From NCBI GenBank assembly GCA_049602715.1, contig JBMYRX010000004.1, positions 514 through 64,513 on the forward strand: a DNA stretch of 64,000 bases. The letters run 5' to 3'. This DNA is from Paracoccaceae bacterium (GTDB lineage: Bacteria > Pseudomonadota > Alphaproteobacteria > Rhodobacterales > Rhodobacteraceae). Position 1 is the first letter of the stretch, and every line of letters starts with the position of its first letter. The notes under the pieces are model-generated. The model did not search any database. It worked only from the letters and a program-made list of their open reading frames with translations, and was not told the origin of the DNA. Shown here piece after piece: positions 1 through 64,000 of the stretch. The position numbers and the translations under genes were made by a program.

Positions 1-370
1 CAGTAAGAATCTCAGAAACACTTACCCCGTCAATGGAAGAATTCTTTAAGGCCTCTACATCAGATACCTGCAAGGCTGCTGTGGCGAAGCTATCAACCAT
101 TGACTGAAAATCCTTGTTTTTTGCCACAAAGTCTGTTTCAGAATTTACTTCAATAACAACACCCGTATTATTACTAACCTTTACTGCAACAAGTCCTTCA
201 GCAGCAGTCCGACCAGATTTTTTGGCGGCCGTCGCAAGTCCTTTCGTTCGCAACCAATCTATAGAAGCCTCCATATCGCCATTATTTTCAATCAACGCCT
301 TTTTAGCGTCCATCATACCTGCCCCGCTAATATCACGAAGCTCTTTAACTAATGCTGCTGTTATCGACAT
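1..370 (-). CDS. tsf: Elongation factor Ts, N-terminal part (3' end runs off the left window edge)
   Basis: Reverse-complement translation from the ATG (cat at 368-370) reads [63 protein letters not shown]..., a canonical EF-Ts N-terminus. It lies directly downstream of rpsB, the usual rpsB-tsf order. Track ORF 114-416 (+) is its antisense shadow. Confidence 0.9.
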
Positions 371-463
371 TATAAAATCCTTAAATAAAAAATTAACTCA
401 AGATAAAGTCATTTAAATCCAAAACAATATTGACCTCTAATCTAATAAGAAATCTACAAAATA

Positions 464-1483
464 TTATTCAGTCTTCTCAGGTGAGGAACTCTCAGGTGAG
501 TCTGCTCCTTTTTCCGCGTCAGACAAAACGGGATCTATTTCTTCACTGATAGAACTTTCAACAATTTCACTACCTTCGATTGCCTCAACAGAATCACCGT
601 CAACAGTTTCACTGCTCTCAGTCTTTTCAGAAACGTCAGCCAGTATATCAGGATCCTCTGTGGATTCCTCTACGAAGAGTGCTGAGTCCGAGACCAGTTC
701 AACTTTTTTGTCTTGTTCACCGGTTTCATCCGTTAGAGCTGATTCCAATGGAGCCTCTTCTGATTCACCAAGATCTACTCCTGAATCGCCTAGCTGGGCA
801 GACATCCCTGCTAATGCAGCTCTGGCCATTAGATCACAATAAAAAGAAATAGCTCTTGACGCATCATCATTTCCTGGAATTGGATAATCTATACCATCAG
901 GAGAGCAGTTTGAATCCACTACAGCTACTACCGGAATACCTAATTTATTCGCTTCGGCTACAGCAAGATCCTCTTTATTAACATCAATCACAAATAAAAC
1001 CTCTGGTGTACCACCCATTTCACGAATTCCACCTAACGATGCTTGCAATTTGGTTTGATCTCGTTCCATTCCAAGTCGTTCTTTTTTTGTTAACCCGTCA
1101 GTTCCATCTTCCATAGCACTATCTATTTGTTTTAAACGATTTATAGAGTTTGAAACGGTTTTCCAGTTAGTCAAGGTACCACCCAACCAACGGTGGTTCA
1201 TGTAATATTGAGCACACTTATCAGCAGCTTCAGCAATAGGTTTTTGAGCTTGTCTTTTTGTTCCAACAAATAAAACCCTACCACCTCTTGAGGTTGTTTC
1301 CCTTACCATTTCCAAAGCTCTGTCGAGCATTGGCACGGTTTGCGTTAGATCAATTATATGGATACCATTTTTTGAACCATATAAATACGGCTCCATTTTA
1401 GGGTTCCACCTCTTTGTTTGGTGACCAAAGTGCACGCCAGCCTCGAGAAGTTGGCGCAGTGAAAAATCAGGCGTAGTAGCCAT
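464..1483 (-). CDS. rpsB: 30S ribosomal protein S2 with a long acidic C-terminal extension
   Basis: 339-aa ORF. The N-terminus, [30 protein letters not shown]...IHIIDLTQT...[11 protein letters not shown], is the conserved S2 core. The last ~100 aa are a D/E/S-rich tail. Confidence 0.95.
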
Positions 1484-1702
1484 AATATAATTTCCTTTCC
1501 GGTTTGTTCCTCGATGAAGCGCTAGAGCTGATACTCAACCGGTGGACTAAGAGGATTTATCCCTCTGAAGCCCGAACCTCATCTGTGAATTACTGGGTAT
1601 ATAAATAAAGTTTAATTGCTTAACAAGTCTTCTTTTTTGAATTTAAACTTATTTAAAATTACATTCTATGAACTTGCAACTTTTTCTTTTGCGGAGCAAT
1701 AA

Positions 1703-2584
1703 GTGATTATGAACAAAAAACCAGAAATATTATGTATTGGTTCAATTCTTTGGGATATGATTGGTTATTCTATTACTCCTTTAGTTCGAGGCGATGATAA
1801 AGAAGGGCTTATCAATAGACAGCCTGGGGGAGTTGCGATGAATCTCGCAGTGAGGCTTAGCAGGTACGGTGTAACCCCTGCTATCATCTCTGCCTTGGGT
1901 GATGACGCCGAAGGCCTTGAGTTAATTCAAGTTTGTAAAAAAAATTCTATAATATACAATGAAATTTTAATTTGTCCCAAACGGCGGACAGATTTCTATA
2001 TGGCGATCGAAGATCCAGGTGGAGTTGCTTTAGCAATAGCAGATACCAGATTACTAACTGAGAATAAAAAAAAGGTATTAGATCCCTTAATCTCAGGTCG
2101 TTACAAAAATTGGAAAGGTCCAATTATATTAGATAGTAATCTGTCTAGTGAGGTTCTTGAAGAATTACGTTATAACTCAGCCTTTAGGAATTCTGATTTC
2201 AGGCTAGCTCCTGGTTCGCCAAGTAAAGTTGATAGGCTGAGTATGTTTCTTAGTCACTGTGGTTCCAATATTTATCTAAATTTAAAGGAAGCTAATTTGA
2301 TTTTACAAAAAACTTTTCAGTCATCTATTGATGCAGCGCTCGAGATATTATCATTTGGTTTAAATTCTGTATTAGTTACAAATGGAGAAAAAATGGCTTG
2401 CTTTGCTCGGGGTGAAGAAATAATAAAAATGAAACCACCAACAGTTAAAGTTTCTAAATTAACTGGTGCTGGTGACGTTTTAATGGCGACTCATATTACA
2501 AAGCTCTTAGAAAGATCTACTAACTACGATGCAATGTTTTTTGCTCTCGAAGAGACAAGTAAGTTTGTTTCGGAGGATATTTGA
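1703..2584 (+). CDS. psuK: PfkB-family carbohydrate kinase, pseudouridine-kinase-like
   Basis: 293 aa with a PfkB-type C-terminal motif (LTGAGDVLMA). It ends 2 nt before the psuG homolog, the same pairing as E. coli yeiC-yeiN. The start may be GTG 1703 or ATG 1709. Confidence 0.65.
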   Translation: MIMNKKPEILCIGSILWDMIGYSITPLVRGDDKEGLINRQPGGVAMNLAVRLSRYGVTPAIISALGDDAEGLELIQVCKKNSIIYNEILICPKRRTDFYMAIEDPGGVALAIADTRLLTENKKKVLDPLISGRYKNWKGPIILDSNLSSEVLEELRYNSAFRNSDFRLAPGSPSKVDRLSMFLSHCGSNIYLNLKEANLILQKTFQSSIDAALEILSFGLNSVLVTNGEKMACFARGEEIIKMKPPTVKVSKLTGAGDVLMATHITKLLERSTNYDAMFFALEETSKFVSEDI

Positions 2585-2585
2585 T

Positions 2586-3506
2586 ATGGATTTAATAAAA
2601 TTTTCAAATGAAGTCGAATACGCACACGAAAATAATATACCAATTGTTGCTCTAGAGAGTACTATAATAACTCATGGCATGCCCTACCCTGATAATTTAA
2701 AAACTGCCAGACTAGTAGAGGAATCTATTCGTAAACTTGGTGCTATACCAGCAACTATTTCGGTGATGAACGGTTTAATAAATGTCGGTATGACAGATAA
2801 TCAGCTGCAAGAATTTAGCCAAATTCTCGATTCAGCAAAATTATCGCGGGCTGACTTAGCCGTTTGCCTTTCGAAAGGGCAAACAGGTTCGACAACCGTT
2901 GCCGCCACGATGATAATTGCTAAATTAGCAAATATAGAAGTTTTTGCGACCGGTGGGATTGGAGGTGCTCACCCAGGCTCTGAACTAAGCTTTGATATAT
3001 CCTCAGATCTTTATGAACTTTCAAAAACGGCCGTTAATGTTGTCTGCTCTGGGCCCAAAGCAATACTAGATGTGCCTAAAACACTCGAAATTCTCGAGTC
3101 CTTGGGTGTGCCAGTGATTACTTACAGGCAGAATCAGCTTCCAGCTTTTTGGTCATCCTCGAGTGAGATAAAATCGCCTATTACGATGAACAGTGTTACA
3201 CAAATTGCTAATTCTTTTATATATCGAAAAAATTTACAACTGGAAGGTGGACAACTGATTGCAAATCCAGTCCCTAAAGAATTTGAAATACCACAACATG
3301 AAATAGCTGTTCATATTAAAAACGCATCTGAGGACGCAGAGAGCTTTAAGATAGCTGGAAAAGATTTAACGCCATTCTTGTTAAATAAAATTTATGAAAG
3401 AACCAAAGGAGCTTCTCTGAAGGCAAATACCGCATTAATTATTAATAATGCTAAACTAGCAGCTGAATTGGCTATCAGTCTCAAAAATTTACAAAAAGTT
3501 CTATAA
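2586..3506 (+). CDS. psuG: Pseudouridine-5'-phosphate glycosidase
   Basis: From ATG 2586 the product begins MDLIKFSNEV.... Strong YeiN-like motifs are present: VALESTIITHGMPYP, GSTTVAATMIIA, VFATGGIGGAH, FDISSDL. The track start at 2529 overlaps psuK and is probably a false upstream extension. Confidence 0.9.
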   Translation: MDLIKFSNEVEYAHENNIPIVALESTIITHGMPYPDNLKTARLVEESIRKLGAIPATISVMNGLINVGMTDNQLQEFSQILDSAKLSRADLAVCLSKGQTGSTTVAATMIIAKLANIEVFATGGIGGAHPGSELSFDISSDLYELSKTAVNVVCSGPKAILDVPKTLEILESLGVPVITYRQNQLPAFWSSSSEIKSPITMNSVTQIANSFIYRKNLQLEGGQLIANPVPKEFEIPQHEIAVHIKNASEDAESFKIAGKDLTPFLLNKIYERTKGASLKANTALIINNAKLAAELAISLKNLQKVL

Positions 3507-3573
3507 ATCAGCTTCTTCTTGCACTTACTTAAGATAGGAACTAGAAAAATATTTAGATTAACTAGCCAGGTGC

Positions 3574-4245
3574 GTGCAAGTGAATAAAAAAAACAATGAA
3601 ATCAGAAAAAATCTAAGTCGTGGTATACTCGGAAATATTAGAGGAAACTTTCTTGCTGGTTTAATAGTAATTGCTCCCATCGGCTTTACTATTTGGATTA
3701 TAATGTCTTTCATTAACTGGATAGACGGCTGGGTTTTACCTTTGATCCCTTATAATTATCATTTTACTGATTATTTGGGACTAAACCTTAAAGGTATTGG
3801 AGTAATCTTTTTCTTATTTTTCACAGTCATCATTGGCTGGTTGGGTAAAGGAATTTTAGGTCGTACATTCCTTAGGTTTGGAGAGAATCTTGTTGATCGG
3901 ACTCCAATTGTAAGATCTGTTTATAATGGAATTAAACAGATTGCGGAGACTATTTTATCATCTCGAGATAGTTCATTTGAAAAAGCTTGCATGATTGAAT
4001 ATCCGAGAAAGGGGATTTGGGCGATTGGGTTTGTTTCCAGTGATACTAAAGATGAAATAGCAGATAAAAACCCTCTAAAAACAGACAAATTAATTTCCGT
4101 TTTTTTACCAACAACTCCAAATCCCACTTCTGGATATTTACTTTTTATTCCACAATCTGACATAACTTACCTTGATATGACAGTCGAAGATGCAGCAAAG
4201 CTAGTTATATCGGCAGGCCTCGTTTATCCTAAAAAGAAAAAATAA
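3574..4245 (+). CDS. DUF502-family membrane protein
   Basis: 223 aa with two N-terminal hydrophobic helices. The conserved motif TTPNPTSGYLLFIP is typical of DUF502 proteins. GTG start; the exact start is uncertain. Confidence 0.7.
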   Translation: MQVNKKNNEIRKNLSRGILGNIRGNFLAGLIVIAPIGFTIWIIMSFINWIDGWVLPLIPYNYHFTDYLGLNLKGIGVIFFLFFTVIIGWLGKGILGRTFLRFGENLVDRTPIVRSVYNGIKQIAETILSSRDSSFEKACMIEYPRKGIWAIGFVSSDTKDEIADKNPLKTDKLISVFLPTTPNPTSGYLLFIPQSDITYLDMTVEDAAKLVISAGLVYPKKKK

Positions 4246-4261
4246 ATTCCTTTCTGTAATC

Positions 4262-6070
4262 TCATTCAAACCACCAGACATCTGGTAAAAAATTTATCCA
4301 ATCACCGTATGCAGGAAAATTTTCAGGATACTTAAGTTTTGAATCGTGTGCTAGCATTGAGTATGGTGAATACCAAATTGGAATAACATATCTTCCAGCT
4401 ATCAATATTCTGTCCAGCGCTCTAACAGCAGAAATGTAATCTTTCCGATCCGGTGATGTTAGCATTCTCTCAATCATTTTTTCTACAGCTAAGGAATTTA
4501 TGCCCATCCAATTCCTGGAACCAAATTTAGTAACCCCATCCGAACCCCAATACAGAAATTGCTCATTTCCTGGACTTAAAGAAAGACCTCGTCGGTAATA
4601 AGTCATATCGAAATCATAAACGTTCGTTCGTTCTTTGTACTGCGCGCTATCTATTACTGAGATAGTCACATTAACACCCAAGCGCTTAAGTGTTTCTCGA
4701 TAAATATTGGTAATTGCTTTAAGTTCAGAGCTCCCCTGCCTCAATAGAATTTCAAAACTTACTTCGTTATTACTAGGGTCAAGTAAACGCCCTTGACTAA
4801 CAGTATAACCAGCTTGCTCAAGAAGTTTTGACGCTTTCCTTATCGCTGGCCTATTACGTTCAGTTCCATCACCTACTGGCAGACTATAGCCTGTCAATGT
4901 GCCTGGTAACAACTCGTCCTCAAAAGGAATTAAAAATTCCTTTACACGTCCAGTTGCAGCCCCATCTAGTTTTCCCAGTACAGAATTTGAAAAATAGGAT
5001 GTTATTCGAGGCATTTTTCCATTATTGAGCTTTTTATTTATAAACTCAAAATTAAAAGCTTGTATAAGCGCTTCTCTTACACGCCAATCACTAAATAATG
5101 GGCGCCTAGAATTCATAACTAATCCTGAAATTCCAGATGGCCTTCTATGCGGGATTATAGATTTTACAATTTCACCTTTTTTTACTTTTTCAAAATCATA
5201 CTGAGTATCCCACTTTGCGCCATTTGTTTCTCTTAGAGCGCTAAGTTCACCTATCTTAAACGCTTCTTTCAAGGCTGCTCCATCACCAAAGAATTCGATT
5301 ATAATGTCATCTACATTATTAGTTCCTCGTCGAAATGGCAGATCTTTACCCCAATAATTTTTATTCCTTGATAATTTTATAAATTTTCCTGCCTCAAAGT
5401 CATTAATCACATAAGGCGCTGAAGCGATAGGCACCACATCCAGCCCGCTCGATTTAAAGTCATTGTCCTCCCATTGGCTTTTTTTAAGTATTGGACGTAA
5501 ACCCATTATCAAAGCTAGCTCTCTATCAGCCTCATTAAATTCAAACCTAACCTTATTACTTGATAATTTAGTGGACGATTTTATTTTTGCCCAGGAATTA
5601 GCGTAACGAGGATGTCCTTCTTTACCAAGCATCTCGTATGACCATAGTATATCATCAACGGTTACAGGGCTTCCATCCGAGAATTTCGCCTCTGATCTTA
5701 GTGTAAACTCTACCCAGAAATGATTTGGATCAACTTCTATAGATTCGGCCAACAACCCATAAAGTGTAAATGGTTCATCCCAACTTCTGCCCATAAGTGT
5801 CTCATATGCTAAAAAACGAAGTTGCCACGGCACACGACCCTTTCTGATATGCGGGTTTAAAGAGTCAAAACTTCCAACCACTCCTGTAGTATAAGTACCC
5901 CCCTTTTTAGCATTGACGTTAACATACGGCAGAGACACAAAATCTGGTGGTAGAGCGGGATCGCCATACATAGATATTCCATGCTTGCCTTCAGCAACTG
6001 CATAAACTGAATTTAAACAAAGAAGAAAAAATAATAATAGTGTAACGAATAACTTATTTACATTAAACAT
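4262..6070 (-). CDS. ABC transporter substrate-binding protein, family 5 (YejA-like, ~600 aa class)
   Basis: 602 aa with an N-terminal signal peptide (MFNVNKLFVTLLLFFLLCLNSVYA). Length and motifs fit the large peptide/opine-type SBP5 class. No permease or ATPase gene is adjacent. Confidence 0.8.
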   Translation of the reverse strand: MFNVNKLFVTLLLFFLLCLNSVYAVAEGKHGISMYGDPALPPDFVSLPYVNVNAKKGGTYTTGVVGSFDSLNPHIRKGRVPWQLRFLAYETLMGRSWDEPFTLYGLLAESIEVDPNHFWVEFTLRSEAKFSDGSPVTVDDILWSYEMLGKEGHPRYANSWAKIKSSTKLSSNKVRFEFNEADRELALIMGLRPILKKSQWEDNDFKSSGLDVVPIASAPYVINDFEAGKFIKLSRNKNYWGKDLPFRRGTNNVDDIIIEFFGDGAALKEAFKIGELSALRETNGAKWDTQYDFEKVKKGEIVKSIIPHRRPSGISGLVMNSRRPLFSDWRVREALIQAFNFEFINKKLNNGKMPRITSYFSNSVLGKLDGAATGRVKEFLIPFEDELLPGTLTGYSLPVGDGTERNRPAIRKASKLLEQAGYTVSQGRLLDPSNNEVSFEILLRQGSSELKAITNIYRETLKRLGVNVTISVIDSAQYKERTNVYDFDMTYYRRGLSLSPGNEQFLYWGSDGVTKFGSRNWMGINSLAVEKMIERMLTSPDRKDYISAVRALDRILIAGRYVIPIWYSPYSMLAHDSKLKYPENFPAYGDWINFLPDVWWFE

Positions 6071-6223
6071 ATAGCGGACCTCGGATTCTGTTGCATTAAT
6101 ACTAATCTAACAAATTTTTATAAAAATCAAACTTTTAACTTGGCCTACGAATGTAATCTGTTTATACAGTTCGATACTGCTCGATAGGTTTCTTGCCTGT
6201 ATGAAACCTGCCTCAATAACTTG

Positions 6224-6250
6224 ACGCCAGCTTCGGCTGGCGTTTTTTTT
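6224..6250 (+). terminator. Rho-independent terminator with no upstream + strand gene
   Basis: The 8-bp GC-rich stem acgccagc/gctggcgt has a ttcg loop and runs straight into a run of 8 T. It is strand-specific: there is no T-run on the minus-strand side. Confidence 0.7.
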
Positions 6251-6492
6251 CCACTCTTCTTCCATAGTTGTGAACTCTGCCAATGCTTGGAGTCCGAAAA
6301 CTTTACCACATATTAAAGTTTCCGTTGGTTAAGTAGTAGCACTTATTAAGCCTGAAATTATTTAATTATCGAATTTACTATATTTTTTTTAATAAGAATC
6401 GTTGCAAATCTCATGACTTGAGATAATTATCACCTAAGCGCGACTTTATTAAGTCGAAAGCTGTCATATCTAAAAAAAAGGGAGAAGGAAAT

Positions 6493-7578
6493 ATGGAAAG
6501 ACGTAAGTTTTTAACTGGAGCCGCATTGGCTGGAACCGGAGCGGCACTTGCAGCTCCAGCAGTAGCGCAAGGAGTGAAAACGATAACTATAGTTTCAACT
6601 TGGCCACGAGATTTTCCAGGTCTTGGTACATCGGCTCAGAGGCTATGCGCTAGAATTGACGCAATCTCTGGTGGAGCTTTGAAAACTGAATATTTTGCTG
6701 CAGGCGAAAAGGTTGGAGCTTTTGACAGCTTTGACGAAGTTGCGGCAGGAAATTCACATGCTTATATAGCCGCTGAATACTATTGGGGTGGTAAGCATGC
6801 TGGTTACAATTACTTCACATCCGTACCGTTCGGGATGACAACACCAGAATGGAATGCATGGATTAAATTTAAAGGCGGGCAAGAGCTTTGGGATGAGCTT
6901 GCTGCTAGTTTTAACCTTAAGGCTTTTACTTGTGGTGGAACAGGTGCTCAATGTGGTGGTTGGTTCAACAAAGAGATTAACTCTCCAGAAGACCTTCAGG
7001 GACTAAAAATGCGTATACCAGGACTTGGTGGAACTGTTCTTTCTAAACTTGGAGTTTCTACTGTTTCTTTGCCAGGAGGACAAATTTATGAGAATTTAGT
7101 CTCAGGTTCTGTTGATGCAACCGAGTGGGTTGGGCCTTATAATGATTACTTTATGAAATTTTATGAAGCCGCTAAGTATTACTATACTGGTGGGATGCAC
7201 GAGCCAGGTGGTGGCCTTGGGTTTGGAATGAATCTAGATTTCTATAATAATCTTACAGATCATGAGCGAGCTGTAATTGAAGCTGCTTGTATGGAAGAGA
7301 ATGCTGCCCAGCCAGAAGAGGCAATGGCAAACAACGGCACATACCTGAAGAAGCTTGTTGATGACCATGGAACACAACTCCGTTCATTCAATGACGACGT
7401 CTGGGATGCCTTTGGAGATGCTGCAGCTGAAGTTTTTGAAGAAACACGCCAACACTCTGAATTGGCTGCTAGGATTAACGACTCCTATCAGGCAGCACTG
7501 AGAGACATTGGTGGTTTCAGAGCGATTGCTGAAATTGAGTTCTCAAGTCAAAGAAACAGAGTTTTAGGCTTAACCTAA
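6493..7578 (+). CDS. TRAP transporter substrate-binding protein (DctP-type, COG4663-like) with a Tat-type signal
   Basis: 361 aa. It carries the twin-arginine leader MERRKFLTGAALAGTGAALAAPAVAQG. It is followed by TRAP small and large membrane subunits. The RBS gggagaagg lies upstream. Confidence 0.85.
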   Translation: MERRKFLTGAALAGTGAALAAPAVAQGVKTITIVSTWPRDFPGLGTSAQRLCARIDAISGGALKTEYFAAGEKVGAFDSFDEVAAGNSHAYIAAEYYWGGKHAGYNYFTSVPFGMTTPEWNAWIKFKGGQELWDELAASFNLKAFTCGGTGAQCGGWFNKEINSPEDLQGLKMRIPGLGGTVLSKLGVSTVSLPGGQIYENLVSGSVDATEWVGPYNDYFMKFYEAAKYYYTGGMHEPGGGLGFGMNLDFYNNLTDHERAVIEAACMEENAAQPEEAMANNGTYLKKLVDDHGTQLRSFNDDVWDAFGDAAAEVFEETRQHSELAARINDSYQAALRDIGGFRAIAEIEFSSQRNRVLGLT

Positions 7579-7593
7579 ATATACTTTTGACTA

Positions 7594-7619
7594 AGGGGCT
7601 ACTTTTGTAGCCCCTTTTT
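7594..7619 (+). terminator. Intra-operon intrinsic terminator/attenuator after the TRAP binding-protein gene
   Basis: The 9-bp stem aggggctac/gtagcccct has a tttt loop and is followed by a T-run. Confidence 0.7.
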
Positions 7620-7678
7620 CAAGCTAAGCTTTTATTTAAGACAATGATGGCCTATATATCTGGCTTTCGGAGAATTTT

Positions 7679-8674
7679 ATGAACTCTACCAATATAACAT
7701 CCGGACAAATCCTAGATGGCGAACCTGCTCTTTTAGCAAGAGCCTTTGGTTGGTTAACCTTAGCATTTTTAGTTGCCTTTATGATTAATAATGTTCTTTC
7801 GATAGGGTTTGATATTCCCTCTGGTAAAGATTTACTTACTAAACCCAGTTTAATTAATTTCATTCAGCCAATTGTTTATGTTGTTTGCTTCGCTTTAACC
7901 TTGTTTTGGGTTTATAGAACTCCAAGTCATACGCTAAGAAGCGACGCGAATAGAATTACAAACTTTAATACATATTTCATTCGTGGTTGTTTTTTTGCTG
8001 TACTTTTTGTTGGAGTTGTTGACGCTTCTATTGCCTGGTTACGAGTAGAAAGCCTTCTTCCTGTTGTTTTTAATGAGGCAACAGCTTCTGCACTTCTAAA
8101 ATCTCGTTTTATTGGCCCCGTAATTCACGTTCCGCTTGTTGTTTTAGGATTTGTGGTAGCGCTATTTTCGCGTACATTAGGTTTCTTTTGGTTGGCTCTT
8201 ATGATTGTTGGAGCTGAACTTTTAATTGTAATTTTCAGATTTGTGTTTTCTTATGAACAAACGATGATGGGTGACCTAGTAAGATATTGGTACGCCGCAT
8301 TATTCTTATTCGCTTCTGCATATACGCTCCTAGAAGAAGGGCACGTAAGAGTTGATATATTGTACTCTGGTTTCAATCAAAAGAAAAAAGGGAAAATTAA
8401 TGCTTACGGATCTATCTTGTTAGGTATGATGACTGCAATAACAATATTTCTCATATGCTTGTGGTCTAAACAGGCGATTGTGAATTCACCTGTAATGAAC
8501 TTTGAGGTTACACAAACCGGTACGGCAGGGATGTATACAAAGTACCAAATGGCTGTATTTTTATTAATTTTTGCTATCTCGATGCAAATACAATTTGTTA
8601 GTTATTTCTTGGAATCGGTTGCCGATACAAGAGGCGAACCTGGTAAACGAGTACCAAAACCAATTTCACACTGA
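7679..8674 (+). CDS. TRAP transporter small permease (DctQ-like) with an N-terminal membrane extension
   Basis: 331 aa and hydrophobic throughout. The DctQ-type EEGHVRVD motif sits near residue 220 rather than near the N-terminus. It lies between the TRAP SBP and the large permease. Confidence 0.75.
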   Translation: MNSTNITSGQILDGEPALLARAFGWLTLAFLVAFMINNVLSIGFDIPSGKDLLTKPSLINFIQPIVYVVCFALTLFWVYRTPSHTLRSDANRITNFNTYFIRGCFFAVLFVGVVDASIAWLRVESLLPVVFNEATASALLKSRFIGPVIHVPLVVLGFVVALFSRTLGFFWLALMIVGAELLIVIFRFVFSYEQTMMGDLVRYWYAALFLFASAYTLLEEGHVRVDILYSGFNQKKKGKINAYGSILLGMMTAITIFLICLWSKQAIVNSPVMNFEVTQTGTAGMYTKYQMAVFLLIFAISMQIQFVSYFLESVADTRGEPGKRVPKPISH

Positions 8675-8685
8675 GGCTGTACCAA

Positions 8686-11346
8686 ATGGAACTATTTTTC
8701 TTAGCGATACTTGTGATTATCATGGCAACAGCATTAGGGTCCGGTTACCCTGTTGCATTCGCACTACCGGGTGCAGCGATTATGACTATCATATTAGCGG
8801 GTGTTAGTGGTTATTTTTTTGCTGGTGATCCCGCTGCTTATTTTCATCAAGGCGGACCGTCACAGTGGCTTTCTTCCGGAATTACAAATCTAAGGGGTGT
8901 ATACTGGGAGGTGGAGCGTGACACTTTAATAGCAATACCACTCTTTATTTTTATGGGAATTATGCTCCAAAAATCCAAAATAGCTGAGGACCTTTTAGTA
9001 ACCATGGCCAACTTATTTGGGCCAGTTCCTGGTGGTCTCGGAATATCAGTTGTATTTGTTGGGGCTCTTTTAGCAGCCACAACTGGCATAGTTGGTGCTA
9101 CCGTAGTTGCAATGGGTTTAATTTCTTTACCTGCGATGCTTAGGAATAATTATTCGAAAGCTTTGGCAAGTGGTACCATAGCCGCGTCAGGAACACTTGG
9201 TCAAATTATTCCTCCATCAATCGTATTGATAATTTTAGCAGACCAATTAGGGTCTGCTGCTGATCAAGCTGGAACCGCTAGAAAATTATTACACAAAGAA
9301 GCTACGGGTGAACTCTCAATGCCAAGCATGTTTGACGTTGGCTCAACGAGTGCTGGAGAGATGTTTCTAGGAGCACTTGTTCCCGGATTAGTATTAGTAG
9401 GCGTTTACATGCTTTTTCTTTTAGTGTTTGCATTTATTGTACCTAAGGCAGCTCCCGCGGTGAGATATAAAGGCAAAATGGATCTTAATTTTTGGGGCTC
9501 AGTTTTCTTAACTCTTATCCCTCCATTGGGACTTATATTCCTGGTTTTAGGGTCAATAATTACCGGTGTTGCTACAGTTAATCAAGCAGGAGCGATTGGA
9601 GCATCTGGCGCGTTAATAATGGCTGGTTATAGATTAACTGAACATTCCAAAGTAAGGTATTACCCTGCCCTACTTGCTATTATTTCTATTTTGCTAATTG
9701 CTTATTGTCTAACGAACTACAATATGAACGTGAAGGCAATCATAGTAAATGGTGGTGATAGTACTGGCATATGGTTGGGTGTGCTTGCGTCAATTGGATT
9801 AATAGTCTCTATCGCGTGGAGCGGTACTCGGGTTTTAAAGCTTAATAATACACTTCACGAAGTAATGATAGAAACCGCGAAAACAACCTCATTGGTTTTT
9901 ATTATTCTTTTAGGCGCTGCAGTTTTAACCGCTGCATTCAGAGCTTTTGGAGGAGAAGATTTAGTTCGTGACTTTTTAAATTCTTTGCCTGGTGGCTTTT
10001 GGGCAAAGTTTGTTATCGTCATGGCAGTTATATTCGTTCTCGGGTTTTTCTTAGATTTTATTGAAATTGCAGTCGTTGTAGTCCCTATTGTGGCACCGAT
10101 ACTTCTAGCTGATCCGTCTGCGAACATTACAGCCGTATGGTTAGGAGTAATGATCGGACTTAATATCCAAACTTCTTTTTTAACTCCACCCTTTGGCTTT
10201 GCTCTTTTTTATCTCAGAGGCGTAGCACCCGCAGCTGTAAAAACGTTGGATATTTATAAGGGTGTTATAGCATTTATCTGCTTACAGTTATTGGCACTAG
10301 GAATAGTTGGCTATTATCCGCAATTAGTTAATTATTTACCAAATAGAATGAGCCTACTTTCCGAATCTTCCCCTCCACCTCGAAACCCTAAACTTCAAAT
10401 ATGTTTAGAAGAATACTCTATGCGAGAGGTTTCAATAAACCGGCAAGAAATAATGGACGCTATAATTAATAGTAAAAAATTGGATCTATCATTCCTTCCC
10501 AAGAAAGTTTCGTCAAACTTAAGTGGAGCATTTAAATCAGCTGAGGAGGCGGTTATCACCTTGGAGCAAATATTTGTAGCAGAAAAAGAAGTTACCAAAA
10601 ATGCACCTGCTTATCGACCTCTTTTGAGAATAGTAAGAGACATTCAGAGCTCGATAAGATCCGCAGAGAAAGAGTCAAAAAAATTAAAAAGTTCTTTATC
10701 TTATTTGAAATCTGAAAGTGACGCGGCGGAACGCGAAAACGTCGTTAAGAAAATGAAAGGTTTAGAAAAGGAAATAGCAGTCCTTAATTCCGAAATACCA
10801 AGTGATTGGAACAGTGTTTATTCATCATTCAGTAAACTTGTTAAAACCGAAAATACAGCTCGAAAGAAATATCGTAGGTCGGCAGATAAATCGTATGAGC
10901 AAGTGGCCGAATTTCTAGCTATTTTAGATGCGAATGAAGCATTTATGAGCCTTGAAGACGAGCTTTTCGCTCTAAAGGACACATTCGAACAAACCGAAGA
11001 TGGTTTTGCAGAGTTAGAAACAAAAAATCTTGGCAAGAAATTTACTAAAATAAAAGGAGCATCGGCCGTTAAATCTCAGTTAAGTAAGGCTGCACGACAA
11101 TTACGGCCTGGCAAGGTAAAGTTAGAAAAAGCTTTAAAAGAATATGATAAGGCCATAGTTATTTTTAACACAGACAAGTTGTGGCGTCTCGAAGCCGAGA
11201 CTAAACTTAGATACGCTCTAACTGGATATTTAAAAGTAATAGCGAATAATATCGGTGCGCGTCAGCAAGCTAAAATTTCACGTGATCAAGGTTTATTTTT
11301 AGCAAAATGTAATGCTGGACACAGAGACCTTTCACTAAACTTTTAA
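8686..11346 (+). CDS. TRAP transporter large permease (DctM-like, COG4664-like) fused to a ~330-aa hydrophilic C-terminal domain
   Basis: This is a single uninterrupted 886-aa ORF. Residues ~1-545 are polytopic membrane sequence with DctM-like motifs (FIFMGIML, LGQIIPPSI, TPPFGFALFYL). Residues ~550-886 are K/E/S-rich and heptad-like, with no hydrophobic segments. Confidence 0.8.
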   Translation: MELFFLAILVIIMATALGSGYPVAFALPGAAIMTIILAGVSGYFFAGDPAAYFHQGGPSQWLSSGITNLRGVYWEVERDTLIAIPLFIFMGIMLQKSKIAEDLLVTMANLFGPVPGGLGISVVFVGALLAATTGIVGATVVAMGLISLPAMLRNNYSKALASGTIAASGTLGQIIPPSIVLIILADQLGSAADQAGTARKLLHKEATGELSMPSMFDVGSTSAGEMFLGALVPGLVLVGVYMLFLLVFAFIVPKAAPAVRYKGKMDLNFWGSVFLTLIPPLGLIFLVLGSIITGVATVNQAGAIGASGALIMAGYRLTEHSKVRYYPALLAIISILLIAYCLTNYNMNVKAIIVNGGDSTGIWLGVLASIGLIVSIAWSGTRVLKLNNTLHEVMIETAKTTSLVFIILLGAAVLTAAFRAFGGEDLVRDFLNSLPGGFWAKFVIVMAVIFVLGFFLDFIEIAVVVVPIVAPILLADPSANITAVWLGVMIGLNIQTSFLTPPFGFALFYLRGVAPAAVKTLDIYKGVIAFICLQLLALGIVGYYPQLVNYLPNRMSLLSESSPPPRNPKLQICLEEYSMREVSINRQEIMDAIINSKKLDLSFLPKKVSSNLSGAFKSAEEAVITLEQIFVAEKEVTKNAPAYRPLLRIVRDIQSSIRSAEKESKKLKSSLSYLKSESDAAERENVVKKMKGLEKEIAVLNSEIPSDWNSVYSSFSKLVKTENTARKKYRRSADKSYEQVAEFLAILDANEAFMSLEDELFALKDTFEQTEDGFAELETKNLGKKFTKIKGASAVKSQLSKAARQLRPGKVKLEKALKEYDKAIVIFNTDKLWRLEAETKLRYALTGYLKVIANNIGARQQAKISRDQGLFLAKCNAGHRDLSLNF

Positions 11347-11362
11347 TTAGAGGTTATCTTTT

Positions 11363-12136
11363 ATGGATCTTTCGGGTAAGACTGCTCTAATTACGGGTTC
11401 GACCACAGGTATTGGGTATGCAATTGCTGAGGGGCTTGCAAGTAAGGGTGTGAATATATTTTTGCACTCCATAACAAATGATAAGACCGACCATCAGCTT
11501 GCTGTAAAACTGGCAAAAAAGTTTTCAATTAAAACAACTTATTTACAAGCAAATTTGAGCTCCTCTTCTGCGGCAAGAAATCTTGTAAAGCGAACTGAAC
11601 ATATTGATATTCTTATCAATAATGCTGGCTTGCAGCATGTAAGCCCAATTGAAAAACTAGAAATCTCTACCTGGGACACAATGATAGCGGTAATGTTGTC
11701 GGCAGTGTTTCATACCACAGCTATAGCACTCCCAATGATGAAAAGATCTGGATGGGGACGAATAATAAATATTTCGTCGGCTCATGGGTTGGTGGCATCC
11801 TCACAAAAATCTGCGTATGTTTCCGCCAAACATGGCGTAATAGGACTTACAAAAACTACTGCTTTGGAGACCGCTGAACTTCCTATAACAGCAAATTCCA
11901 TATGCCCAGGTTTCACTCAAACACCATTACTGGAGAAACAAATTCCCGCACTAATGAAACAGTATGGGATGAGTAAAGAGCAGTTGGTATCGGATATATT
12001 GATGGAAAGGCAACCCTCAAAAGAATTTGTTGAAGCGAATCAAATAGCAGGTTTGGTAAAGTTTTTATGCACAAGCGATGCGGATCAAATAACAGGTTCC
12101 GCAATTAGTATCGATGGTGGTTGGACAGCAATGTAG
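11363..12136 (+). CDS. bdhA: D-3-hydroxybutyrate dehydrogenase (SDR)
   Basis: 257 aa. It has the TGSTTGIG cofactor motif. The stretch GWGRIINISSAHGLVAS..KSAYV.AKHG..GLTK and the C-terminal ITG...DGGWTA closely match rhizobial BdhA. Confidence 0.8.
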   Translation: MDLSGKTALITGSTTGIGYAIAEGLASKGVNIFLHSITNDKTDHQLAVKLAKKFSIKTTYLQANLSSSSAARNLVKRTEHIDILINNAGLQHVSPIEKLEISTWDTMIAVMLSAVFHTTAIALPMMKRSGWGRIINISSAHGLVASSQKSAYVSAKHGVIGLTKTTALETAELPITANSICPGFTQTPLLEKQIPALMKQYGMSKEQLVSDILMERQPSKEFVEANQIAGLVKFLCTSDADQITGSAISIDGGWTAM

Positions 12137-12213
12137 ATATTAATTAGTATTTATACTCTGTTATTATTCTGTAATATTAAGCCAATTGAAATATTTGTGG
12201 GTAATTTATTCTA

Positions 12214-13728
12214 ATGGTATCACTTTTTGATAATGGTAAACAGCTTCCCTGCCCCGAAAATTTTAATCTTGCGAAATATGTGTTATCGTATTCTGATCAC
12301 AACAGCTCAAAATGTGCTCTTGAGTTAATTGCTTCTCCTCAAAATTTGAAATGGAGTTACGAAGACCTGCTGAAGGAAGTATGCAGTAAAGCCGTATTAC
12401 TGAGAGAATATGGAATTATTGAAAATGACAGGGTCCTTTTACGTTTAGGAAATACGATTAACTTTCCAGTAATGTTTCTTGCTTGTATATGGTCAGGAGT
12501 AATACCTGTGCCGACGTCTTCACAGTTAACCAAAACTGAAATTAATAAGATTGAAAGCCTAGTAAATCCTCAGTTAATAATCGCGGGGGAAAATATAGTT
12601 TTACCAGAATCAAACGCTCCAGTACTAACTGAAAAAGTGCTTACGAAATACAAAACGGATAGATTATTAGCCGCTAAAATTGGATCTCCTGATCGGATTG
12701 CTTACATCGTCTTTACTTCGGGTACATCAGCAGAACCTAAGGGAGTTGTCCATGCTCACAGAGCTATATGGGCTCGCAGGATGATGTTTGATGATTGGTA
12801 TGGTATAACTGAAAGCGATAAGATCCTGCATTCAGGCGCCTTCAACTGGACGTACACCTTAGGTACTGGGTTGCTAGATCCTTGGACAGTAGGAGCTACG
12901 GCGATAATGTCTGAAAAACCTTTTAATCCAAATGATTTTTATAAAATCATTAACAAAAATGAAATAACTATTTTTTCATCTTCACCGTCTATCTTTCGTA
13001 AAATACTAAAAAATAAGAACGTTTTAAAATTAAACTCTCTCAGACATAACTTATCCGCTGGAGAAAAGCTTTCAGATAGTATCCGAGAAAAATGGGAACA
13101 AAAGACTAAAACTAGGATCTATGAAGCTTTCGGAATGTCGGAGTGTTCTACTTTTATATCTCAAAGACCGAACGAAAACTTAACTGATTTACAAAGTATG
13201 GGGAAACCACAGAGAGGTAGGTCGGTTGCGATACTAGACGAAGAAAATAATCCTGTAGGGTTCGATAAAGTAGGTAATTTAGCCGTGGCCTCTACAGATC
13301 CTGGATGTATGCTTTACTATTTAGGTGAAAAAAAACTTAAGCAAAAATGGTTGCTCACAAATGATCTAGCCAAAATGTCAGAATATGGAGAAGTAACATA
13401 TATCGGTCGAAATGATGATATGCTTAATTCTGGTGGAAACCGTGTTTCTCCAATAGAATTAGAGAATTTATTTAGTAGTTTAGAAGGTATAGATAATGTT
13501 GCAGCCGTCGATCTTACCATAAAAGAAGATACCACTATAATAGCAGTTTTTTATGTTGCAGAAGAGTCATTTGAGAAAAAATTAAAAATTCTTTCGGAGC
13601 AGAATCTCGCTCGTTACAAACAACCTCGATTGTTTATCCAGGTCGATTCATTTCCAACTTCAGGGAACGGGAAGATTAATAGAAATCAACTTCGCTCTCA
13701 GTATGAGGCAAATAGAAAAAATGTTTAG
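12214..13728 (+). CDS. AMP-dependent synthetase/ligase (acyl- or aryl-CoA ligase)
   Basis: 504 aa with the AMP-binding motif IVFTSGTSAEPKGV and a C-terminal GKI.R motif. The substrate cannot be determined from the sequence. Confidence 0.85.
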   Translation: MVSLFDNGKQLPCPENFNLAKYVLSYSDHNSSKCALELIASPQNLKWSYEDLLKEVCSKAVLLREYGIIENDRVLLRLGNTINFPVMFLACIWSGVIPVPTSSQLTKTEINKIESLVNPQLIIAGENIVLPESNAPVLTEKVLTKYKTDRLLAAKIGSPDRIAYIVFTSGTSAEPKGVVHAHRAIWARRMMFDDWYGITESDKILHSGAFNWTYTLGTGLLDPWTVGATAIMSEKPFNPNDFYKIINKNEITIFSSSPSIFRKILKNKNVLKLNSLRHNLSAGEKLSDSIREKWEQKTKTRIYEAFGMSECSTFISQRPNENLTDLQSMGKPQRGRSVAILDEENNPVGFDKVGNLAVASTDPGCMLYYLGEKKLKQKWLLTNDLAKMSEYGEVTYIGRNDDMLNSGGNRVSPIELENLFSSLEGIDNVAAVDLTIKEDTTIIAVFYVAEESFEKKLKILSEQNLARYKQPRLFIQVDSFPTSGNGKINRNQLRSQYEANRKNV

Positions 13729-15353
13729 AACTCAACCTCCCCTGACATTCCATCTCCAATAGGATCTGCCCCTCCATCAAGATTACCTTCATTTATCCTA
13801 ATAGCGTGGACTCTAGGATTTATAAAACTAGCTGGATTTCTATAGATAGAGTAACCCATATCGCATAACTCACGTTCTACCGACCTGAAAATTCGGTTTG
13901 AAATCTCAATCTTATTAGAAGTTACACAAATTCTTGGCGCACTTACAGACTGTTGAGCTGACATGTTAAAATCTACAACATTTAAAATTCCTTGTAGTAC
14001 CCCCATCGTAATAGTTGTTCCACCGGGCGCTCCAAGCGCTAATCTAACCTTTCCATCTTTTAATAACATAGTCGGGCACATAGCCGTAAATCTCGCTTTA
14101 CCAGGTTCTAAAGAGCCGTTGTGACCTTTACGCGGATCAAATACCATCATGCAATTATTATACATAAAACCTAATCCCTCAGTCACGACACCAGAGCTAG
14201 AACCCAGCGAGTGAGTAAGATTCACAACGTTACCTTCGTTATCGGCTACCACAAGGTGAGTTGTATCTTTGCTCTCAGGAAGGCCACTAATTTCTCTATT
14301 AATATTGGCTTTTTCTCCATTCTTAATTTTCGTAGCCATCTCTTTTGCGTAACTTTTAGAAGATAATCTTTCGATAGGCACAGAAATAAATTCGGGATCA
14401 CCCATTAAAGTATCTTTATCAATTGTAGCAATTTTCATAACTTCAGCAATAATTGAGATATATTGTGAACTGTTGTGACCTATCTCTTTTAAATCAAACT
14501 GCTCAAGTATGTTTAACATTTCAATTACCATTAAACCTCCGCCAGGAAGTTGGTTAGTTATTATTTCAAAACCTCGATATGTTCCTCTTAACGGCTTTCC
14601 AACAATAGGATTACAATTACGTAAATCGTCTTTCGTTAATAACCCCCCATTTGTTTTCATGTCTTTTTCTATAGCGTCGGCAATGTCACCCTCATAGAAA
14701 ATGCCAATTCCTTCATTCGAGATTCTTTTGTAGAGCTCCCCCATATCTGGGTTTTTTATTGTATCTCCAATTTTTGGAATCCTACCATTCTTATCCAAAT
14801 AGATTTTTTTTGTTGCCTCTAATTTGTTGATAACGGATATTCGAGCCATGCGGCCTGCCTGCTCTGGGGCCATCCAAAAAGCATGTAACCTTGGTCTGAC
14901 CATAAAACCATCGTTGCAATACTCTATGGCCGACTTCATTGTTTCCCCGAATGGTACCGTACCAAACATACTTTGAGCCAAATTTAAGGCTTTTAAAGTA
15001 AGCGGTGTCGTAAGTGATTGATAACCGAACTCATTAATTTTCCCTTTCAGTATGTACCCAAAACCATCATCGCACACACCTTCAATAAGTTTTTCCCACA
15101 TACCCTCTTTGGCATTCAGAGGAGCTCTACCATGAAAATCGATACTAGTATGTTTTTTTAATTTGTTAATATAGACCTGCATGGATCCGAATCCAGCAAT
15201 ACCACACATTTGGGGATCAACGACCGTTTGAACAAAAGCAGCAGTTATCGCAGCATCCATCACATTGCCACCCCTTTCAAACACCTCTAAACCTGCCTCA
15301 ACAGCCTCAGGTTGTGGAGCTACGACCATTCCTTTCACAATTAGGACTCCCAA
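13725..15353 (-). CDS. Gamma-glutamyltransferase family protein
   Basis: 542 aa with a GGT-type nucleophile region (DTTHLVVADNEGNVV) and GGAPGGTTI-like motifs. The start is uncertain: TTG at 15353 or ATG at 15329. It overlaps the convergent ligase gene by 4 nt. Confidence 0.85.
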   Translation of the reverse strand: MGVLIVKGMVVAPQPEAVEAGLEVFERGGNVMDAAITAAFVQTVVDPQMCGIAGFGSMQVYINKLKKHTSIDFHGRAPLNAKEGMWEKLIEGVCDDGFGYILKGKINEFGYQSLTTPLTLKALNLAQSMFGTVPFGETMKSAIEYCNDGFMVRPRLHAFWMAPEQAGRMARISVINKLEATKKIYLDKNGRIPKIGDTIKNPDMGELYKRISNEGIGIFYEGDIADAIEKDMKTNGGLLTKDDLRNCNPIVGKPLRGTYRGFEIITNQLPGGGLMVIEMLNILEQFDLKEIGHNSSQYISIIAEVMKIATIDKDTLMGDPEFISVPIERLSSKSYAKEMATKIKNGEKANINREISGLPESKDTTHLVVADNEGNVVNLTHSLGSSSGVVTEGLGFMYNNCMMVFDPRKGHNGSLEPGKARFTAMCPTMLLKDGKVRLALGAPGGTTITMGVLQGILNVVDFNMSAQQSVSAPRICVTSNKIEISNRIFRSVERELCDMGYSIYRNPASFINPRVHAIRINEGNLDGGADPIGDGMSGEVEF

Positions 15354-15376
15354 TAATAGTTCATTAAACCAATTTC

Positions 15377-16501
15377 CTAATCCAGATTTTCAAATAATTT
15401 CTTTAATAACATCATACGCGGGATGAGTGAGGAAATAAATAAGTGTTCATTTAGAGTGTGAGGACCTATTCCATCGACTCCCAAGCCATCTAGAGTTGGT
15501 ATTTTTTCCGCTAAAAAACTTCCATCACTTCCTCCTCCAGTATGCATTCCTACTAATTCAAAACCTAATTCTTTTGCGTGTTTCTTGGCTATTTTAAAAA
15601 GCTCTTTACCCTCTTCTGTGACCGAAAATGGTGGTCTATTGATACCACCATGTACTTTTACTTGTATGCCATCTTTTTTATGATTTAATTTCTTTAATTT
15701 TTTTTCAATCTCATCTGCCAAGGTGGAATTCTCAATTCTTAAGTCAATGGAAGCTTCGCAATAGTCTGGGATAGTATTTTCCGCTGTTCCACCCGCTACC
15801 TTTCCTACATTAAGTGTTACGCCTCGATCATAATCTGTTAAGGATTCTATATATAAGATTTGCTGTGCCATTTCCTTGATGGCACTTATACCTTGCTGAT
15901 GATTAACACCGGAATGTGCAGCGGTACCCTGCACTGTAATTTTGTATCGACCTACTCCTCTTCGGCTAGTTACAATTTTTCCCCCATTGCGAGCTGGCTC
16001 CGTAACCAACACGTACTTTGCCATGCTTCCTGCACTTTCAATTAAAGTTCTAGAAGTTGGACTTCCAACTTCTTCGTCTGACGTAAAGAGAATATGCACA
16101 GGTAATTTTGGCAGTTCGGATGACTCAGATATCAACTTTAGAGCCATAAAAGCCAAAAAAGCCCCACCTTTCATATCTAATATTCCCGGACCCTTTACGG
16201 TATCACCATTTATTACAAAGTTATTGTTTCCGAAGCTACCGTGAGGGTGCACGGTATCCATATGAGAAAGCACGAGTATTCCCGGTTTCTCAAAATCGTT
16301 GTCGTAACCCCAATTTGATCTTATCGATAGGTGGTCCCCAAACCCATCTCTCCCAGCGATACGTTGAACGTTAAATCCTATACTTAACCAATTTTCTTCA
16401 GCAAGAGACATTACCTTATTTACGGCATCTGCATCCGAGGTTGGGCTTTCAGTTTCCACCCAAGGTTTTAATCCTTTTAAAATTTCATTTTCAGTTATCA
16501 T
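15377..16501 (-). CDS. M20-family metallopeptidase (carboxypeptidase G2 / glutamate carboxypeptidase-like)
   Basis: 374 aa with M20 motifs LSHMDTV, GPGILDMKGG and SDEEVGS. Confidence 0.85.
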   Translation of the reverse strand: MITENEILKGLKPWVETESPTSDADAVNKVMSLAEENWLSIGFNVQRIAGRDGFGDHLSIRSNWGYDNDFEKPGILVLSHMDTVHPHGSFGNNNFVINGDTVKGPGILDMKGGAFLAFMALKLISESSELPKLPVHILFTSDEEVGSPTSRTLIESAGSMAKYVLVTEPARNGGKIVTSRRGVGRYKITVQGTAAHSGVNHQQGISAIKEMAQQILYIESLTDYDRGVTLNVGKVAGGTAENTIPDYCEASIDLRIENSTLADEIEKKLKKLNHKKDGIQVKVHGGINRPPFSVTEEGKELFKIAKKHAKELGFELVGMHTGGGSDGSFLAEKIPTLDGLGVDGIGPHTLNEHLFISSLIPRMMLLKKLFENLD

Positions 16502-16612
16502 AAGAGACCTCTAATATTAATATATAAAAAATATATATTTTTAATTAAGAAAGTATATAATAAATAAATATTATGATTAAAATTTACATATAAAACCTGA
16601 TACACTTTTGAA

Positions 16613-18019
16613 ATGGACGGTATTCCAATGACACGAACAAAGGCAATGAATAACTCATATGAATATTTTGATACTGGTGGTTTCGAAAAAGATTTGGCTG
16701 AATTAGTTAAGATACCAAGTCAAAGCCAAATTCCGAGTGAGGTAAGTTCATGTGAAAAATACCTCACTAAGGCTATGGTACCAAAATTTCATGAGATGGG
16801 ATTCCAAACTAAAATTTATGAAAATCCAATTAAGAATATAGGACCTGTTCTTTTAGCTACTAGGATAGAAGATCCTACGTTAACAACTATTTTAGGTTAT
16901 GGGCATGGTGATGTAATTCTTGGGCTTGATGACCAATGGACCAAAGGTAATGGTCCTTGGAATGCTACAAAAGACGGAAACATTCTCTATGGCCGTGGAA
17001 CAGCTGATAATAAAGGCCAGCATTGGATTAATATGAGTGCGTTATCAACGATTTTGAAAGTTAAAGGGACCCTAGGTTTTAATGCTAAGTTTATAATTGA
17101 AACCGGTGAGGAAAATGGCTCGAAAGGTTTAAGAGAAGTTATAGAATCGGATATAGAGTCCTTTTCTGCTGATGTTTTCATAGCTTCTGATGGCCCCCGC
17201 GTTAAGTACGACTGGCCAACTATTTCTTTAGGAGCAAGGGGAGCAATAAACTTTGATCTTACGTGTAACTTACGTAAAGGTGGCCATCATTCTGGAAATT
17301 GGGGAGGAGCGTTGGTTGATCCAGCAATCGTTATATCCCAGGCAATCTCGTGTATCACTAGTAAGACTGGAGAAATCAAGGTTTCTGGTTGGAGGCCAGA
17401 GAAACCATCCGTAAGAGTGCGTGAATTATTGAGTGATATAGAGTTAGACTCTGGACCAAATGGACCTACCCCAGATCCAAATTGGGGTGAACCTTCTTTT
17501 TCACCTGCAGAGAACGTTTTTGCATGGAATTCTTTTTCGGTGTTAGCAATGACATCAGGAAATCCTGATAATCCGGTTAATGCTATTGCGCCGACTGCTC
17601 GGGCACACTGTCAACTTAGGTATATCGCAGGAACCAATGTTGATAATGTTGTTCCATCTTTGCGAAAACATCTAGATGATAATAATTTCAATATAGTTAA
17701 AATAAAACAACCTCCTAAAGAAAATAGAGGGGGATTTATGGCGAGTAGAACTGAATTGGATAATCCATGGGTTCAGGTTGTTCAAAAGTCTATCGAGAAG
17801 AGCTCTGGTAGAAGTCCAGCGATTTTACCGCAAATGGGAGGTTCAATTTGTAATGACCTTTTTACGGACCTACTCGGCATTCCTGCCATTTGGATCCCAC
17901 ATTCCTATTCAGGGTGTTCGCAACACGCCCCAGATGAACATGTAATACTACCTGTATGTCGTGACGCGTTAGGGCTAATGACTGGGTTATACTGGGATTT
18001 AGGAGAAATAAAGAATTGA
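16613..18019 (+). CDS. M20-family dipeptidase-like protein (paralog 1)
   Basis: 468 aa with motifs GYGHGDV, YGRGTADNKGQ, ETGEENGS and CSQHAPDEH. Confidence 0.85.
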   Translation: MDGIPMTRTKAMNNSYEYFDTGGFEKDLAELVKIPSQSQIPSEVSSCEKYLTKAMVPKFHEMGFQTKIYENPIKNIGPVLLATRIEDPTLTTILGYGHGDVILGLDDQWTKGNGPWNATKDGNILYGRGTADNKGQHWINMSALSTILKVKGTLGFNAKFIIETGEENGSKGLREVIESDIESFSADVFIASDGPRVKYDWPTISLGARGAINFDLTCNLRKGGHHSGNWGGALVDPAIVISQAISCITSKTGEIKVSGWRPEKPSVRVRELLSDIELDSGPNGPTPDPNWGEPSFSPAENVFAWNSFSVLAMTSGNPDNPVNAIAPTARAHCQLRYIAGTNVDNVVPSLRKHLDDNNFNIVKIKQPPKENRGGFMASRTELDNPWVQVVQKSIEKSSGRSPAILPQMGGSICNDLFTDLLGIPAIWIPHSYSGCSQHAPDEHVILPVCRDALGLMTGLYWDLGEIKN

Positions 18020-19446
18020 ACAATCTTACCCCAGATTTACAACAAGTAATCATCCAGGCAGAAAGTGCTTTTGATGACCCCAGTGACTATTTTAAAAAAC
18101 TTTCAAAGCTTGTAACATTTAAAACTGAAAGCCAGCTTTCAACTTCGCTTCCTGTATTATTCGATTATTTGAATGAAGGTGTAGGCCCCTTATTTAAAGA
18201 GCTGGGATACGTTGTAAAAATTTTTGAAAATCCGATTGTTGGTGCTGGACCCGTAATGCTTGCAGAAAGAAATGAAGGTTCGCAATTTACGGTCGTTGGA
18301 TACGGCCATGGAGACGTAATACACGGACAAGAGGGGAAGTGGGATAATGATCGAAACCCATGGAAGTTAAGCTTTGAGGGTAATAAAGTCTACGGAAGAG
18401 GCACCGTTGACAATAAAGGCCAGCATCTTGCTCATTTAATTGCTCTTAAATCACTTATAAAAATAAATAATAAATTAGGTTTTAATCACCGTTTTATTAT
18501 TGAAATGGGAGAAGAAAATGGCTCCAGAGGTTTTCGACAATTAGTACAAGATAATTTAGGTTCTTTCTCTGGAGATGTTTTTTTTGCGTCGGATGGGCCT
18601 CGGACAGAGATAAAAAGGCCAAATATTACATTAGGAAATCGTGGAGTTCTAAACTTTGATCTTGTTTGCAACTCAAGGGAAGGAGGTCACCATTCGGGAA
18701 ATTGGGGAGGATTACTATCAAATCCTGCCATAGTTTTAGCGAATGCTATTGCTAGCATAATAGATTCTAAAGGTTCGCTAAAGGTAGACGGCCTTATGGT
18801 CAAGAGAATACCAGAAAATGTTAAAAAAGCATTAAAAGGGTTAAAAAGAGATGGAGGACCGAATTCGCCAGAAATTGATTTAAATTGGGGGCCGACGGAT
18901 CGATCAAGTATTGAAAAGGCGACTGCCAGTAATACATTTGAAGTTTTAAACTTTAGTGCAGGTGACCCTCTACATCCAGTCAACGCGGTACCACCTTTTG
19001 CGAAAGCTGCCTGTCAAATTAGATTTGTTATGGGAACAAGTTTAAAAGATATTATCCCCATTTTAAGGAAACATTTAGATAAATTTAATTTTGAAATGAT
19101 CGAAATTAATGATCCGCTACAATCGAATAGTATATCTTTTGAGGCAAGTAGAACTGATCCCAACAGTCCTTTTCCACAATGGGCTTCATCTATTATATCT
19201 GATGTTGCTAAAAATGACTGCGGTATTCTTCCTAATTCTGCTGGATCTAATATGACTGAGGTCATTCAATATGATTTAGATATCCCTATTGTGTGGCTTC
19301 CATTAAGCTACACGGGATGCTCTCAGCATGCTCCAAATGAACACATGTTAAAACCGCTCATGCGTGAAGGTATCGCTTTGGTTACCTCAATTTATTTTCA
19401 TTTAGGAGATAAGAGCTCTCAATCTTTGTTAAAGAAAAAATCTTAA
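18016..19446 (+). CDS. M20-family dipeptidase-like protein (paralog 2, tandem)
   Basis: 476 aa with the same motif set as the upstream gene (GYGHGDV, YGRGTVDNKGQ, EMGEENGS, CSQHAPNEH). Its TTG start overlaps the upstream stop (TTGA), and an AGGAG lies 10 nt upstream. Confidence 0.85.
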   Translation: MNNLTPDLQQVIIQAESAFDDPSDYFKKLSKLVTFKTESQLSTSLPVLFDYLNEGVGPLFKELGYVVKIFENPIVGAGPVMLAERNEGSQFTVVGYGHGDVIHGQEGKWDNDRNPWKLSFEGNKVYGRGTVDNKGQHLAHLIALKSLIKINNKLGFNHRFIIEMGEENGSRGFRQLVQDNLGSFSGDVFFASDGPRTEIKRPNITLGNRGVLNFDLVCNSREGGHHSGNWGGLLSNPAIVLANAIASIIDSKGSLKVDGLMVKRIPENVKKALKGLKRDGGPNSPEIDLNWGPTDRSSIEKATASNTFEVLNFSAGDPLHPVNAVPPFAKAACQIRFVMGTSLKDIIPILRKHLDKFNFEMIEINDPLQSNSISFEASRTDPNSPFPQWASSIISDVAKNDCGILPNSAGSNMTEVIQYDLDIPIVWLPLSYTGCSQHAPNEHMLKPLMREGIALVTSIYFHLGDKSSQSLLKKKS

Positions 19447-19465
19447 GTATCTGTTCTTAGATAAA

Positions 19466-20539
19466 TTAGTTGAACCTTTCGGCTCTTTGATATTGAGGTG
19501 GAATGGAGGATGAGGCGTTAAGCGCTTTAGCAGCTCTCCATGTCCAACGAGGATCTCTAAGAAACTCCCTTGCCAAAGCGATCATATCAGCTTGGCCTGT
19601 TCGAATAATTGAGTCAGCCTGTACAGGTTCAGTAATCATTCCAACGGCTATCACATTTGCACCTAATTCTTTACGAAGGTGGGCAGCTAGGCTTGTTTGA
19701 TAAGCACTACCCAAAGGAACTTGTTGTTTTAAAGAAATTCCACCGCTTGAAACATGAACGGAATCACAACCGCTTTCAATTAATAATTTGCTAAAAAGCG
19801 TAGTTTGCTCAAGATCCCAGCCTCCATCAACCCAATCCGTGGCCGATACTCTCATAATAAGTGGAATTTCTTTTGGTAAAACGGCTTTAACCGCCTCCAA
19901 AACCTCAAGAGGAAACTTAATACGGTTATCAAAAGAACCTCCATAAGAATCTGTTCTTTCATTACATATTGGAGAAAGAAACTGATGAAGTAAGTACCCA
20001 TGAGCACAATGGAGCTCTACAGCATCGATCCCCATTCTTATAGATCTTTCAGTAGCTTCAACGAATTTACTAATTATTCTATTCAATCCTGTTTGATCTA
20101 GCTGTTCTGGAGTATGCCAACCTTCTGCAAACTTATTTGGTGATGAGCTATACGTCAACCAGCCATCGGATTCGGGTAAAGCATTTCCACCTTCCCATGG
20201 CCGCTGGGAAGAAGCCTTTCTCCCTGCATGAGCCAGTTGAATCGCAATCTTACTATGGCCCACGGATTTACAAAAATCGATTACTCTTTTCATTTCTTTT
20301 TCATTTTCGTCGGAGTAAAGACCTGTACACCCATGGGTTATCCTACCCTCTGGCTCTACTGCAGTTGCTTCAATTGTTATTAATCCAGGCCCCCCCATTG
20401 CAACCTGTCCCAAATTCACAATATGCCAGTCATTCATTGTACCAGAAACGGCTGAATATTGGCACATTGGGGCAACATTAATCCGATTTTCTAAGATTAA
20501 ATTTCCAATTGAAATTTTATCAAAAAGGCCAACAGACAT
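19466..20539 (-). CDS. NADH:flavin oxidoreductase (Old Yellow Enzyme family)
   Basis: 357 aa with OYE motifs: VAPMCQYS, IQLAHAGRK, GIDAVELHCAHGYLLHQFLSP and NERTDSYGGS. Confidence 0.9.
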   Translation of the reverse strand: MSVGLFDKISIGNLILENRINVAPMCQYSAVSGTMNDWHIVNLGQVAMGGPGLITIEATAVEPEGRITHGCTGLYSDENEKEMKRVIDFCKSVGHSKIAIQLAHAGRKASSQRPWEGGNALPESDGWLTYSSSPNKFAEGWHTPEQLDQTGLNRIISKFVEATERSIRMGIDAVELHCAHGYLLHQFLSPICNERTDSYGGSFDNRIKFPLEVLEAVKAVLPKEIPLIMRVSATDWVDGGWDLEQTTLFSKLLIESGCDSVHVSSGGISLKQQVPLGSAYQTSLAAHLRKELGANVIAVGMITEPVQADSIIRTGQADMIALAREFLRDPRWTWRAAKALNASSSIPPQYQRAERFN

Positions 20540-20627
20540 AAAAACACTCCACTAATTAATTTTTTAGTATTTACTTATTAATTTTAGTAAAAGTAAATCA
20601 AAAATTCCAAAAAATAGATAAAAAGCT

Positions 20628-22193
20628 ATGGCAAAACCTAATTCATCCCTTTATCTTTTGAACGTATTATTTTGGAGATTCATCTTGGAAAAATATAGCG
20701 ACCCTAAATTAGTAGAACATGAAATACTTATCCAAGAAGATTTTAAAAGGCTAAACTATCCAGTTAAAAATTGGGTTCCAAAATTTATTGGACCTAATAA
20801 CAAACCACTTATTGATGTTCTCGTAATTGGTGGTGGTATGAATGGATTAGCTGCCGCTTTCGCCTTAAGGTGCCAGGGTGTTCAAAATATACGACAAGTT
20901 GATGAAAAAGAGTTTGGTCAAGCTGGGCCATGGTTAAACTTTGCCAGAATGCAATATCTTCGATCACCTAAACATTTGACAGGACCAGCCCTAAATATCC
21001 CAAATCTAACTTTTCGGGCCTGGTGGGAGGCAAAAAATTCAAAAGTTGGGTGGGAAAAATTAGGATTTATTAAACGTGAGGAATGGGCCGAGTATTTAAA
21101 ATGGTTTGAAAAAATTACAAATTCAAAAATTGAGTATAATACTAAAGTCACCAATATTGATTTTGTTAAACTTAAAGGTACTAAAAACCAAAATCTTCGA
21201 CCCTGTTACCGTGTCCACATAAGGAATACCAAAGGTGCGAATAGCTCATCAATAGACCCCGCTATCAACGACCCAATCTACGCCCGATATATAGTACTTG
21301 CAAATGGACGAGAAGGACTTGCACAGCCCAGAATCCCAAAGATCTTTAAAAATATACAATCAAAAAATATTTTCCATTCATCAGAAAAAATTAACTTTTC
21401 CTTTTTTAAAAATAAAAGAGTTTTTGTTGTTGGTGTAGGAGCATCTGCGTTAGATAATGCTGCATGTGCGGCCGAGGCTGGCGGTTCTGTCACGGTTATT
21501 GCTAGGGCTCCTAAAATGCCTTTATTAAATAAAATGAAGAACACCGTTTTCCCCGGTTTTGCTGAGGGCTTTCATGCACTTAAAGACCATGAGAAATTAG
21601 CTTGGATTACCCATATTCAAAATGAGAGGATAGCCCCACCAAAACACACCGTAGAAAGAGTCGAAAAACTGGGTATAAAATTAATTTTAGGGAGTGAAAT
21701 ATGTGACCTTAAAGAACTAGAGACAGAGTTTGAGTTAACTATCTCCAGTTTAAGAAATAAAAGAAAAACCTTTGCAGATTTTGTAATACTAGGTACGGGG
21801 TTCGTAATTGATCTGGAAAAAGTACCTGAGTTAGAAAGTTTTTCCAGTTATATTTTACTATGGAAAGACGTTTTGAAAAGTTATAAAAAGAGAGATGGCA
21901 GTATTATTGAGATGTTAGATTTCCCATACTTAGGAAAAAAGTTTGAATTCAAATCAACGATAGTTTCAAAACAAAATCATCTTAAAAACATTCGTTGTTT
22001 CAACCATGCAGCTCAACTATCTTTAGGAAATTTAGCAAACGATATACCTCATAGTAACGAAGGAGCACATCGTTTAGCAAAAGGTATCGCTGAAGATTTA
22101 TTCGAAGAGGATAAAACTATTCATTTTGAAAATTTAAAAAATTACACCGAATTAGAGATAACTGGCTCTGAATGGTCACAAATCCCAGACTAA
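20628..22193 (+). CDS. FAD/NAD(P)-binding flavoprotein monooxygenase-like oxidoreductase
   Basis: 521 aa with two dinucleotide-binding motifs (VLVIGGGMNGLAAA and VFVVGVGASALDNA). The true start may be an internal TTG preceded by GGAGA, near 20680. Confidence 0.7.
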   Translation: MAKPNSSLYLLNVLFWRFILEKYSDPKLVEHEILIQEDFKRLNYPVKNWVPKFIGPNNKPLIDVLVIGGGMNGLAAAFALRCQGVQNIRQVDEKEFGQAGPWLNFARMQYLRSPKHLTGPALNIPNLTFRAWWEAKNSKVGWEKLGFIKREEWAEYLKWFEKITNSKIEYNTKVTNIDFVKLKGTKNQNLRPCYRVHIRNTKGANSSSIDPAINDPIYARYIVLANGREGLAQPRIPKIFKNIQSKNIFHSSEKINFSFFKNKRVFVVGVGASALDNAACAAEAGGSVTVIARAPKMPLLNKMKNTVFPGFAEGFHALKDHEKLAWITHIQNERIAPPKHTVERVEKLGIKLILGSEICDLKELETEFELTISSLRNKRKTFADFVILGTGFVIDLEKVPELESFSSYILLWKDVLKSYKKRDGSIIEMLDFPYLGKKFEFKSTIVSKQNHLKNIRCFNHAAQLSLGNLANDIPHSNEGAHRLAKGIAEDLFEEDKTIHFENLKNYTELEITGSEWSQIPD

Positions 22194-24013
22194 CATTTAA
22201 AGTGCTCTATTCTATCCTCTGACGCATCGTAAAAGCGTTTCCGATGGAACATTTTCTTTGTTTTGGATGCATTTTCTCTACGTTTAATTGTTTCAGGTTC
22301 ATTTATTTCTCTATCGTTTCTTTGTAAAACAACACCATAGTCATTTAACGCACTTTCCTTGGATACCTTACCGTCCATTACATCGTTCAATACATTTAAT
22401 GGACAACGTTCATAGGGAGAACCCCAGCCCCCGCCGCCAGGTGTTATAATTCTTATTAAGTCACCCCGATTAAGTATATTACCATCACTTAATGGCTTTA
22501 ATTCTTTTGGGGAATCAGTATCGGGATTTATAAGAACTTGCCCTCCCGCTCCATTTAATCCCCCATTCACTCCAAACGCAGGATAGGTACAATTATCAAT
22601 TCGTATCCCAAGCACCATCTCATCAAGAAGCACTCTAATATCACGCGTTATACCACAACCACCTCGATATTTTCCAGGTCCACCAGAGTCTGAGTGAAAA
22701 GAAAAACTCTCAATCTCGATACCAAACTCCATTTCAGCAAATTCGACAGGATAATTTTCTTGAGCTACGTAATAAACAGCGTCTAGACCATCAGCGAAAT
22801 TACGGGCGCCATAACCCACAGAAAGACCTTCAATACACAACTCTTCCCCTTTATTAGGCGATTTTCCACGTAAGTAATATAGTACATAAACACTCGACGC
22901 AGCAGACGCATTCCCATTAGTAGCTTGTGCTAACGTACCAAATAATGACGAATTTACTCTAAACATTGAATGTGATCTTAACCCTAAGGGAGCTGGTGAA
23001 TTTGGGTTCAATAAGCTACCTGATCGTGTTTTAACGGTCTTTACAGCTCGTTGGAAGCCAGCATTCATAACTATATTTGGATTATCCTTTGTTAAAAATA
23101 GTCCTAACATAAACTTAGGAACACTACTGTGCATAACAAAATTTATAGGGCCTTTAGCCTGCTGCTCTGTTTCAGAGAAATCTAAGATTAATTCACCATT
23201 TTCAGATTGCATAATAAGATCTATGTAATAGCTATCATCGGTCACTGCGTCACTATCGATCCTATCTCTAAAGGACCATTCGCCGTCAGGAATTCTTTTC
23301 TCAATTTCAGATTTGACCGCGAATTCACTTTGACTAATAATTTCTTCGAAAGCATCCTCCAAACTACTTCCATTATATTTAGAAATTATAGCTTCAACTC
23401 TTCGTTTTCCAAGCTCACATGCCGCCATTATACTATTCAAATCACCTTCTAAAAGTTCTGGAAATCTAGAGTTTTGTGTGAAAATCCGAAAGACCTCTTC
23501 ATTTCTGACTCCATTTCGTACAATCCGAACTGGAGGTATCATTATGCCTTCTTGAAATACTGAAGTTGCAGATGGGCTTATCGACCCAGGTACGGAACCG
23601 CCAATATCCCACAAATGCCCCCAACACTCGACAAAAGCTGTAAGTCTATCAGAGGAGAAGACAGGCATGATAAACACCATATCTGGCAGATGGCTTACAG
23701 CTCCTTTCGTATAATAAGGATCGTTGTACCAATATATATCACCATCGAGCATCGTGTCGATCGGGTAAGTTTCCAAAACAGAATCTAATAGATTTCCCGC
23801 CAGAGTTAAACTTGTTGAAACAACCAACTCACCGTCTCGATTTAAAATAGCGGTAAAAAAATCCTTTTTTTCGCGAATAAAGGGTGACATTGAGGTACGA
23901 GTTATTAAGGCTTCCATTTCCCTTCTCGCGCCAGTTAATGCCCCTTTAATAAGCTCAAATTTAATCTGATCCTTCGCAGACCCGCGAAATGCTTTAATTA
24001 ATCTATTAGTCAT
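22190..24013 (-). CDS. Hydantoinase B/oxoprolinase-family protein (set 1, B subunit)
   Basis: 607 aa, HyuB-like throughout (GGPGKYRGGCG, TPGGGGWG). It overlaps the upstream hyuA-like gene by 8 nt. Confidence 0.9.
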   Translation of the reverse strand: MTNRLIKAFRGSAKDQIKFELIKGALTGARREMEALITRTSMSPFIREKKDFFTAILNRDGELVVSTSLTLAGNLLDSVLETYPIDTMLDGDIYWYNDPYYTKGAVSHLPDMVFIMPVFSSDRLTAFVECWGHLWDIGGSVPGSISPSATSVFQEGIMIPPVRIVRNGVRNEEVFRIFTQNSRFPELLEGDLNSIMAACELGKRRVEAIISKYNGSSLEDAFEEIISQSEFAVKSEIEKRIPDGEWSFRDRIDSDAVTDDSYYIDLIMQSENGELILDFSETEQQAKGPINFVMHSSVPKFMLGLFLTKDNPNIVMNAGFQRAVKTVKTRSGSLLNPNSPAPLGLRSHSMFRVNSSLFGTLAQATNGNASAASSVYVLYYLRGKSPNKGEELCIEGLSVGYGARNFADGLDAVYYVAQENYPVEFAEMEFGIEIESFSFHSDSGGPGKYRGGCGITRDIRVLLDEMVLGIRIDNCTYPAFGVNGGLNGAGGQVLINPDTDSPKELKPLSDGNILNRGDLIRIITPGGGGWGSPYERCPLNVLNDVMDGKVSKESALNDYGVVLQRNDREINEPETIKRRENASKTKKMFHRKRFYDASEDRIEHFKC

Positions 24014-26090
24014 TAAAGCACTCCTTAATCAGTAAATTCCCGAATTGATCTACAAACAACTTTTGGTTTCTAAGAAGGATGGTTGTTGAATCTAATTGGT
24101 CTATGATTGCGGGACCATAAATTACATGGCCATGACAAAGTTCATCTCTATCAAAGACCTTAACTTCTTCAAATATCTCTTGATCAATAACAGCTAACCT
24201 ACTTTTTTTGGAGGTTGGCTCTATTTCCTTTGTGACGTCAATTATTGGAGGAGCTATATGCTCTAACAATCCGAAAGCCTGAACTCTAAGGTTGACTAGT
24301 TCAACAGGAGCATCGGGATCCGAAAATGTATATAATTGTTTGTGAAGTTTATGAAAATTATTAATTGCTTTATTTGTTGTCTGCTTATCAACTTTTCCTA
24401 AAGGAAAAGAAACAGATAGTTCGGTTCCCTGCCCAGAATATCTAAAATCAGCTAAACGAACAATTCTTCTTTTTTTAGGTACAATATTATCAAGTGCTAA
24501 TCTTTTATTTGCTTGTTTATTTAGCTCATTGAAAGCGTCATCCATTACTTTAAAATTAAAATTGTCTGATCTTTGGAGTTTGGTCACCATAAAATCGTAC
24601 TTTAAGTCTGTGGCCAATAACCCATTAGCACATAAGATTCCGGGATATCTCGGAATAATAAGAGAGTTAACCGACAGTAACCTCATTAAATCTCCCCCAT
24701 GAACTGGGCCTGCTCCACCAAATGCAGCTAAAACAAAATCTGCAGGATCTAGACCTCTTTCAACGGACATTAATTTCAAGGCCCCATGCATTGTCTCATT
24801 AACAATTTTAATGATTCCAAGACTTGCTTCAACAATATTTGTTCCCAGCGGTTTAGCAACAAATTCCTCGATCGAATTTAAAGCTGCTTTAACATCCAAC
24901 TTAACAGATCCTCCAAGCAAATGAGGTGGTATTCGACCCAAGGCCAAGTTAGCATCGGTAACAGTCGGAAAAACTCCACCCTTATTATAAGATGCTGGTC
25001 CTGGATTGGCTCCTGCGCTCTCAGGGCCAACTAGTATCGCACCATTATCAGCAACAGATGCGATAGAGCCCCCTCCTGCGCCAATAGTATGAATATCAAT
25101 TATAGGTAATGCCAAAGGTTGTTTGTTTATTCGTGCTTCAGTACTTACTTGAAGTTTTCCATCTAAAACCAATGCTATGTCTGCACTAGTTCCACCCATG
25201 TCGATGGTAATGAGATTTCTGTGACCCGAAAGTTTACCGATAAAAGCTGCACCACTCATACCGGCAGCTGGTCCTGACAAAGCCATATAAGCACCAAAAC
25301 GCGATGCCTCTTCAGGTGGAAAAATTCCTCCGTTTGATTTCATAATATAAAGAGGTGATTTTATCTTAATATTTTTCAACTTGTCTTCTAATTGCCTTAC
25401 GTAATTACCTACAATAGGTTGAACAGCAGCGTTTATTACTGTCGCCATTGCACGTTCATACTCACGAAAAATTGGTAAAACTTCTGAAGATATAGATACC
25501 TCTACGTTTGGAAGTGCCTTTTTAATTTCTTGTTTAATTTTAATTTCATGAATTGGGTTCGCGTAAGAGTGGAGCAGAGAGATTGCAACGGCACTATAGC
25601 CTTCTTTACCAATAATTTTTATAATATTTTTGACAGAATCTAACTCTAAATCTTTTACAACTGAACCATCATATTTAACTCTTTCTGTTACTTCAAAAAT
25701 ATCTCGAGGAGAAACCGGCCTTTGTGGTTTAACCCACCCGTATAAGTTTTCTTCCCTAGGAATTTCTGCTCTACCGATCTCTAAAACATGCCTAAAGCCC
25801 TTAGTTGTGATTAACGCTGTTTTTGAAAGTTTTCCCTCTAAAATTGCATTTGTGACTACTGTGGATCCGTGTAGGACGACTTCAATTGATTTTTCTTGGG
25901 CATTGACAGAATCCATAACTAGCTTAACCGCATCGATAAATCCGTCTGAAGGGGCTAAAGGCGTCGACGGTGTTTTTGCTATTTCAAATAGAGTACCATC
26001 TCGATCGGCAATAACCACATCAGTAAAAGTTCCACCGATATCAATTGCAACTGAAAGCTCCGGGTCGTGTATGCCAGAATCCTTCTTCAC
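24006..26090 (-). CDS. Hydantoinase A/oxoprolinase-family protein (set 1, A subunit)
   Basis: 694 aa with the N-terminal AIDIGGTFTDVV motif and internal DMGGTSADI and GAGGGSIA ATPase motifs. Confidence 0.9.
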   Translation of the reverse strand: MKKDSGIHDPELSVAIDIGGTFTDVVIADRDGTLFEIAKTPSTPLAPSDGFIDAVKLVMDSVNAQEKSIEVVLHGSTVVTNAILEGKLSKTALITTKGFRHVLEIGRAEIPREENLYGWVKPQRPVSPRDIFEVTERVKYDGSVVKDLELDSVKNIIKIIGKEGYSAVAISLLHSYANPIHEIKIKQEIKKALPNVEVSISSEVLPIFREYERAMATVINAAVQPIVGNYVRQLEDKLKNIKIKSPLYIMKSNGGIFPPEEASRFGAYMALSGPAAGMSGAAFIGKLSGHRNLITIDMGGTSADIALVLDGKLQVSTEARINKQPLALPIIDIHTIGAGGGSIASVADNGAILVGPESAGANPGPASYNKGGVFPTVTDANLALGRIPPHLLGGSVKLDVKAALNSIEEFVAKPLGTNIVEASLGIIKIVNETMHGALKLMSVERGLDPADFVLAAFGGAGPVHGGDLMRLLSVNSLIIPRYPGILCANGLLATDLKYDFMVTKLQRSDNFNFKVMDDAFNELNKQANKRLALDNIVPKKRRIVRLADFRYSGQGTELSVSFPLGKVDKQTTNKAINNFHKLHKQLYTFSDPDAPVELVNLRVQAFGLLEHIAPPIIDVTKEIEPTSKKSRLAVIDQEIFEEVKVFDRDELCHGHVIYGPAIIDQLDSTTILLRNQKLFVDQFGNLLIKECFND

Positions 26091-26091
26091 A

Positions 26092-26868
26092 TTATGGTCC
26101 TCCGGTTACTGCAAGAGTTTGTCCTGTCACCCACTCAGCAAGATCAGAAGCAAAAAATAACGTTGCATTTGCAATATCCTCAGGCCTCCCTACTCGTCGC
26201 ATAGCTATCGAGTTAACTAAAGCAGCCTGACCTTGATCGCCATATGACTCCCATTGTTTTATATAATCAGGACTTGTTGGCATAAAGCCGGGAGCAACAG
26301 AGTTTACTGTGATTCCGAATTGACCTAATTCAGCTGATAACTGTTTAACGAAACCTATTTGAGCGGCCTTAGCCGTACCATAGCTTTGTACACCAGTTAA
26401 AGAAACACCAAGGCCCGCTCGGCTAGATATAACTATCAGTCTACCTTTTTTGTTACGTTTCATTCCAGGAACAACAGCTCGCGAAAGGTTAAAGAAACCA
26501 TCAACATTTACGGATTGTATAATTCGCCAATCCTCATCTGTGACGTCTTCAATTGGTGTTTTAAATCTAGAACGTACACCTCCTGCTGAGTGTACTGCTA
26601 TATCTACAGAACCTTTGTCAACTTGATCCTCTATGCTACTTACAACTGCTTCAACTTCTTTAGGGTTAGTAACGTCGCAATGAATGCATTTTATCCTCGA
26701 TGCTATTTTTGAATTCAAGCCAGATAATATCTCATCTAAAAGTTTTTTTTCAATATCCAAAGCCCAAACATCCGCACCGTTTTCTGCAAATGTTCGAACT
26801 ATTGTCCGACCAATTCCACGGACGCCACCAGTTACAAGGACAGAAGACCCCTTAAAGTTTATTTCCAT
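26092..26868 (-). CDS. Short-chain dehydrogenase/reductase
   Basis: 258 aa with TGGVRGIGR, a YGTAKAA catalytic motif and a C-terminal VTGQTLAVTGG. It abuts the downstream hyuA-like start. Confidence 0.9.
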   Translation of the reverse strand: MEINFKGSSVLVTGGVRGIGRTIVRTFAENGADVWALDIEKKLLDEILSGLNSKIASRIKCIHCDVTNPKEVEAVVSSIEDQVDKGSVDIAVHSAGGVRSRFKTPIEDVTDEDWRIIQSVNVDGFFNLSRAVVPGMKRNKKGRLIVISSRAGLGVSLTGVQSYGTAKAAQIGFVKQLSAELGQFGITVNSVAPGFMPTSPDYIKQWESYGDQGQAALVNSIAMRRVGRPEDIANATLFFASDLAEWVTGQTLAVTGGP

Positions 26869-26908
26869 CTTATTAACCTTTCAATAATTACTGAATTTTT
26901 GGCCGTAC

Positions 26909-28918
26909 TTACCCTTTTAATTCTGGGAACTCATCAAGGATCGTACTAAAGAGTGAGATAACAACCTGACCATTAAACAAATTGGTATCACTCCCATCCC
27001 ATTTATCTATCGCTGCAAAAATCCTGTGTTTTGTATAAAACCTCCAAGTCACTGGAAGTTTCACCAAGCAAGCCGTTAATGCGTCGTAATTGTCTTTGTT
27101 CCAAAGCTTTTCATATTCAACGCGTGCATTACACGGATTATAGAAGGAACTATCAACCACTTGGCTTTTTCTCTTTTCTTTTCTTAAAGTATTAGTTTCT
27201 TTTAAATTTAGTTTTAGCAAGTTATTCGTTTCTAAAGTTATTCTGACTCCATACTCTTTTTCAGCTTGCTCCAGAGACACCCAATTCCGTTGAGCATCGA
27301 GTAAGACACTTTCAGGATCCCGATCTAAAGCATTTCCCCATCCTCCAGCACCACCACAGGTAACATGAATTGTATCGCCTGGATCTAGAGATAAAATATC
27401 GGTATTTCGTAAATTAAACTCTTTTTCGGTATTTGGGTTTCGTATAAATTTTGATGGCCCGCCAGCTTTTCCCTCTGAGATTCCCCATCCTGCAAAACGG
27501 GTTCGGTCTCTATTCCTGGCTGTTACTTTTGTATTTGGAGATAAGGCTTCAAATACGAAATCGGTTCCAAGGCCACCTCTATGCTTTCCCGGACCTCCAG
27601 AATCCTTACTTAAGCCGTAGCTATGTACCCGGATCCCTGCTTCAACTTCATTTACTTCAACCGGAGAGTTTTTTAAAAATCCTGCATTAGCCCCAGATCC
27701 ATCCATTCCATCTCTTAATTTAGTGCCTCCAGATCCACCAGTCATTGGATTAATGGCGGCCATTATTCGTCTGCCAGTACGGGTGTCTGTTGTGTTCACA
27801 TTTAAGATTGGTCCTCCACTCGCCGGAGCGGCAGCCAAGCGATCAGGTAAAGCTTTTGCAAATGCTCCAAAGGTTAACCCGTGCATACGGGTACATGCTA
27901 AACTTCGCATTCCTACTGCGGCTGGGAAGACAGGGTTTACAATAGTACCTGAAGGTAAAATGCACGTACATGCACGAGTGACCCCCGAATTAAGATATAA
28001 ACGCGGATCTAGTGAGTAGAGGACATACAGAACCCCGACCATCATTAGTGCGTGTCTTGGATCACCCCCAGTAGGTATATTGATAGAACTTTCCAATTGA
28101 GGATCTGATCCTGTAAAATCAAGGACCAGCTCATCTCCTTTTACAATAAGTAACAACCTAATACGGCAGGGCCATCCTCCAACAGAATCCTCATCGATAT
28201 ATTCAGAAAAATCATACTCACCGTCAGGTATGTCCGAAATTATAGAACGAGCCTGTTGTTCTGCATAATCTAAAAGATCTCCAACACCATTTTTAAAGGT
28301 TTCCAATCCAAAACGTTCAATCATTTCGTGAACTTTTCGCTCACCAGTATTGCAGGCCGCAATTTGCGCCTTCAAATCACCCCAATTTTGTTCAGGAGAA
28401 CGCACATTTGCTAAAAAAACATCAAGCATTTTTTGATTTAATTTACCATCCTCCAAGAGTTTCATCGGAGGCATCCGTATTCCTTCTTGATGGACTTCCG
28501 TTAAACTCCGAGAGAGTGATGCTGGGACAGCTCCTCCCACATCTGTGTTGTGTATATGGCCAACAGAAAAGGCCACGATTTCGTCTTGATGAAAAATAGG
28601 TTTCCAAATATGCATATCCGGTGGATGCGTGCACACAAATCCAGAGTATGGATCATTTGTCATGCAAATATCACCAGGCTTGTAATCCTCTATTAAATTT
28701 ATTGCTCCAGAATAATTAAGGCCAACAAACCAGGTAGCGCCCAATTCTGTTGGTGTAGCAAAAGTTTCACCAGTTGGAGTTGTTAATCCCGTTGTAAAAT
28801 CCTCTGTTTCCTTGACAAAGGTCGAATGCGCCGTGCGATACAAGGTAAAGGCCATACTCTCTGCAGCAGCTCTCGTATGGTTCTTTAGAATTTCAAGGGT
28901 AATCTTATCAATCGCCAT
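26909..28918 (-). CDS. Hydantoinase B/oxoprolinase-family protein (set 2, B subunit, copy b)
   Basis: 669 aa. The first 556 aa are identical to the product of 28930-30951. The last 113 aa form a divergent tail. Confidence 0.9.
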   Translation of the reverse strand: MAIDKITLEILKNHTRAAAESMAFTLYRTAHSTFVKETEDFTTGLTTPTGETFATPTELGATWFVGLNYSGAINLIEDYKPGDICMTNDPYSGFVCTHPPDMHIWKPIFHQDEIVAFSVGHIHNTDVGGAVPASLSRSLTEVHQEGIRMPPMKLLEDGKLNQKMLDVFLANVRSPEQNWGDLKAQIAACNTGERKVHEMIERFGLETFKNGVGDLLDYAEQQARSIISDIPDGEYDFSEYIDEDSVGGWPCRIRLLLIVKGDELVLDFTGSDPQLESSINIPTGGDPRHALMMVGVLYVLYSLDPRLYLNSGVTRACTCILPSGTIVNPVFPAAVGMRSLACTRMHGLTFGAFAKALPDRLAAAPASGGPILNVNTTDTRTGRRIMAAINPMTGGSGGTKLRDGMDGSGANAGFLKNSPVEVNEVEAGIRVHSYGLSKDSGGPGKHRGGLGTDFVFEALSPNTKVTARNRDRTRFAGWGISEGKAGGPSKFIRNPNTEKEFNLRNTDILSLDPGDTIHVTCGGAGGWGNALDRDPESVLLDAQRNWVSLEQAEKEYGVRITLETNNLLKLNLKETNTLRKEKRKSQVVDSSFYNPCNARVEYEKLWNKDNYDALTACLVKLPVTWRFYTKHRIFAAIDKWDGSDTNLFNGQVVISLFSTILDEFPELKG

Positions 28919-28923
28919 TACTT
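27249..28923. repeat. Tandem direct repeat, unit 1 (1675 bp, apparently identical to 29282-30956)
   Basis: The two units sit at a fixed offset of 2033 bp. Spot-checked lines are identical. The translated sense ORFs and four antisense-frame ORF pairs in the track are also identical (for example 27451-27690 = 29484-29723 and 28408-28599 = 30441-30632). Confidence 0.9.
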
Positions 28924-28929
28924 ATCCCT

Positions 28930-30951
28930 TTATCCAGTTTTTTTACTTTTTAGCTCTGGGAATTCGTCAAGGATACCATTAAAGAGTGAGACAATCGCTT
29001 GACCATTGAAAAGATTGGCATCACTACTATCCCATTTATCTATCGCTGCAAAAATTCTGTGCTTTGCATAAAACCTCCAGGTCACAGGGAGTTTTTCCAA
29101 ACAATCTGTTAATTGGTCGTAGTTAGTCTTATTCCAACGCTTCTCATACTCAACGCGTGCATCACAGAGATTATAAAAAGAATTAGAAGTTATTCTTTTT
29201 ACATTCCTATCATCTCGTAATTTTTTGGTTCTTTTCTTATCGAGTTCTAATAATCCATCTTTATTTTTTGTAATAACAACCCCATACTCTTTTTCAGCTT
29301 GCTCCAGAGACACCCAATTCCGTTGAGCATCGAGTAAGACACTTTCAGGATCCCGATCTAAAGCATTTCCCCATCCTCCAGCACCACCACAGGTAACATG
29401 AATTGTATCGCCTGGATCTAGAGATAAAATATCGGTATTTCGTAAATTAAACTCTTTTTCGGTATTTGGGTTTCGTATAAATTTTGATGGCCCGCCAGCT
29501 TTTCCCTCTGAGATTCCCCATCCTGCAAAACGGGTTCGGTCTCTATTCCTGGCTGTTACTTTTGTATTTGGAGATAAGGCTTCAAATACGAAATCGGTTC
29601 CAAGGCCACCTCTATGCTTTCCCGGACCTCCAGAATCCTTACTTAAGCCGTAGCTATGTACCCGGATCCCTGCTTCAACTTCATTTACTTCAACCGGAGA
29701 GTTTTTTAAAAATCCTGCATTAGCCCCAGATCCATCCATTCCATCTCTTAATTTAGTGCCTCCAGATCCACCAGTCATTGGATTAATGGCGGCCATTATT
29801 CGTCTGCCAGTACGGGTGTCTGTTGTGTTCACATTTAAGATTGGTCCTCCACTCGCCGGAGCGGCAGCCAAGCGATCAGGTAAAGCTTTTGCAAATGCTC
29901 CAAAGGTTAACCCGTGCATACGGGTACATGCTAAACTTCGCATTCCTACTGCGGCTGGGAAGACAGGGTTTACAATAGTACCTGAAGGTAAAATGCACGT
30001 ACATGCACGAGTGACCCCCGAATTAAGATATAAACGCGGATCTAGTGAGTAGAGGACATACAGAACCCCGACCATCATTAGTGCGTGTCTTGGATCACCC
30101 CCAGTAGGTATATTGATAGAACTTTCCAATTGAGGATCTGATCCTGTAAAATCAAGGACCAGCTCATCTCCTTTTACAATAAGTAACAACCTAATACGGC
30201 AGGGCCATCCTCCAACAGAATCCTCATCGATATATTCAGAAAAATCATACTCACCGTCAGGTATGTCCGAAATTATAGAACGAGCCTGTTGTTCTGCATA
30301 ATCTAAAAGATCTCCAACACCATTTTTAAAGGTTTCCAATCCAAAACGTTCAATCATTTCGTGAACTTTTCGCTCACCAGTATTGCAGGCCGCAATTTGC
30401 GCCTTCAAATCACCCCAATTTTGTTCAGGAGAACGCACATTTGCTAAAAAAACATCAAGCATTTTTTGATTTAATTTACCATCCTCCAAGAGTTTCATCG
30501 GAGGCATCCGTATTCCTTCTTGATGGACTTCCGTTAAACTCCGAGAGAGTGATGCTGGGACAGCTCCTCCCACATCTGTGTTGTGTATATGGCCAACAGA
30601 AAAGGCCACGATTTCGTCTTGATGAAAAATAGGTTTCCAAATATGCATATCCGGTGGATGCGTGCACACAAATCCAGAGTATGGATCATTTGTCATGCAA
30701 ATATCACCAGGCTTGTAATCCTCTATTAAATTTATTGCTCCAGAATAATTAAGGCCAACAAACCAGGTAGCGCCCAATTCTGTTGGTGTAGCAAAAGTTT
30801 CACCAGTTGGAGTTGTTAATCCCGTTGTAAAATCCTCTGTTTCCTTGACAAAGGTCGAATGCGCCGTGCGATACAAGGTAAAGGCCATACTCTCTGCAGC
30901 AGCTCTCGTATGGTTCTTTAGAATTTCAAGGGTAATCTTATCAATCGCCAT
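28930..30951 (-). CDS. Hydantoinase B/oxoprolinase-family protein (set 2, B subunit, copy a)
   Basis: 673 aa. The N-terminal 556 aa are identical to copy b. Its tail of 117 aa is distinct. Confidence 0.9.
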   Translation of the reverse strand: MAIDKITLEILKNHTRAAAESMAFTLYRTAHSTFVKETEDFTTGLTTPTGETFATPTELGATWFVGLNYSGAINLIEDYKPGDICMTNDPYSGFVCTHPPDMHIWKPIFHQDEIVAFSVGHIHNTDVGGAVPASLSRSLTEVHQEGIRMPPMKLLEDGKLNQKMLDVFLANVRSPEQNWGDLKAQIAACNTGERKVHEMIERFGLETFKNGVGDLLDYAEQQARSIISDIPDGEYDFSEYIDEDSVGGWPCRIRLLLIVKGDELVLDFTGSDPQLESSINIPTGGDPRHALMMVGVLYVLYSLDPRLYLNSGVTRACTCILPSGTIVNPVFPAAVGMRSLACTRMHGLTFGAFAKALPDRLAAAPASGGPILNVNTTDTRTGRRIMAAINPMTGGSGGTKLRDGMDGSGANAGFLKNSPVEVNEVEAGIRVHSYGLSKDSGGPGKHRGGLGTDFVFEALSPNTKVTARNRDRTRFAGWGISEGKAGGPSKFIRNPNTEKEFNLRNTDILSLDPGDTIHVTCGGAGGWGNALDRDPESVLLDAQRNWVSLEQAEKEYGVVITKNKDGLLELDKKRTKKLRDDRNVKRITSNSFYNLCDARVEYEKRWNKTNYDQLTDCLEKLPVTWRFYAKHRIFAAIDKWDSSDANLFNGQAIVSLFNGILDEFPELKSKKTG

Positions 30952-30956
30952 TACTT
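29282..30956. repeat. Tandem direct repeat, unit 2
   Basis: See unit 1. Identity starts at ccatactc (29282) and ends 5 nt beyond the start codon (30956). Confidence 0.9.
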
Positions 30957-32998
30957 TAAGCCCTCTTACTAATAATCAAATTCTTAAATTTATCCACTTT
31001 TACATCAAACTCTGGCAGAACGATCGTGGTTGTATCATCTTGGCTGATAATTGCTGGACCAGCAAAATAGTGCCCTGCTTCTAAGTCAACCCTATCAAAC
31101 AACGAGGCGTCATATTCTTTTCCTTCTATATAAATTTTGTGAGTTTTTGAGGGTTCAAGATGTTTAATTTTCTCAGAATGTGTTAAAAATTGAGGTTTGG
31201 AGACCTCTCCTGAAATTACTAGGCGTAAATTTACTATCTGGATTTCTGCATCCAGATCTGAGTGTTCATAGATCTCATGATGGGCTTTATGAAAAGCCGT
31301 TGAAATACTGTTAATATCGATGGAATTTAACCAGTTTTTATCAAGACTAGTTTCAATTTCATAAGACTGACCTCGATAACGCATATCAGCAGACCATAAT
31401 AATTCGGATTTGCCATCAAATCCCTGTTCAGCTCGCAACCAATTTTCAGCCTCAGCCTCTAACTCATCTACTACTTTTTTAATGCCTAGAAGAGTATCTT
31501 CACTCACATCAATCATAATTGTTCGGATGAAATCGTTTCTAATATCAGCTATTAACCCTCCGTAAGCAGAAAGAACACCTGGTGTTGGGGGAATAATAAC
31601 GTCTCTTAACCCCATTTCTTTTGCTAAAAGGCAACCTATCATGGGCCCAGCACCGCCAAAAGGAAGTAGGCTAAAATTTCTAGGATCAGCCCCAAATCTC
31701 GACAATAGTTTTGTTGTTTCTAGGAACATTCCTGAAACAGCTACATCTATAATACTTTGCGCTGCTTGCTTTACATCCATCGACAGAGCGTCAGTTATTG
31801 GTTGGAGAGCTTTAACTGCAGCATCAATATTTAGCTGAACCTTTCCGTAACCTAGTTTTCCTTCACCTAGTAATCCTAAAACAGAAAAAGCATCGGTAAT
31901 TGTTGGCCGTGTTCCACCCTGATTGTAACAGGCCGGTCCTGGATTGGATCCTGCACTTTCTGGACCAACTTTAAGAACACCAAACGCATCAACCCACGCA
32001 ATTGAACCTCCCCCCTCACCGATTGACGTAACCGAAACTGTTGGGACGTAAATAGGAAAATCTCCAACCATTTCTCCGCTACTGTATGCAGGCTCTCCGT
32101 TGCTTATTACTGCAACATCAGCACTTGTCCCCCCAACATCAAAACTCAATATACTATCGGTTCCAATTTTTTTTGCAATTTCTGCGGCACCAATAACTCC
32201 TGTTGCCGTTCCCGAAAGCAGCATAGAAATCGGATCAGATTTTCCTAATTCAGCAGTCATTACACCTCCATTTGATTTTCCTATCATTGCAGTTGCAGTT
32301 ATCTGTGCTGATTTTAGAGCATCTTGGAAAGCTGTTAAATAATTAGCAACTCTTCTTTGAACATATCCCGCCACTGTGGTGGTTACCGTTCGTTCATACT
32401 CTCTAATAACTGGCCATACATCGGACGACAAAGTCACGGCCATTTCAGGAGCTTTTGAGTTGATAAGTTCTCTTATTCGACGTTCATGAGTGTTATTCGC
32501 ATAACTATGGAGTAAGGATACCACTATCGTATCACTCCCCATTTTTTTTGCTAGTTTTATTAAATCTTCAACGATAGATTCATTCAATTCAGTATCCACG
32601 CTGCCATCCTTTAAAGTTCGTTCTGGTACCCCAAATACGCGCTCTCTAGGAACTAATGGATCTGCCCTTCGTGAGAAAATGTTGTATGGATCAGGTACTT
32701 TAAGACGGGCTACTTCCAACACGTCTTCAAATCCCTGGGTAACGAATAAAGCCAATTTAGCGCCCGACCTTTGAATCACTGTATTGATGCCAACGGTTGT
32801 TCCGTGGCTAAACCATGAAACTTGTTCTGGTTCCAAAAGGCCTTTTTCTTTGAGTTCTAGAACCCCTAATGCAATCTCAGACCCAGGGTTATCAGGAGTG
32901 GATAAAACCTTATGGGTGCTTAAAATAGAATTATTCTCATTAAAGACACAAAAATCTGTAAATGTTCCACCTATGTCAACAGCGACCCTATAAGTCAT
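30956..32998 (-). CDS. Hydantoinase A/oxoprolinase-family protein (set 2, A subunit)
   Basis: 680 aa with the N-terminal VAVDIGGTFTDF motif and internal DVGGTSADV and GEGGGSIA motifs. Confidence 0.9.
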   Translation of the reverse strand: MTYRVAVDIGGTFTDFCVFNENNSILSTHKVLSTPDNPGSEIALGVLELKEKGLLEPEQVSWFSHGTTVGINTVIQRSGAKLALFVTQGFEDVLEVARLKVPDPYNIFSRRADPLVPRERVFGVPERTLKDGSVDTELNESIVEDLIKLAKKMGSDTIVVSLLHSYANNTHERRIRELINSKAPEMAVTLSSDVWPVIREYERTVTTTVAGYVQRRVANYLTAFQDALKSAQITATAMIGKSNGGVMTAELGKSDPISMLLSGTATGVIGAAEIAKKIGTDSILSFDVGGTSADVAVISNGEPAYSSGEMVGDFPIYVPTVSVTSIGEGGGSIAWVDAFGVLKVGPESAGSNPGPACYNQGGTRPTITDAFSVLGLLGEGKLGYGKVQLNIDAAVKALQPITDALSMDVKQAAQSIIDVAVSGMFLETTKLLSRFGADPRNFSLLPFGGAGPMIGCLLAKEMGLRDVIIPPTPGVLSAYGGLIADIRNDFIRTIMIDVSEDTLLGIKKVVDELEAEAENWLRAEQGFDGKSELLWSADMRYRGQSYEIETSLDKNWLNSIDINSISTAFHKAHHEIYEHSDLDAEIQIVNLRLVISGEVSKPQFLTHSEKIKHLEPSKTHKIYIEGKEYDASLFDRVDLEAGHYFAGPAIISQDDTTTIVLPEFDVKVDKFKNLIISKRA

Positions 32999-33002
32999 AA
33001 TC

Positions 33003-33800
33003 TTATCCTCTATTTAAATTAACGATGTTTGATCTCTGCTCCCTTGGGAAAAGTTTTTTTTCTATTAATGAAACAGAGTGTTTTACTTCTTTTATAATAA
33101 TTTCTTTTCTTTCAAAAAAACGAGGGGTCAGCATTACCATATTAAGTGCTGCCTTTGGAGATCCCGAGCTATCGAGGATTGGAAATGCAACCCCACTTGC
33201 CCCATCAAAGCGTTCATCTACATTAAGCGCATAACCTTGGTTGCGACATTTTTCTAGTTTATCCATTATTTGTTGCGTTGATGTTAAAGTCTTGGGTGTA
33301 AGGGCGATTTTATGTTCTTTCTCAATATACTTATGAACCACATCGTGAGGTAAGTGCGATAGAATAGCATGACCCAAGGATGTGCACCAACCCGGGATAC
33401 TAGGAGCTTTTCTGACAGAGTAACTCATCAACTGTTTTGACTGACGAAATTCTTCTATTTGAACATTTAAGTTTCGCATCGGAACTCCTAGCACTACGCT
33501 CTCTTCAAAGAGACCTAATAATCTATCCATTTCAGGTCCAGCGGTTCGCCTAATTGGGCCATTTATACCTCCGACCCAACCAGGTTGTCGCTTCAAATTA
33601 GTGTTTAATGTAAAGGCATTGTGTGAAATTTTTTCTAAGTAACCTTCGGCTATCAAAGTGTATACGAGAGTATGAGTTGAACTTTTAGGAATCGACAAAC
33701 TTTCACTAACCTCCCCGAGAGACATTGGTCCCCGCGCGGACTCGAAACATTCTAGGATCCGGAGTGTTCTGACGGCAGATTTAACATTATTATTAGCCAT
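33003..33800 (-). CDS. IclR-family transcriptional regulator
   Basis: It has an N-terminal wHTH (VRTLRILECFESARGPMSLGEVSESLSIPKSSTHTLVYTL) and a C-terminal effector domain. Its stop lies 4 nt before the hyuA-like start. The start is either ATG 33800 or TTG 33809. Confidence 0.85.
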   Translation of the reverse strand: MANNNVKSAVRTLRILECFESARGPMSLGEVSESLSIPKSSTHTLVYTLIAEGYLEKISHNAFTLNTNLKRQPGWVGGINGPIRRTAGPEMDRLLGLFEESVVLGVPMRNLNVQIEEFRQSKQLMSYSVRKAPSIPGWCTSLGHAILSHLPHDVVHKYIEKEHKIALTPKTLTSTQQIMDKLEKCRNQGYALNVDERFDGASGVAFPILDSSGSPKAALNMVMLTPRFFERKEIIIKEVKHSVSLIEKKLFPREQRSNIVNLNRG

Positions 33801-33809
33801 AACAATCAA

Positions 33810-33900
33810 TTCACGTATATGAACGTGCGTTCACATTTATAAAGTTAGATATTGACTCTTATTTTATAATTTTGTCAAGTTTAATATATAGCAAATATAT
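33810..33900 (+). promoter_or_regulatory. Promoter/operator module, copy A
   Basis: The boxes are TTCAC-N16-TTCACATTTATAA-N7-TATTGACT-N13-TTTGTCAA followed by TATATA-like sequence. Copy B repeats the same boxes at the same spacing, 302 bp downstream. Confidence 0.5.
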
Positions 33901-33950
33901 TTGTTTATTTATTACGAAGAATTAATGTTAACTTTAAAGGGGGAATTACG

Positions 33951-34064
33951 ATGCAATCGATGATAAAAGCTATCCATCAAATTAAACTCAAAATAGTTAC
34001 TCTTGGTACAGCAAAAGATTTATTAAATGATGCGATTATAAAAAAATCCTACCTAGGCATTTAG
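33951..34064 (+). pseudogene. Relic of a LivF-type branched-chain amino acid ABC ATPase (C-terminal ~25 aa only)
   Basis: The 37-codon ORF ends ...KIVTLGTAKDLLNDAIIKKSYLGI*. This mirrors the characteristic LivF C-terminus (E. coli ...HVVLSDTGDALLANEAVRSAYLGG). No Walker or ABC signature region lies upstream. Confidence 0.5.
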
Positions 34065-34111
34065 GACCCTGAATTTGAACAGAGGTGAGAAATAAGCGTA
34101 ATTTCTATTTA

Positions 34112-34202
34112 TTCACATATGTGACTAACTATTCACATTTATAATATTTACTATTGACTTGTACCCAATTTATTTGTCAACTTTTATATATAAGTTATAT
34201 AT
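34112..34202 (+). promoter_or_regulatory. Promoter/operator module, copy B, upstream of the SDR-Dpp operon
   Basis: It shows the same box pattern as copy A. It also contains the perfect palindrome TCACATATGTGA (34113-34124) and the inverted repeat TTGAC-N17-GTCAA. Confidence 0.5.
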
Positions 34203-34246
34203 ATAGACTTATATATTGGGGGTTTATTTTATTAGCGAGACAAATT

Positions 34247-35017
34247 TTGACTAGCGATATAAAAAAATCGAAAAACCGTGTATCTATCGTAACTGGTGGA
34301 GCTAGAGGTATAGGACGCGGTTGCGCCCTGAAGTTAGCTGCTGAGGGTTCATCTATTGCGCTAGTAGATCTTCTCAGTGCCGAACTTGAGAGGACAAAGA
34401 GCGAAATTGAGGGTTTAGGTGTTCAATGCCTTACTTTTATTGCCGACGTGATGGATCACAAAAGAGCGAAAGATATAGCAGCTGAGGTTATCAAAAACTG
34501 GGGTCGCATTGACGTTTTAGTAAACAACGCAGGTAAAGCCAATCCAAAAGGAATCCTAGAGATCACTGAAGAAGAATATGATACAACAATGAATATTAAT
34601 TTAAAAAGCTGCTTTAATTATATTCAAGCAGTAGCCCCTTTTATGTTAGAAGCAAAATGGGGACGAATTATTTCAATGTCTTCGTTAAATGCTCATAGTG
34701 GCGGAGTTACCGCTGCTGTCTCGAGGTTTTCCTATACTTCAGCGAAAGCGGGTATTCTTGGAATGACACGAGCACTTGCGAAGGAACTTGGCCCAGATAT
34801 TCTAGTAAATGCTGTATGCCCTGGCTTAATAAAGACCGAAATAACAAAAAATGCCGTTATTGCCGAACGCGAACCCGAATTAGTTAAAGGTATTGCTTTA
34901 AAGCGTGTCGGTACACCGACTGATGTAGCAGAACTCGTATGTTTTCTAGCTCTATCAGAACCCAACTTTATTACGGGACAAGATATAACCATTGATGGGT
35001 TCCAATGGAATCGTTGA
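34247..35017 (+). CDS. Short-chain dehydrogenase/reductase (FabG-like)
   Basis: From the in-frame TTG at 34247 the product has normal SDR length (~256 aa). Motifs are TGGARGIGRG, NNAG, YTSAKAG and ITGQDITIDG. The track start at 34154 adds an improbable N-terminus that covers promoter module B. Confidence 0.85.
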   Translation: MTSDIKKSKNRVSIVTGGARGIGRGCALKLAAEGSSIALVDLLSAELERTKSEIEGLGVQCLTFIADVMDHKRAKDIAAEVIKNWGRIDVLVNNAGKANPKGILEITEEEYDTTMNINLKSCFNYIQAVAPFMLEAKWGRIISMSSLNAHSGGVTAAVSRFSYTSAKAGILGMTRALAKELGPDILVNAVCPGLIKTEITKNAVIAEREPELVKGIALKRVGTPTDVAELVCFLALSEPNFITGQDITIDGFQWNR

Positions 35018-35048
35018 CTAAAATCATTACCAAAGAAAGGAAAAAGTA

Positions 35049-36617
35049 ATGTTTAAATTCAATATTATAAAGAGCCTGACTCTGGTCATGGCTCTAATAC
35101 TAGGGGGAGCTATGATTACCCCAACAGGAGTAGAGGCAAAGAATAAGTTCATATTTGCAAACTCATCTCCGTATGACACTATGGATCCTCACGCCTTGTA
35201 CGATGTTGGTCGTGTTGCATACAGGATAAATCTATACGACGGGCTGTTGCGCTGGTTGGATAATCCACCTAAACTCTCGCCTTGGTTAGCAGATAGTTAT
35301 GACATTTCAGATGATGGTATATCCTATACTTTCCATTTAAATAAAAATGCTACATTTCATGATGGGTCCCCTGTTGAGGCAAAAGATGTGGTTTACTCTA
35401 TGGATCGCATCATAGCATTAAAAAAGGGAGCCGCTTCTCTTTTCTTAGGTTCAGTAGAATCCGGAACTACCAAAGCTTTGGATACACACACTGTACAATT
35501 CAATTTGGTTCAGCCATCGTCAATCTTTTTGGCAACGGTACCAGCGGTTCATGTTCTTAACTCAGATCTTGTGAAATCTCATGAAGTCGATGGAGATTGG
35601 GGTGCAACATGGTTATCTAAGAATGATGCCGGTTCAGGATCTTTCGAATTAGATAGATACGACCCAGCGATCGGTTTCTCTGCCAAGAGATATGCAAATC
35701 ACTTCAAAGGATGGGGAGATAAGTATCTTGATGAGATCGAATTTAGAACTGTAGTAGAAATAAACTCAAGAGTTCTAGGATTGATGAATGGTGACTTCCA
35801 CGGAACAGATGGCTATTTACCTCAAGATCAGGTAAAACGTTTAGACGCCTCTGATAATGTTAACGTACAAGTCGAAGAGTCCATGCGTATTTTCTATGTG
35901 ATACTTAATCACAACAGAGAGATTATGCAGGATATCAACTTTAGAAAAGCTTTATCTTACGCGTTTGATTATGATTCCTTCATAAATGATATTTTATCCG
36001 GATCAGTTGCAAGAAACCCTGCTCCAATGCCTAACAATATCTGGGGTAACCCAACAGAGGAAAAGGGTTACACCTACGATATGGATAAAGCTCGTGAGTA
36101 CCTTGCTAAGGTTAAAAAACCAATCCCTGAATTTGTACTTGGTGCATTGGCAGGATACGGGCAAACTGGGCAAGCAGCTGCACTCTTCCAAAATAGCCTT
36201 AATAAGCTTGGACTGAAAACAAGGATTGTTGAAGAGCCATGGTCAGTGGTTTCCAAGAAAATGAGAGATGAACAACAAATGTATGACACTCTCTTTATAT
36301 GGAAATCTACATATTATGCGGATCCAAATAACTGGATAGGTGAATTATATGCCTGTGACCAAATTGGAGCACGAAATAACTCTTGGTACTGCAACGAAGA
36401 AGTAGACAAACTTCTTATGGAAGCTCGAGTTGAGCCTGATCAAGCAAAAAGAGCTGCAAACTATAAAAAAGCAGCTAAGCTTGTAATGGATGATGCTGGT
36501 GGTATTTTTGTTTACAATACCGTATGGTTTGGCCCTTACAATAAAGATGTTAAAGGTGTCCGCTTTTCTCCAATCGGTAATGCTCAAGAAATGCGTTGGG
36601 TATATTTCGATAAATAA
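35049..36617 (+). CDS. ABC transporter substrate-binding protein, family 5 (peptide/nickel/opine type)
   Basis: 522 aa with a signal peptide, followed by DppBCDF-type genes. Confidence 0.85.
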   Translation: MFKFNIIKSLTLVMALILGGAMITPTGVEAKNKFIFANSSPYDTMDPHALYDVGRVAYRINLYDGLLRWLDNPPKLSPWLADSYDISDDGISYTFHLNKNATFHDGSPVEAKDVVYSMDRIIALKKGAASLFLGSVESGTTKALDTHTVQFNLVQPSSIFLATVPAVHVLNSDLVKSHEVDGDWGATWLSKNDAGSGSFELDRYDPAIGFSAKRYANHFKGWGDKYLDEIEFRTVVEINSRVLGLMNGDFHGTDGYLPQDQVKRLDASDNVNVQVEESMRIFYVILNHNREIMQDINFRKALSYAFDYDSFINDILSGSVARNPAPMPNNIWGNPTEEKGYTYDMDKAREYLAKVKKPIPEFVLGALAGYGQTGQAAALFQNSLNKLGLKTRIVEEPWSVVSKKMRDEQQMYDTLFIWKSTYYADPNNWIGELYACDQIGARNNSWYCNEEVDKLLMEARVEPDQAKRAANYKKAAKLVMDDAGGIFVYNTVWFGPYNKDVKGVRFSPIGNAQEMRWVYFDK

Positions 36618-36623
36618 AATAAT

Positions 36624-36645
36624 GGAGCAGCCTTCGGGCTGCTCC
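36624..36645 (+). terminator. Stable hairpin after the SBP gene (possible attenuator or mRNA stabiliser)
   Basis: The 9-bp stem ggagcagcc/ggctgctcc has a ttcg loop. The T-run is not immediately adjacent (taatttcaattttttt). Confidence 0.4.
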
Positions 36646-36686
36646 TAATTTCAATTTTTTTATAATAGAGAACTTTACGATCTGAT

Positions 36687-37691
36687 ATGAGAATTTTATA
36701 CTTAATATTCAACCGTATGATTTGGTTTGTTCCCACTCTTTTTGGGCTTCTCGCCCTTGTTTTTACTATTAGTCACATCATTCCTGCAGATCCGGTGGCA
36801 TTTCTAGCTGGTGATAACGCAACAAATGAACAAATTGCTGAATTAAGGGCTCAATATGGATTTGATAAACCACTATATATACAATTTTTTAATTATGTCA
36901 TAGGTACGTTCCAGGGTGACCTGGGTATTAGTTTATATACACAACGCCCAATAACCGACGATTTACTTGGGCGTCTTCCTGCAACATTAGAATTAACTTT
37001 CGTTTCAGTTTTTGTTTCTGCAGTTTTAGGGGTTCCGCTTGGCGTGATAGCAGCAGTATATCGAAATTCAATTGCTGATCATATTTTGAGGTTAATAACA
37101 GTTTCAGGTTTAGCAATTGCAAGTTTTTGGTTGGCAATTTTATTTCAATTATTTTTCGCAATGGAGCTACAATGGACACCACTTCAGGGAAGAATTGACG
37201 GTTGGGGTCCTGATCACATAACTGGGTTTTTTCTTTTAGATAGTGTTTTAACCCAGGATTGGGAGGTATTTGGAAGTGCTTTTAGTCATTTAGTTTTACC
37301 CGTTACAACTCTAGCCTTCCCAGCTATGGCGACGATTGTAAGATTCACACGTGCGGGTGTTTTAGATGCTATAAATTCAAATTATGTTTTATATGAACAG
37401 GCTATGGGATTTCCTCAAAGGATCATTATTTGGAAATATGTTTTAAGAAATGCGTTAATAGGTACAGTGACACAAATTGGTCTAATTTTTGGATTACTTT
37501 TAGCGGGAACAGTAGTCGTTGAGGCAGTTTTTGATTGGCCTGGTCTAGGTCTTTACGCAGTTCAATCTATTTTAAATTCGGACTATAACGCAATTATGGG
37601 CTTCACGTTAATCACTGGATCCATGTTCATTTTGATAAATCTTTTAGTGGATGTTTTACAAGGAGTAATTGATCCTAGGAGTGAAATATAA
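36687..37691 (+). CDS. ABC transporter permease (DppB-like)
   Basis: 334 aa, polytopic, of the family-5 type. Confidence 0.85.
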   Translation: MRILYLIFNRMIWFVPTLFGLLALVFTISHIIPADPVAFLAGDNATNEQIAELRAQYGFDKPLYIQFFNYVIGTFQGDLGISLYTQRPITDDLLGRLPATLELTFVSVFVSAVLGVPLGVIAAVYRNSIADHILRLITVSGLAIASFWLAILFQLFFAMELQWTPLQGRIDGWGPDHITGFFLLDSVLTQDWEVFGSAFSHLVLPVTTLAFPAMATIVRFTRAGVLDAINSNYVLYEQAMGFPQRIIIWKYVLRNALIGTVTQIGLIFGLLLAGTVVVEAVFDWPGLGLYAVQSILNSDYNAIMGFTLITGSMFILINLLVDVLQGVIDPRSEI

Positions 37692-37692
37692 G

Positions 37693-38553
37693 ATGCTTAG
37701 TACAACTGTCTTTTTACTCAAAAAATTAGCTCAAGATAGGACCGCTCTACTTGGGGCACTTTTGATATTAGGTCTGATTTTAGTTGCCATTTTTGCTCAG
37801 GTATTATCAACTCACCCGGAGGATATAACCGAGTTTCATCCCCCTGAGCGATTATTACCCCCTAGCTCAGAACACTTCTTTGGGACGGACAGGATGGGAT
37901 CTGATGTCTATTCGAGACTTCTTTATGGAGCTCGGATTACAATTGCTATTGCTCTAATAGCTATCAGCGTATCTGTGATAATAGGAGTACCCATCGGACT
38001 ATTAGCGGGATATTATCGTAACTGGTTTTCAGATGCGTTAATGCGTATCTCAGACATTTTTTTAGCAGTTCCCCAAATTATTTTAGCCATCGCTATAGCC
38101 CAAACACTTGGTCCATCCATTCAAAATGTTATTTTAGCACTTTCGGCAACTTATTGGCCATTTTGGACACGGCTTGTGTATGCCGAAACCAGATCAGCAT
38201 TAAATGAACCATACGTCGAAGCGTCCGTAGCTCTAGGATCCTCGCCACTAAGGGTAATGATTTTACATGTTTTACCAAATATCTCATCATCTATCATAGT
38301 CCGGACAACAATCGGTATGGGAGGAACAATCTTAACTGCTGCTGCTCTAGGGTTTCTAGGTTTAGGACCGCCTCCACCGAGTCCAGAATGGGGTCGTACT
38401 ATAGCTGAAAGTAGGGAGTTCCTACCAGAGGCTTGGTGGTACGCAGCAGCACCTGGAATTGCAATTTTCCTTGTTGTAATGGGTTTTAATCTCTTGGGAG
38501 ACGGACTACGGGATATTTTAGACCCGCGTACTCGGAGGAGTAAAGATGGATAA
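37693..38553 (+). CDS. ABC transporter permease (DppC-like)
   Basis: The start is taken at ATG 37693 (MLSTTVFLLKK...), 2 nt after the upstream stop, with AGGAG 11 nt upstream. The track ORF begins at 37669. Confidence 0.85.
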   Translation: MLSTTVFLLKKLAQDRTALLGALLILGLILVAIFAQVLSTHPEDITEFHPPERLLPPSSEHFFGTDRMGSDVYSRLLYGARITIAIALIAISVSVIIGVPIGLLAGYYRNWFSDALMRISDIFLAVPQIILAIAIAQTLGPSIQNVILALSATYWPFWTRLVYAETRSALNEPYVEASVALGSSPLRVMILHVLPNISSSIIVRTTIGMGGTILTAAALGFLGLGPPPPSPEWGRTIAESREFLPEAWWYAAAPGIAIFLVVMGFNLLGDGLRDILDPRTRRSKDG

Positions 38554-39583
38554 AAAATTATTATCTGTCAATGGATTAGAGGTCGGCTTTGATACGGATA
38601 ACGGTCTTGCTGAAGTTCTTGATAAAGTAAATTTTGAGATGAACCCGGGAGAAATTGTAGGTCTCGTGGGTGAATCTGGCTGTGGAAAAACTACTTTAGC
38701 TAGGGCAATCCTCGGGGTCTTACCCTCCAATTCCGCAAGAATATCCTCAGGGTCAATTATTTTTGATGATAATGATTTATTGAAGTTATCTCCGAATGCC
38801 TTAGCATCAGACATTAGAGGTAAGTTAATAACTTTTATTCCTCAAGATCCTCTCTCCTCTTTCAATCCAGTATTTACCATCGGCGCACAAATGATGGAAC
38901 TAATGAAATGGAAATCGCCTGATCGCCCACCTGCGAGGAAATTTATGAAATACGATAAAGCTCGTAAAACAACAGACAAAAAACGAATTTTAGATTTACT
39001 TCAAATCGTTCAACTTCCTGATCCTGAAGCAATATTAAAAAAATATCCACACGAAGTCTCTGGAGGGCAAAGGCAAAGATTGATGATTGCAATGGCTCTT
39101 CTACCTGAGCCTCGGATGATAATAGCGGATGAACCCACCACAGCATTAGATGTAACAATTCAAGCTCAAATTCTTAAATTACTTAGAGGAGTGGCGGTAG
39201 AGCGAGGCGTATCAGTTTTATTTACTACCCATGATCTAGGGGCAGCCTATGAAATATGTGATAGAATCACTGTAATGTATGCTGGGCAAGAAGTAGAGAC
39301 CGCGGACTCAAAGGATTTTTTTTCCAACCCACTTCACCCTTACACAAAAAAATTACTTCAAAGCCTTCCTAGCCATTCTGAGAAAATTGAAGGTATTGCT
39401 GGACAGATTCCCGCACTTATCAAACCACCAAGCGGTTGTCGCTTTCATCCCCGTTGTGATGTCTCTGTGGAAAAATGTCTAAAATTTAGACCTGATGTCG
39501 AATGGCCTAAAAATGGTCACATGTTAAGATGCTTCAATTTCAATTCTTCAGCTATTGAGGTAAGTCAAAATGTCAAAAAATAG
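38546..39583 (+). CDS. ABC transporter ATP-binding protein (DppD-like)
   Basis: It has Walker A (GESGCGKTT), the signature SGGQRQR, and a C-terminal oligopeptide-type extension (HPYT...GCRFHPRC). Confidence 0.9.
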   Translation: MDKKLLSVNGLEVGFDTDNGLAEVLDKVNFEMNPGEIVGLVGESGCGKTTLARAILGVLPSNSARISSGSIIFDDNDLLKLSPNALASDIRGKLITFIPQDPLSSFNPVFTIGAQMMELMKWKSPDRPPARKFMKYDKARKTTDKKRILDLLQIVQLPDPEAILKKYPHEVSGGQRQRLMIAMALLPEPRMIIADEPTTALDVTIQAQILKLLRGVAVERGVSVLFTTHDLGAAYEICDRITVMYAGQEVETADSKDFFSNPLHPYTKKLLQSLPSHSEKIEGIAGQIPALIKPPSGCRFHPRCDVSVEKCLKFRPDVEWPKNGHMLRCFNFNSSAIEVSQNVKK

Positions 39584-40589
39584 TACCGATAACATTATGG
39601 ATTCAACTTCAAGTATCAATATCGGTGAAACGATTTTGAATATTGAAAACTTTTCAAAATGGTTTCCCATACACAACTCCTGGAATAGGCAAACAGGTTG
39701 GTTAAAAGCGTTAGATAAGGTGTCTTTAACTGTAAAAAAAGGTGAAATTATCGGTGTCGTAGGTGAATCCGGTTGTGGAAAATCAACGCTCGGCAAAACC
39801 ATTATGGGAATTCACAAGTTGACTGAAGGTTCGGTTAATTTTGAAGGCAGTGAAATTGGTCATTTGAGCCCTTCTCAATCACGTCAATTAAGACGTCGTC
39901 TGCAATATACATATCAAGACCCTGGTTCATCATTAGATCCAAGGTGGAAGATTGGAAGAGCGTTACATGAACCACTAGAAATTCATACAACCCTTACAAA
40001 AGAAGAAAGACAGAAACGAGTGAGCGCCATTTTAAAAGCGGTAAACCTACCTGAGGCTCATCTCGACTTGTATCCTCATGAAATCTCTGGTGGACAACAA
40101 CGGCGTATCGGCCTGGCAAGAATTTTAACACTCCATCCAAGTTTAATAATTTTAGATGAGCCAACATCTGGCTTAGACGTCTCTGTTCAAGCCACAATAT
40201 TGAATCTATTTTTGGATCTTCAAAAGAAATTTGACCTTACCTATATTTTTATTAGCCATGATCTATCCGTTGTACGGATGATATGCGATCGTGTAGCGGT
40301 TATGTATTTGGGAAAAATTGTTGAAATAAACCAAACAGAAGAACTTTTTTCCAACCCCAAGCATCCTTACACTCAATCCCTCTTGTCTGCTATCCCAGTA
40401 ATAGGTGGAGAAAAAGTTACTGAGAACTTTTGGCTTGAAGGAGAACCTCCGAATCCAAGCAATCTTCCTTCAGGATGTAGTTTTAGAACCCGATGTCCAA
40501 AGCAAACTGAGGAGTGTAAGAAATCAAGTCCGCCTCTGGAGAATGGACAGAATGATCATGCAGTTGCGTGTTTTAATACGTCCACATAG
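39570..40589 (+). CDS. ABC transporter ATP-binding protein (DppF-like)
   Basis: It has Walker A (GESGCGKST), the signature SGGQQRR, and the C-terminal motif HPYT...GCSFRTRC. Confidence 0.9.
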   Translation: MSKNSTDNIMDSTSSINIGETILNIENFSKWFPIHNSWNRQTGWLKALDKVSLTVKKGEIIGVVGESGCGKSTLGKTIMGIHKLTEGSVNFEGSEIGHLSPSQSRQLRRRLQYTYQDPGSSLDPRWKIGRALHEPLEIHTTLTKEERQKRVSAILKAVNLPEAHLDLYPHEISGGQQRRIGLARILTLHPSLIILDEPTSGLDVSVQATILNLFLDLQKKFDLTYIFISHDLSVVRMICDRVAVMYLGKIVEINQTEELFSNPKHPYTQSLLSAIPVIGGEKVTENFWLEGEPPNPSNLPSGCSFRTRCPKQTEECKKSSPPLENGQNDHAVACFNTST

Positions 40590-40621
40590 CAGGTTAAACC
40601 AATTAATTAGAGGAGTTCATA

Positions 40622-41542
40622 ATGAGTAAAGACACAGGACACCAGATACCAGATCAACCAGAAAGTTGGCGTTGGCCTGAAGAAAAGTGGCGTGAGATAG
40701 TAAATAAAATTCGCGCAGGCCGAAGTATGAAACCTAAACATTGGCCGGATGGTGCTAAGGTTGCCGTTGCGCTATCCTTTGACTCGGACCATGAAACCCA
40801 AACCTTGCGTTGGGGCCATCATTCCCCTGGAAAATTAAGTCAGGGAGAATATGGAAACCGTGTCGGTGTGCCAAGGGTGTTAGAAATATTAAAGAAATAT
40901 AACGCCCCCTCTACTTTTTTTGTGCCCGCAGTAATTGCTATGCTTTACCCAGATGAACAAAAGAGGGTTATAGCTGAGGGCCATGAGGTTGCCATCCATT
41001 CCTGGATACATGAACTTAACAGTGCCCTTGCCCCAGAGGATGAGCGTGAGTTACAGATGAGGTCCGCAGACAAATTGGAAGAAATAACTGGGGTAAGGCC
41101 AGTTGGAATCAGAACACCATCATGGGACTTTTCTCAACACACAATGGAAATCACTCGTGAAATGGGTTTAATTTATGATAGCTCGTTAATGGCGGATGAC
41201 GAACCCTATGAAATTTTAGAAAATGGAAAACCAAGTGGTGTCGTTGAACTTCCAGTTGAATGGATACGCGACGACGCTCCGTATTGGGCTATGGACCGTT
41301 TTACTGGTCTGCGTCCCTATACCCCTCCCTCTGGTGTACTAGAGGTTTTTAAAAGGGAGTTCGACGGAGCATATGCCGACAATGGATTATTCCTCTTAAC
41401 TATGCACCCTCATTTTATTGGGCATAGATCTCGTATCCAAGTATTAGAAGAGTTACTTAGATATATAAATTCGCATCCAGACGTTTGGTGTGCGACCCAC
41501 GCAGATATAGCTAGGTATTGTCACGAGCAAAACCCCGCTTAA
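40622..41542 (+). CDS. Polysaccharide deacetylase-family hydrolase (PuuE-like)
   Basis: 306 aa. It contains the DSDHE metal/catalytic motif and an HSW.HE motif. The C-terminal ...HPDVWCATHADIARYC resembles PuuE-type allantoinases. Confidence 0.7.
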   Translation: MSKDTGHQIPDQPESWRWPEEKWREIVNKIRAGRSMKPKHWPDGAKVAVALSFDSDHETQTLRWGHHSPGKLSQGEYGNRVGVPRVLEILKKYNAPSTFFVPAVIAMLYPDEQKRVIAEGHEVAIHSWIHELNSALAPEDERELQMRSADKLEEITGVRPVGIRTPSWDFSQHTMEITREMGLIYDSSLMADDEPYEILENGKPSGVVELPVEWIRDDAPYWAMDRFTGLRPYTPPSGVLEVFKREFDGAYADNGLFLLTMHPHFIGHRSRIQVLEELLRYINSHPDVWCATHADIARYCHEQNPA

Positions 41543-41582
41543 TTATTGATTCTAAGAAGTTGGAATATTAGGATAACTTCTA

Positions 41583-42785
41583 ATGGGTAAAGTATGGCTC
41601 CCATTTCTGTGCGTACTTTTCCCTCAAGTAACGTTGGCCGTTATAAATCATGGTAAATTAGTTCTAGCACCGCTTTATACAGCTGCAGCTGGCCTTCCAC
41701 CCGAGACAGTTGGTATTATTGGCGGGTTGAGTGGTTTGGGTTCCGTTTGGCTTTTCTCCGCCAACAAGGTCATTTTACCAAGCTTTGGCCCAATTCGAGC
41801 TCTTATCTTTGGATGTTTTTTAGCTCCAATAGGAGCAATGTTGCTATTGTTTCAACAACCTACTCTCATTTTTATTGCTGCAATCGTTATGGGATTCGGT
41901 TACGCGATTACAGCTCCAGCGGGTAGTGAAATACTTGCGAAATACACTCCTAAAAAACTTTGGGGAACGCTTTTTTCTCTACGAATGGCAGGTGTGCCTG
42001 TGGGTGGAGCCGTGGCTGGTATTATTGGGGCAAGTGTAGCAAGCCTTTATAGTTGGAAAGCAGCTGTTATTGTTATTGTATTACCAGCGCTAATAACAGG
42101 AATATTCCTTATAACAATGCAATCAAAATTTAATGGCTCAAAATTTAGAGTTAATTTTCAATTATTAAATCTCTTTAATCCACTCAACTTGTTAAGCCCA
42201 TTTAGAGTTTTAAAAAAAATTCCAGGACTCCCATTAATCACGTTTGTGAGTATAGGATACGCGTCAATACAGGGAGGTGTTTTTACTTTTCTGACGACTT
42301 ATCTTGTAACTGAAGTTAAAATTTCAATCGTGTTAGCGGGAGGTCTATACGGAACTATGCAAATTGCTAGTTTTTTTGGACGAATAACAGTCGGTGTTAT
42401 CGCTGATCGTTTCTTTTCTTCTAGATCTGTATTAATGGTACTTGGTCTAATTGGGCCATGTGGGATTTATCTATTAACCACTCTGGAAAACACTTTATCA
42501 AATTTTATTTTATTTCCATCAATGGTTGTAATTGGAATTTCAACCGCAAGTTGGAACGGACTATTTATGGCAGAAGTTACTAAGATTGCTCCAGAACACG
42601 ATGTAAGTGAGGCAACCTCAGCTTCAACCTTTTTTACCTTTATTACCTACATGCTTGCACCTCTATTTTTTGGATTCCTAGCTTTATCATTCAGTTATAA
42701 TTTTGCTTTTTATACAGTTGGAGCATGTGGGTTACTATCAGTTGTTGCACTATCAACTACAATATTTAGGGAGAAACTACTATGA
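41583..42785 (+). CDS. MFS transporter
   Basis: 400 aa with about 12 hydrophobic segments. Its stop overlaps the next gene's start (ATGA). Confidence 0.75.
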   Translation: MGKVWLPFLCVLFPQVTLAVINHGKLVLAPLYTAAAGLPPETVGIIGGLSGLGSVWLFSANKVILPSFGPIRALIFGCFLAPIGAMLLLFQQPTLIFIAAIVMGFGYAITAPAGSEILAKYTPKKLWGTLFSLRMAGVPVGGAVAGIIGASVASLYSWKAAVIVIVLPALITGIFLITMQSKFNGSKFRVNFQLLNLFNPLNLLSPFRVLKKIPGLPLITFVSIGYASIQGGVFTFLTTYLVTEVKISIVLAGGLYGTMQIASFFGRITVGVIADRFFSSRSVLMVLGLIGPCGIYLLTTLENTLSNFILFPSMVVIGISTASWNGLFMAEVTKIAPEHDVSEATSASTFFTFITYMLAPLFFGFLALSFSYNFAFYTVGACGLLSVVALSTTIFREKLL

Positions 42786-43786
42786 AAGCTGCCTTTTACA
42801 ACAAAACAGGAAAAGCTGAAAAAGTTCTAAAAATTGGAACTGTGAAAACCCCAAAACCCGGGCCAAATGAAGTTTTAATTTCTGTGAAAGCATCAGGAAT
42901 TAATCCGTCCGACGTTAAACGCCGCGGTGGCTGGCAATATAAAGATTTACCTTTTCCATTGATTATCCCTCACTCAGATGGAGCAGGTACTATTGTAGAA
43001 ATTGGACAAAACGTATCATCAAAATACCAAGATCTAGATGTATGGATATGGAACGCGCAAGGAGGATACTCAGGGCCTGGAAGAGCCTTTGGAACAGCAG
43101 CCGAGTTCATAACCGTTCCAATCACTCAGGTTTCTAAATTGCCAGAAGAGTTAACCTTTAAAGAGGGCGCATGCTTAGGCGTGCCTTTCCGTACTGCTCA
43201 TAGGGCTATTTTTGCCGATGGTTCAATCGCAGATAAAATGGTATTAGTTCAAGGTGCAGGCGGAGTAGTTGGGAACTTCTCTGTTCAAATTGCAAGACAC
43301 TTTGGAGCCACTGTAATAGGGACTGCTGGATCACCAGATAGTTTAAAACATGCAGAAAAAGCAGGTGCTCATTACACCGTAAACCGACACGACAGTTCAT
43401 ACTCCACGCAGATTATGGACATTACAAAAGGATTAGGCGTCGATCGAATAATAGAACTAGAATTTGGAAAAAATTTAGAAACAGACATCGAGTTACTAAA
43501 GCCTAATGGTATTATAGCCGCTTACTCTTCTACGGAAATACCAAAACCAACTTTTCCGTATTATAATCTTGCAGCTAAGGGCGGCCAAATCAATCTTATT
43601 CAGAGTTTTAATTTACCCAATGGTGCCGAAAAATTAAGCCAAGATCATTTAGAAATTTTAACTAACTCAGATAATTTTTTTATTTCTATTGGAAAACGCT
43701 TAACCTTGAATAATATTGCGCTTGCTCATTCTCTTGTTGAAAAGAAATCTGTCATTGGAAATGTTGTACTTGATATTAATGGTTAA
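42782..43786 (+). CDS. Zinc-type alcohol dehydrogenase / quinone oxidoreductase family (MDR)
   Basis: 334 aa with an MDR fold pattern (GINPSD, a GAGGVG cofactor loop). Confidence 0.8.
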   Translation: MKAAFYNKTGKAEKVLKIGTVKTPKPGPNEVLISVKASGINPSDVKRRGGWQYKDLPFPLIIPHSDGAGTIVEIGQNVSSKYQDLDVWIWNAQGGYSGPGRAFGTAAEFITVPITQVSKLPEELTFKEGACLGVPFRTAHRAIFADGSIADKMVLVQGAGGVVGNFSVQIARHFGATVIGTAGSPDSLKHAEKAGAHYTVNRHDSSYSTQIMDITKGLGVDRIIELEFGKNLETDIELLKPNGIIAAYSSTEIPKPTFPYYNLAAKGGQINLIQSFNLPNGAEKLSQDHLEILTNSDNFFISIGKRLTLNNIALAHSLVEKKSVIGNVVLDING

Positions 43787-43874
43787 AACCAAATTTACTT
43801 TTCTTAAAAATAAACTTATTGCTCTCTGAAAACAGAGTAACCTGGTAGAACATACTGTAGTTTAATGGAGTAAT

Positions 43875-45899
43875 GTGTTGACAAACCCACTTTTAACCAA
43901 ATGGACAACTCCATTTGAGTTCCCGCCATTTTCATTAATTAACGATAATCACTTCGATGAAGCTTTCAATCACGCTATAAAAGAGGCTGAGGATAAGTTT
44001 GACAAAATTTCAAAAAATCAGAGCCCTGCTACATTTGAAAATACGATAGAGGAAATGGAAAAAGCTGACTATCTACTGGATCGTGTCTCAAGTGTCTTTT
44101 ATAATCTTGTTGGAACAGACAGTAATGATGTCCGGAAATCTCTCCAATCAAAACTATCTCCAGTATTAGCCCAGTTTAATTCAAGAATATTAACAAATAA
44201 CAGCTTATGGATGCGAATAAGCCATGTATATAAAAACCGTTTACTCACAAACCTTAATGAAGAACAGGTTCGTGTAACGGAACTTTATTATCAAATGTTC
44301 AAACGTTCAGGGGCAAAACTGAATAGTAAAAATAAAACTCGGTATACTGAAATAATGTCTAGATTGGCGGAAATTGGAACAGAGTTTTCACAAAATCTAC
44401 TAGCAGCCGAAGGTAATTGGACTTTATCACTTAAAGAGTCAGACGTAGAAGAGTTACCAAATTTTTTAAAAACCTCAATGTCTCAGGCAGCGTCAGATCG
44501 TGGGTTAAACGGATATGCATTAACACTAAGTCGATCCATATTAGAACCATTTCTTCAGTTTTCGAGTCGAAGAGACTTAAGACGACAGGTATTACTGGCA
44601 TGGCAAGAACGTGGATCAGGTGAAGACGATGTTAATAATGGTAATCTCGCAAAAGAAATGTTGAAGCTCAGAACTGAAAGGGCACAAATTTTAGGGTATA
44701 AATCGTTTGCTGAGTTTAAACTTGAAAATCAAATGGCAAGGAAACCAAGTAATGTTAGGGACCTATTAATGGCAGTTTGGGAGCCAGCAAAACAAAAAGC
44801 TGAAAAAGATACAAAAATCTTAGAAACACTTCTAGAAAATGATGGCCACTCAGGTCCCCTTCTCCCTTCAGATTGGCACTTTTATGCAGAAAAGTACCGC
44901 CAAAATGAATATCAACTTAGTGAGGTTCAAATAAAACCTTACTTTCAATTAGAATTGATGATTGACGCAGCCTTTTATTGTGCGGGGAAACTATTTGGAT
45001 TGAAGTTTGAAAAGATTTCGCTTGATCTCTATCACCCTGACGCAAAAGTGTGGGAAGTAACAAAAAATGGTAAACATATTGCCCTGTTTGTAGGCGATTA
45101 TTACGCTCGAAAGTCCAAGAGATCTGGCGCTTGGTGTTCTTCGTTTAGAGGACAGTCCAAACTGGCAGGCAAACAAACACCTATCGCTATCAATGTATGC
45201 AATTTCACAAAGCCAACAGAAAATGAACCATCTCTTCTAAGTTTCCAGGATGCATTAACTCTCTTTCATGAGTTTGGTCACGCCTTACATGTGATGCTCT
45301 CGGACGTAACATATCCCTTTATATCAGGTACATCTGTTCCTCGTGATTTCGTTGAACTACCAAGTCAATTATATGAGCACTGGCTTGAAATTCCAGAGGT
45401 ACTTAATAAATTTGCAGTGCATTATCAGACAGGGAAACCGATTCCAGAATCTTTAATAAAAAAGATACTAAGAACACGAAAACTCGATCAAGGGTTTGCT
45501 ACTGTTGAGTATGTTTCGTCAGCCTTAGTCGATTTAAGTTTTCATGAGAATACAAACGATATTGATCCTACTATTGAAGAAAAACGTTTGTTAAACGACT
45601 TGGAAATGCCGTCTGCAATTAGAATGAGGCATTCCACTCCTAATTTTTCACATATTTTCTCCGGTGATGGATATTCCGCTGGCTACTACTCCTATATGTG
45701 GTCAGAAGTGATGGACGCAGATGCATTTCAAGCTTTTTTGGAAGTCAATGATCCCTTTGACCCTAAAACAGCTGAACGACTTCATTCATGCATATATTCT
45801 GCGGGGGGGTCCAAACCACCTGAAGAGTTGTATATTAACTTCAGAGGTTCGCTTCCGTCGGTTAATGCTCTTTTAAAGCAACGTGGGTTAGATACTTAA
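43875..45899 (+). CDS. dcp: M3-family peptidyl-dipeptidase
   Basis: 674 aa with the zinc motif HEFGHALH and an N-terminal NPLLTKWTTPFEFPPF typical of Dcp. GTG start. Confidence 0.85.
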   Translation: MLTNPLLTKWTTPFEFPPFSLINDNHFDEAFNHAIKEAEDKFDKISKNQSPATFENTIEEMEKADYLLDRVSSVFYNLVGTDSNDVRKSLQSKLSPVLAQFNSRILTNNSLWMRISHVYKNRLLTNLNEEQVRVTELYYQMFKRSGAKLNSKNKTRYTEIMSRLAEIGTEFSQNLLAAEGNWTLSLKESDVEELPNFLKTSMSQAASDRGLNGYALTLSRSILEPFLQFSSRRDLRRQVLLAWQERGSGEDDVNNGNLAKEMLKLRTERAQILGYKSFAEFKLENQMARKPSNVRDLLMAVWEPAKQKAEKDTKILETLLENDGHSGPLLPSDWHFYAEKYRQNEYQLSEVQIKPYFQLELMIDAAFYCAGKLFGLKFEKISLDLYHPDAKVWEVTKNGKHIALFVGDYYARKSKRSGAWCSSFRGQSKLAGKQTPIAINVCNFTKPTENEPSLLSFQDALTLFHEFGHALHVMLSDVTYPFISGTSVPRDFVELPSQLYEHWLEIPEVLNKFAVHYQTGKPIPESLIKKILRTRKLDQGFATVEYVSSALVDLSFHENTNDIDPTIEEKRLLNDLEMPSAIRMRHSTPNFSHIFSGDGYSAGYYSYMWSEVMDADAFQAFLEVNDPFDPKTAERLHSCIYSAGGSKPPEELYINFRGSLPSVNALLKQRGLDT

Positions 45900-46033
45900 A
45901 CTGAATTACCGGATAGTTTTTAGTATAGTAGAAATAACCCTAGTAATAACCTACACCCTTTATTAATAATGAGATATACATTTGTTAGTAAGGATGCCTC
46001 AATCTAACAAAAAATCTATGTGGGAAAATCAAA

Positions 46034-47071
46034 ATGCTAAATGATAAAATTGAAGCTAAATGGATTGATATGTTTGAAAGCATCTTCCAATCCTGCAAAC
46101 TAAACAGAAATGAAACTGCTGTAATTTTATCCGAAACGCAAAGTAGATTAAGTAATGTCACCTTATCTGAGTTAGCTCTTGAGAAAATGGGTATAAGTTT
46201 TTATCATTTAAAAGTACCGAGCCCAAAGCCCCAATCGTCCGCCATAATTCGATCAAGTGGAGCATCTTTAGCCCTTAATGGCCAAAACAAAGCAGTCGTT
46301 GCCTTAAGTAACGCTGATTTTGTAGTCGACCTTACCTTAGAAGGACTTATGCACGCGCCCCAAACAAAAGAAATTCTAGGAAAAGGTGCACGAATTATGA
46401 CTATTTCCAACGAACATCCTGAGATATTAGAGAGGTGTATGCCAGAACCACAAACAAAAGATAGAGCACTCTCTGCCAGCAGGTTATGTCGAAATAGTCG
46501 AAAGATGACAGTCAGCAGCGATAAGGGTACAAATCTATCCATTAATATGGAGGGTAATAATACTGTTGGAGTTTGGGGTTACACAGATAAACCTGGAACT
46601 TTGGCTCACTGGCCTGGGGGTCTAGTTGTATCTTTTCCAAAGCCAAATAGTGTGAACGGAACGCTCATTTTTCAACCCGGAGATATTAACTTAACTTTTA
46701 AAAAATATTTTGAGTCAGAGGTAATCTGTACTGTAAGCAATGACTACATAACTAAGATCGAGGGAACTGGTAGTGATGCGTTACTTATCAAAAGGTACCT
46801 GGAGGCATTTGGAGACAGAGAGTGTTACGCGACCAGCCACGTTGGATGGGGTTTAAGTCAGTCAGCCCGCTATGAAGCACTAGCAATGTACGACCGGAAT
46901 GATTTAAATGGAACTGAGTTGCGTTCGCTTGCAGGAAATTTTTTATATTCAACCGGTGCAAACGAGTTTGCCAATCGATTTACGGAAGGTCACTTCGATT
47001 TACCAATGATGAACTGCACTATAAATATTGACGGTCAAGATGTCGTAAAGTCTGGTAATTTAGTAGAATGA
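46034..47071 (+). CDS. Aminopeptidase-T-fold protein resembling 2,5-dihydroxypyridine 5,6-dioxygenase (NicX-like)
   Basis: 345 aa. The motifs HWPGG, SHVGWGL, YDRND, GNFLYSTGAN and GHFDLP parallel those I recall from Pseudomonas putida NicX. Confidence 0.6.
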   Translation: MLNDKIEAKWIDMFESIFQSCKLNRNETAVILSETQSRLSNVTLSELALEKMGISFYHLKVPSPKPQSSAIIRSSGASLALNGQNKAVVALSNADFVVDLTLEGLMHAPQTKEILGKGARIMTISNEHPEILERCMPEPQTKDRALSASRLCRNSRKMTVSSDKGTNLSINMEGNNTVGVWGYTDKPGTLAHWPGGLVVSFPKPNSVNGTLIFQPGDINLTFKKYFESEVICTVSNDYITKIEGTGSDALLIKRYLEAFGDRECYATSHVGWGLSQSARYEALAMYDRNDLNGTELRSLAGNFLYSTGANEFANRFTEGHFDLPMMNCTINIDGQDVVKSGNLVE

Positions 47072-47850
47072 AAGAAGCTAATGGCCTCACATATCAAGAT
47101 TACGGTCAATCAGAAACACCTGTCCTGTGCCTGCACGGTATAGGTGGAGACAGTAATAGCTTCAGGCCTCAGTTAGAAAGTTTAAGTGAAAAATTTCGAG
47201 TAATTTCTTTAAATTTACCAGGTTATGGCGGTTCTCAAAGATTGTCCGATACGACTTTTAAAAATCTATCAACCAAAATATGTGATTTCATGACCACCTT
47301 AGGTCTTAATCAAGCTCATTTGTGCGGGCAATCCATAGGGGGAATGATTTCCTTAGAGATCGCATTTTTGTTTCCAAAATTTGTAAAATCGTTAGCACTC
47401 ATTGCAACCACTTCAGCTTTTGGAGGAAAAGATGAAACTTTCAAAGAAAGGTTTATATCCGCTCGTTTAAAACCTTTGGACGAAGGCTTAGCTATTCAAG
47501 ATCTTGCAAAGAAATTTATTCCCGAAATTGTTGGATCTAGGGCAACTAAATTTGTGAAAGACCAGGCAATTGACTCAATGTCTAAAGTCTCTAGTGAAAC
47601 TTACCGTGATATTATACGTTGCTTAGTTACTTTCAACCGAAGAGATCAAATAAAAGATCTGGATGTGCCGTGTTGCTTAATATCAGGAGATGAGGATACT
47701 AATGCCCCTGCACGCACAATGGAAAAAATGGCTGATACAATACCAAATTCCGAATACCATAATATAGTTGGGGCCGGCCACCTTACTAATCTAGAGGAGA
47801 GTAAAAGGACTAATGAAATTTTATTTAATTTTTATCGGGGTTTGACATAA
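47068..47850 (+). CDS. Alpha/beta hydrolase (NicD-like position)
   Basis: 260 aa with the nucleophile elbow GQSIGG and an HG oxyanion motif (LCLHGIGG). Its start overlaps the upstream stop. Confidence 0.8.
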   Translation: MKEANGLTYQDYGQSETPVLCLHGIGGDSNSFRPQLESLSEKFRVISLNLPGYGGSQRLSDTTFKNLSTKICDFMTTLGLNQAHLCGQSIGGMISLEIAFLFPKFVKSLALIATTSAFGGKDETFKERFISARLKPLDEGLAIQDLAKKFIPEIVGSRATKFVKDQAIDSMSKVSSETYRDIIRCLVTFNRRDQIKDLDVPCCLISGDEDTNAPARTMEKMADTIPNSEYHNIVGAGHLTNLEESKRTNEILFNFYRGLT

Positions 47851-49100
47851 TGAAAGAAGATTTACCAATTTTTGATGAGAAAACTTGGAATTTGAATATA
47901 AAGCAGATTGAGTTAACTCGTCTTGCTAGGAAATTGGGTCAGGAAAAGTTTTCTACGAGGGCAGCTCATTATGATCGTACCGCCACCTTTCCAACTGAAA
48001 ATTACAAAGATTTTTTTGATAGTGGACTGATTGGAATTTGCATTCCAGAACCTAGCGGTGGTCATGGCGCAGACTTTAAAACATATATGCTCACTGCTGC
48101 TGAAATTGGCAGGTACTGTGGTGCGACTGCTTTAACATTTAATATGCATGTATCTTCATGCCTCTGGAGTGGTCATTTAATTGATAATCTAGACATAGAT
48201 GATAATGACAGAGCGGAACATAATATAAACAGAGAGGTTCACTACCGACGTATCCTTGATGATGGAGCTATATACGCCCAACCTTTCTCAGAGGGTGGTT
48301 CTGCAGCTGCTGGTGCGACCTCATTTCAGACGACTGCTCTAAGAGTAGAAAATGGTTGGATAGTAAATGGTAAGAAGATTTTTGCATCCCTATCAGGACA
48401 CGCAAACTATTATGGTACATTATGTACAGAGATAACAGATGAAGAAGGTCCACAAGATCGCGTTAATACAACTTATCTAGCTATTCCTGCTAATTCTAAG
48501 GGTGTATCTGTAGAGGGCGAATGGGATCCCTTGGGAATGAGGGGAACTGTCTCAAGAAATTTAATTTTTAATGATGTTTTCGTTCCTGATAACGCAAAGC
48601 TTATGCCATCAGGAGTTTACCACAAAGCTGCAAAAAGATGGCCACACATGTTTATGACTTTGACACCGGCATATATGGGGCTCGCACAGGCCGCGTATGA
48701 CTTCACCGTGACATATCTGCGTGGAGAAATGCCAGGAACTCCACCGATAAAACGTAGGATGCACCCAACAAAGCAAATTGCTGTAGCAGAGATGCGTATA
48801 ATGTTAGAGCAGACAAAAGGTATTTGGTTTCAGGCAATTACTGAAGCGGGCCCCTACCCCACGCGAGACAGCTTACTGAGAGCTTGGGCTGCACAATACA
48901 CCGTAATGGAGAACTCAAATAAAATTGCACAATTAGCTATTCGAACTTGTGGGGGCCAGTCAATGTTAAAAACGCTGCAACTAGAACGCATATATAGAGA
49001 TAGTAGATGCGGATCTCTTATGTTGCCTTGGACCAGCGAGCTCTGCCTCGACATGCTTGGTAAGGCTACTCTTTATGAGTCCGGTGAAAGGGATGAATGA
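47850..49100 (+). CDS. Acyl-CoA dehydrogenase-fold flavoprotein, possibly an oxygenase rather than a dehydrogenase
   Basis: 416 aa with an ACAD-like three-domain pattern. The position that aligns with the MCAD catalytic Glu (..IYEGTS..) reads ..LPWTSE.. here. Confidence 0.7.
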   Translation: MKEDLPIFDEKTWNLNIKQIELTRLARKLGQEKFSTRAAHYDRTATFPTENYKDFFDSGLIGICIPEPSGGHGADFKTYMLTAAEIGRYCGATALTFNMHVSSCLWSGHLIDNLDIDDNDRAEHNINREVHYRRILDDGAIYAQPFSEGGSAAAGATSFQTTALRVENGWIVNGKKIFASLSGHANYYGTLCTEITDEEGPQDRVNTTYLAIPANSKGVSVEGEWDPLGMRGTVSRNLIFNDVFVPDNAKLMPSGVYHKAAKRWPHMFMTLTPAYMGLAQAAYDFTVTYLRGEMPGTPPIKRRMHPTKQIAVAEMRIMLEQTKGIWFQAITEAGPYPTRDSLLRAWAAQYTVMENSNKIAQLAIRTCGGQSMLKTLQLERIYRDSRCGSLMLPWTSELCLDMLGKATLYESGERDE

Positions 49101-49103
49101 GTT

Positions 49104-50612
49104 TTGCCAAATAAGTTAAAAACAATTGACGCTTGGCTTACGAAACATGCTAGGCAAAAACCTGATACGGTTGCGTTGGAATTTAATAATGAAGTTTGGA
49201 GTTACGAAGACTTTAACAATTACGTAATTAATGCAGCTCACCTGTTAATTAAAGAATTTAGTGTAACACATGGTGACAGAATTGCATATTTTGGAACCAA
49301 TAGTAACACCGAAGTAGTCCTTTTCTTCGCTTGTGCAAAACTTGGATTAATAATTGTACCCTTAAATTGGAGGTTAAGCTCTCATGAATTAAATGAGATC
49401 ATGGTCGACTGTAACCCAAGCATTATATTTTTTCAAAATTCGTTTAAGTCAGAGTTACCAACGGTAACTGCTGAATTAAATTGCCAAACAATTGACGCTG
49501 CACAATTTCAAAAAAAATTAGAGATAGAACACCATAAAGAAATTAATATACCATTCGAGACCGACGCAACAGATCCATTATTTATAGTTTATACCTCTGG
49601 TACAACAGGGATACCTAAGGGGGCGGTGCTAACCCAAAACGCAGTGCAGGATAATGCGATTATAAGCGTGGACGCTCATAACTTTACGTCTGATGATCAT
49701 ATTTTGAATGTTCTCCCGTTATTTCATGTTGGTGGCATTAATATCCAAATGCTGCCCGCTTTTTTTATTGGTGCCAGAGTAACCCTTACAGCTGTTTTTG
49801 ATCCCGAGACTACCGTTGAAAAATTAAAAGGATCAAAGATTTCTACTATGGTATGCGTACCAACTGTTATAACAGCTATTTCACAACGAATTAACTGGAA
49901 CTCTAAATTATTTCCAAGCCTCAGGGTCCTTGCTATTGGATCTACCGATGTCCCTTTAGAGATTATTCAAGACAGCCATAGGCGTGGAGTGCCTATGATA
50001 CAGGTATACGGCGCTACTGAGACCGGCCCGGTAACAATATATCAACATCCCCACGAAGCCACTTCCACGGAGGGGTCAATAGGTCGGGCTGGGAAAAATA
50101 TAAATATAAAATTAATGTCTGAAGAAGGTGTCGAAGTTCCATTGGGAACTCCCGGTGAAATTTGGGTGAAGGCGCCAAATATTTTTTCTTATTACTGGAA
50201 CAATCCTAAAGAAACTGAAAATGCGTTAACCAAGGGATGGTTTAAAACGGGAGACTTAGCCCTCCAAGATAATAACGGTCTTTACTGGTTCACAGAAAGG
50301 TTAAAGCACGTTATAATTTCCGGTGGTGAAAATATTTATCCAGCCGAAATTGAGCGTGTATTAAATAGTTCTCCTGAGGTCGAAGAATGCTCCGTGGTGG
50401 GCAAGAAAGATATTAAATGGGGCGAAGTTCCAATAGCCTTTATAGTACCTTCCGACATTAAAACTAAAGCTCTAGATACCTTAAATATTTTGGATGGGAA
50501 AGTTGCAAAATTTAAACATCCAAAAGAAGTCTTCTTTTTGGATAAACTTCCTAGAAACGCGATGGGTAAAGTCCAGGTTGAAAATTTAAAAAAAATAGCC
50601 TCTCAAGATTAA
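49104..50612 (+). CDS. AMP-dependent synthetase/ligase
   Basis: 502 aa with the motifs YTSGTTGIPKGA, GATE, TGD and GKV. TTG start. Confidence 0.85.
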   Translation: MPNKLKTIDAWLTKHARQKPDTVALEFNNEVWSYEDFNNYVINAAHLLIKEFSVTHGDRIAYFGTNSNTEVVLFFACAKLGLIIVPLNWRLSSHELNEIMVDCNPSIIFFQNSFKSELPTVTAELNCQTIDAAQFQKKLEIEHHKEINIPFETDATDPLFIVYTSGTTGIPKGAVLTQNAVQDNAIISVDAHNFTSDDHILNVLPLFHVGGINIQMLPAFFIGARVTLTAVFDPETTVEKLKGSKISTMVCVPTVITAISQRINWNSKLFPSLRVLAIGSTDVPLEIIQDSHRRGVPMIQVYGATETGPVTIYQHPHEATSTEGSIGRAGKNINIKLMSEEGVEVPLGTPGEIWVKAPNIFSYYWNNPKETENALTKGWFKTGDLALQDNNGLYWFTERLKHVIISGGENIYPAEIERVLNSSPEVEECSVVGKKDIKWGEVPIAFIVPSDIKTKALDTLNILDGKVAKFKHPKEVFFLDKLPRNAMGKVQVENLKKIASQD

Positions 50613-50613
50613 C

Positions 50614-51756
50614 CTAAGCTGTGTGCCACCACTGACCATTAATTACAACACCATCAAGTTCTATTTTCCGGTCTCCCTTGAGTGTCTCACCCAAAACATC
50701 AATGTAATCATATGAGCCAGTATCAATTCGTAACAAAGATACATCACCAACAGATCCAACTTTAAAGGTTCCCAGCTCAGGCCTGTTAAGTGCTTTGGCC
50801 GCATTTACCGTCGACTGTTCGATAACGTCGTAAAATGGTACCCCCAAAACTAAAAACTTGGATAAAGTAGTTAATTGGTCAAATGCTGGGCCGTTAATAC
50901 AAAGTTTGTGGACGTCAGATGAAATCACATCTGGTTGAAAATTATTTTCAAGCATAAGCTTTGCAACCTTAAAGGAAAATGAACCCTTACCGTGGCCAAT
51001 GTCAAATATTACACCTCTTTCTCGAGCCTCAAGTACTTCCGGTAATACTTTTCCATTCGCCATTATGGGTGTATTTGGGAATGGCCTGAAACAATGCGTG
51101 AGAACGTCTCCCTTTCTAAGTCTCGACACAATATGTGCGTATGACGGTGGCGGCTCATCAATGTGGACCATAATTGGTAATCCAGTCTCTTCTGCAACTT
51201 GTAATGCATATTCATAAGGAATAGTTCCGTGGACCCCGGAGGCAATACGGCCTAACCTTACTTTTATACCGACGATTACGTCTCTATTTTCATTCACAAC
51301 CTCGACTGCCGTAATGGGATCCATTAAGTTTAAATTTTTACTCTCACCGACCATAACCCTGTCTGAAAATGCGTACACACCTGCATGAGAGACGTGGAGA
51401 TAAGCCAAAATACGAACATCTGACTTTTCTATGACATGTTTACGAAATCCAGCAAAATTACCTGGTCCAGCTGACCCAGTATCCACTGCTGTTGTGACGC
51501 CATTGTGTCGACAAAAGTCATCTGCATCAATTCCCAGAGATGTTCCGCCCCAGTAAACGTGTGTGTGTAAATCAATTAGACCTGGTACAACGAATGATTT
51601 ACTAACATCCTTAATCTCTTTTGCTTCACTTGACGATAAATCATCATCTACCTTGGCAACTTTCCCATTTGCAAAGGCTATATCTTGACGTTTATCAATC
51701 CCCTGTGATGGATCCACTACGTGGCCACCTTTTAAAATTAAGTCGTATGAGCTCAT
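50614..51756 (-). CDS. Metal-dependent amidohydrolase (dihydroorotase/deacetylase-like, ~380 aa class)
   Basis: It shows the pattern GLIDLHTHVY, with later H and D ligands in a TIM-barrel amidohydrolase arrangement. Confidence 0.8.
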   Translation of the reverse strand: MSSYDLILKGGHVVDPSQGIDKRQDIAFANGKVAKVDDDLSSSEAKEIKDVSKSFVVPGLIDLHTHVYWGGTSLGIDADDFCRHNGVTTAVDTGSAGPGNFAGFRKHVIEKSDVRILAYLHVSHAGVYAFSDRVMVGESKNLNLMDPITAVEVVNENRDVIVGIKVRLGRIASGVHGTIPYEYALQVAEETGLPIMVHIDEPPPSYAHIVSRLRKGDVLTHCFRPFPNTPIMANGKVLPEVLEARERGVIFDIGHGKGSFSFKVAKLMLENNFQPDVISSDVHKLCINGPAFDQLTTLSKFLVLGVPFYDVIEQSTVNAAKALNRPELGTFKVGSVGDVSLLRIDTGSYDYIDVLGETLKGDRKIELDGVVINGQWWHTA

Positions 51757-51839
51757 TAAATTATTCCTCTTAAGAGATTATTATACATAATTTTTCAGGT
51801 ATAAATATATGTATCATATATAATGTAAATAGTAATAAA

Positions 51840-53303
51840 TTATTTGTGGGGATTATCTACCTTAGGCCAAAAGTTACTATCACGTTTTGTGTATGGAATA
51901 GATGAGCTATCAAAACTCATTGCACCGGGGCCAGAGACGTGAATGATTTCCTCTGCCACAACATCAAAGCTATTAAAGAAATGATTAGAGGATTTCACAA
52001 TAATAGTCCCCATTTTCTCTAGTTCAATTCCAATTTCAAGAAATGGAAGGCGACTGAGGGCTTGATTTCGAAGGTCGTTAACTAGAATATTAATATTATT
52101 CTCCATCTTCAACCATACCAAATTTCCGAGTGGCATCATAACATCTCCATCTCCCATTGCGTGATGTTGATTGCTCGTTACATTCATAATTTCAGCAGTA
52201 ATATTCAAAGGTAACCCAGATACGGCTCCGTGCTTACCGCCTAAACATAAATCAAGTACGGCACCCTTCCCCGCTGCTTTACAAATTCTTACAACTCCTG
52301 GGTCCCAGAAAATACCGATAGCTACATCGTTCATATTTTTTTCTAAGGCGGCTCTCAACATGAAGGTAGAGTCAGAGGGTGCACCACCACCAGAATTATC
52401 AGATATATCGGCCAGGACTATTGGATGTTTGTTACTCTCGTGAGCATAAGAAAGTGCTGTGTCAATAGATGGGAAGTCCACCCGAAAATCCTCCCGTAAA
52501 TTCCAAATTTTTTGACCAAACTCGTTTGCTAAATCACTTGCCAAGTCTGGATCATTATCGGTTATCGCCAACATTCTTGTCCCGACGTCAGGCATATCCC
52601 CTGTAGGAAAGCCATGACATAAAGATAAAGAGAGGACGCCCTTTTCCTTTTCTTTTTCTTTCATTTCAGCTACAAAACCCGCCATGGGCTCAATTGGTGT
52701 TCTGTAAAATGCAATCATCTTACAATCCCAGAAACGCATTACGGGTGTAATTTTCTTTTCCGCCGACGCAATCGCTAAATCGTAGAGCTCATCTGCTCTC
52801 TCATCGATATCATCGTGTGGATAATGCTTGAAGAATACTAATAAATTAGCACTGTCCATCATTTTATCTGTTAAGTGACCGTGGAGGTCTAGCTCTGTTC
52901 CAATAATTGTGTCCTTACCAACTATTTTTCTTATTTCAGACATAAGGTCACCCTCACAATCATCGTAGCCTTGTGCAATCATGGCACCATGTTGAGATAA
53001 CAACACGATATCGACAGGGCCTGCGGCTTTTAAATCATCGAGGACCATACCTCTTAATTTCTCGTAAACATGTCTCACAGTGATACCGGCTGGCATTGCA
53101 AAGGTTGACAAGGAACAAATAACTTCGTGTCCATCTTCTTGGGCACGCTTATTCCAAAGATGCATTGGCGAATTGAATAGCTTTGCCGGTTGGGATAGTG
53201 TGTCATGCCTGTAGAAGTAGCATTCCTCAAAGTCCTCCCAACCCGTCGGCATAGGCGCAAATACGTTTGTTTCTGTTCCAAATGAAGCCATAAAAATTCG
53301 CAT
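51840..53303 (-). CDS. M81-family metallopeptidase (MlrC-like)
   Basis: 487 aa. The N-terminal MRIFMASFGTETNVF matches the MlrC N-terminal pattern. Confidence 0.7.
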   Translation of the reverse strand: MRIFMASFGTETNVFAPMPTGWEDFEECYFYRHDTLSQPAKLFNSPMHLWNKRAQEDGHEVICSLSTFAMPAGITVRHVYEKLRGMVLDDLKAAGPVDIVLLSQHGAMIAQGYDDCEGDLMSEIRKIVGKDTIIGTELDLHGHLTDKMMDSANLLVFFKHYPHDDIDERADELYDLAIASAEKKITPVMRFWDCKMIAFYRTPIEPMAGFVAEMKEKEKEKGVLSLSLCHGFPTGDMPDVGTRMLAITDNDPDLASDLANEFGQKIWNLREDFRVDFPSIDTALSYAHESNKHPIVLADISDNSGGGAPSDSTFMLRAALEKNMNDVAIGIFWDPGVVRICKAAGKGAVLDLCLGGKHGAVSGLPLNITAEIMNVTSNQHHAMGDGDVMMPLGNLVWLKMENNINILVNDLRNQALSRLPFLEIGIELEKMGTIIVKSSNHFFNSFDVVAEEIIHVSGPGAMSFDSSSIPYTKRDSNFWPKVDNPHK

Positions 53304-53357
53304 AATAAATTCCTTAATGTCAGTTAGTTTTTCTAATTATTGGTAAAAGTTAAAAGG

Positions 53358-53909
53358 TTAAACACCTGAATGATAGAGCGACGCCTCCTCCTCCATCTCG
53401 AGCTGCATTACATCATTAAATTTATTAAAAAACGTACACAAAGTTATCCGGAAGGTTAACTCAACCATCTGCTCTTCGGTGAAGTGCTCTCTTAACCCAT
53501 CAAATTGGCTGTCGGAGACCCTGTTATGATCTTGGGTAACCTGAACAGCGTAGTCGCGTATTAAAAGCTCCAACGGAGTTAAACCTGGACAATTCAAATT
53601 TAAAATATTGTCCACTGTGTCTCGGGGCAGACCTGAGGCCTCTAATTTCGGCCCGTGATGTGCCACGCAATAATCACAACTGTTAACTGCTGACACCGCA
53701 ACAATCGCGATTTCGAGATGGCGTCTCTCAAGAATTGGATTGTCCGCCATTTCTAACAGCATACCCATAATATGCTTTAACGCTATCGGACGGTGCGCAA
53801 ATACTTTGGCTTGGTTTGCAAATGGCCCATACTCCTCGACGTAACGCTGATAGACAGGCTGAATATCAGATGGAACTTCCTCGATACCGACGCCTCGAAC
53901 TCTTGCCAT
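53358..53909 (-). CDS. Carboxymuconolactone decarboxylase / AhpD-like family protein
   Basis: 183 aa with the AhpD-type CxxC motif (CDYCVAHH). Confidence 0.75.
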   Translation of the reverse strand: MARVRGVGIEEVPSDIQPVYQRYVEEYGPFANQAKVFAHRPIALKHIMGMLLEMADNPILERRHLEIAIVAVSAVNSCDYCVAHHGPKLEASGLPRDTVDNILNLNCPGLTPLELLIRDYAVQVTQDHNRVSDSQFDGLREHFTEEQMVELTFRITLCTFFNKFNDVMQLEMEEEASLYHSGV

Positions 53910-54136
53910 GTGTTTCTCCTACGAAGTCCGCTAATACGTAAAACCATTTTCATGACACATTATCATGATACAAAATTAAATTACCGTATGGTTGAGTAAG
54001 GTCAAGTTGAAATATATATATTATATACCTAACGAACTTATTAACTTAAAGCCTAATGAAGAAATTTATTTTGCACTTAAGGTTAACGATTAATTTTTTT
54101 ACTCAAATTGAAAAAAAATATATAACAAATAACCAA

Positions 54137-55030
54137 TCACTTTTTTGACTGATGCAATTCTGACAGAGTATTAAAAATCACTGATAAAATAACAATCAAT
54201 CCGCCAATAATAGTCCACTGGGTTGGAACTTCGTTTATAAAAAGCCAAACCCAAATAGGACCCAATGTAAATTCTAATAGCATAAAAAAGGTTAACTCTG
54301 CTGCTAAAAGATGTCTTGATGAAATAATGAATAAAGCGTTACTAAAACCCGCGACAATACCTCCTAAAGTAAAACATAGAATTAAATCATAAATTGGGAC
54401 ACTTACGTTACCTGACTTAACAAACAAGACAATCAAAATAACTATTAAACTGGAAACTACAAAAGTCGGCAACATATCAACCGATCTATTACGGCGAATA
54501 ATCGTTGCGTAGCCAGAAAAACCTAGAGCACAAAGGAAAGCCATGAGATTTCCAAAGACGGTTCCGAACGAAAATCCCTCTAAAATCATTATAAATATGC
54601 CAATCGCCGCAAAAACCATAGCAATGAATGTGGATTGCTTTATTTTTTCTCTTAAAAAGAACCAAGCAAAAGCTGCTGTGATGAAAGGGATTGAACTTAG
54701 TGTGAAAAGTGTAGCAGCAACAGTCGTATTGGTAATAGCTTGCAAGAAAGCAATCCCAGCGAAAGCAAGTAAAAATCCAGCAATTATACCAAACCAACCG
54801 ATACCAGAAAACTGACGGAGCGTAGACTTTCTATACCTAAAAACTAAAACAAGCCCTATCGCCATAGCGAAAGCGATAGATCTGTAAAAATTTATTTGCC
54901 AGGTATCAGCTGTTTCAATATTACGGATAATTAATCCACCAAAGCTTATTACTGTTGAACTGATTATCATCAATATCATCGCATACAGGCGTCTTGGAGT
55001 TGGTTGTATATACTCATTACTGTATGTCAT
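54137..55030 (-). CDS. DMT-superfamily transporter (EamA-like)
   Basis: 297 aa with about 10 hydrophobic helices arranged as two EamA-like halves. Confidence 0.8.
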   Translation of the reverse strand: MTYSNEYIQPTPRRLYAMILMIISSTVISFGGLIIRNIETADTWQINFYRSIAFAMAIGLVLVFRYRKSTLRQFSGIGWFGIIAGFLLAFAGIAFLQAITNTTVAATLFTLSSIPFITAAFAWFFLREKIKQSTFIAMVFAAIGIFIMILEGFSFGTVFGNLMAFLCALGFSGYATIIRRNRSVDMLPTFVVSSLIVILIVLFVKSGNVSVPIYDLILCFTLGGIVAGFSNALFIISSRHLLAAELTFFMLLEFTLGPIWVWLFINEVPTQWTIIGGLIVILSVIFNTLSELHQSKK

Positions 55031-55184
55031 CAGGGAACAGTATTAACTCCAAGGTAAGGTGCTATATTAAATGCGACAAAAAAAGGTCGTTTATATTCTT
55101 TTAAAAAAATTTACTTTACAATAAAAGTAGATTTAATATTAAAATGATTAATTATCAATTAATTAAATACCATACTTAATGTAT

Positions 55185-55772
55185 TTAAACTCCTTTTAAG
55201 AAAAGAGTTACTGCAAAGTTTGCATACTCTTTTCTACCTTTAATTCCTCTCCCACCGTTCCATGTATAATACCAGTTCAACATACCAAATAATGACATTG
55301 TTGCCATTCTCAAACCTTTATCGTCATTAGAAAATTTTGTTGGACGCACTTCACTAATAATCTTTGACACGTAAGAAACGAGCTTACGCATGTGGGCTAT
55401 TAATATTTCCTGATCTGCAATCTCCAATTGCCCTATAGCATTGATTTGTAATTCATGAACGGCGTCATTACCTTGATACTGTACTAAAATTTCCTCGACG
55501 ATGTACGCCAAGTAATCTTCCGCTGATAGGTTTCCCCTCGTAAGGTTAAGAACATGACAAGATAGTTGAGACAAATGCTGATCAAGAATGGCGAACAAAA
55601 TACCATTTTTACTTGGGAAATAATGATAGAGCGTAGCTTTTGAGTAGCCACACTCCTCTGCAACCTGCGCCATTGAGGCCCTATCAAAGCCAACTTCAGC
55701 AAAAACCTTACTGGATATTGCTAATATTGAGTCACGTTTCTGTTGATGGTTTTTCGAAACCGTTCTAGCCAT
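55185..55772 (-). CDS. paaR: TetR-family regulator, PaaR-like by position
   Basis: 195 aa with an N-terminal TetR HTH (FAEVGFDRASMAQVAEECGYSKATLYHYFPSK). Its start lies 3 nt after the paaK stop. Confidence 0.7.
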   Translation of the reverse strand: MARTVSKNHQQKRDSILAISSKVFAEVGFDRASMAQVAEECGYSKATLYHYFPSKNGILFAILDQHLSQLSCHVLNLTRGNLSAEDYLAYIVEEILVQYQGNDAVHELQINAIGQLEIADQEILIAHMRKLVSYVSKIISEVRPTKFSNDDKGLRMATMSLFGMLNWYYTWNGGRGIKGRKEYANFAVTLFLKGV

Positions 55773-55774
55773 TA

Positions 55775-57073
55775 CTAAGTCTTTACCCGATGATCAATAA
55801 TGCGTACTGCCTTACCCTCAGATCTTGGAATTTCCCCAGGCTTTCTGATACTTATTGCTGTGGAGACCCCAATAACATCTTTGATTTTTGACGATAATAC
55901 CGTGGATAGCTCGTTAGCCTTACTTTCATCGAGAGCTTCCACATGAACTATCATTTGGTCTAATCGCTCAACCCTTGCCAACTCTATCTGAAAGTGAGGA
56001 GCTAAACCGTTTGTTGATAATATTTGCTCTTCAATTTGAGTTGGAAAGACGTTAACACCTCGGAGAATAATCATATCATCGGAACGGCCCGTTACTTTAT
56101 CCATTCGACGCATAGAGCGGGCTGTTCCCGGTCTTAACGTAGTCAAATCACGTGTTCTATACCGTATTAATGGAAAAGCTTCTTTTGTTAATGATGTAAA
56201 CAGTAATTCTCCATACGAGCCGTCGGGCAAACTATCCCCTGTTTTAGGCTCAATAATTTCCGGATAAAAATGATCCTCCCAAATATGAAGTCCATCTTTT
56301 GACTCAACGCACTCATTAGCTACGCCAGGGCCCATTACTTCAGACAACCCGTAGATATCGACAGCATGCATATCAAACGCACTTTCAATTTCTTTTCGCA
56401 TCGCATTTGTCCAAGGTTCAGCTCCAAAAATACCAACCTCCAATGAACACTCTCTTGGATCAAAACCACTTTTCTTAAACTCATCTAATATATTTAAAAT
56501 ATAGGATGGTGTAACCATGATTGTACTCGGACGAAAATCATTAATTAGAGTTACTTGCCGTGCAGTCATCCCCCCAGATACTGGAACAACAGTGCAGCCA
56601 AGCTCTTCGGCTCCGTAATGAGCTCCCAACCCGCCAGTAAAAAGACCGTACCCATACGCGATATGAACCATATCACCCTGTTTTGTACCGGAAGCGCGCA
56701 TTGACCTAGCCATTACTTGAGACCAAACCTGAATATCGTTTTTTGTGTATCCAACAACTGTTGGCTTTCCAGTTGTTCCTGAACTAGCATGAATACGCGA
56801 AATTTTATTCTGGGGCACCGCAAACATACCGAAGGGGTAATTATCTCTTAAATCTTGCTTCGTGGTGAAGGGAAATTTCTTTATATCCTCCAAATATTTC
56901 AAATGATCTGGGTGAGCCTCAACTGAGTCGAACTTTTTTTTATAAAATGGGACATTGTTATAGGCATGCCTAAGTGACCACTTCATTCTATCTAGTTGAA
57001 GTGAAATAATTTCATCTAAAGAGGCAACTTCGATAGGATCAAGTGTTTTGGAATTAGCTGTTAAGTCTTTCAT
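55775..57073 (-). CDS. paaK: Phenylacetate-CoA ligase
   Basis: The start is taken at ATG 57073 (MKDLTANSK...), preceded by AGGA. Motifs include SSGTTGKPT. The track start at 57202 would overlap paaI. Confidence 0.85.
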   Translation of the reverse strand: MKDLTANSKTLDPIEVASLDEIISLQLDRMKWSLRHAYNNVPFYKKKFDSVEAHPDHLKYLEDIKKFPFTTKQDLRDNYPFGMFAVPQNKISRIHASSGTTGKPTVVGYTKNDIQVWSQVMARSMRASGTKQGDMVHIAYGYGLFTGGLGAHYGAEELGCTVVPVSGGMTARQVTLINDFRPSTIMVTPSYILNILDEFKKSGFDPRECSLEVGIFGAEPWTNAMRKEIESAFDMHAVDIYGLSEVMGPGVANECVESKDGLHIWEDHFYPEIIEPKTGDSLPDGSYGELLFTSLTKEAFPLIRYRTRDLTTLRPGTARSMRRMDKVTGRSDDMIILRGVNVFPTQIEEQILSTNGLAPHFQIELARVERLDQMIVHVEALDESKANELSTVLSSKIKDVIGVSTAISIRKPGEIPRSEGKAVRIIDHRVKT

Positions 57074-57095
57074 TTTTTCCTCATAAAAATCTTTC

Positions 57096-57515
57096 TTAAA
57101 ATAAAGTGCCCTCAATTCTGCGAGAGAAACCTCGCATTTCAACACATGTTTTGCCCTCTTGATTGTTAACAGAGACATCATAAATTCCAGAACTTCGTCC
57201 ACGACTAACTTCTCGCGCTTGCGCTCTTAATGTATCCCCAAAAGAAACAGGCCTTATATAACTAATCATGTTATGTTGAGCGACACACAATTCATTATAA
57301 CTATTACAAGCAAACGCAAAGGCGCTATCTGCTAGCCCAAAACTCACGGCTCCATGGCAATTTCCATGCCCATTACAATGATGTCTTTCTATACTTAAAA
57401 TTAGTTCAGCATAACCTGGTCCAATATTTTCTATACGCATACCAAACCATTTAGAAGCGGCATCATTTTCCCACATAACCTTTGATGATTTTTCAGCAAT
57501 TTCCTGTGGATCCAT
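57096..57515 (-). CDS. paaI: Hydroxyphenylacetyl-CoA thioesterase (hotdog fold)
   Basis: The start is taken at ATG 57515 (MDPQEIAEK...), giving 139 aa. The region GHGNCHGAVSFGLADSAF is PaaI-like. The track start at 57710 overlaps paaG. Confidence 0.8.
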   Translation of the reverse strand: MDPQEIAEKSSKVMWENDAASKWFGMRIENIGPGYAELILSIERHHCNGHGNCHGAVSFGLADSAFAFACNSYNELCVAQHNMISYIRPVSFGDTLRAQAREVSRGRSSGIYDVSVNNQEGKTCVEMRGFSRRIEGTLF

Positions 57516-57516
57516 A

Positions 57517-58323
57517 CTAATTCCCTCCAAAATTTGGAACTCGTTTCTCCGAAAATGCCCGAATCCCCTCTTTATAATCATTAGTTCGACCACAAATTCC
57601 TTGTGATTTCGCTTCTTGAATAAGGTGATCATTAAAATCTTGATTTGCCGCAGATTGGATGTTCTCTTTAGTAAGTCCCAATCCAACACTAGCACCACTT
57701 GCCAATTCAACGCCTATTTTTTTTGCCTCTTTAAGAAACTCGTTTTCTGGATATGTTTTCCAAATTAATCCCCATTCCTCTGCCTGTTTGGCACTCACCG
57801 GACAGGCCGTCATAGTCAAGGCCTTTGCACGAGCTTCACCAACTAGACGAGGTAAAAGCCAACTGCCACCTGCATCCGGAACAAGTCCCACTTTTGAAAA
57901 ACTTTGGATAAATCTAGCGGTTTCATTAGCTATAACTATATCACAAGCCAAGGCTAGGTTTGCTCCAGCTCCTGCCGCTACTCCATTTACTGCGCAAATA
58001 ACAGGCTTATTGATAGCACGTATAAGAGTGACGAGAGGATTATAGAAGTTGGTTAATGTTTTCTCTAAATCAGGTTCCTCAGTAAGCTTATCGGGATGGC
58101 GATCTCCTAAATCTTGGCCTGCACAAAAAGCCCTGCCAGAGCCCGAAATCATTATTGCACGGACTTTATCGTCATCTCGAGCAATCTCTAAACAGTCATA
58201 TAGGTTTTTGTGCATTTCAATATTAAACGCATTTAATTTCTCAGGTCGATTTAAGTAAATTTCGAGTAACTTACTATCTAACTTTTTTATAATTGTACCA
58301 GAATTACTCATATTATTTTCCAT
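57517..58323 (-). CDS. paaG: 1,2-epoxyphenylacetyl-CoA isomerase (crotonase family)
   Basis: 268 aa with close motif agreement to E. coli PaaG: FCAGQDL.DR, FYNPLV, KPVICAVNGVAAGAGA.LAL, GGSWLLPR. Confidence 0.8.
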   Translation of the reverse strand: MENNMSNSGTIIKKLDSKLLEIYLNRPEKLNAFNIEMHKNLYDCLEIARDDDKVRAIMISGSGRAFCAGQDLGDRHPDKLTEEPDLEKTLTNFYNPLVTLIRAINKPVICAVNGVAAGAGANLALACDIVIANETARFIQSFSKVGLVPDAGGSWLLPRLVGEARAKALTMTACPVSAKQAEEWGLIWKTYPENEFLKEAKKIGVELASGASVGLGLTKENIQSAANQDFNDHLIQEAKSQGICGRTNDYKEGIRAFSEKRVPNFGGN

Positions 58324-58328
58324 TTTGA

Positions 58329-59396
58329 CTAGTGAATTTCATCATACGTTATTGTGATCGTCTCTGAAGTGGGTCGTAGTTGACAACTTAAAGCAAATCC
58401 TGCTTGGACTTCATAATCTTCTAAAGAATGATTTACTTCCATCTCGCCACTCCCCTCAACAATTTTACAACGACATGAAGAACATATTCCACCCAAACAG
58501 GAATATGGAGCATCTAGATTGGACTTTCTCGCCGCGTCTAAAAGTGATTGGTTAGAATTCAAGGAAACTTTGTGTGCAACCCCATCTAAAATCACTATTG
58601 CAGTAGTTTGTTTCAGATTAGGTTTTATTGTTTTAACTGTATTTTGTTTTTTACGTTTAGTGGCGGTAAAGAGTTCGTAAAATATTTTCTGTTTACTTAC
58701 CCCCATTACTTCCAGCTTACTTTTTATATCTCTGACCATCATTTCAGGACCACATAGAAATGCACAATCTATTTTATGGCCTGCGCCCCATATATTCAGT
58801 ATACCTTCAAGTTTTTCACTGGTAATTCTACCGGAAAATAGATCAATTTCTTGTTGAGTTGACGATAGCACATGAACAACAGTTAATCTCTCCAGAAAGG
58901 TATTTTTAAGATCTTCAATTCGTTCCCTAAACATAATGCTGGCGGGCGTTTTATTACCATAAATAAGGGTTACTTTAGAATTTAAATCTTTTGATAAGAA
59001 TGTTTCTACATGACTAATCACGGGTGTAATTCCACTTCCAGCTGCAACTCCTAGCATATGTGAAGAGTTATCTTTTAATGGAAGAGTAAAATTTCCAGAA
59101 GGCGGAAGTACATCTAACACATCCCCAACTTTTAAATTTTGATTAGCAAATGCCGAAAATGCACCGCCATCGACTTCTTTCACCCCTATTTTTAAGTCTT
59201 CAGAGCCTTCAGGCGTACATATTGAATAACATCTACGAAGGCTTTCTCCATCAAACTCATGTTGAATTGTAACGTACTGCCCGGCCCGGAATTGAAATAG
59301 ACTCTTCAATTCATCCTTTAGCCCTAACGTCACAATAACTGACTTGGAAGTTCCTCGTTCGATATGTTTCACCGGCAATGAATGCAATTTCTTCAT
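58329..59396 (-). CDS. paaE: Phenylacetyl-CoA epoxidase reductase subunit
   Basis: The start is taken at ATG 59396 (MKKLHSLPV...), giving 355 aa. It has an FNR-like domain (RCYS, GSGITP) and a C-terminal plant-type 2Fe-2S motif (C..GICSSCRC). Confidence 0.85.
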   Translation of the reverse strand: MKKLHSLPVKHIERGTSKSVIVTLGLKDELKSLFQFRAGQYVTIQHEFDGESLRRCYSICTPEGSEDLKIGVKEVDGGAFSAFANQNLKVGDVLDVLPPSGNFTLPLKDNSSHMLGVAAGSGITPVISHVETFLSKDLNSKVTLIYGNKTPASIMFRERIEDLKNTFLERLTVVHVLSSTQQEIDLFSGRITSEKLEGILNIWGAGHKIDCAFLCGPEMMVRDIKSKLEVMGVSKQKIFYELFTATKRKKQNTVKTIKPNLKQTTAIVILDGVAHKVSLNSNQSLLDAARKSNLDAPYSCLGGICSSCRCKIVEGSGEMEVNHSLEDYEVQAGFALSCQLRPTSETITITYDEIH

Positions 59397-59406
59397 AATT
59401 ATAACC

Positions 59407-59862
59407 CTAAAGACATTTAAAGTAATTAAAAGGCTCGAGGCAATCTTCGCAACGCCATAAGGATTGACAAGGCGTAGAACCAAACTGACTAATTTGAGAT
59501 ATATTTTTACTTTTACATTGTGGGCATTCTTTTGGGCCAGATGAGCTAGTGCTGGGCGGTGCAATACCATATTCGAGTAGCTTTTTTCTCCCTTCATCAC
59601 TCATCCAATCGGTCGTCCAATTGGGCGTGAGAACATTTTGAATATTAAACTTTTCTACCTCTGCATTTTTTAAAGCGTCCGATATCATTTCTTTAATAAT
59701 GCTAGTAGCGGGGCAACCTGAGTAGGTTGGGGTTACATCAATTTCAAAACCAAAAGCTCCGAGCCGTATATCACGAATAACACCTAAATCTCCAAGAGTT
59801 AGTACGGGAATCTCTGGATCTGGTACAGCTTCAACAATTGATCTAATCGAAACAATATCCAT
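59407..59862 (-). CDS. paaD: Phenylacetyl-CoA epoxidase subunit PaaD
   Basis: 151 aa with DPEIPVLTLGDLGV (Fe-S assembly SUF-like domain) and a C-terminal Cys cluster. Confidence 0.8.
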   Translation of the reverse strand: MDIVSIRSIVEAVPDPEIPVLTLGDLGVIRDIRLGAFGFEIDVTPTYSGCPATSIIKEMISDALKNAEVEKFNIQNVLTPNWTTDWMSDEGRKKLLEYGIAPPSTSSSGPKECPQCKSKNISQISQFGSTPCQSLWRCEDCLEPFNYFKCL

Positions 59863-59865
59863 ATA

Positions 59866-60618
59866 TCACCACTCACAATTTGGAAAAGAGCGCTGGAGGT
59901 ATTGCATTTCAGCCAAGATGAACCCTAATTCCTCTGTGTGGTGCCCTATGTTTGCCCCTTTATGGAAAAACCTATTATCAGGAACGTTCAATGAGGCCAA
60001 TTTACAGTCACCCGATATGGTTCCCAGAATAGTTTCTCTTAATGAGGATGGTAGCGGAGAAATCCCAAGATCAAAAAGTTTTTTGTCCAAATCAGAATCT
60101 TCAAATAAATTTCCAAAGTAAGGCCAGAGAGAATCTATCGCTGACTGGATTTTAGTGTGACTTTCTTCAGTGCCGTATCCTAATTTAATAATTAAATTAC
60201 GAGATCTTTCCCGATGGTATTCAACTTCTACCAAAGCCTTTGATGAAATTTCAACTATCGTTGAATCAGTTCCTACTTTTAAATGATTGAGCTGCTCGAG
60301 ATGCCAAACATCGAAAAAATATTGCCTAACTAAAGTTACTGCAAAGTCTGAATTTGGTCGCTCACATAGTAATGAATTACGAAAATCAATGGCATCACGC
60401 AAAAAAGCGAGTTTATCAGCCGTCTGACCGTTTCCGTCTAGACTTGCCACAAAATTTAACCACATTTGAGCATGCCCCATCAAATCTAAAGATACGTTCG
60501 CAAATGCTATATCTTCCTCTAGTGTTGGGGTATGCCCGCACCACTTTGAGTTTTGTTGTGCTAATATCAAAGCATTATCACCCATTTTCAGCGCTAAAGA
60601 TCGGCGAGGGTCTATCAT
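59866..60618 (-). CDS. paaC: Phenylacetyl-CoA epoxidase subunit PaaC
   Basis: 250 aa, ferritin-like, positioned between paaB and paaD. Confidence 0.8.
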   Translation of the reverse strand: MIDPRRSLALKMGDNALILAQQNSKWCGHTPTLEEDIAFANVSLDLMGHAQMWLNFVASLDGNGQTADKLAFLRDAIDFRNSLLCERPNSDFAVTLVRQYFFDVWHLEQLNHLKVGTDSTIVEISSKALVEVEYHRERSRNLIIKLGYGTEESHTKIQSAIDSLWPYFGNLFEDSDLDKKLFDLGISPLPSSLRETILGTISGDCKLASLNVPDNRFFHKGANIGHHTEELGFILAEMQYLQRSFPNCEW

Positions 60619-60899
60619 ATTTTTTCGACCTCATCTGGAATTTGATAAAAGCTTGGGTGACGATAAACTTTATCCTTGGATGCCTCAAAGAGAGGCCCCT
60701 TTTTTGAAGGAATGGATGCTGTTATTTGACTCGACTGGACCACCCAAATGCTTAGACCTTCATTACGCCTGGTGTAAACGTCCCTAGCATTATTCATAGC
60801 AGTCTCAGAATCGGTTGCATGCAATGAACCGACATGTCTGTGTGCGGTCCCGTGTTGGCCTCTTATAAAAACCTCCCAAAGAGGCCACTCTTCATTCAT
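60615..60899 (-). CDS. paaB: Phenylacetyl-CoA epoxidase subunit PaaB
   Basis: 94 aa. The sequence WPLWEVFIR...G..H.HVGSLHA.D...A is the characteristic PaaB signature. Confidence 0.85.
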   Translation of the reverse strand: MNEEWPLWEVFIRGQHGTAHRHVGSLHATDSETAMNNARDVYTRRNEGLSIWVVQSSQITASIPSKKGPLFEASKDKVYRHPSFYQIPDEVEKI

Positions 60900-60908
60900 T
60901 GAAATACC

Positions 60909-61901
60909 TCATTCAGCTGCTATTTTTTCAGATATAATTCTTTTGGAGTTCGCAGTTAATCCATTACGAAACCACTCTCCATCATCCCAGGCTTTATTTC
61001 GGGCATTTAATCTTTCTGCGTTACAGGGCCCATTACCACTTATTACCTCGAAAAATTCGTCCCAATTTGGTTGAGAAAATTCATATTGCTTCGTCTTTGA
61101 ATTAAATTTGAGGCCCTTATCTGGAATTTTCAATCCAAGATAATCAGCTTGAGGCACAGTCTGATCGACAAATTTTTGCCTTAACTCATCATTATAATTA
61201 ATCTTGATCTTCCAGGCCATAGATTGGGCAGAGTGAACACTTTTATTATCTGAGGGACCAAACATCATAAGTGATGGATACCAAAATCGGTTAAGTGAAT
61301 CTTGAGCCATTTGTTTTTGGTCCTTAGACCCAAAAGCCATCTTCATCATCAAATGGTAACCCTGTCTTTGATGAAAACTCTCCTCTTTACAAATACGAAC
61401 CATCGCACGCGCGTAAGGTCCAAAAGATGTTTTTTGTAATGGGACTTGGTTCATAATTGCCGCGCCATCTACCAGCCAACCGATTGCTCCCATATCTGCC
61501 CAATTTAAAGTTGGATAATTAAAAATTGACGAGTACTTAGCTCTACCCGTCAATAGCTCCATAGTCATTTCGTCACGAGATTTTCCAAGAGTTTCAGCGG
61601 CTGAATATAAGTATAACCCGTGGCCTGCTTCATCCTGCACCTTAGCTAATAAGATCGCCTTTCGTTCCAACGTAGGCGCTCTACTGATCCAATTCCCTTC
61701 AGGTAGCTGACCTACAATTTCGGAATGAGCATGTTGACCCATTTGCCTGATTAGTGTTTTGCGGTATTCATCCGGCATCCAATCCTTGGGTTCAATCTTT
61801 TCACCTCTGTCAATTCGCTCTTGAAATTCACGCTCTTTTGCACCCATTTCATCCAGAAGCTTAGGTTTTTTGCCAGTTGAACTGATATTTTGTGCGTACA
61901 T
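60909..61901 (-). CDS. paaA: Phenylacetyl-CoA epoxidase catalytic subunit PaaA
   Basis: 330 aa. It is a di-iron ferritin-like oxygenase with the motifs QDEAGH and EESFH. Confidence 0.9.
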
Positions 61902-61964
61902 GTATGTATATCCTAACTTAAGGAAAAAAATTTTAAAAATAAATTATCACAAAAAATATAATAA

Positions 61965-61978
61965 ACCGTCCGGTCGGT
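61965..61978. promoter_or_regulatory. Candidate PaaR operator
   Basis: ACCGtcCGgtCGGT lies 64-77 nt upstream of the paaA start. It matches the ACCG-NN-CG-NN-CGGT core of the palindromic operator reported for TetR-type PaaR in Corynebacterium glutamicum. Confidence 0.55.
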
Positions 61979-62004
61979 CAACTATTAAAGTAAAAAAGTC
62001 AAAT

Positions 62005-63006
62005 TTATTGGCTATACATACTTTTTCGTATTTTTTTAACGCGCTCTGTAGCTTCAGGACTGCCATCATGATACGATCCAAACCAATTATCCCACGGCAT
62101 TTCGGTGTTTCCATAGTTACACTCGAAGTACCGATGGTGAAGCTGATGATGAAAGGTCCCAATTTTAAGGTGTGTTTTATCACCCAAGACTAAATTCTCG
62201 TATCCAGAGTGTGACGTCGCGGTTGCTAAAGCGAGCCAATAACCCATAAATAAAAAATGAATTGGATGCGAAGGAATAATTAAAAATATTAACAATAAAC
62301 TCATATAAGCCAAAACTTCAATTGGATGCATAGAGAATCCTGACCAAGGTCCAATCGAAATACTACGATGATGAACGGAATGGACACGCTTATAAATCCA
62401 GGGAATATGTAGCGTTCTATGAACCCAGTAAAAATGAAAAGATTGAATTGCCGGCATAATCAAGAAAAGCATGAAAAACCAAATTGGGTGGTTCGAGAAA
62501 GTTATTAGCGGCGCCCACCCATTAGCGAAGCCGAACCAAACAATAACATCATAAAATGTCCATATTGTTACACCAGAAAGTAGAGTATAAGTTACATTAT
62601 CCCAATATTGGTCATGCCATAAAAATACCCTATTTTTTTTTGCCAAACTACGGCGATCATATTTAAATTCATCTTTTTGTTTTTTCCAGCCATACAACCA
62701 AAGATGAAGACCTTGAGCAAAAATAGTCATAAGAATAATATTACGTGCCCAGAGCTGAAGCACCCAACCCCATTCAAGCACTCTCATCTGCTCTAACGAA
62801 GGAACTAGAAAAAACCAAACACCCACTGCTAGCAATGCATAAATCAAAGACTCTGTTATAGGCAACCAATAAAGTGTAAACCATTTTAACGTGGCAATAG
62901 GCTTTAGTGGCCACGAGAAAATCGGACTGACGGCAACAGGATAATCTGGATGCCAATTCCACTCTTTGCTTTCACCGGCCTTTAAATGAGGTAAGTCCGA
63001 TCCCAT
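62005..63006 (-). CDS. Fatty acid hydroxylase / sterol desaturase-family membrane protein
   Basis: 333 aa with histidine boxes HRTLH, HSVHHR and HHQLHH, plus several TM helices. Confidence 0.8.
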   Translation of the reverse strand: MGSDLPHLKAGESKEWNWHPDYPVAVSPIFSWPLKPIATLKWFTLYWLPITESLIYALLAVGVWFFLVPSLEQMRVLEWGWVLQLWARNIILMTIFAQGLHLWLYGWKKQKDEFKYDRRSLAKKNRVFLWHDQYWDNVTYTLLSGVTIWTFYDVIVWFGFANGWAPLITFSNHPIWFFMLFLIMPAIQSFHFYWVHRTLHIPWIYKRVHSVHHRSISIGPWSGFSMHPIEVLAYMSLLLIFLIIPSHPIHFLFMGYWLALATATSHSGYENLVLGDKTHLKIGTFHHQLHHRYFECNYGNTEMPWDNWFGSYHDGSPEATERVKKIRKSMYSQ

Positions 63007-63265
63007 AAACAGCTCCTAAAAAAACAAACGATAATATTTTACTATCACTTTCCTCTTCAAATAGTTTAACTTTCCCGACGTTTTCTGTCGCTATTACTCA
63101 AAATTAAATTATTAAGGATTTCTAATTATATTTATAAGAAATTCATTCTAACTCTTCAGGGAAATATAAAACTATATTTAACTTATAATACAAACGGTTC
63201 TGTGTTATCAAAAAAATTCTCTAATAAAATAGCGAGACCAGTTCTAATTAACTTTAGGAGTTAAA

Positions 63266-64000
63266 TTGACACAACGAGTAGGATGGCAGACATTAATAGG
63301 TTCTTCGTTAATTATGTCTTTTGCTCTTCTAGGCGATGCGTTAATTTATGCAGTTTTACCAATTTATGCTGAAGATTTTGGAGTTACCATGCCAATGGTG
63401 GGTATACTCCTATCGATTAATAGGTTCGTACGCGTATTCACCTATGGGATAATAAGTAACCTAGTTAACACATATGGAATGCGCTCAATGTGTATTGTTG
63501 CTGCTTTAATGGCAACCAGCAGCACAGCCATTTACGGCTTAAGCAATGGTTTCTTACCATTATTTCTTGCGCGTATAGTATGGGGAATAGCCTATGCTAT
63601 ACTTGTTTTATCTACCTTAGCCTACGCCATTCAATATAGGGCTAAGGCTGGTACACGGGTTGGTACAAGTCAAGCCATTCAACGCCTTGGCCCTATTTTG
63701 TCACTACTTCTTGGAACTTGGCTTGTAACTCAAGTGGGACCCAGTAAAGTTTTTTTATTATTGGCCATTCCAACTTCGCTTGGCATAATTATCGGTCTCT
63801 ATTTACCTAAATATGAAACTCCTAACAAAAAAGTTGAAAAGACTAAGCATAAAATCGCAAAACCAACTCTTTTAGATATTTTGTTTTTCTTGCAAGGATA
63901 TGGCGTTGATGGACTTTTTGCTGTGACTGTAACATTAATGCTCGCTAAAACTAATGACTTTAACATTGCCATTTTAGGAGGTGGTACTTTATTGGCTCTA
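63266..64000 (+). CDS. MFS-type transporter, N-terminal part (runs off the right window edge)
   Basis: A TTG start at 63266 lies 5 nt after AGGAG. The frame stays open for 245 codons to the window end, and the translation is hydrophobic (…LIGSSLIMSFALLGDALIYAVLPIYAEDFG…). It is absent from the track because no stop codon is reached. Confidence 0.65.
   Translation, partial: MTQRVGWQTLIGSSLIMSFALLGDALIYAVLPIYAEDFGVTMPMVGILLSINRFVRVFTYGIISNLVNTYGMRSMCIVAALMATSSTAIYGLSNGFLPLFLARIVWGIAYAILVLSTLAYAIQYRAKAGTRVGTSQAIQRLGPILSLLLGTWLVTQVGPSKVFLLLAIPTSLGIIIGLYLPKYETPNKKVEKTKHKIAKPTLLDILFFLQGYGVDGLFAVTVTLMLAKTNDFNIAILGGGTLLAL

Follow-up and report, generated by a model that had tools for sequence, protein, structure and literature searches.

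A DctM-type TRAP transporter subunit of Rhodobacteraceae with a conserved helical C-terminal domain that is probably periplasmic

Why does a membrane subunit of a TRAP transporter continue for about 335 residues beyond its last membrane helix, and what might the additional part do? TRAP transporters are thought to be a minimal Q-M unit with a bare periplasmic face, on which the binding protein acts as the 'operator' of the elevator. In the window (the whole 64,000-nucleotide stretch of DNA analysed, from a Paracoccaceae bacterium), a dctM-type ORF of 886 codons was called at 8686..11346 (+). An earlier note on this DNA had described it as a TRAP large permease fused to a large hydrophilic tail that could not be recognised. 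Both the length of the ORF and the genuine nature of the fusion stood up to analysis, and the databases searched did not recognise the helical domain either. The locus has the following features.

6493..7578 (+): dctP, encoding a TakP-like solute-binding protein of 361 aa with a TAT signal (Pfam DctP, 2.2e-44; PDB matches)
7679..8173 (+): N-terminal extension of dctQ, aa 1-165, with about four added TM helices (hydropathy)
8174..8674 (+): canonical four-helix part of dctQ, aa 166-331 (Pfam DctQ at 183-307, 1.5e-07)
8686..10347 (+): membrane core of dctM, aa 1-554 (Pfam DctM, 4.4e-60; twin-proline motifs)
10243..10329 (+): last TM helix, aa 520-548, equivalent to TM12 of SiaM in the elevator domain (alignment to 7qe5/8y4w)
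10330..10404 (+): near-invariant linker NYLPNRxSLLSExxPPPRNPKLQxC, ending at the invariant Cys573 (conservation)
10501..10929 (+): long antiparallel helical hairpin, aa 606-748 (AF2 model m031b96633d58)
10906..11205 (+): region resembling a four-helix bundle, aa 741-840 (generic bundles matched by VIA-align, model residues 197-296)
11308..11343 (+): C-terminal motif C875-x3-H-R-D-x-S-L-N-F886 (AF2 model, conservation)

A DctM-tail fusion with an intact reading frame

By its profile matches the protein is a member of the DctM family, although one of non-canonical architecture. Pfam DctM (PF06808; 4.4e-60 on the 886-aa ORF) and TIGR00786 match the N-terminal ~550 residues only, and the last ~335 aa lie outside both profiles. 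The core scored 204 bits against PF06808 (cut-off 23.8) and 252.7 bits against TIGR00786, slightly below the curated 268.45, which is expected of a divergent DctM subfamily. The final hydrophobic helix (aa 520-548) is followed by ...YPQLVNYLPNR (545-554) and the hinge SESSPPPRNPK, the same succession of membrane part, hinge and hydrophilic tail that had been read at the outset. As the peak 19-residue Kyte-Doolittle mean in aa 549-886 is only 0.75, the tail has no TM segment; it contains 40 K, 38 L, 35 S, 32 E and 32 A, in keeping with its first description as rich in K, E, S and L and free of hydrophobic helices. A tail-less paralogue of 522 aa, at the relatives' locus L049, stops four residues past the equivalent of N553, which places the extra part at ~554-886.

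The earlier note had considered that an indel or stop near the junction might have joined a normal dctM to a separate ORF. An independent study supplies a DNA contig that bridges the junction (9900-10550, 0 differences), an RNA-library contig crosses it at 10221-10954, and no indel was present at 10.3-10.45 kb in any of the four runs checked. About 110 homologues of 874-907 aa can be aligned over their full length. A frameshift or artefact is ruled out by the independent contigs and the more than 100 homologues of equal length; the fusion of DctM and tail is real, in an intact frame and conserved.

The window's protein and canonical DctM/SiaM (PF06808; 7qe5, 7qha/8b01, 8y4w) are alike in the core (aa 1-554) and in the gene order dctP-dctQ-dctM. 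Both have the twin-proline motifs, here P176-P177 (GQIIPPS) and P501-P502 (LTPPFGF), which are invariant in 112 sequences and whose equivalence to the TM5 and TM11 breaks was set by alignment to SiaQM. In SiaM the motifs lie at these breaks and form Na+ sites (PMC9971032). Since the Na+-site motifs are invariant, the core is predicted to transport, probably, in the normal way; its identity among relatives is 72-80%. The final 110 core residues align to the C-terminal end of SiaM (core 440-553 with HiSiaQM 504-612 of 616, A1 profile). Whereas a canonical DctM ends just after TM12, the core here stops in SiaM-like fashion at ~553 and 333 more residues follow (~335 additional residues after TM12). 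The core also differs from SiaM in having about two additional helices, which are found in tail-less 522-aa relatives as well, and the partner DctQ has eight TM helices in place of the canonical four. In the best explanation, which as a whole stays a little short of probable, the protein is the M subunit, the large one, of an elevator-type TRAP transporter coupled to sodium.

Occurrence of the tail and its partner genes

Relatives keep the fusion. The ~886-aa architecture was found in at least 462 protein clusters, nearly all of 884-888 aa, and tailed DctM occurs in 42 of 301 genera of Rhodobacteraceae, with an open frame of 881-919 aa wherever it is complete. Carriers in culture include Sedimentitalea nanhaiensis and an Aliiroseovarius species. 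The subfamily is common in marine Rhodobacteraceae and present in metatranscriptome libraries, and the tailed system is kept in the host genome assembly of ~1.9 Mb (87% complete). It had been foreseen that the tail might turn out to be a common, already annotated feature of its subfamily. It is indeed common in one subfamily, but no domain annotation was found where searched: the domain goes unnoticed behind the label 'TRAP transporter large permease subunit'.

Searches for relatives of the tail gave no significant match outside its own family among the matches listed. Pfam and NCBIfam gave nothing recurrent on the window's tail and all 36 tails, matches to coiled-coil families being sub-threshold and non-recurrent. 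No significant match was obtained with a PDB sequence profile search (best E 0.008, helical noise), with Foldseek of the tail model against PDB (best E 0.069) or in the ESM Atlas (best score 0.85, unnamed clusters). A wide VIA-align search with the model was likewise without significant match, its best Z of 10.3 over ~90-110 residues falling under the ~13 that chance alone gives with helical models; the comparison with four-helix-bundle domains (HPt, PsbQ, cytochrome b562-like) rests on this Z and on the Foldseek E of 0.069. In a profile search of 1.84 billion representatives the best 150 of 741 matches were of the same DctM family. A separate gene for the tail was not found among the matches listed in the protein-cluster and profile searches; every shorter match begins either inside the last TM helix or at the end of a contig, and retains ...LVNYLPNR. 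One candidate for a separate carrier (P0273, in which part of the tail follows a Lon-like N-terminus) appears to be an assembly chimera. The literature searched, mostly outside subscription journals, held no description of a C-terminal domain on DctM. To the reach of these searches, the tail has no detectable relatives, never occurs on its own and was met nowhere but at the C-terminal end of DctM proteins from this subfamily.

The presence of the tail is strictly coupled, in the genomes compared, to the four-TM N-terminal extension of DctQ and to a gene for a TakP-like binding protein. Among 301 family genomes, 40 had both extension and tail, none the extension only, two the tail only (both contig-end fragments) and 259 neither. 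A DctQ and a DctP-type binding protein are encoded with DctM in the window, and dctP, long dctQ and tailed dctM were found together in 19 of 20 relatives' loci, with dctP directly upstream; the 20th (L051) is without an adjacent dctP. The tail-less paralogue system adjacent at L049 has a DctQ of 174 aa, showing that related systems occur with neither tail nor DctQ extension. No signal was detected for an origin of the extension by internal duplication of DctQ (hhalign probability 0.2%). Mirror-tree and partial Mantel analysis singled out no co-evolving partner, the partial correlations being small and similar. No conserved neighbours beyond dctPQM, from which a substrate might be inferred, were found in the relatives' loci. 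Among the relatives, only the near-identical L001 has the bdhA-like SDR and the AMP-ligase as neighbours.

The closest PDB relatives of DctP are TakP of Rhodobacter sphaeroides (2hzk, 1.5e-61, residues 1-349) and the 'ketoacid-binding protein' 7ug8. The carboxylate-binding Arg177 of TakP is kept as GLKMR, so that both a close relationship to TakP and the conserved arginine are found in DctP. The alignment extends to residue 351 of the 365 in TakP and so takes in most of the swapped-helix region at the C-terminus. The comparison with TakPQM, the alpha-keto-acid TRAP system of R. sphaeroides, runs through TakP (2hzk/2hzl). TakP is an obligate helix-swapped dimer, which its authors proposed to stay bound to its membrane partner (PMC1839085). 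DctP is TakP-like, from a family of dimeric keto-acid binders. It is probably a dimer itself, and its substrate is probably a keto- or hydroxy-monocarboxylate.

Fold, conservation and predicted placement of the tail

The tail folds confidently in silico. An AF2 model of the isolated tail is all-helical (pLDDT 90.6, pTM 0.83), with a long hairpin and a helical bundle; in a full-length model the membrane part was poor (pLDDT 66). The hairpin helices span model residues 62-127, 133-159 and 164-204 (+544 for protein numbering) and include a helix of 66 residues, a variable tip at ~672-676 and a conserved elbow of YRP (643-645) and IPxxW (704-708). The 'coiled-coil-like' character first given to the tail fits in part: the confidently modelled monomer is an intramolecular antiparallel hairpin plus bundle, with Cys, Trp and Arg positions that do not vary, and differs from a plain rod of heptads.

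Conservation peaks in the first 25 and last 15 residues of the tail (top-residue frequency 0.84-0.88 in the linker block and 0.94 in the C-terminal motif) and is lowest at the hairpin tip, which has indels; this suggests that the tail acts at its base, not its tip. Tail identity is only 30-44%, with C573, C875, W708, W833, R651, R859 and F886 invariant. The last eight residues are disordered in the isolated model. The tail evolves at ~4 times the rate of the core, a pattern compatible with a structural appendage under loose constraint and less so with an exact docking surface. Its net charge ranges from -28 to +41 among homologues, which speaks against electrostatic docking conserved across the entire domain.

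SiaM is N-out/C-out, with TM10-12 forming the transport domain and TM12 a mobile part of the elevator (PMC9971032), and the N-terminus of DctM is periplasmic (PMC5812351). As the tail starts exactly where the C-out SiaM ends, it is probably periplasmic, and its lack of a hydrophobic segment and its invariant Cys pair point to the same side. There is thus good support for a tail that would hang in the periplasm from TM12 by the invariant proline-rich linker. Exactly two cysteines, both invariant, are present in every one of 148 tails (112/112 and 36/36), suggesting a disulfide. The predicted Cys573-Cys875 bond, which is also well supported, would staple the two ends of the tail near the membrane, with the long variable hairpin projecting away from it. 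Isolated beta-bridges at 562 and 863 in the model likewise suggest that the ends lie near each other. A heme-c motif was ruled out, the tail having C-x3-H and not CxxCH.

What the tail may do

The earlier note had suggested a regulatory, scaffolding or sensing module, leaving aside the side of the membrane. In the favoured reading, an all-helical domain of ~38 kDa (aa ~555-886) was acquired at the outer end of the last DctM helix. Together, the tail base, the near-invariant HRDxSLNF peptide and the enlarged DctQ scaffold would make an extra periplasmic superstructure at the docking face. The tail would most likely serve as a dock or anchor for the TakP-like binding protein, itself probably a dimer, and/or link this docking to the movement of the elevator, while substrate recognition would stay with DctP. 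A periplasmic accessory module at the interface of binding protein and transporter is thus proposed tentatively, with slightly less than even confidence, and within it the superstructure and the docking or coupling role are less firmly grounded than the placement. The tail may even link the binding protein physically to the elevator domain, holding a TakP-like dimer permanently on the QM scaffold, although this bolder form is rather unlikely. It recalls the 'membrane-bound pathway' proposed for TakP by Gonin et al. (PMC1839085), and if true the subfamily would be a quasi-fused receptor-transporter machine instead of one that relies on free diffusion and docking.

Somewhat less likely again is a periplasmic gate or brake, in which the tail, carried by the mobile TM12 and resting on the static enlarged DctQ, restrains or times the elevator, either as an auto-inhibition relieved by DctP or as a block on back-leak of substrate. 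The attachment to the transport domain, the strict co-gain with the additional DctQ scaffold helices and the invariant, rigid-looking PPP linker with its conserved base all fit such a role; it overlaps the accessory-module reading, and sequence alone does not tell the two apart.

An unlikely alternative is that the hairpin dimerises two QM units or serves as a steric spacer or a strut reaching the peptidoglycan. The 66-residue helix and hairpin, the fast-evolving, indel-tolerant tip and the matches to coiled-coil families (albeit sub-threshold) are consistent with this; a dimeric binding protein would match two QM units, and HiSiaQM is capable of self-association (PMC10942642). However, the AF2 monomer is well packed alone (pTM 0.83), and the invariant residues lie at base and elbow without forming a heptad seam.

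A cytoplasmic regulatory or metal-binding domain, with a topology unlike that of SiaM and with C573, C875 and H879 binding metal or sensing redox, is improbable. Two invariant Cys and the near-invariant His879 could make a metal site, and the topology is inferred by homology for a core about two helices longer than SiaM. Against this, the last 110 core residues match the C-terminus of SiaM, and the fold needs the canonical orientation of TM10-12 (PMC9971032). The inserted helices fall between aligned blocks and, being about two in number, preserve the orientation. That none of the 148 divergent tails has a further Cys is what one commonly sees in exported domains, and a periplasmic tail would exclude typical cytoplasmic regulatory roles.

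Equally improbable is a second, low-affinity ligand or sensor site, at which the four-helix-bundle part would bind a small anion through arginines, in the manner of 4HB chemoreceptor sensor domains, and act allosterically on transport: R644, R651, R726, R730, R731, R834 and R859 are invariant or near-invariant, and generic four-helix bundles of periplasmic or lumenal proteins came up as matches to the region, but the VIA-align score is under chance level for helical bundles, no sequence relationship to any sensor family was found, and the arginines may just form structural salt bridges with E722 and D734, which are conserved as strongly.

The accessory module favoured here has parallels in other importers. 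The P2 loop of MalF, a membrane subunit of the maltose ABC importer, forms a domain in the periplasm and touches the binding protein. It has the concept alone in common with the tail, a sizeable periplasmic domain on an importer membrane subunit at the docking face. There is no kinship of sequence or fold, the one system being an ABC importer and the other a secondary elevator. P2 is a loop, whereas the tail is appended at the C-terminus, and for the tail a contact with the binding protein is hypothetical. In HiSiaQM the fusion helix is exposed to the periplasm and has been proposed to contact the binding protein (PMC10942642). Both are accessory elements on a TRAP membrane component, but the one in HiSiaQM consists of just one helix and a short arm and belongs to the Q-M linker, on the side of the scaffold, whereas the window's is a folded domain of 335 residues at the C-terminus of the transport domain.

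If the tail is merely a structural appendage, the gain is a modest one in annotation. If the predicted placement is right, the subfamily would put a folded 38-kDa domain on the moving part at the docking face, together with four additional DctQ scaffold helices. How docking of the binding protein is coupled to transport is poorly understood, and a tail in touch with the binding protein, or in control of the elevator, would define a new domain family and offer a natural handle on that coupling.

The long dctM of the TRAP operon

A three-gene TRAP operon is present in the window:

6493-7578, + strand, dctP, first gene of the operon
7679-8674, + strand, dctQ, unusually long (331 aa), second gene of the operon
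8686-11346, + strand, dctM (886 codons), third gene of the operon

DctM had been described in the earlier note as a TRAP permease fused to an unrecognised hydrophilic C-terminal domain of ~330 aa. Both description and coordinates are borne out by the ORF, by matches to Pfam DctM and TIGR00786 that end near residue 550, by hydropathy and by composition. The last hydrophobic helix (520-548) is followed by YPQLVNYLPNR and the hinge SESSPPPRNPK; residues 549-886 contain no hydrophobic segment (19-residue hydropathy maximum of 0.75) and are high in K, L, S, E and A. The membrane core (residues 1-554) is intact, with both twin-proline Na+-site motifs present, and is a bona fide DctM, while the architecture is non-canonical.

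The long reading frame is real. No indels were seen in four public runs, and the junction, for which a check against raw reads had been proposed, is bridged by one DNA contig from a study not flagged as the source (9900-10550, zero differences) and by one contig from a metatranscriptomic library (10221-10954). The latter hints at transcription but does not prove it, because RNA libraries can contain DNA. A search with the C-terminal domain only (hereafter the tail) matched at least 462 protein clusters, nearly all of 884 to 888 aa, and 111 clusters from this search align to window DctM over its full length. Several contigs of other organisms, from metagenomes and metatranscriptomes, match only 10160-10212 (53 nt, five differences) and diverge beyond it. 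As this segment codes for the invariant TPPFGFALFYLRG motif of the core, they are relatives that share a strongly conserved stretch and do not represent variants of window dctM.

In one relative, a tail-less pair lies directly 3' of the tailed dctM (L049:10449-12587; DctQ 174 aa, DctM 522 aa). This DctM is 42% identical to the window core over residues 8-553 and stops four residues past the equivalent of N553; therefore, the added part is residues ~554-886, and the enlarged core of ~520-550 aa is older than the tail.

Fold, conservation and relatives of the tail

The tail is a conserved, folded, family-specific C-terminal domain. AlphaFold2 gave a confident, all-helical model (pLDDT 90.6, pTM 0.83; 112-sequence alignment), comprising two short helices, a 66-residue helix folding back as a hairpin (residues ~606-748), a bundle-like region (~741-852) and a C-terminal helix that runs back to the N-terminal linker, with disorder limited to the last eight residues. 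Isolated β-bridge residues in the model, one per tail end (562 and 863), suggest that the linker lies near the C-terminal region.

Tails are 30-44% identical to each other, yet their length is near constant. C573, C875, R651, W708, W833, R859 and F886 do not vary in either of two alignments, and little or no variation is seen in the motifs PPPRNP, YRP, IPxxW and C-x3-HRDxSLNF. Conservation is strongest over the first 25 and last 15 residues and weakest at the hairpin tip, where there are indels. All tails in the two sets (112 and 36) have exactly two cysteines, the invariant pair. The window tail (10330-11343) is Lys-rich with a net charge of +13 (median of 112 homologous tails -10, range -28 to +41), which looks like compositional drift in this genome, with its low GC (~38%) and small size (1.9 Mb, 87% complete).

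The tail matches no recognised domain in Pfam, NCBIfam, PDB sequences or the ESM Atlas. Nor did its model do so in Foldseek (best E 0.069) or in VIA-align (Z 10.3 to generic four-helix bundles, below helical background). Among the best 150 matches of a tail profile to 1.84 billion representatives there were only pieces of the same fused protein; all listed pieces reaching that far still carry ...LVNYLPNR, where the last TM helix ends, as in a search for shorter proteins. No standalone, signal-peptide-bearing or otherwise fused tail was found in either search, which answers the question of whether relatives keep the fusion: they do, with no separate version among the listed matches. A 357-aa metagenomic protein, P0273, joins a Lon-protease-like N-terminus to tail residues 59-338; it is probably a chimera of assembly or gene calling rather than a second architecture. 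Full-text literature searches gave no description of the domain, and database names for tailed DctM are only 'TRAP transporter large permease subunit' or 'DctM subunit, unknown substrate 6'. We class the tail as an undescribed domain family.

Coupling to the DctQ extension

The tail is strictly coupled to an N-terminal extension of DctQ (residues 1-165, 4 TM helices). Both occur in 40 of 301 Rhodobacteraceae genomes, the extension alone in none and neither in 259; the remaining two have the tail only, both as a contig-end fragment. Sampling across the phylum recovered the tail in 7 of 401, in the same class only; source annotations of tailed proteins also name Microbulbifer and Arenicellales. 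DctQ has ~8 TM helices, with the canonical domain as its C-terminal half, and duplication of the DctQ fold in the extension was not detectable (hhalign probability 0.2%). Tail and extension evolve at about four times the rate of the core (mean distances 1.11 and 1.13 versus 0.27), and a partial Mantel test singled out no co-evolving partner.

Twenty fetched relatives share the gene order dctP, long dctQ, tailed dctM, with one copy lacking an adjacent dctP, and no other neighbours recur. One genome (G685) carries two tailed copies, whose tails share 36% and 30% identity with the window tail; its second copy has a long dctQ and no adjacent dctP, and adjoins an ordinary 173/453-aa dctQM pair. A bdhA-like SDR and a 504-aa AMP-ligase lie 3' of the operon (11363-13728). 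They are neighbours only in a near-identical MAG ('Paracoccaceae bacterium', L001) and are absent beside the TRAP operon in 20 other relatives; thus, the link to hydroxybutyrate-type catabolism is local, not a family trait, and says little about the family's substrate.

Membrane side and possible role

In a DctM family profile, residues 440-553 align to 504-612 in HiSiaQM (616 residues in total), as well as to the corresponding end of 8y4w. The cryo-EM paper on PpSiaQM gives its M subunit 12 TM segments, N-out/C-out, with TM10-12 making up the mobile transport domain (PMC9971032), and the DctM N-terminus has been reviewed as periplasmic (PMC5812351). The extra ~66 core residues fall between aligned blocks and account for two hydrophobic helices, an addition that leaves the orientation unchanged; the tail would therefore start in the periplasm. 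With no further membrane crossings within it, the tail is probably periplasmic, and would be attached to the mobile TM12. Independently of topology, two cysteines only, together with tail ends that seem to lie close, make up the pattern expected of a disulfide-stapled exported domain; the staple would sit at the conserved membrane-proximal base. The conserved C-terminal peptide may be free and probably binds elsewhere. The fusion stands as first described, and the main change is the side of the membrane, now probably periplasmic by SiaM homology and the cysteine pair.

Window DctP is closest to TakP (1.5e-61) and a 'ketoacid-binding protein', and retains TakP Arg177. TakP is a tight helix-swapped dimer, which its authors suggest possibly stays bound to its membrane partner (PMC1839085).

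Carried on TM12, the tail could act purely as a gate or brake on the elevator, which we consider unlikely. The chances are lower still that this long helical domain is an oligomerisation device or spacer rod. A second ligand or sensor site on the invariant arginines is improbable, as is a cytoplasmic regulatory or metal site, which would place the tail across the membrane from the side indicated by SiaM homology. One of the nearest concepts, by analogy, is the P2 loop of MalF in the maltose ABC importer. Another is an additional helix in HiSiaQM, for which contact with SiaP has been proposed (PMC10942642). Our tentative preference is that the tail may be an accessory periplasmic module at the interface of binding protein and QM unit. 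There it would serve to dock the TakP-like protein or keep it in place, to link docking with elevator movement, or both.

Follow-up and report, generated by a model that had tools for sequence, protein, structure and literature searches.

Gene content of the duplicated locus

The window, i.e., the whole 64,000-nt stretch of DNA analysed, belongs to an uncultured, AT-rich marine lineage of the Paracoccaceae/Rhodobacteraceae and carries a string of genes for a predicted enzyme of the ATP-dependent hydantoinase/oxoprolinase (lactamase/carboxylase) family, in which hyuB, the gene for its metal-containing beta subunit, is present in two tandem copies, B1 and B2 (Table 1). The stop codon of hyuA is found 4 nt ahead of the B1 start. 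Both copies match PF02538 over the profile positions 1-518/519 (E 7e-144), and the metal tetrad D40/H98/D101/H123, which aligns to the Asp-His-Asp-His metal site D41/H99/D102/H124 of CapB (PMC8453981), is intact in B1 and B2 and invariant among 45 homologues. The first-pass annotation had described the two B subunits as lying next to a single cognate A subunit, which is correct for the adjoining gene but not for the operon, where a second, distant hyuA'/hyuB' pair is also encoded; its hyuB' is 32% identical to B1 and is devoid of the helical C-terminal module described below. In the single-copy relatives, the short-chain dehydrogenase (SDR) gene is located directly 3' of their one hyuB. As a local control, the neighbouring tandem pair of M20 peptidases is only 44% identical at the protein level and, therefore, homogenisation is no general property of the region. 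A literature search on the function of this marine subfamily or cluster gave nothing relevant.

Table 1. Genes and sequence blocks at the duplicated hyuB locus, in positions of the window.
Feature	Position	Strand	Basis or remark
IclR-family regulator, head of the cluster	33003..33809	-	Pfam HTH_IclR, IclR_C; position kept in the related loci L001-L004
hyuA, 680 aa, ATP-binding alpha-type subunit	30956..32998	-	Pfam Hydant_A_N, Hydantoinase_A, Hydant_A_C
hyuB-B1, 673 aa, upstream copy	28930..30951	-	Pfam Hydantoinase_B, E 7e-144
Homogenised tract, copy 1 (in B1)	29282..30956	-	Exact identity with 27249-28923
B1-type divergence island, residues 559-590	29182..29277	-	27/31 gene-position sites here
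B1 C-terminal helical module, residues ~591-668	28948..29181	-	80% nt identity to the B2 module
hyuB-B2, 669 aa, downstream copy, 11 nt past the B1 stop	26909..28918	-	Pfam Hydantoinase_B
Homogenised tract, copy 2 (in B2)	27249..28923	-	Exact identity with 29282-30956
B2-type divergence island, residues 559-590	27149..27244	-	~50% nt identity to the B1-type island
B2 C-terminal helical module	26915..27148	-	80% nt identity to the B1 module
Short-chain dehydrogenase (SDR), directly 3' of B2	26092..26868	-	Pfam adh_short_C2
Second, distant hyuA'/hyuB' pair, same gene string	22190..26090 (hyuA' 24006-26090; hyuB' 22190-24013)	-	Pfam

Extent of the repeat and structure of the tails

By exact comparison within the window, the two tracts of Table 1 are identical over 1675 nt (0 mismatches, offset 2033) and constitute precisely the longest exact run, the same repeat being recovered by an independent repeat search; the perfect 1675-bp repeat proposed in the first-pass annotation is thus confirmed as maximal, and the aligned core is free of scattered mismatches (0/1675). 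Each tract includes 5 nt 5' of the ATG and 1670 coding nt (556 codons and 2 nt), while the B1 and B2 proteins are identical up to residue 558, because the first two nucleotide differences are synonymous. The further claim that the tract stops where the HyuB core ends was not borne out, since the Pfam Hydantoinase_B match stops at residue 529 and the tract ~28 residues later, still within the part common to the solved homologues, which align to residues 563-580. Chance identity is excluded by the 174 differing sites per 1668 nt that separate the core from its orthologues in the nearest other lineage, against 0 between the copies. However, the literal 100% identity, in comparison with ~99.8%, could be flattered by the assembler's handling of a loop, because a short-read assembler crossing the loop twice would yield identical copies despite a few SNPs, and near-exact identity may then be printed as exact.

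Downstream of the tracts, the tails (117 codons in B1, 113 in B2) align gap-free at the protein level, so that the linker, earlier called almost unalignable, is alignable, and the accompanying view of the tails as homologous yet diverged, with the last ~80 codons similar, agrees with the 80% identity found over the last ~78 codons. Residues 559-590 retain ~50% nt identity between B1 and B2 (48/96 aligned nt) and are predicted as a beta-hairpin, helix and loop (tail model pLDDT 88), and the C-terminal module is a helix bundle in the structure models and is absent from the solved homologues. The Pfam search with the tails alone (E up to 10) and the PDB sequence search with the C-terminal module gave noise only; the best Foldseek matches of the tail model, to acetone carboxylase alpha (5svb/5m45), were not significant (E 0.12-0.44, rmsd ~11 A), and this modelled likeness may serve as a hint only.

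Verification of the tandem duplication

The diagnostic junction, consisting of the B1 tail, stop, an 11-13 nt spacer and the second ATG with its core, was found in L001, L002, L086 and L142, four independent metagenome assemblies of different samples, and the order IclR-hyuA-hyuB-hyuB-SDR-hyuA'-hyuB' is also present on two independent metagenome scaffolds, L001 and L002. The L086 sequence (97.5% identity with the window) extends from hyuA across all of B1 and the spacer and breaks off 81 nt into a second core; the L142 scaffold, which contains the tail-to-second-core junction, ends exactly at the core/tail boundary. The B1 and B2 cores of L142 are only 88.2% identical, and window-like and L001-like blocks are intermingled along this scaffold, even inside hyuA. 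The scaffold is probably a chimera or a product of recombination between lineages, but could also represent a lineage without recent conversion; because the patchwork extends throughout its length, its seemingly unconverted B2 core was treated as ambiguous and left aside. One more contig, L143, considered as repeat-collapsed, was discarded, as it ends in Nextera adapter read-through.

The more distant relatives contain one hyuB (L003-L006, L008-L010, L144 and about 70 further loci), and one copy, with the B2-type linker and a tail that switches B2-B1-B2, was found in L007, a long-read MAG 98.6% identical to L001, so that either the two-copy state is not fixed or it has collapsed in the L007 assembly. 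This single copy in the closest long-read MAG, the finding of no exact match on record elsewhere for the window's B1 and B2 proteins (exact-sequence look-ups), and the perfect 1675-bp identity itself, expected from an erroneous duplication or a loop crossed twice, would all suit an assembly artefact, with a single hyuB duplicated by the assembler or two strain variants joined in tandem. However, such an artefact, the alternative left by the first-pass annotation, is hardly credible in view of the junction recurring in the four other assemblies; moreover, two alleles of one gene would give a bubble into the SDR gene and no tail-to-start junction, and both the B1-type and the B2-type linker are conserved between lineages ~10% apart. 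The alternative is thereby disposed of as far as sequence comparison can do this, and on that basis the tandem duplication is regarded as genuine.

Homogenised cores and orthologous linkers

The core identity of B1 and B2 within a genome reaches 100% in the window, 99.8% in L001 and 99.9% in L002, with the core dS of 0, 0.008 and 0.005, respectively, as compared with 89.6-89.9% identity and dS of ~0.51 between the window and L001/L002 (97% identity between L001 and L002). In the alignment of these three genomes, 150 sites group the sequences by genome (145 at nt 1-1686 and five at nt 1927-1939), whereas grouping by gene position is supported by 31 sites, which are restricted to alignment nt 1675-1793 and 2010-2023 and absent (0/31) from the first 1674 nt, with the gene-position signal confined to residues 559-590 and the extreme C-terminus. 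The boundary at coding nt 1671-1675 is sharp, within a few nt across the window, L001 and L002. The hyuB copies, therefore, show concerted evolution up to a fixed boundary. Purifying selection alone, although the core is strongly constrained (orthologue dN/dS 0.05), has a negligible probability as the reason for this identity, since the synonymous sites are identical too (dS 0-0.008 within genomes versus 0.51 between orthologues), and protein-level selection is, therefore, not the cause. No signal of GC-biased conversion was seen (GC3 0.311 in the core, 0.282 in hyuA, 0.325-0.327 in the tails).

Across genomes, the tails are 85-86% identical in the B1-B1 and 82-83% in the B2-B2 comparisons, as against 71-75% in the cross-type B1-B2 comparisons involving the window. 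The duplication predates the split of the window from L001/L002, because the B1-type and B2-type linkers and C-termini are common to all three (31 sites) and because dS between the C-module paralogues of the window (0.82) exceeds that of the orthologues (0.49-0.57); independent duplications were rejected on the shared-linker and synonymous-site evidence. In L001/L002, the C-module contains a separate converted block and its paralogue dS is 0.25-0.32, and by these values the helical module is converted only intermittently, recently in L001/L002 and not recently in the window. Hence, the tails, suggested earlier to escape conversion, do so in residues 559-590 and the last few codons, but not throughout the C-terminal module, and the very recent conversion confined to the core holds as conversion, with cores grouping by genome and linkers by gene position, though not as a single event, being recurrent and lineage-wide. 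The island is the family-wide fastest-evolving part of the protein, with dN/dS of 0.41-0.88 versus 0.16-0.31 for the orthologues, a ratio taken over ~36 codons that is no proof of selection.

The two linker types have residues in common with the single-copy outgroup, and one is no nearer to it than the other (dN 0.70 and 0.60), which indicates divergence in situ rather than import. Thus, a recent re-duplication or horizontal replacement of the core in each lineage, with divergent tails acquired from elsewhere, is very improbable: the blocks from different lineages side by side in L142 suggest that inter-lineage recombination may occur, but at least two lineages would have to arrive independently at an identical boundary with the tails in identical order, and the outgroup distances of the linkers do not favour it either.

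Gene conversion as the probable mechanism

The most probable explanation, to which we assign a probability of about 0.85, is a real, lineage-specific old tandem duplication of hyuB, whose copies have since been homogenised by recurrent gene conversion up to a fixed boundary. The copy numbers and tail variants of the relatives are in line with it, as the two-copy junction is found in four assemblies and the linker types are orthologous. The duplication would have occurred before the window lineage and the L001/L002 lineage separated, after which homologous recombination between the direct repeats would repeatedly overwrite one core with the other, wiping out even synonymous differences across codons 1-557. 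The conversion tracts would all stop where nt identity falls to ~50% in the 32-codon segment of residues 559-590, these diverged residues acting as a homology barrier that is possibly reinforced by selection for two versions, and the ~78-codon helical module would form a second, weaker homology block that is converted occasionally. A RecA-type mechanism and non-reciprocal transfer are suggested by analogy with the tuf model system (PMC5485169), and the boundary may reflect either the barrier or selection.

Repeated unequal crossing-over, in which the array would shrink to a single chimeric copy before expanding again, is an improbable alternative, although unequal sister-chromatid exchange can act on tandem direct repeats and the single copy of L007 with its B2-type linker is the expected deletion product. 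A contraction loses the B1-type linker, which re-duplication cannot restore, yet the window, L001 and L002 all retain both types in their order; nor are the B2-B1-B2 switches of the L007 tail given by a single crossover. Gene conversion and cycles of crossing-over cannot be separated by sequence alone.

Comparison with known systems

As in tufA/tufB of Salmonella and E. coli and the prokaryotic concerted-evolution catalogue of Wang & Chen 2018, which includes tuf, psbA/psbD, amoCAB, etfAB and others (PMC6053082), the paralogues within a genome are closer than the orthologues between species, synonymous sites included, homogenisation recurs, the gene products are subunits of stable complexes, and the tracts end where homology ends. 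In Salmonella, recA strains show far less tufA/tufB conversion, mismatch repair restricts the process, the events abort where homology runs out, and the rate is one event per 10^5-10^6 generations (PMC5485169); by our estimate, this rate, together with ordinary mutation rates, would predict roughly 0-3 differences per 1.7 kb, matching the observation. However, the hyuB copies are arranged head-to-tail 11 nt apart instead of at distant loci, they are homogenised in part only, with a short internal island kept as two orthologous types, and they have evolved in concert over a short span (dS about 0.5-0.8), as against hundreds of millions of years. The 26 genes listed by Wang & Chen include no hydantoinase gene (PMC6053082). 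The process is a known one, concerted evolution by gene conversion, in a clean new example.

The Hydantoinase_B fold, metal tetrad and adjoining HyuA-type partner are shared with caprolactamase CapAB (PDB 6YRA) and N-methylhydantoinase (7HK5/9H03), matched with E-values of 1e-60 to 1e-68 by sequence and 4e-29 to 9e-34 by Foldseek. In this family, a beta-beta dimer forms the centre of an (alpha-beta)2 assembly (PMC8453981). The two enzymes named are encoded with a single beta gene or as fused alpha-beta and end at about query residue 580, whereas the window HyuB has an extra helical module of roughly 80 residues in two isoforms. To the same superfamily belong acetophenone carboxylase, (alpha alpha' beta gamma)2, and acetone carboxylase (PDB 5L9W, 5M45, 5SVB), the HyuB-type C-terminal arms of which bind the gamma subunit or enlarge the dimer interface, and in the former the paralogous alpha and alpha' coexist in one complex (PMC8453981). 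However, acetophenone carboxylase duplicates the HyuA-type subunit, with copies diverged throughout, while in the window it is HyuB that is duplicated. No match to a gamma-subunit family was found in the scan of the larger ORFs near the cluster.

Significance for the enzyme family

The cell is predicted to make two beta subunits with identical catalytic and alpha-binding cores and differing C-terminal arms, served by one adjoining hyuA, from which distinct or mixed B1/B2 complexes and some functional or assembly difference between B1 and B2 may follow. It is conceivable, though rather doubtful, that selection maintains the two isoforms, either in an alpha-beta1-beta2-alpha enzyme with a beta1-beta2 core or in two complexes differing in partners or regulation, where conversion would match both cores to the single HyuA and the island (559-590) would be shielded as an isoform-specific contact. 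If true, the selected two-isoform state would add a quaternary arrangement new to the hydantoinase/oxoprolinase/carboxylase family, and conversion would be a co-adaptation device inside one operon.

The locus gives an unusually clean natural case of domain-limited bacterial concerted evolution in uncultured marine genomes, with a perfect tract, a fixed boundary, an escape island orthologous across lineages and single-copy outgroups. A caution for practice is that short-read assemblies break or collapse at such loci (L086 and L142 break there), and the homogenised cores along with this breakage will, therefore, mislead core-based phylogenies and orthology calls for these genes. Should the beta isoforms be functionally distinct, they would point to a subunit arrangement not yet described, in a marine subfamily whose ATP-dependent lactamase/carboxylase-like enzymes are widespread and biochemically uncharacterised.

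The identical tract and its gene context

The two tandem hyuB copies of the window, B1 (upstream) and B2 (downstream), lie in a gene string that also carries a second, distant pair, hyuA'/hyuB'. An exact alignment bore out the repeat as the first-pass annotation had described it: positions 27249-28923 and 29282-30956 match at 1675 of 1675 sites at an offset of 2033 bp, with 0 mismatches, the maximal exact run having the same ends, and an independent repeat search of the window returned the same 1675-bp pair. The tract comprises 1670 coding nt and the 5 nt upstream of each ATG. The B1 and B2 proteins show no difference up to residue 558 and align gaplessly beyond it; the linker at residues 559-590, earlier called almost unalignable, does align, at a nucleotide identity of ~50%, and the ~78 codons that follow are 80% identical. 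The claim that the tract stops where the conserved HyuB core ends was likewise too strong, its end lying ~28 residues past residue 529, where the Pfam Hydantoinase_B match stops, and still within the part common to the solved homologues, whose alignments extend to residues 563-580.

Genes of the hyu region in the window
Feature	Position	Strand	Length (aa)	Remark
IclR regulator	33003-33809	minus	268	domain call from Pfam
hyuA	30956-32998	minus	680	domain call from Pfam
hyuB copy B1	28930-30951	minus	673	domain call from Pfam
hyuB copy B2	26909-28918	minus	669	domain call from Pfam
Short-chain dehydrogenase (SDR)	26092-26868	minus	258	domain call from Pfam
hyuA'	24006-26090	minus	694	domain call from Pfam
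hyuB'	22190-24013	minus	607	domain call from Pfam
Flavin monooxygenase	20628-22193			convergent with the hyu gene string (Pfam)
M20 peptidase	18016-19446	plus		tandem with the next
M20 peptidase	16613-18019	plus		4-nt overlap with the preceding

The neighbours of the hyu genes, namely the SDR, the flavin monooxygenase, an old-yellow-enzyme-type reductase, M20 peptidases, a gamma-glutamyltranspeptidase and a peptide-type ABC transporter, suggest, as far as gene neighbourhood goes, the catabolism of a small cyclic or amide compound. The cluster of the two enzyme sets with the SDR, the flavin monooxygenase and the reductase is kept from Rhodobacteraceae to SAR116 and Porticoccaceae. The genes hyuA' and hyuB' (22190-26090, minus) overlap by 8 nt at start and stop; HyuB' is 32% identical to B1 and B2 and has in common with them the hairpin-helix-'FY' C-terminus, the helical C-module being missing in it.

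Reality of the duplication

Identical copies would be printed by an assembler walking one loop twice, and the exact B1 and B2 protein sequences of the window have no database record in an exact-sequence look-up. The nearest relatives were found by protein search and then traced to their contigs. Two scaffolds from different samples, L001 and L002, both read IclR-hyuA-hyuB-hyuB-SDR-hyuA'-hyuB'. A JGI contig, L086, shares 97.5% identity with the window, which puts it in the window's own lineage; it is collinear through hyuA, the whole of B1, the stop codon and the spacer and ends 81 nt into a second core, as is expected at a repeat, these 81 nt being identical to the start of the B1 core of L086 itself. 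The junction from tail to second core is found in a fourth scaffold, L142, as well. Strain alleles of a single gene give a bubble rejoining at the SDR gene and not a tail-to-start junction. Thus, the junction in these four assemblies makes an assembly artefact a very unlikely source of the duplicate hyuB and shows that the tandem arrangement is real in this clade. The 100% core identity of the window is itself read from an assembly, and the true value may be ~99.8%.

The spacer between B1 and B2 (window 28919-28929; L001 12023-12035; L086 3661-3672) varies by lineage: the window has AGGGATAAGTA, L086 has AGGGATAAGTGG, and L001/L002 have AGGAGGAAAGCCG, which contains a strong Shine-Dalgarno motif; the identity of the 5 upstream nt is, therefore, specific to the window, and the initiation of B2 translation may differ between lineages. 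The B2 gene of the window ends in ...ELKG*, six codons before the ...ELKSSVPTKI* of L001/L002 (window 26909-26925 versus L001 14040-14063), and the DNA past the stop is still recognisably homologous, so that the stop would be a recent change in one lineage.

Comparison across genomes

A codon alignment of six hyuB genes (B1 and B2 of the window, L001 and L002) with outgroups separated the core (codons 1-556) from the tail, i.e., the remaining 3' part. Between these genomes the whole region is ~87.5% identical.

DNA identity of hyuB core and tail
Part	Comparison	Identity
Core	B1 vs B2 in one genome	100% window, 99.8% L001, 99.9% L002
Core	window vs L001/L002	89.6-89.9%
Core	L001 vs L002	~97%
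Tail	B1 vs B1, window vs L001/L002	85-86%
Tail	B2 vs B2, window vs L001/L002	82-83%
Tail	cross-type B1 vs B2, comparisons involving the window	71-75%

Grouping by genome is seen at 150 sites, 145 of them at nt 1-1686 and 5 in the helical C-module (residues ~591-668 of B1), whereas grouping by gene position is seen at 31 sites, all at alignment nt 1675-1793 (residues 559-590 of the window proteins after removal of gap columns) or 2010-2023, the extreme C-terminus. The core dS between paralogues is 0 in the window, 0.008 in L001 and 0.005 in L002, against 0.51 between orthologues; selection at the protein level cannot explain this and is ruled out by the synonymous sites as the cause of core identity. 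The pattern, as read from the alignment, is the signature of concerted evolution, with an old duplication whose cores have been overwritten repeatedly and a short segment that has escaped throughout. Accordingly, the earlier proposal of gene conversion confined to the core next to older tails is supported by the genome-wise cores, the position-wise linkers and the dS contrast.

The C-module dS between the paralogues of the window (0.82) lies between that of orthologues (0.49-0.57) and the higher, saturated values obtained with the single-copy loci L008-L010, which places the duplication after the split from L008-L010 and before that of the window from L001/L002. In L001/L002 the paralogue dS of this module is 0.25-0.32, and this low value with the five sites grouping by genome indicates that the C-module of that lineage was also converted, as a separate block. 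The comparison of copy number and tail variants among relatives, proposed in the first-pass annotation, returned the two-copy string in L001/L002 and, at ~70 more distant loci spanning Rhodobacteraceae, SAR116, Porticoccaceae and others, one long hyuB with the SDR gene directly after it.

Two loci depart from this scheme. L007 (MAG Paracoccaceae LRMED-273, JBJLGD010000010.1, 6001-8028) has a single hyuB with a core 98.6% identical to L001 and a chimeric tail, in which linker and end are of the B2 type and the helical module between them resembles that of L001 B1; the single copy may represent a real deletion allele, i.e., a copy-number polymorphism via repeat recombination, or a collapse. The 'LRMED' label denotes MAGs from long-read Mediterranean metagenomes, LRMED-273 being absent from the main text of that work (PMC12379486). 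L142 (ENA ERZ23486807, BPAM22-1 scaffold_10593, 1-5242) is the only assembly with differing cores (88.2%, 197 evenly spread differences). It is a patchwork, with ~nt 300-900 (hyuA) 98-99% identical to the window, flanks 99% identical to L001 and a second core closest to the L114 lineage (91.8%) and ~88% identical to everything else, and the core/tail boundary is precisely where the scaffold breaks off; an unconverted paralogue is a less likely reading here than an assembly chimera or recombination between lineages. A further contig, L143 (ENA ERZ2439084 NODE_16998, ~1994-2065), ends in Nextera adapter read-through (CTGTCTCTTATACACATCTCCGAGCCCACGAGAC...), which has been translated as part of the 567-aa 'HyuB' protein P0006 of a public protein collection.

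Mechanism and boundary

Homologous recombination between direct repeats with non-reciprocal transfer is the best-supported mechanism. Pure unequal crossing-over, as the homogenising process, is unlikely, since the B1-type linker would be irrecoverable once the array had contracted. In the tufA/tufB pair of Salmonella, conversion tracts spread processively, abort at the ends of homology and are shortened by mismatch repair, at a rate of one event per 10^5-10^6 generations that is much lower in recA strains (PMC5485169). The observed core differences between B1 and B2 are 0, 2 and 3. Setting the tuf rate against ordinary bacterial mutation rates, we estimate that ~0-3 sites in 1.7 kb would differ at equilibrium. 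The M20 pair (16613-19446), with a protein identity of 44% and only short DNA repeats of 73-76%, has diverged as tandem duplicates ordinarily do and contrasts with the hyuB pair within one region, so that homogenisation is no general tendency there.

The 3' boundary is the same within a few nt in the window, L001 and L002 (...TATGGG|GTT GTT versus ...GT(G/C) AGA), L001 and L002 having in common one further synonymous B2-specific difference 27 nt upstream of it. It coincides with the fall to ~50% identity in residues 559-590, where conservation of the protein is lowest in the family-wide consensus. With such a fast-diverging segment at the boundary a neutral order of events would suffice, in which fast drift raises a homology barrier and the barrier stabilises the boundary. 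Selection for two versions of this island is possible, its dN/dS being 0.41-0.88 between paralogues versus 0.16-0.31 between orthologues, values that over ~36 codons are not decisive.

Proteins and place among known cases

Both B1 and B2 match the full Hydantoinase_B profile (Pfam), their nearest solved relatives being the fused N-methylhydantoinase (7HK5/9H03) and the caprolactamase beta subunit 6YRA_B, with the acetophenone and acetone carboxylases more distant; the metal-site residues D40, H98, D101 and H123 are invariant (4/4) in 45 homologues. The full-length structure model is of moderate confidence only (pLDDT 69); that of residues 541-673 is confident (pLDDT 88) and predicts a helix (549-556), a beta-hairpin (560-570), a helix (572-585), a loop and a bundle of about five helices (597-663). 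The divergence island would thus be the hairpin-helix joining the core to the helical module. Since the solved homologues stop near residue 580, the bundle is an addition typical of the marine subfamily of ~665-680 residues; it has no Pfam match and no PDB sequence match, and its only fold resemblance, a weak one, is to the acetone carboxylase alpha subunit.

In caprolactamase a beta-beta dimer forms the basis of an (alpha-beta)2 tetramer, and the beta-type subunits of the carboxylases use their C-terminal arms either to bind a gamma subunit or to extend the dimer interface (PMC8453981). By analogy, B1 and B2 may assemble with the single adjacent HyuA, either as two homotypic complexes or with a mixed beta1-beta2 core. 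That a two-isoform beta subunit, in a mixed core with one alpha subunit, is kept by selection seems to us improbable.

In prokaryotes gene conversion is a well-established cause of concerted evolution, as in tuf, psbA, amoCAB and etfAB, and the listed cases, from which hydantoinase genes are missing, are mostly subunits of stable complexes, as the hyuB pair is likewise (PMC6053082). The hyuB pair is a further example of a known process, and what is particular to it is the immediate tandem, the perfect tract, the boundary kept across lineages and the 32-residue island retained as two orthologous types.
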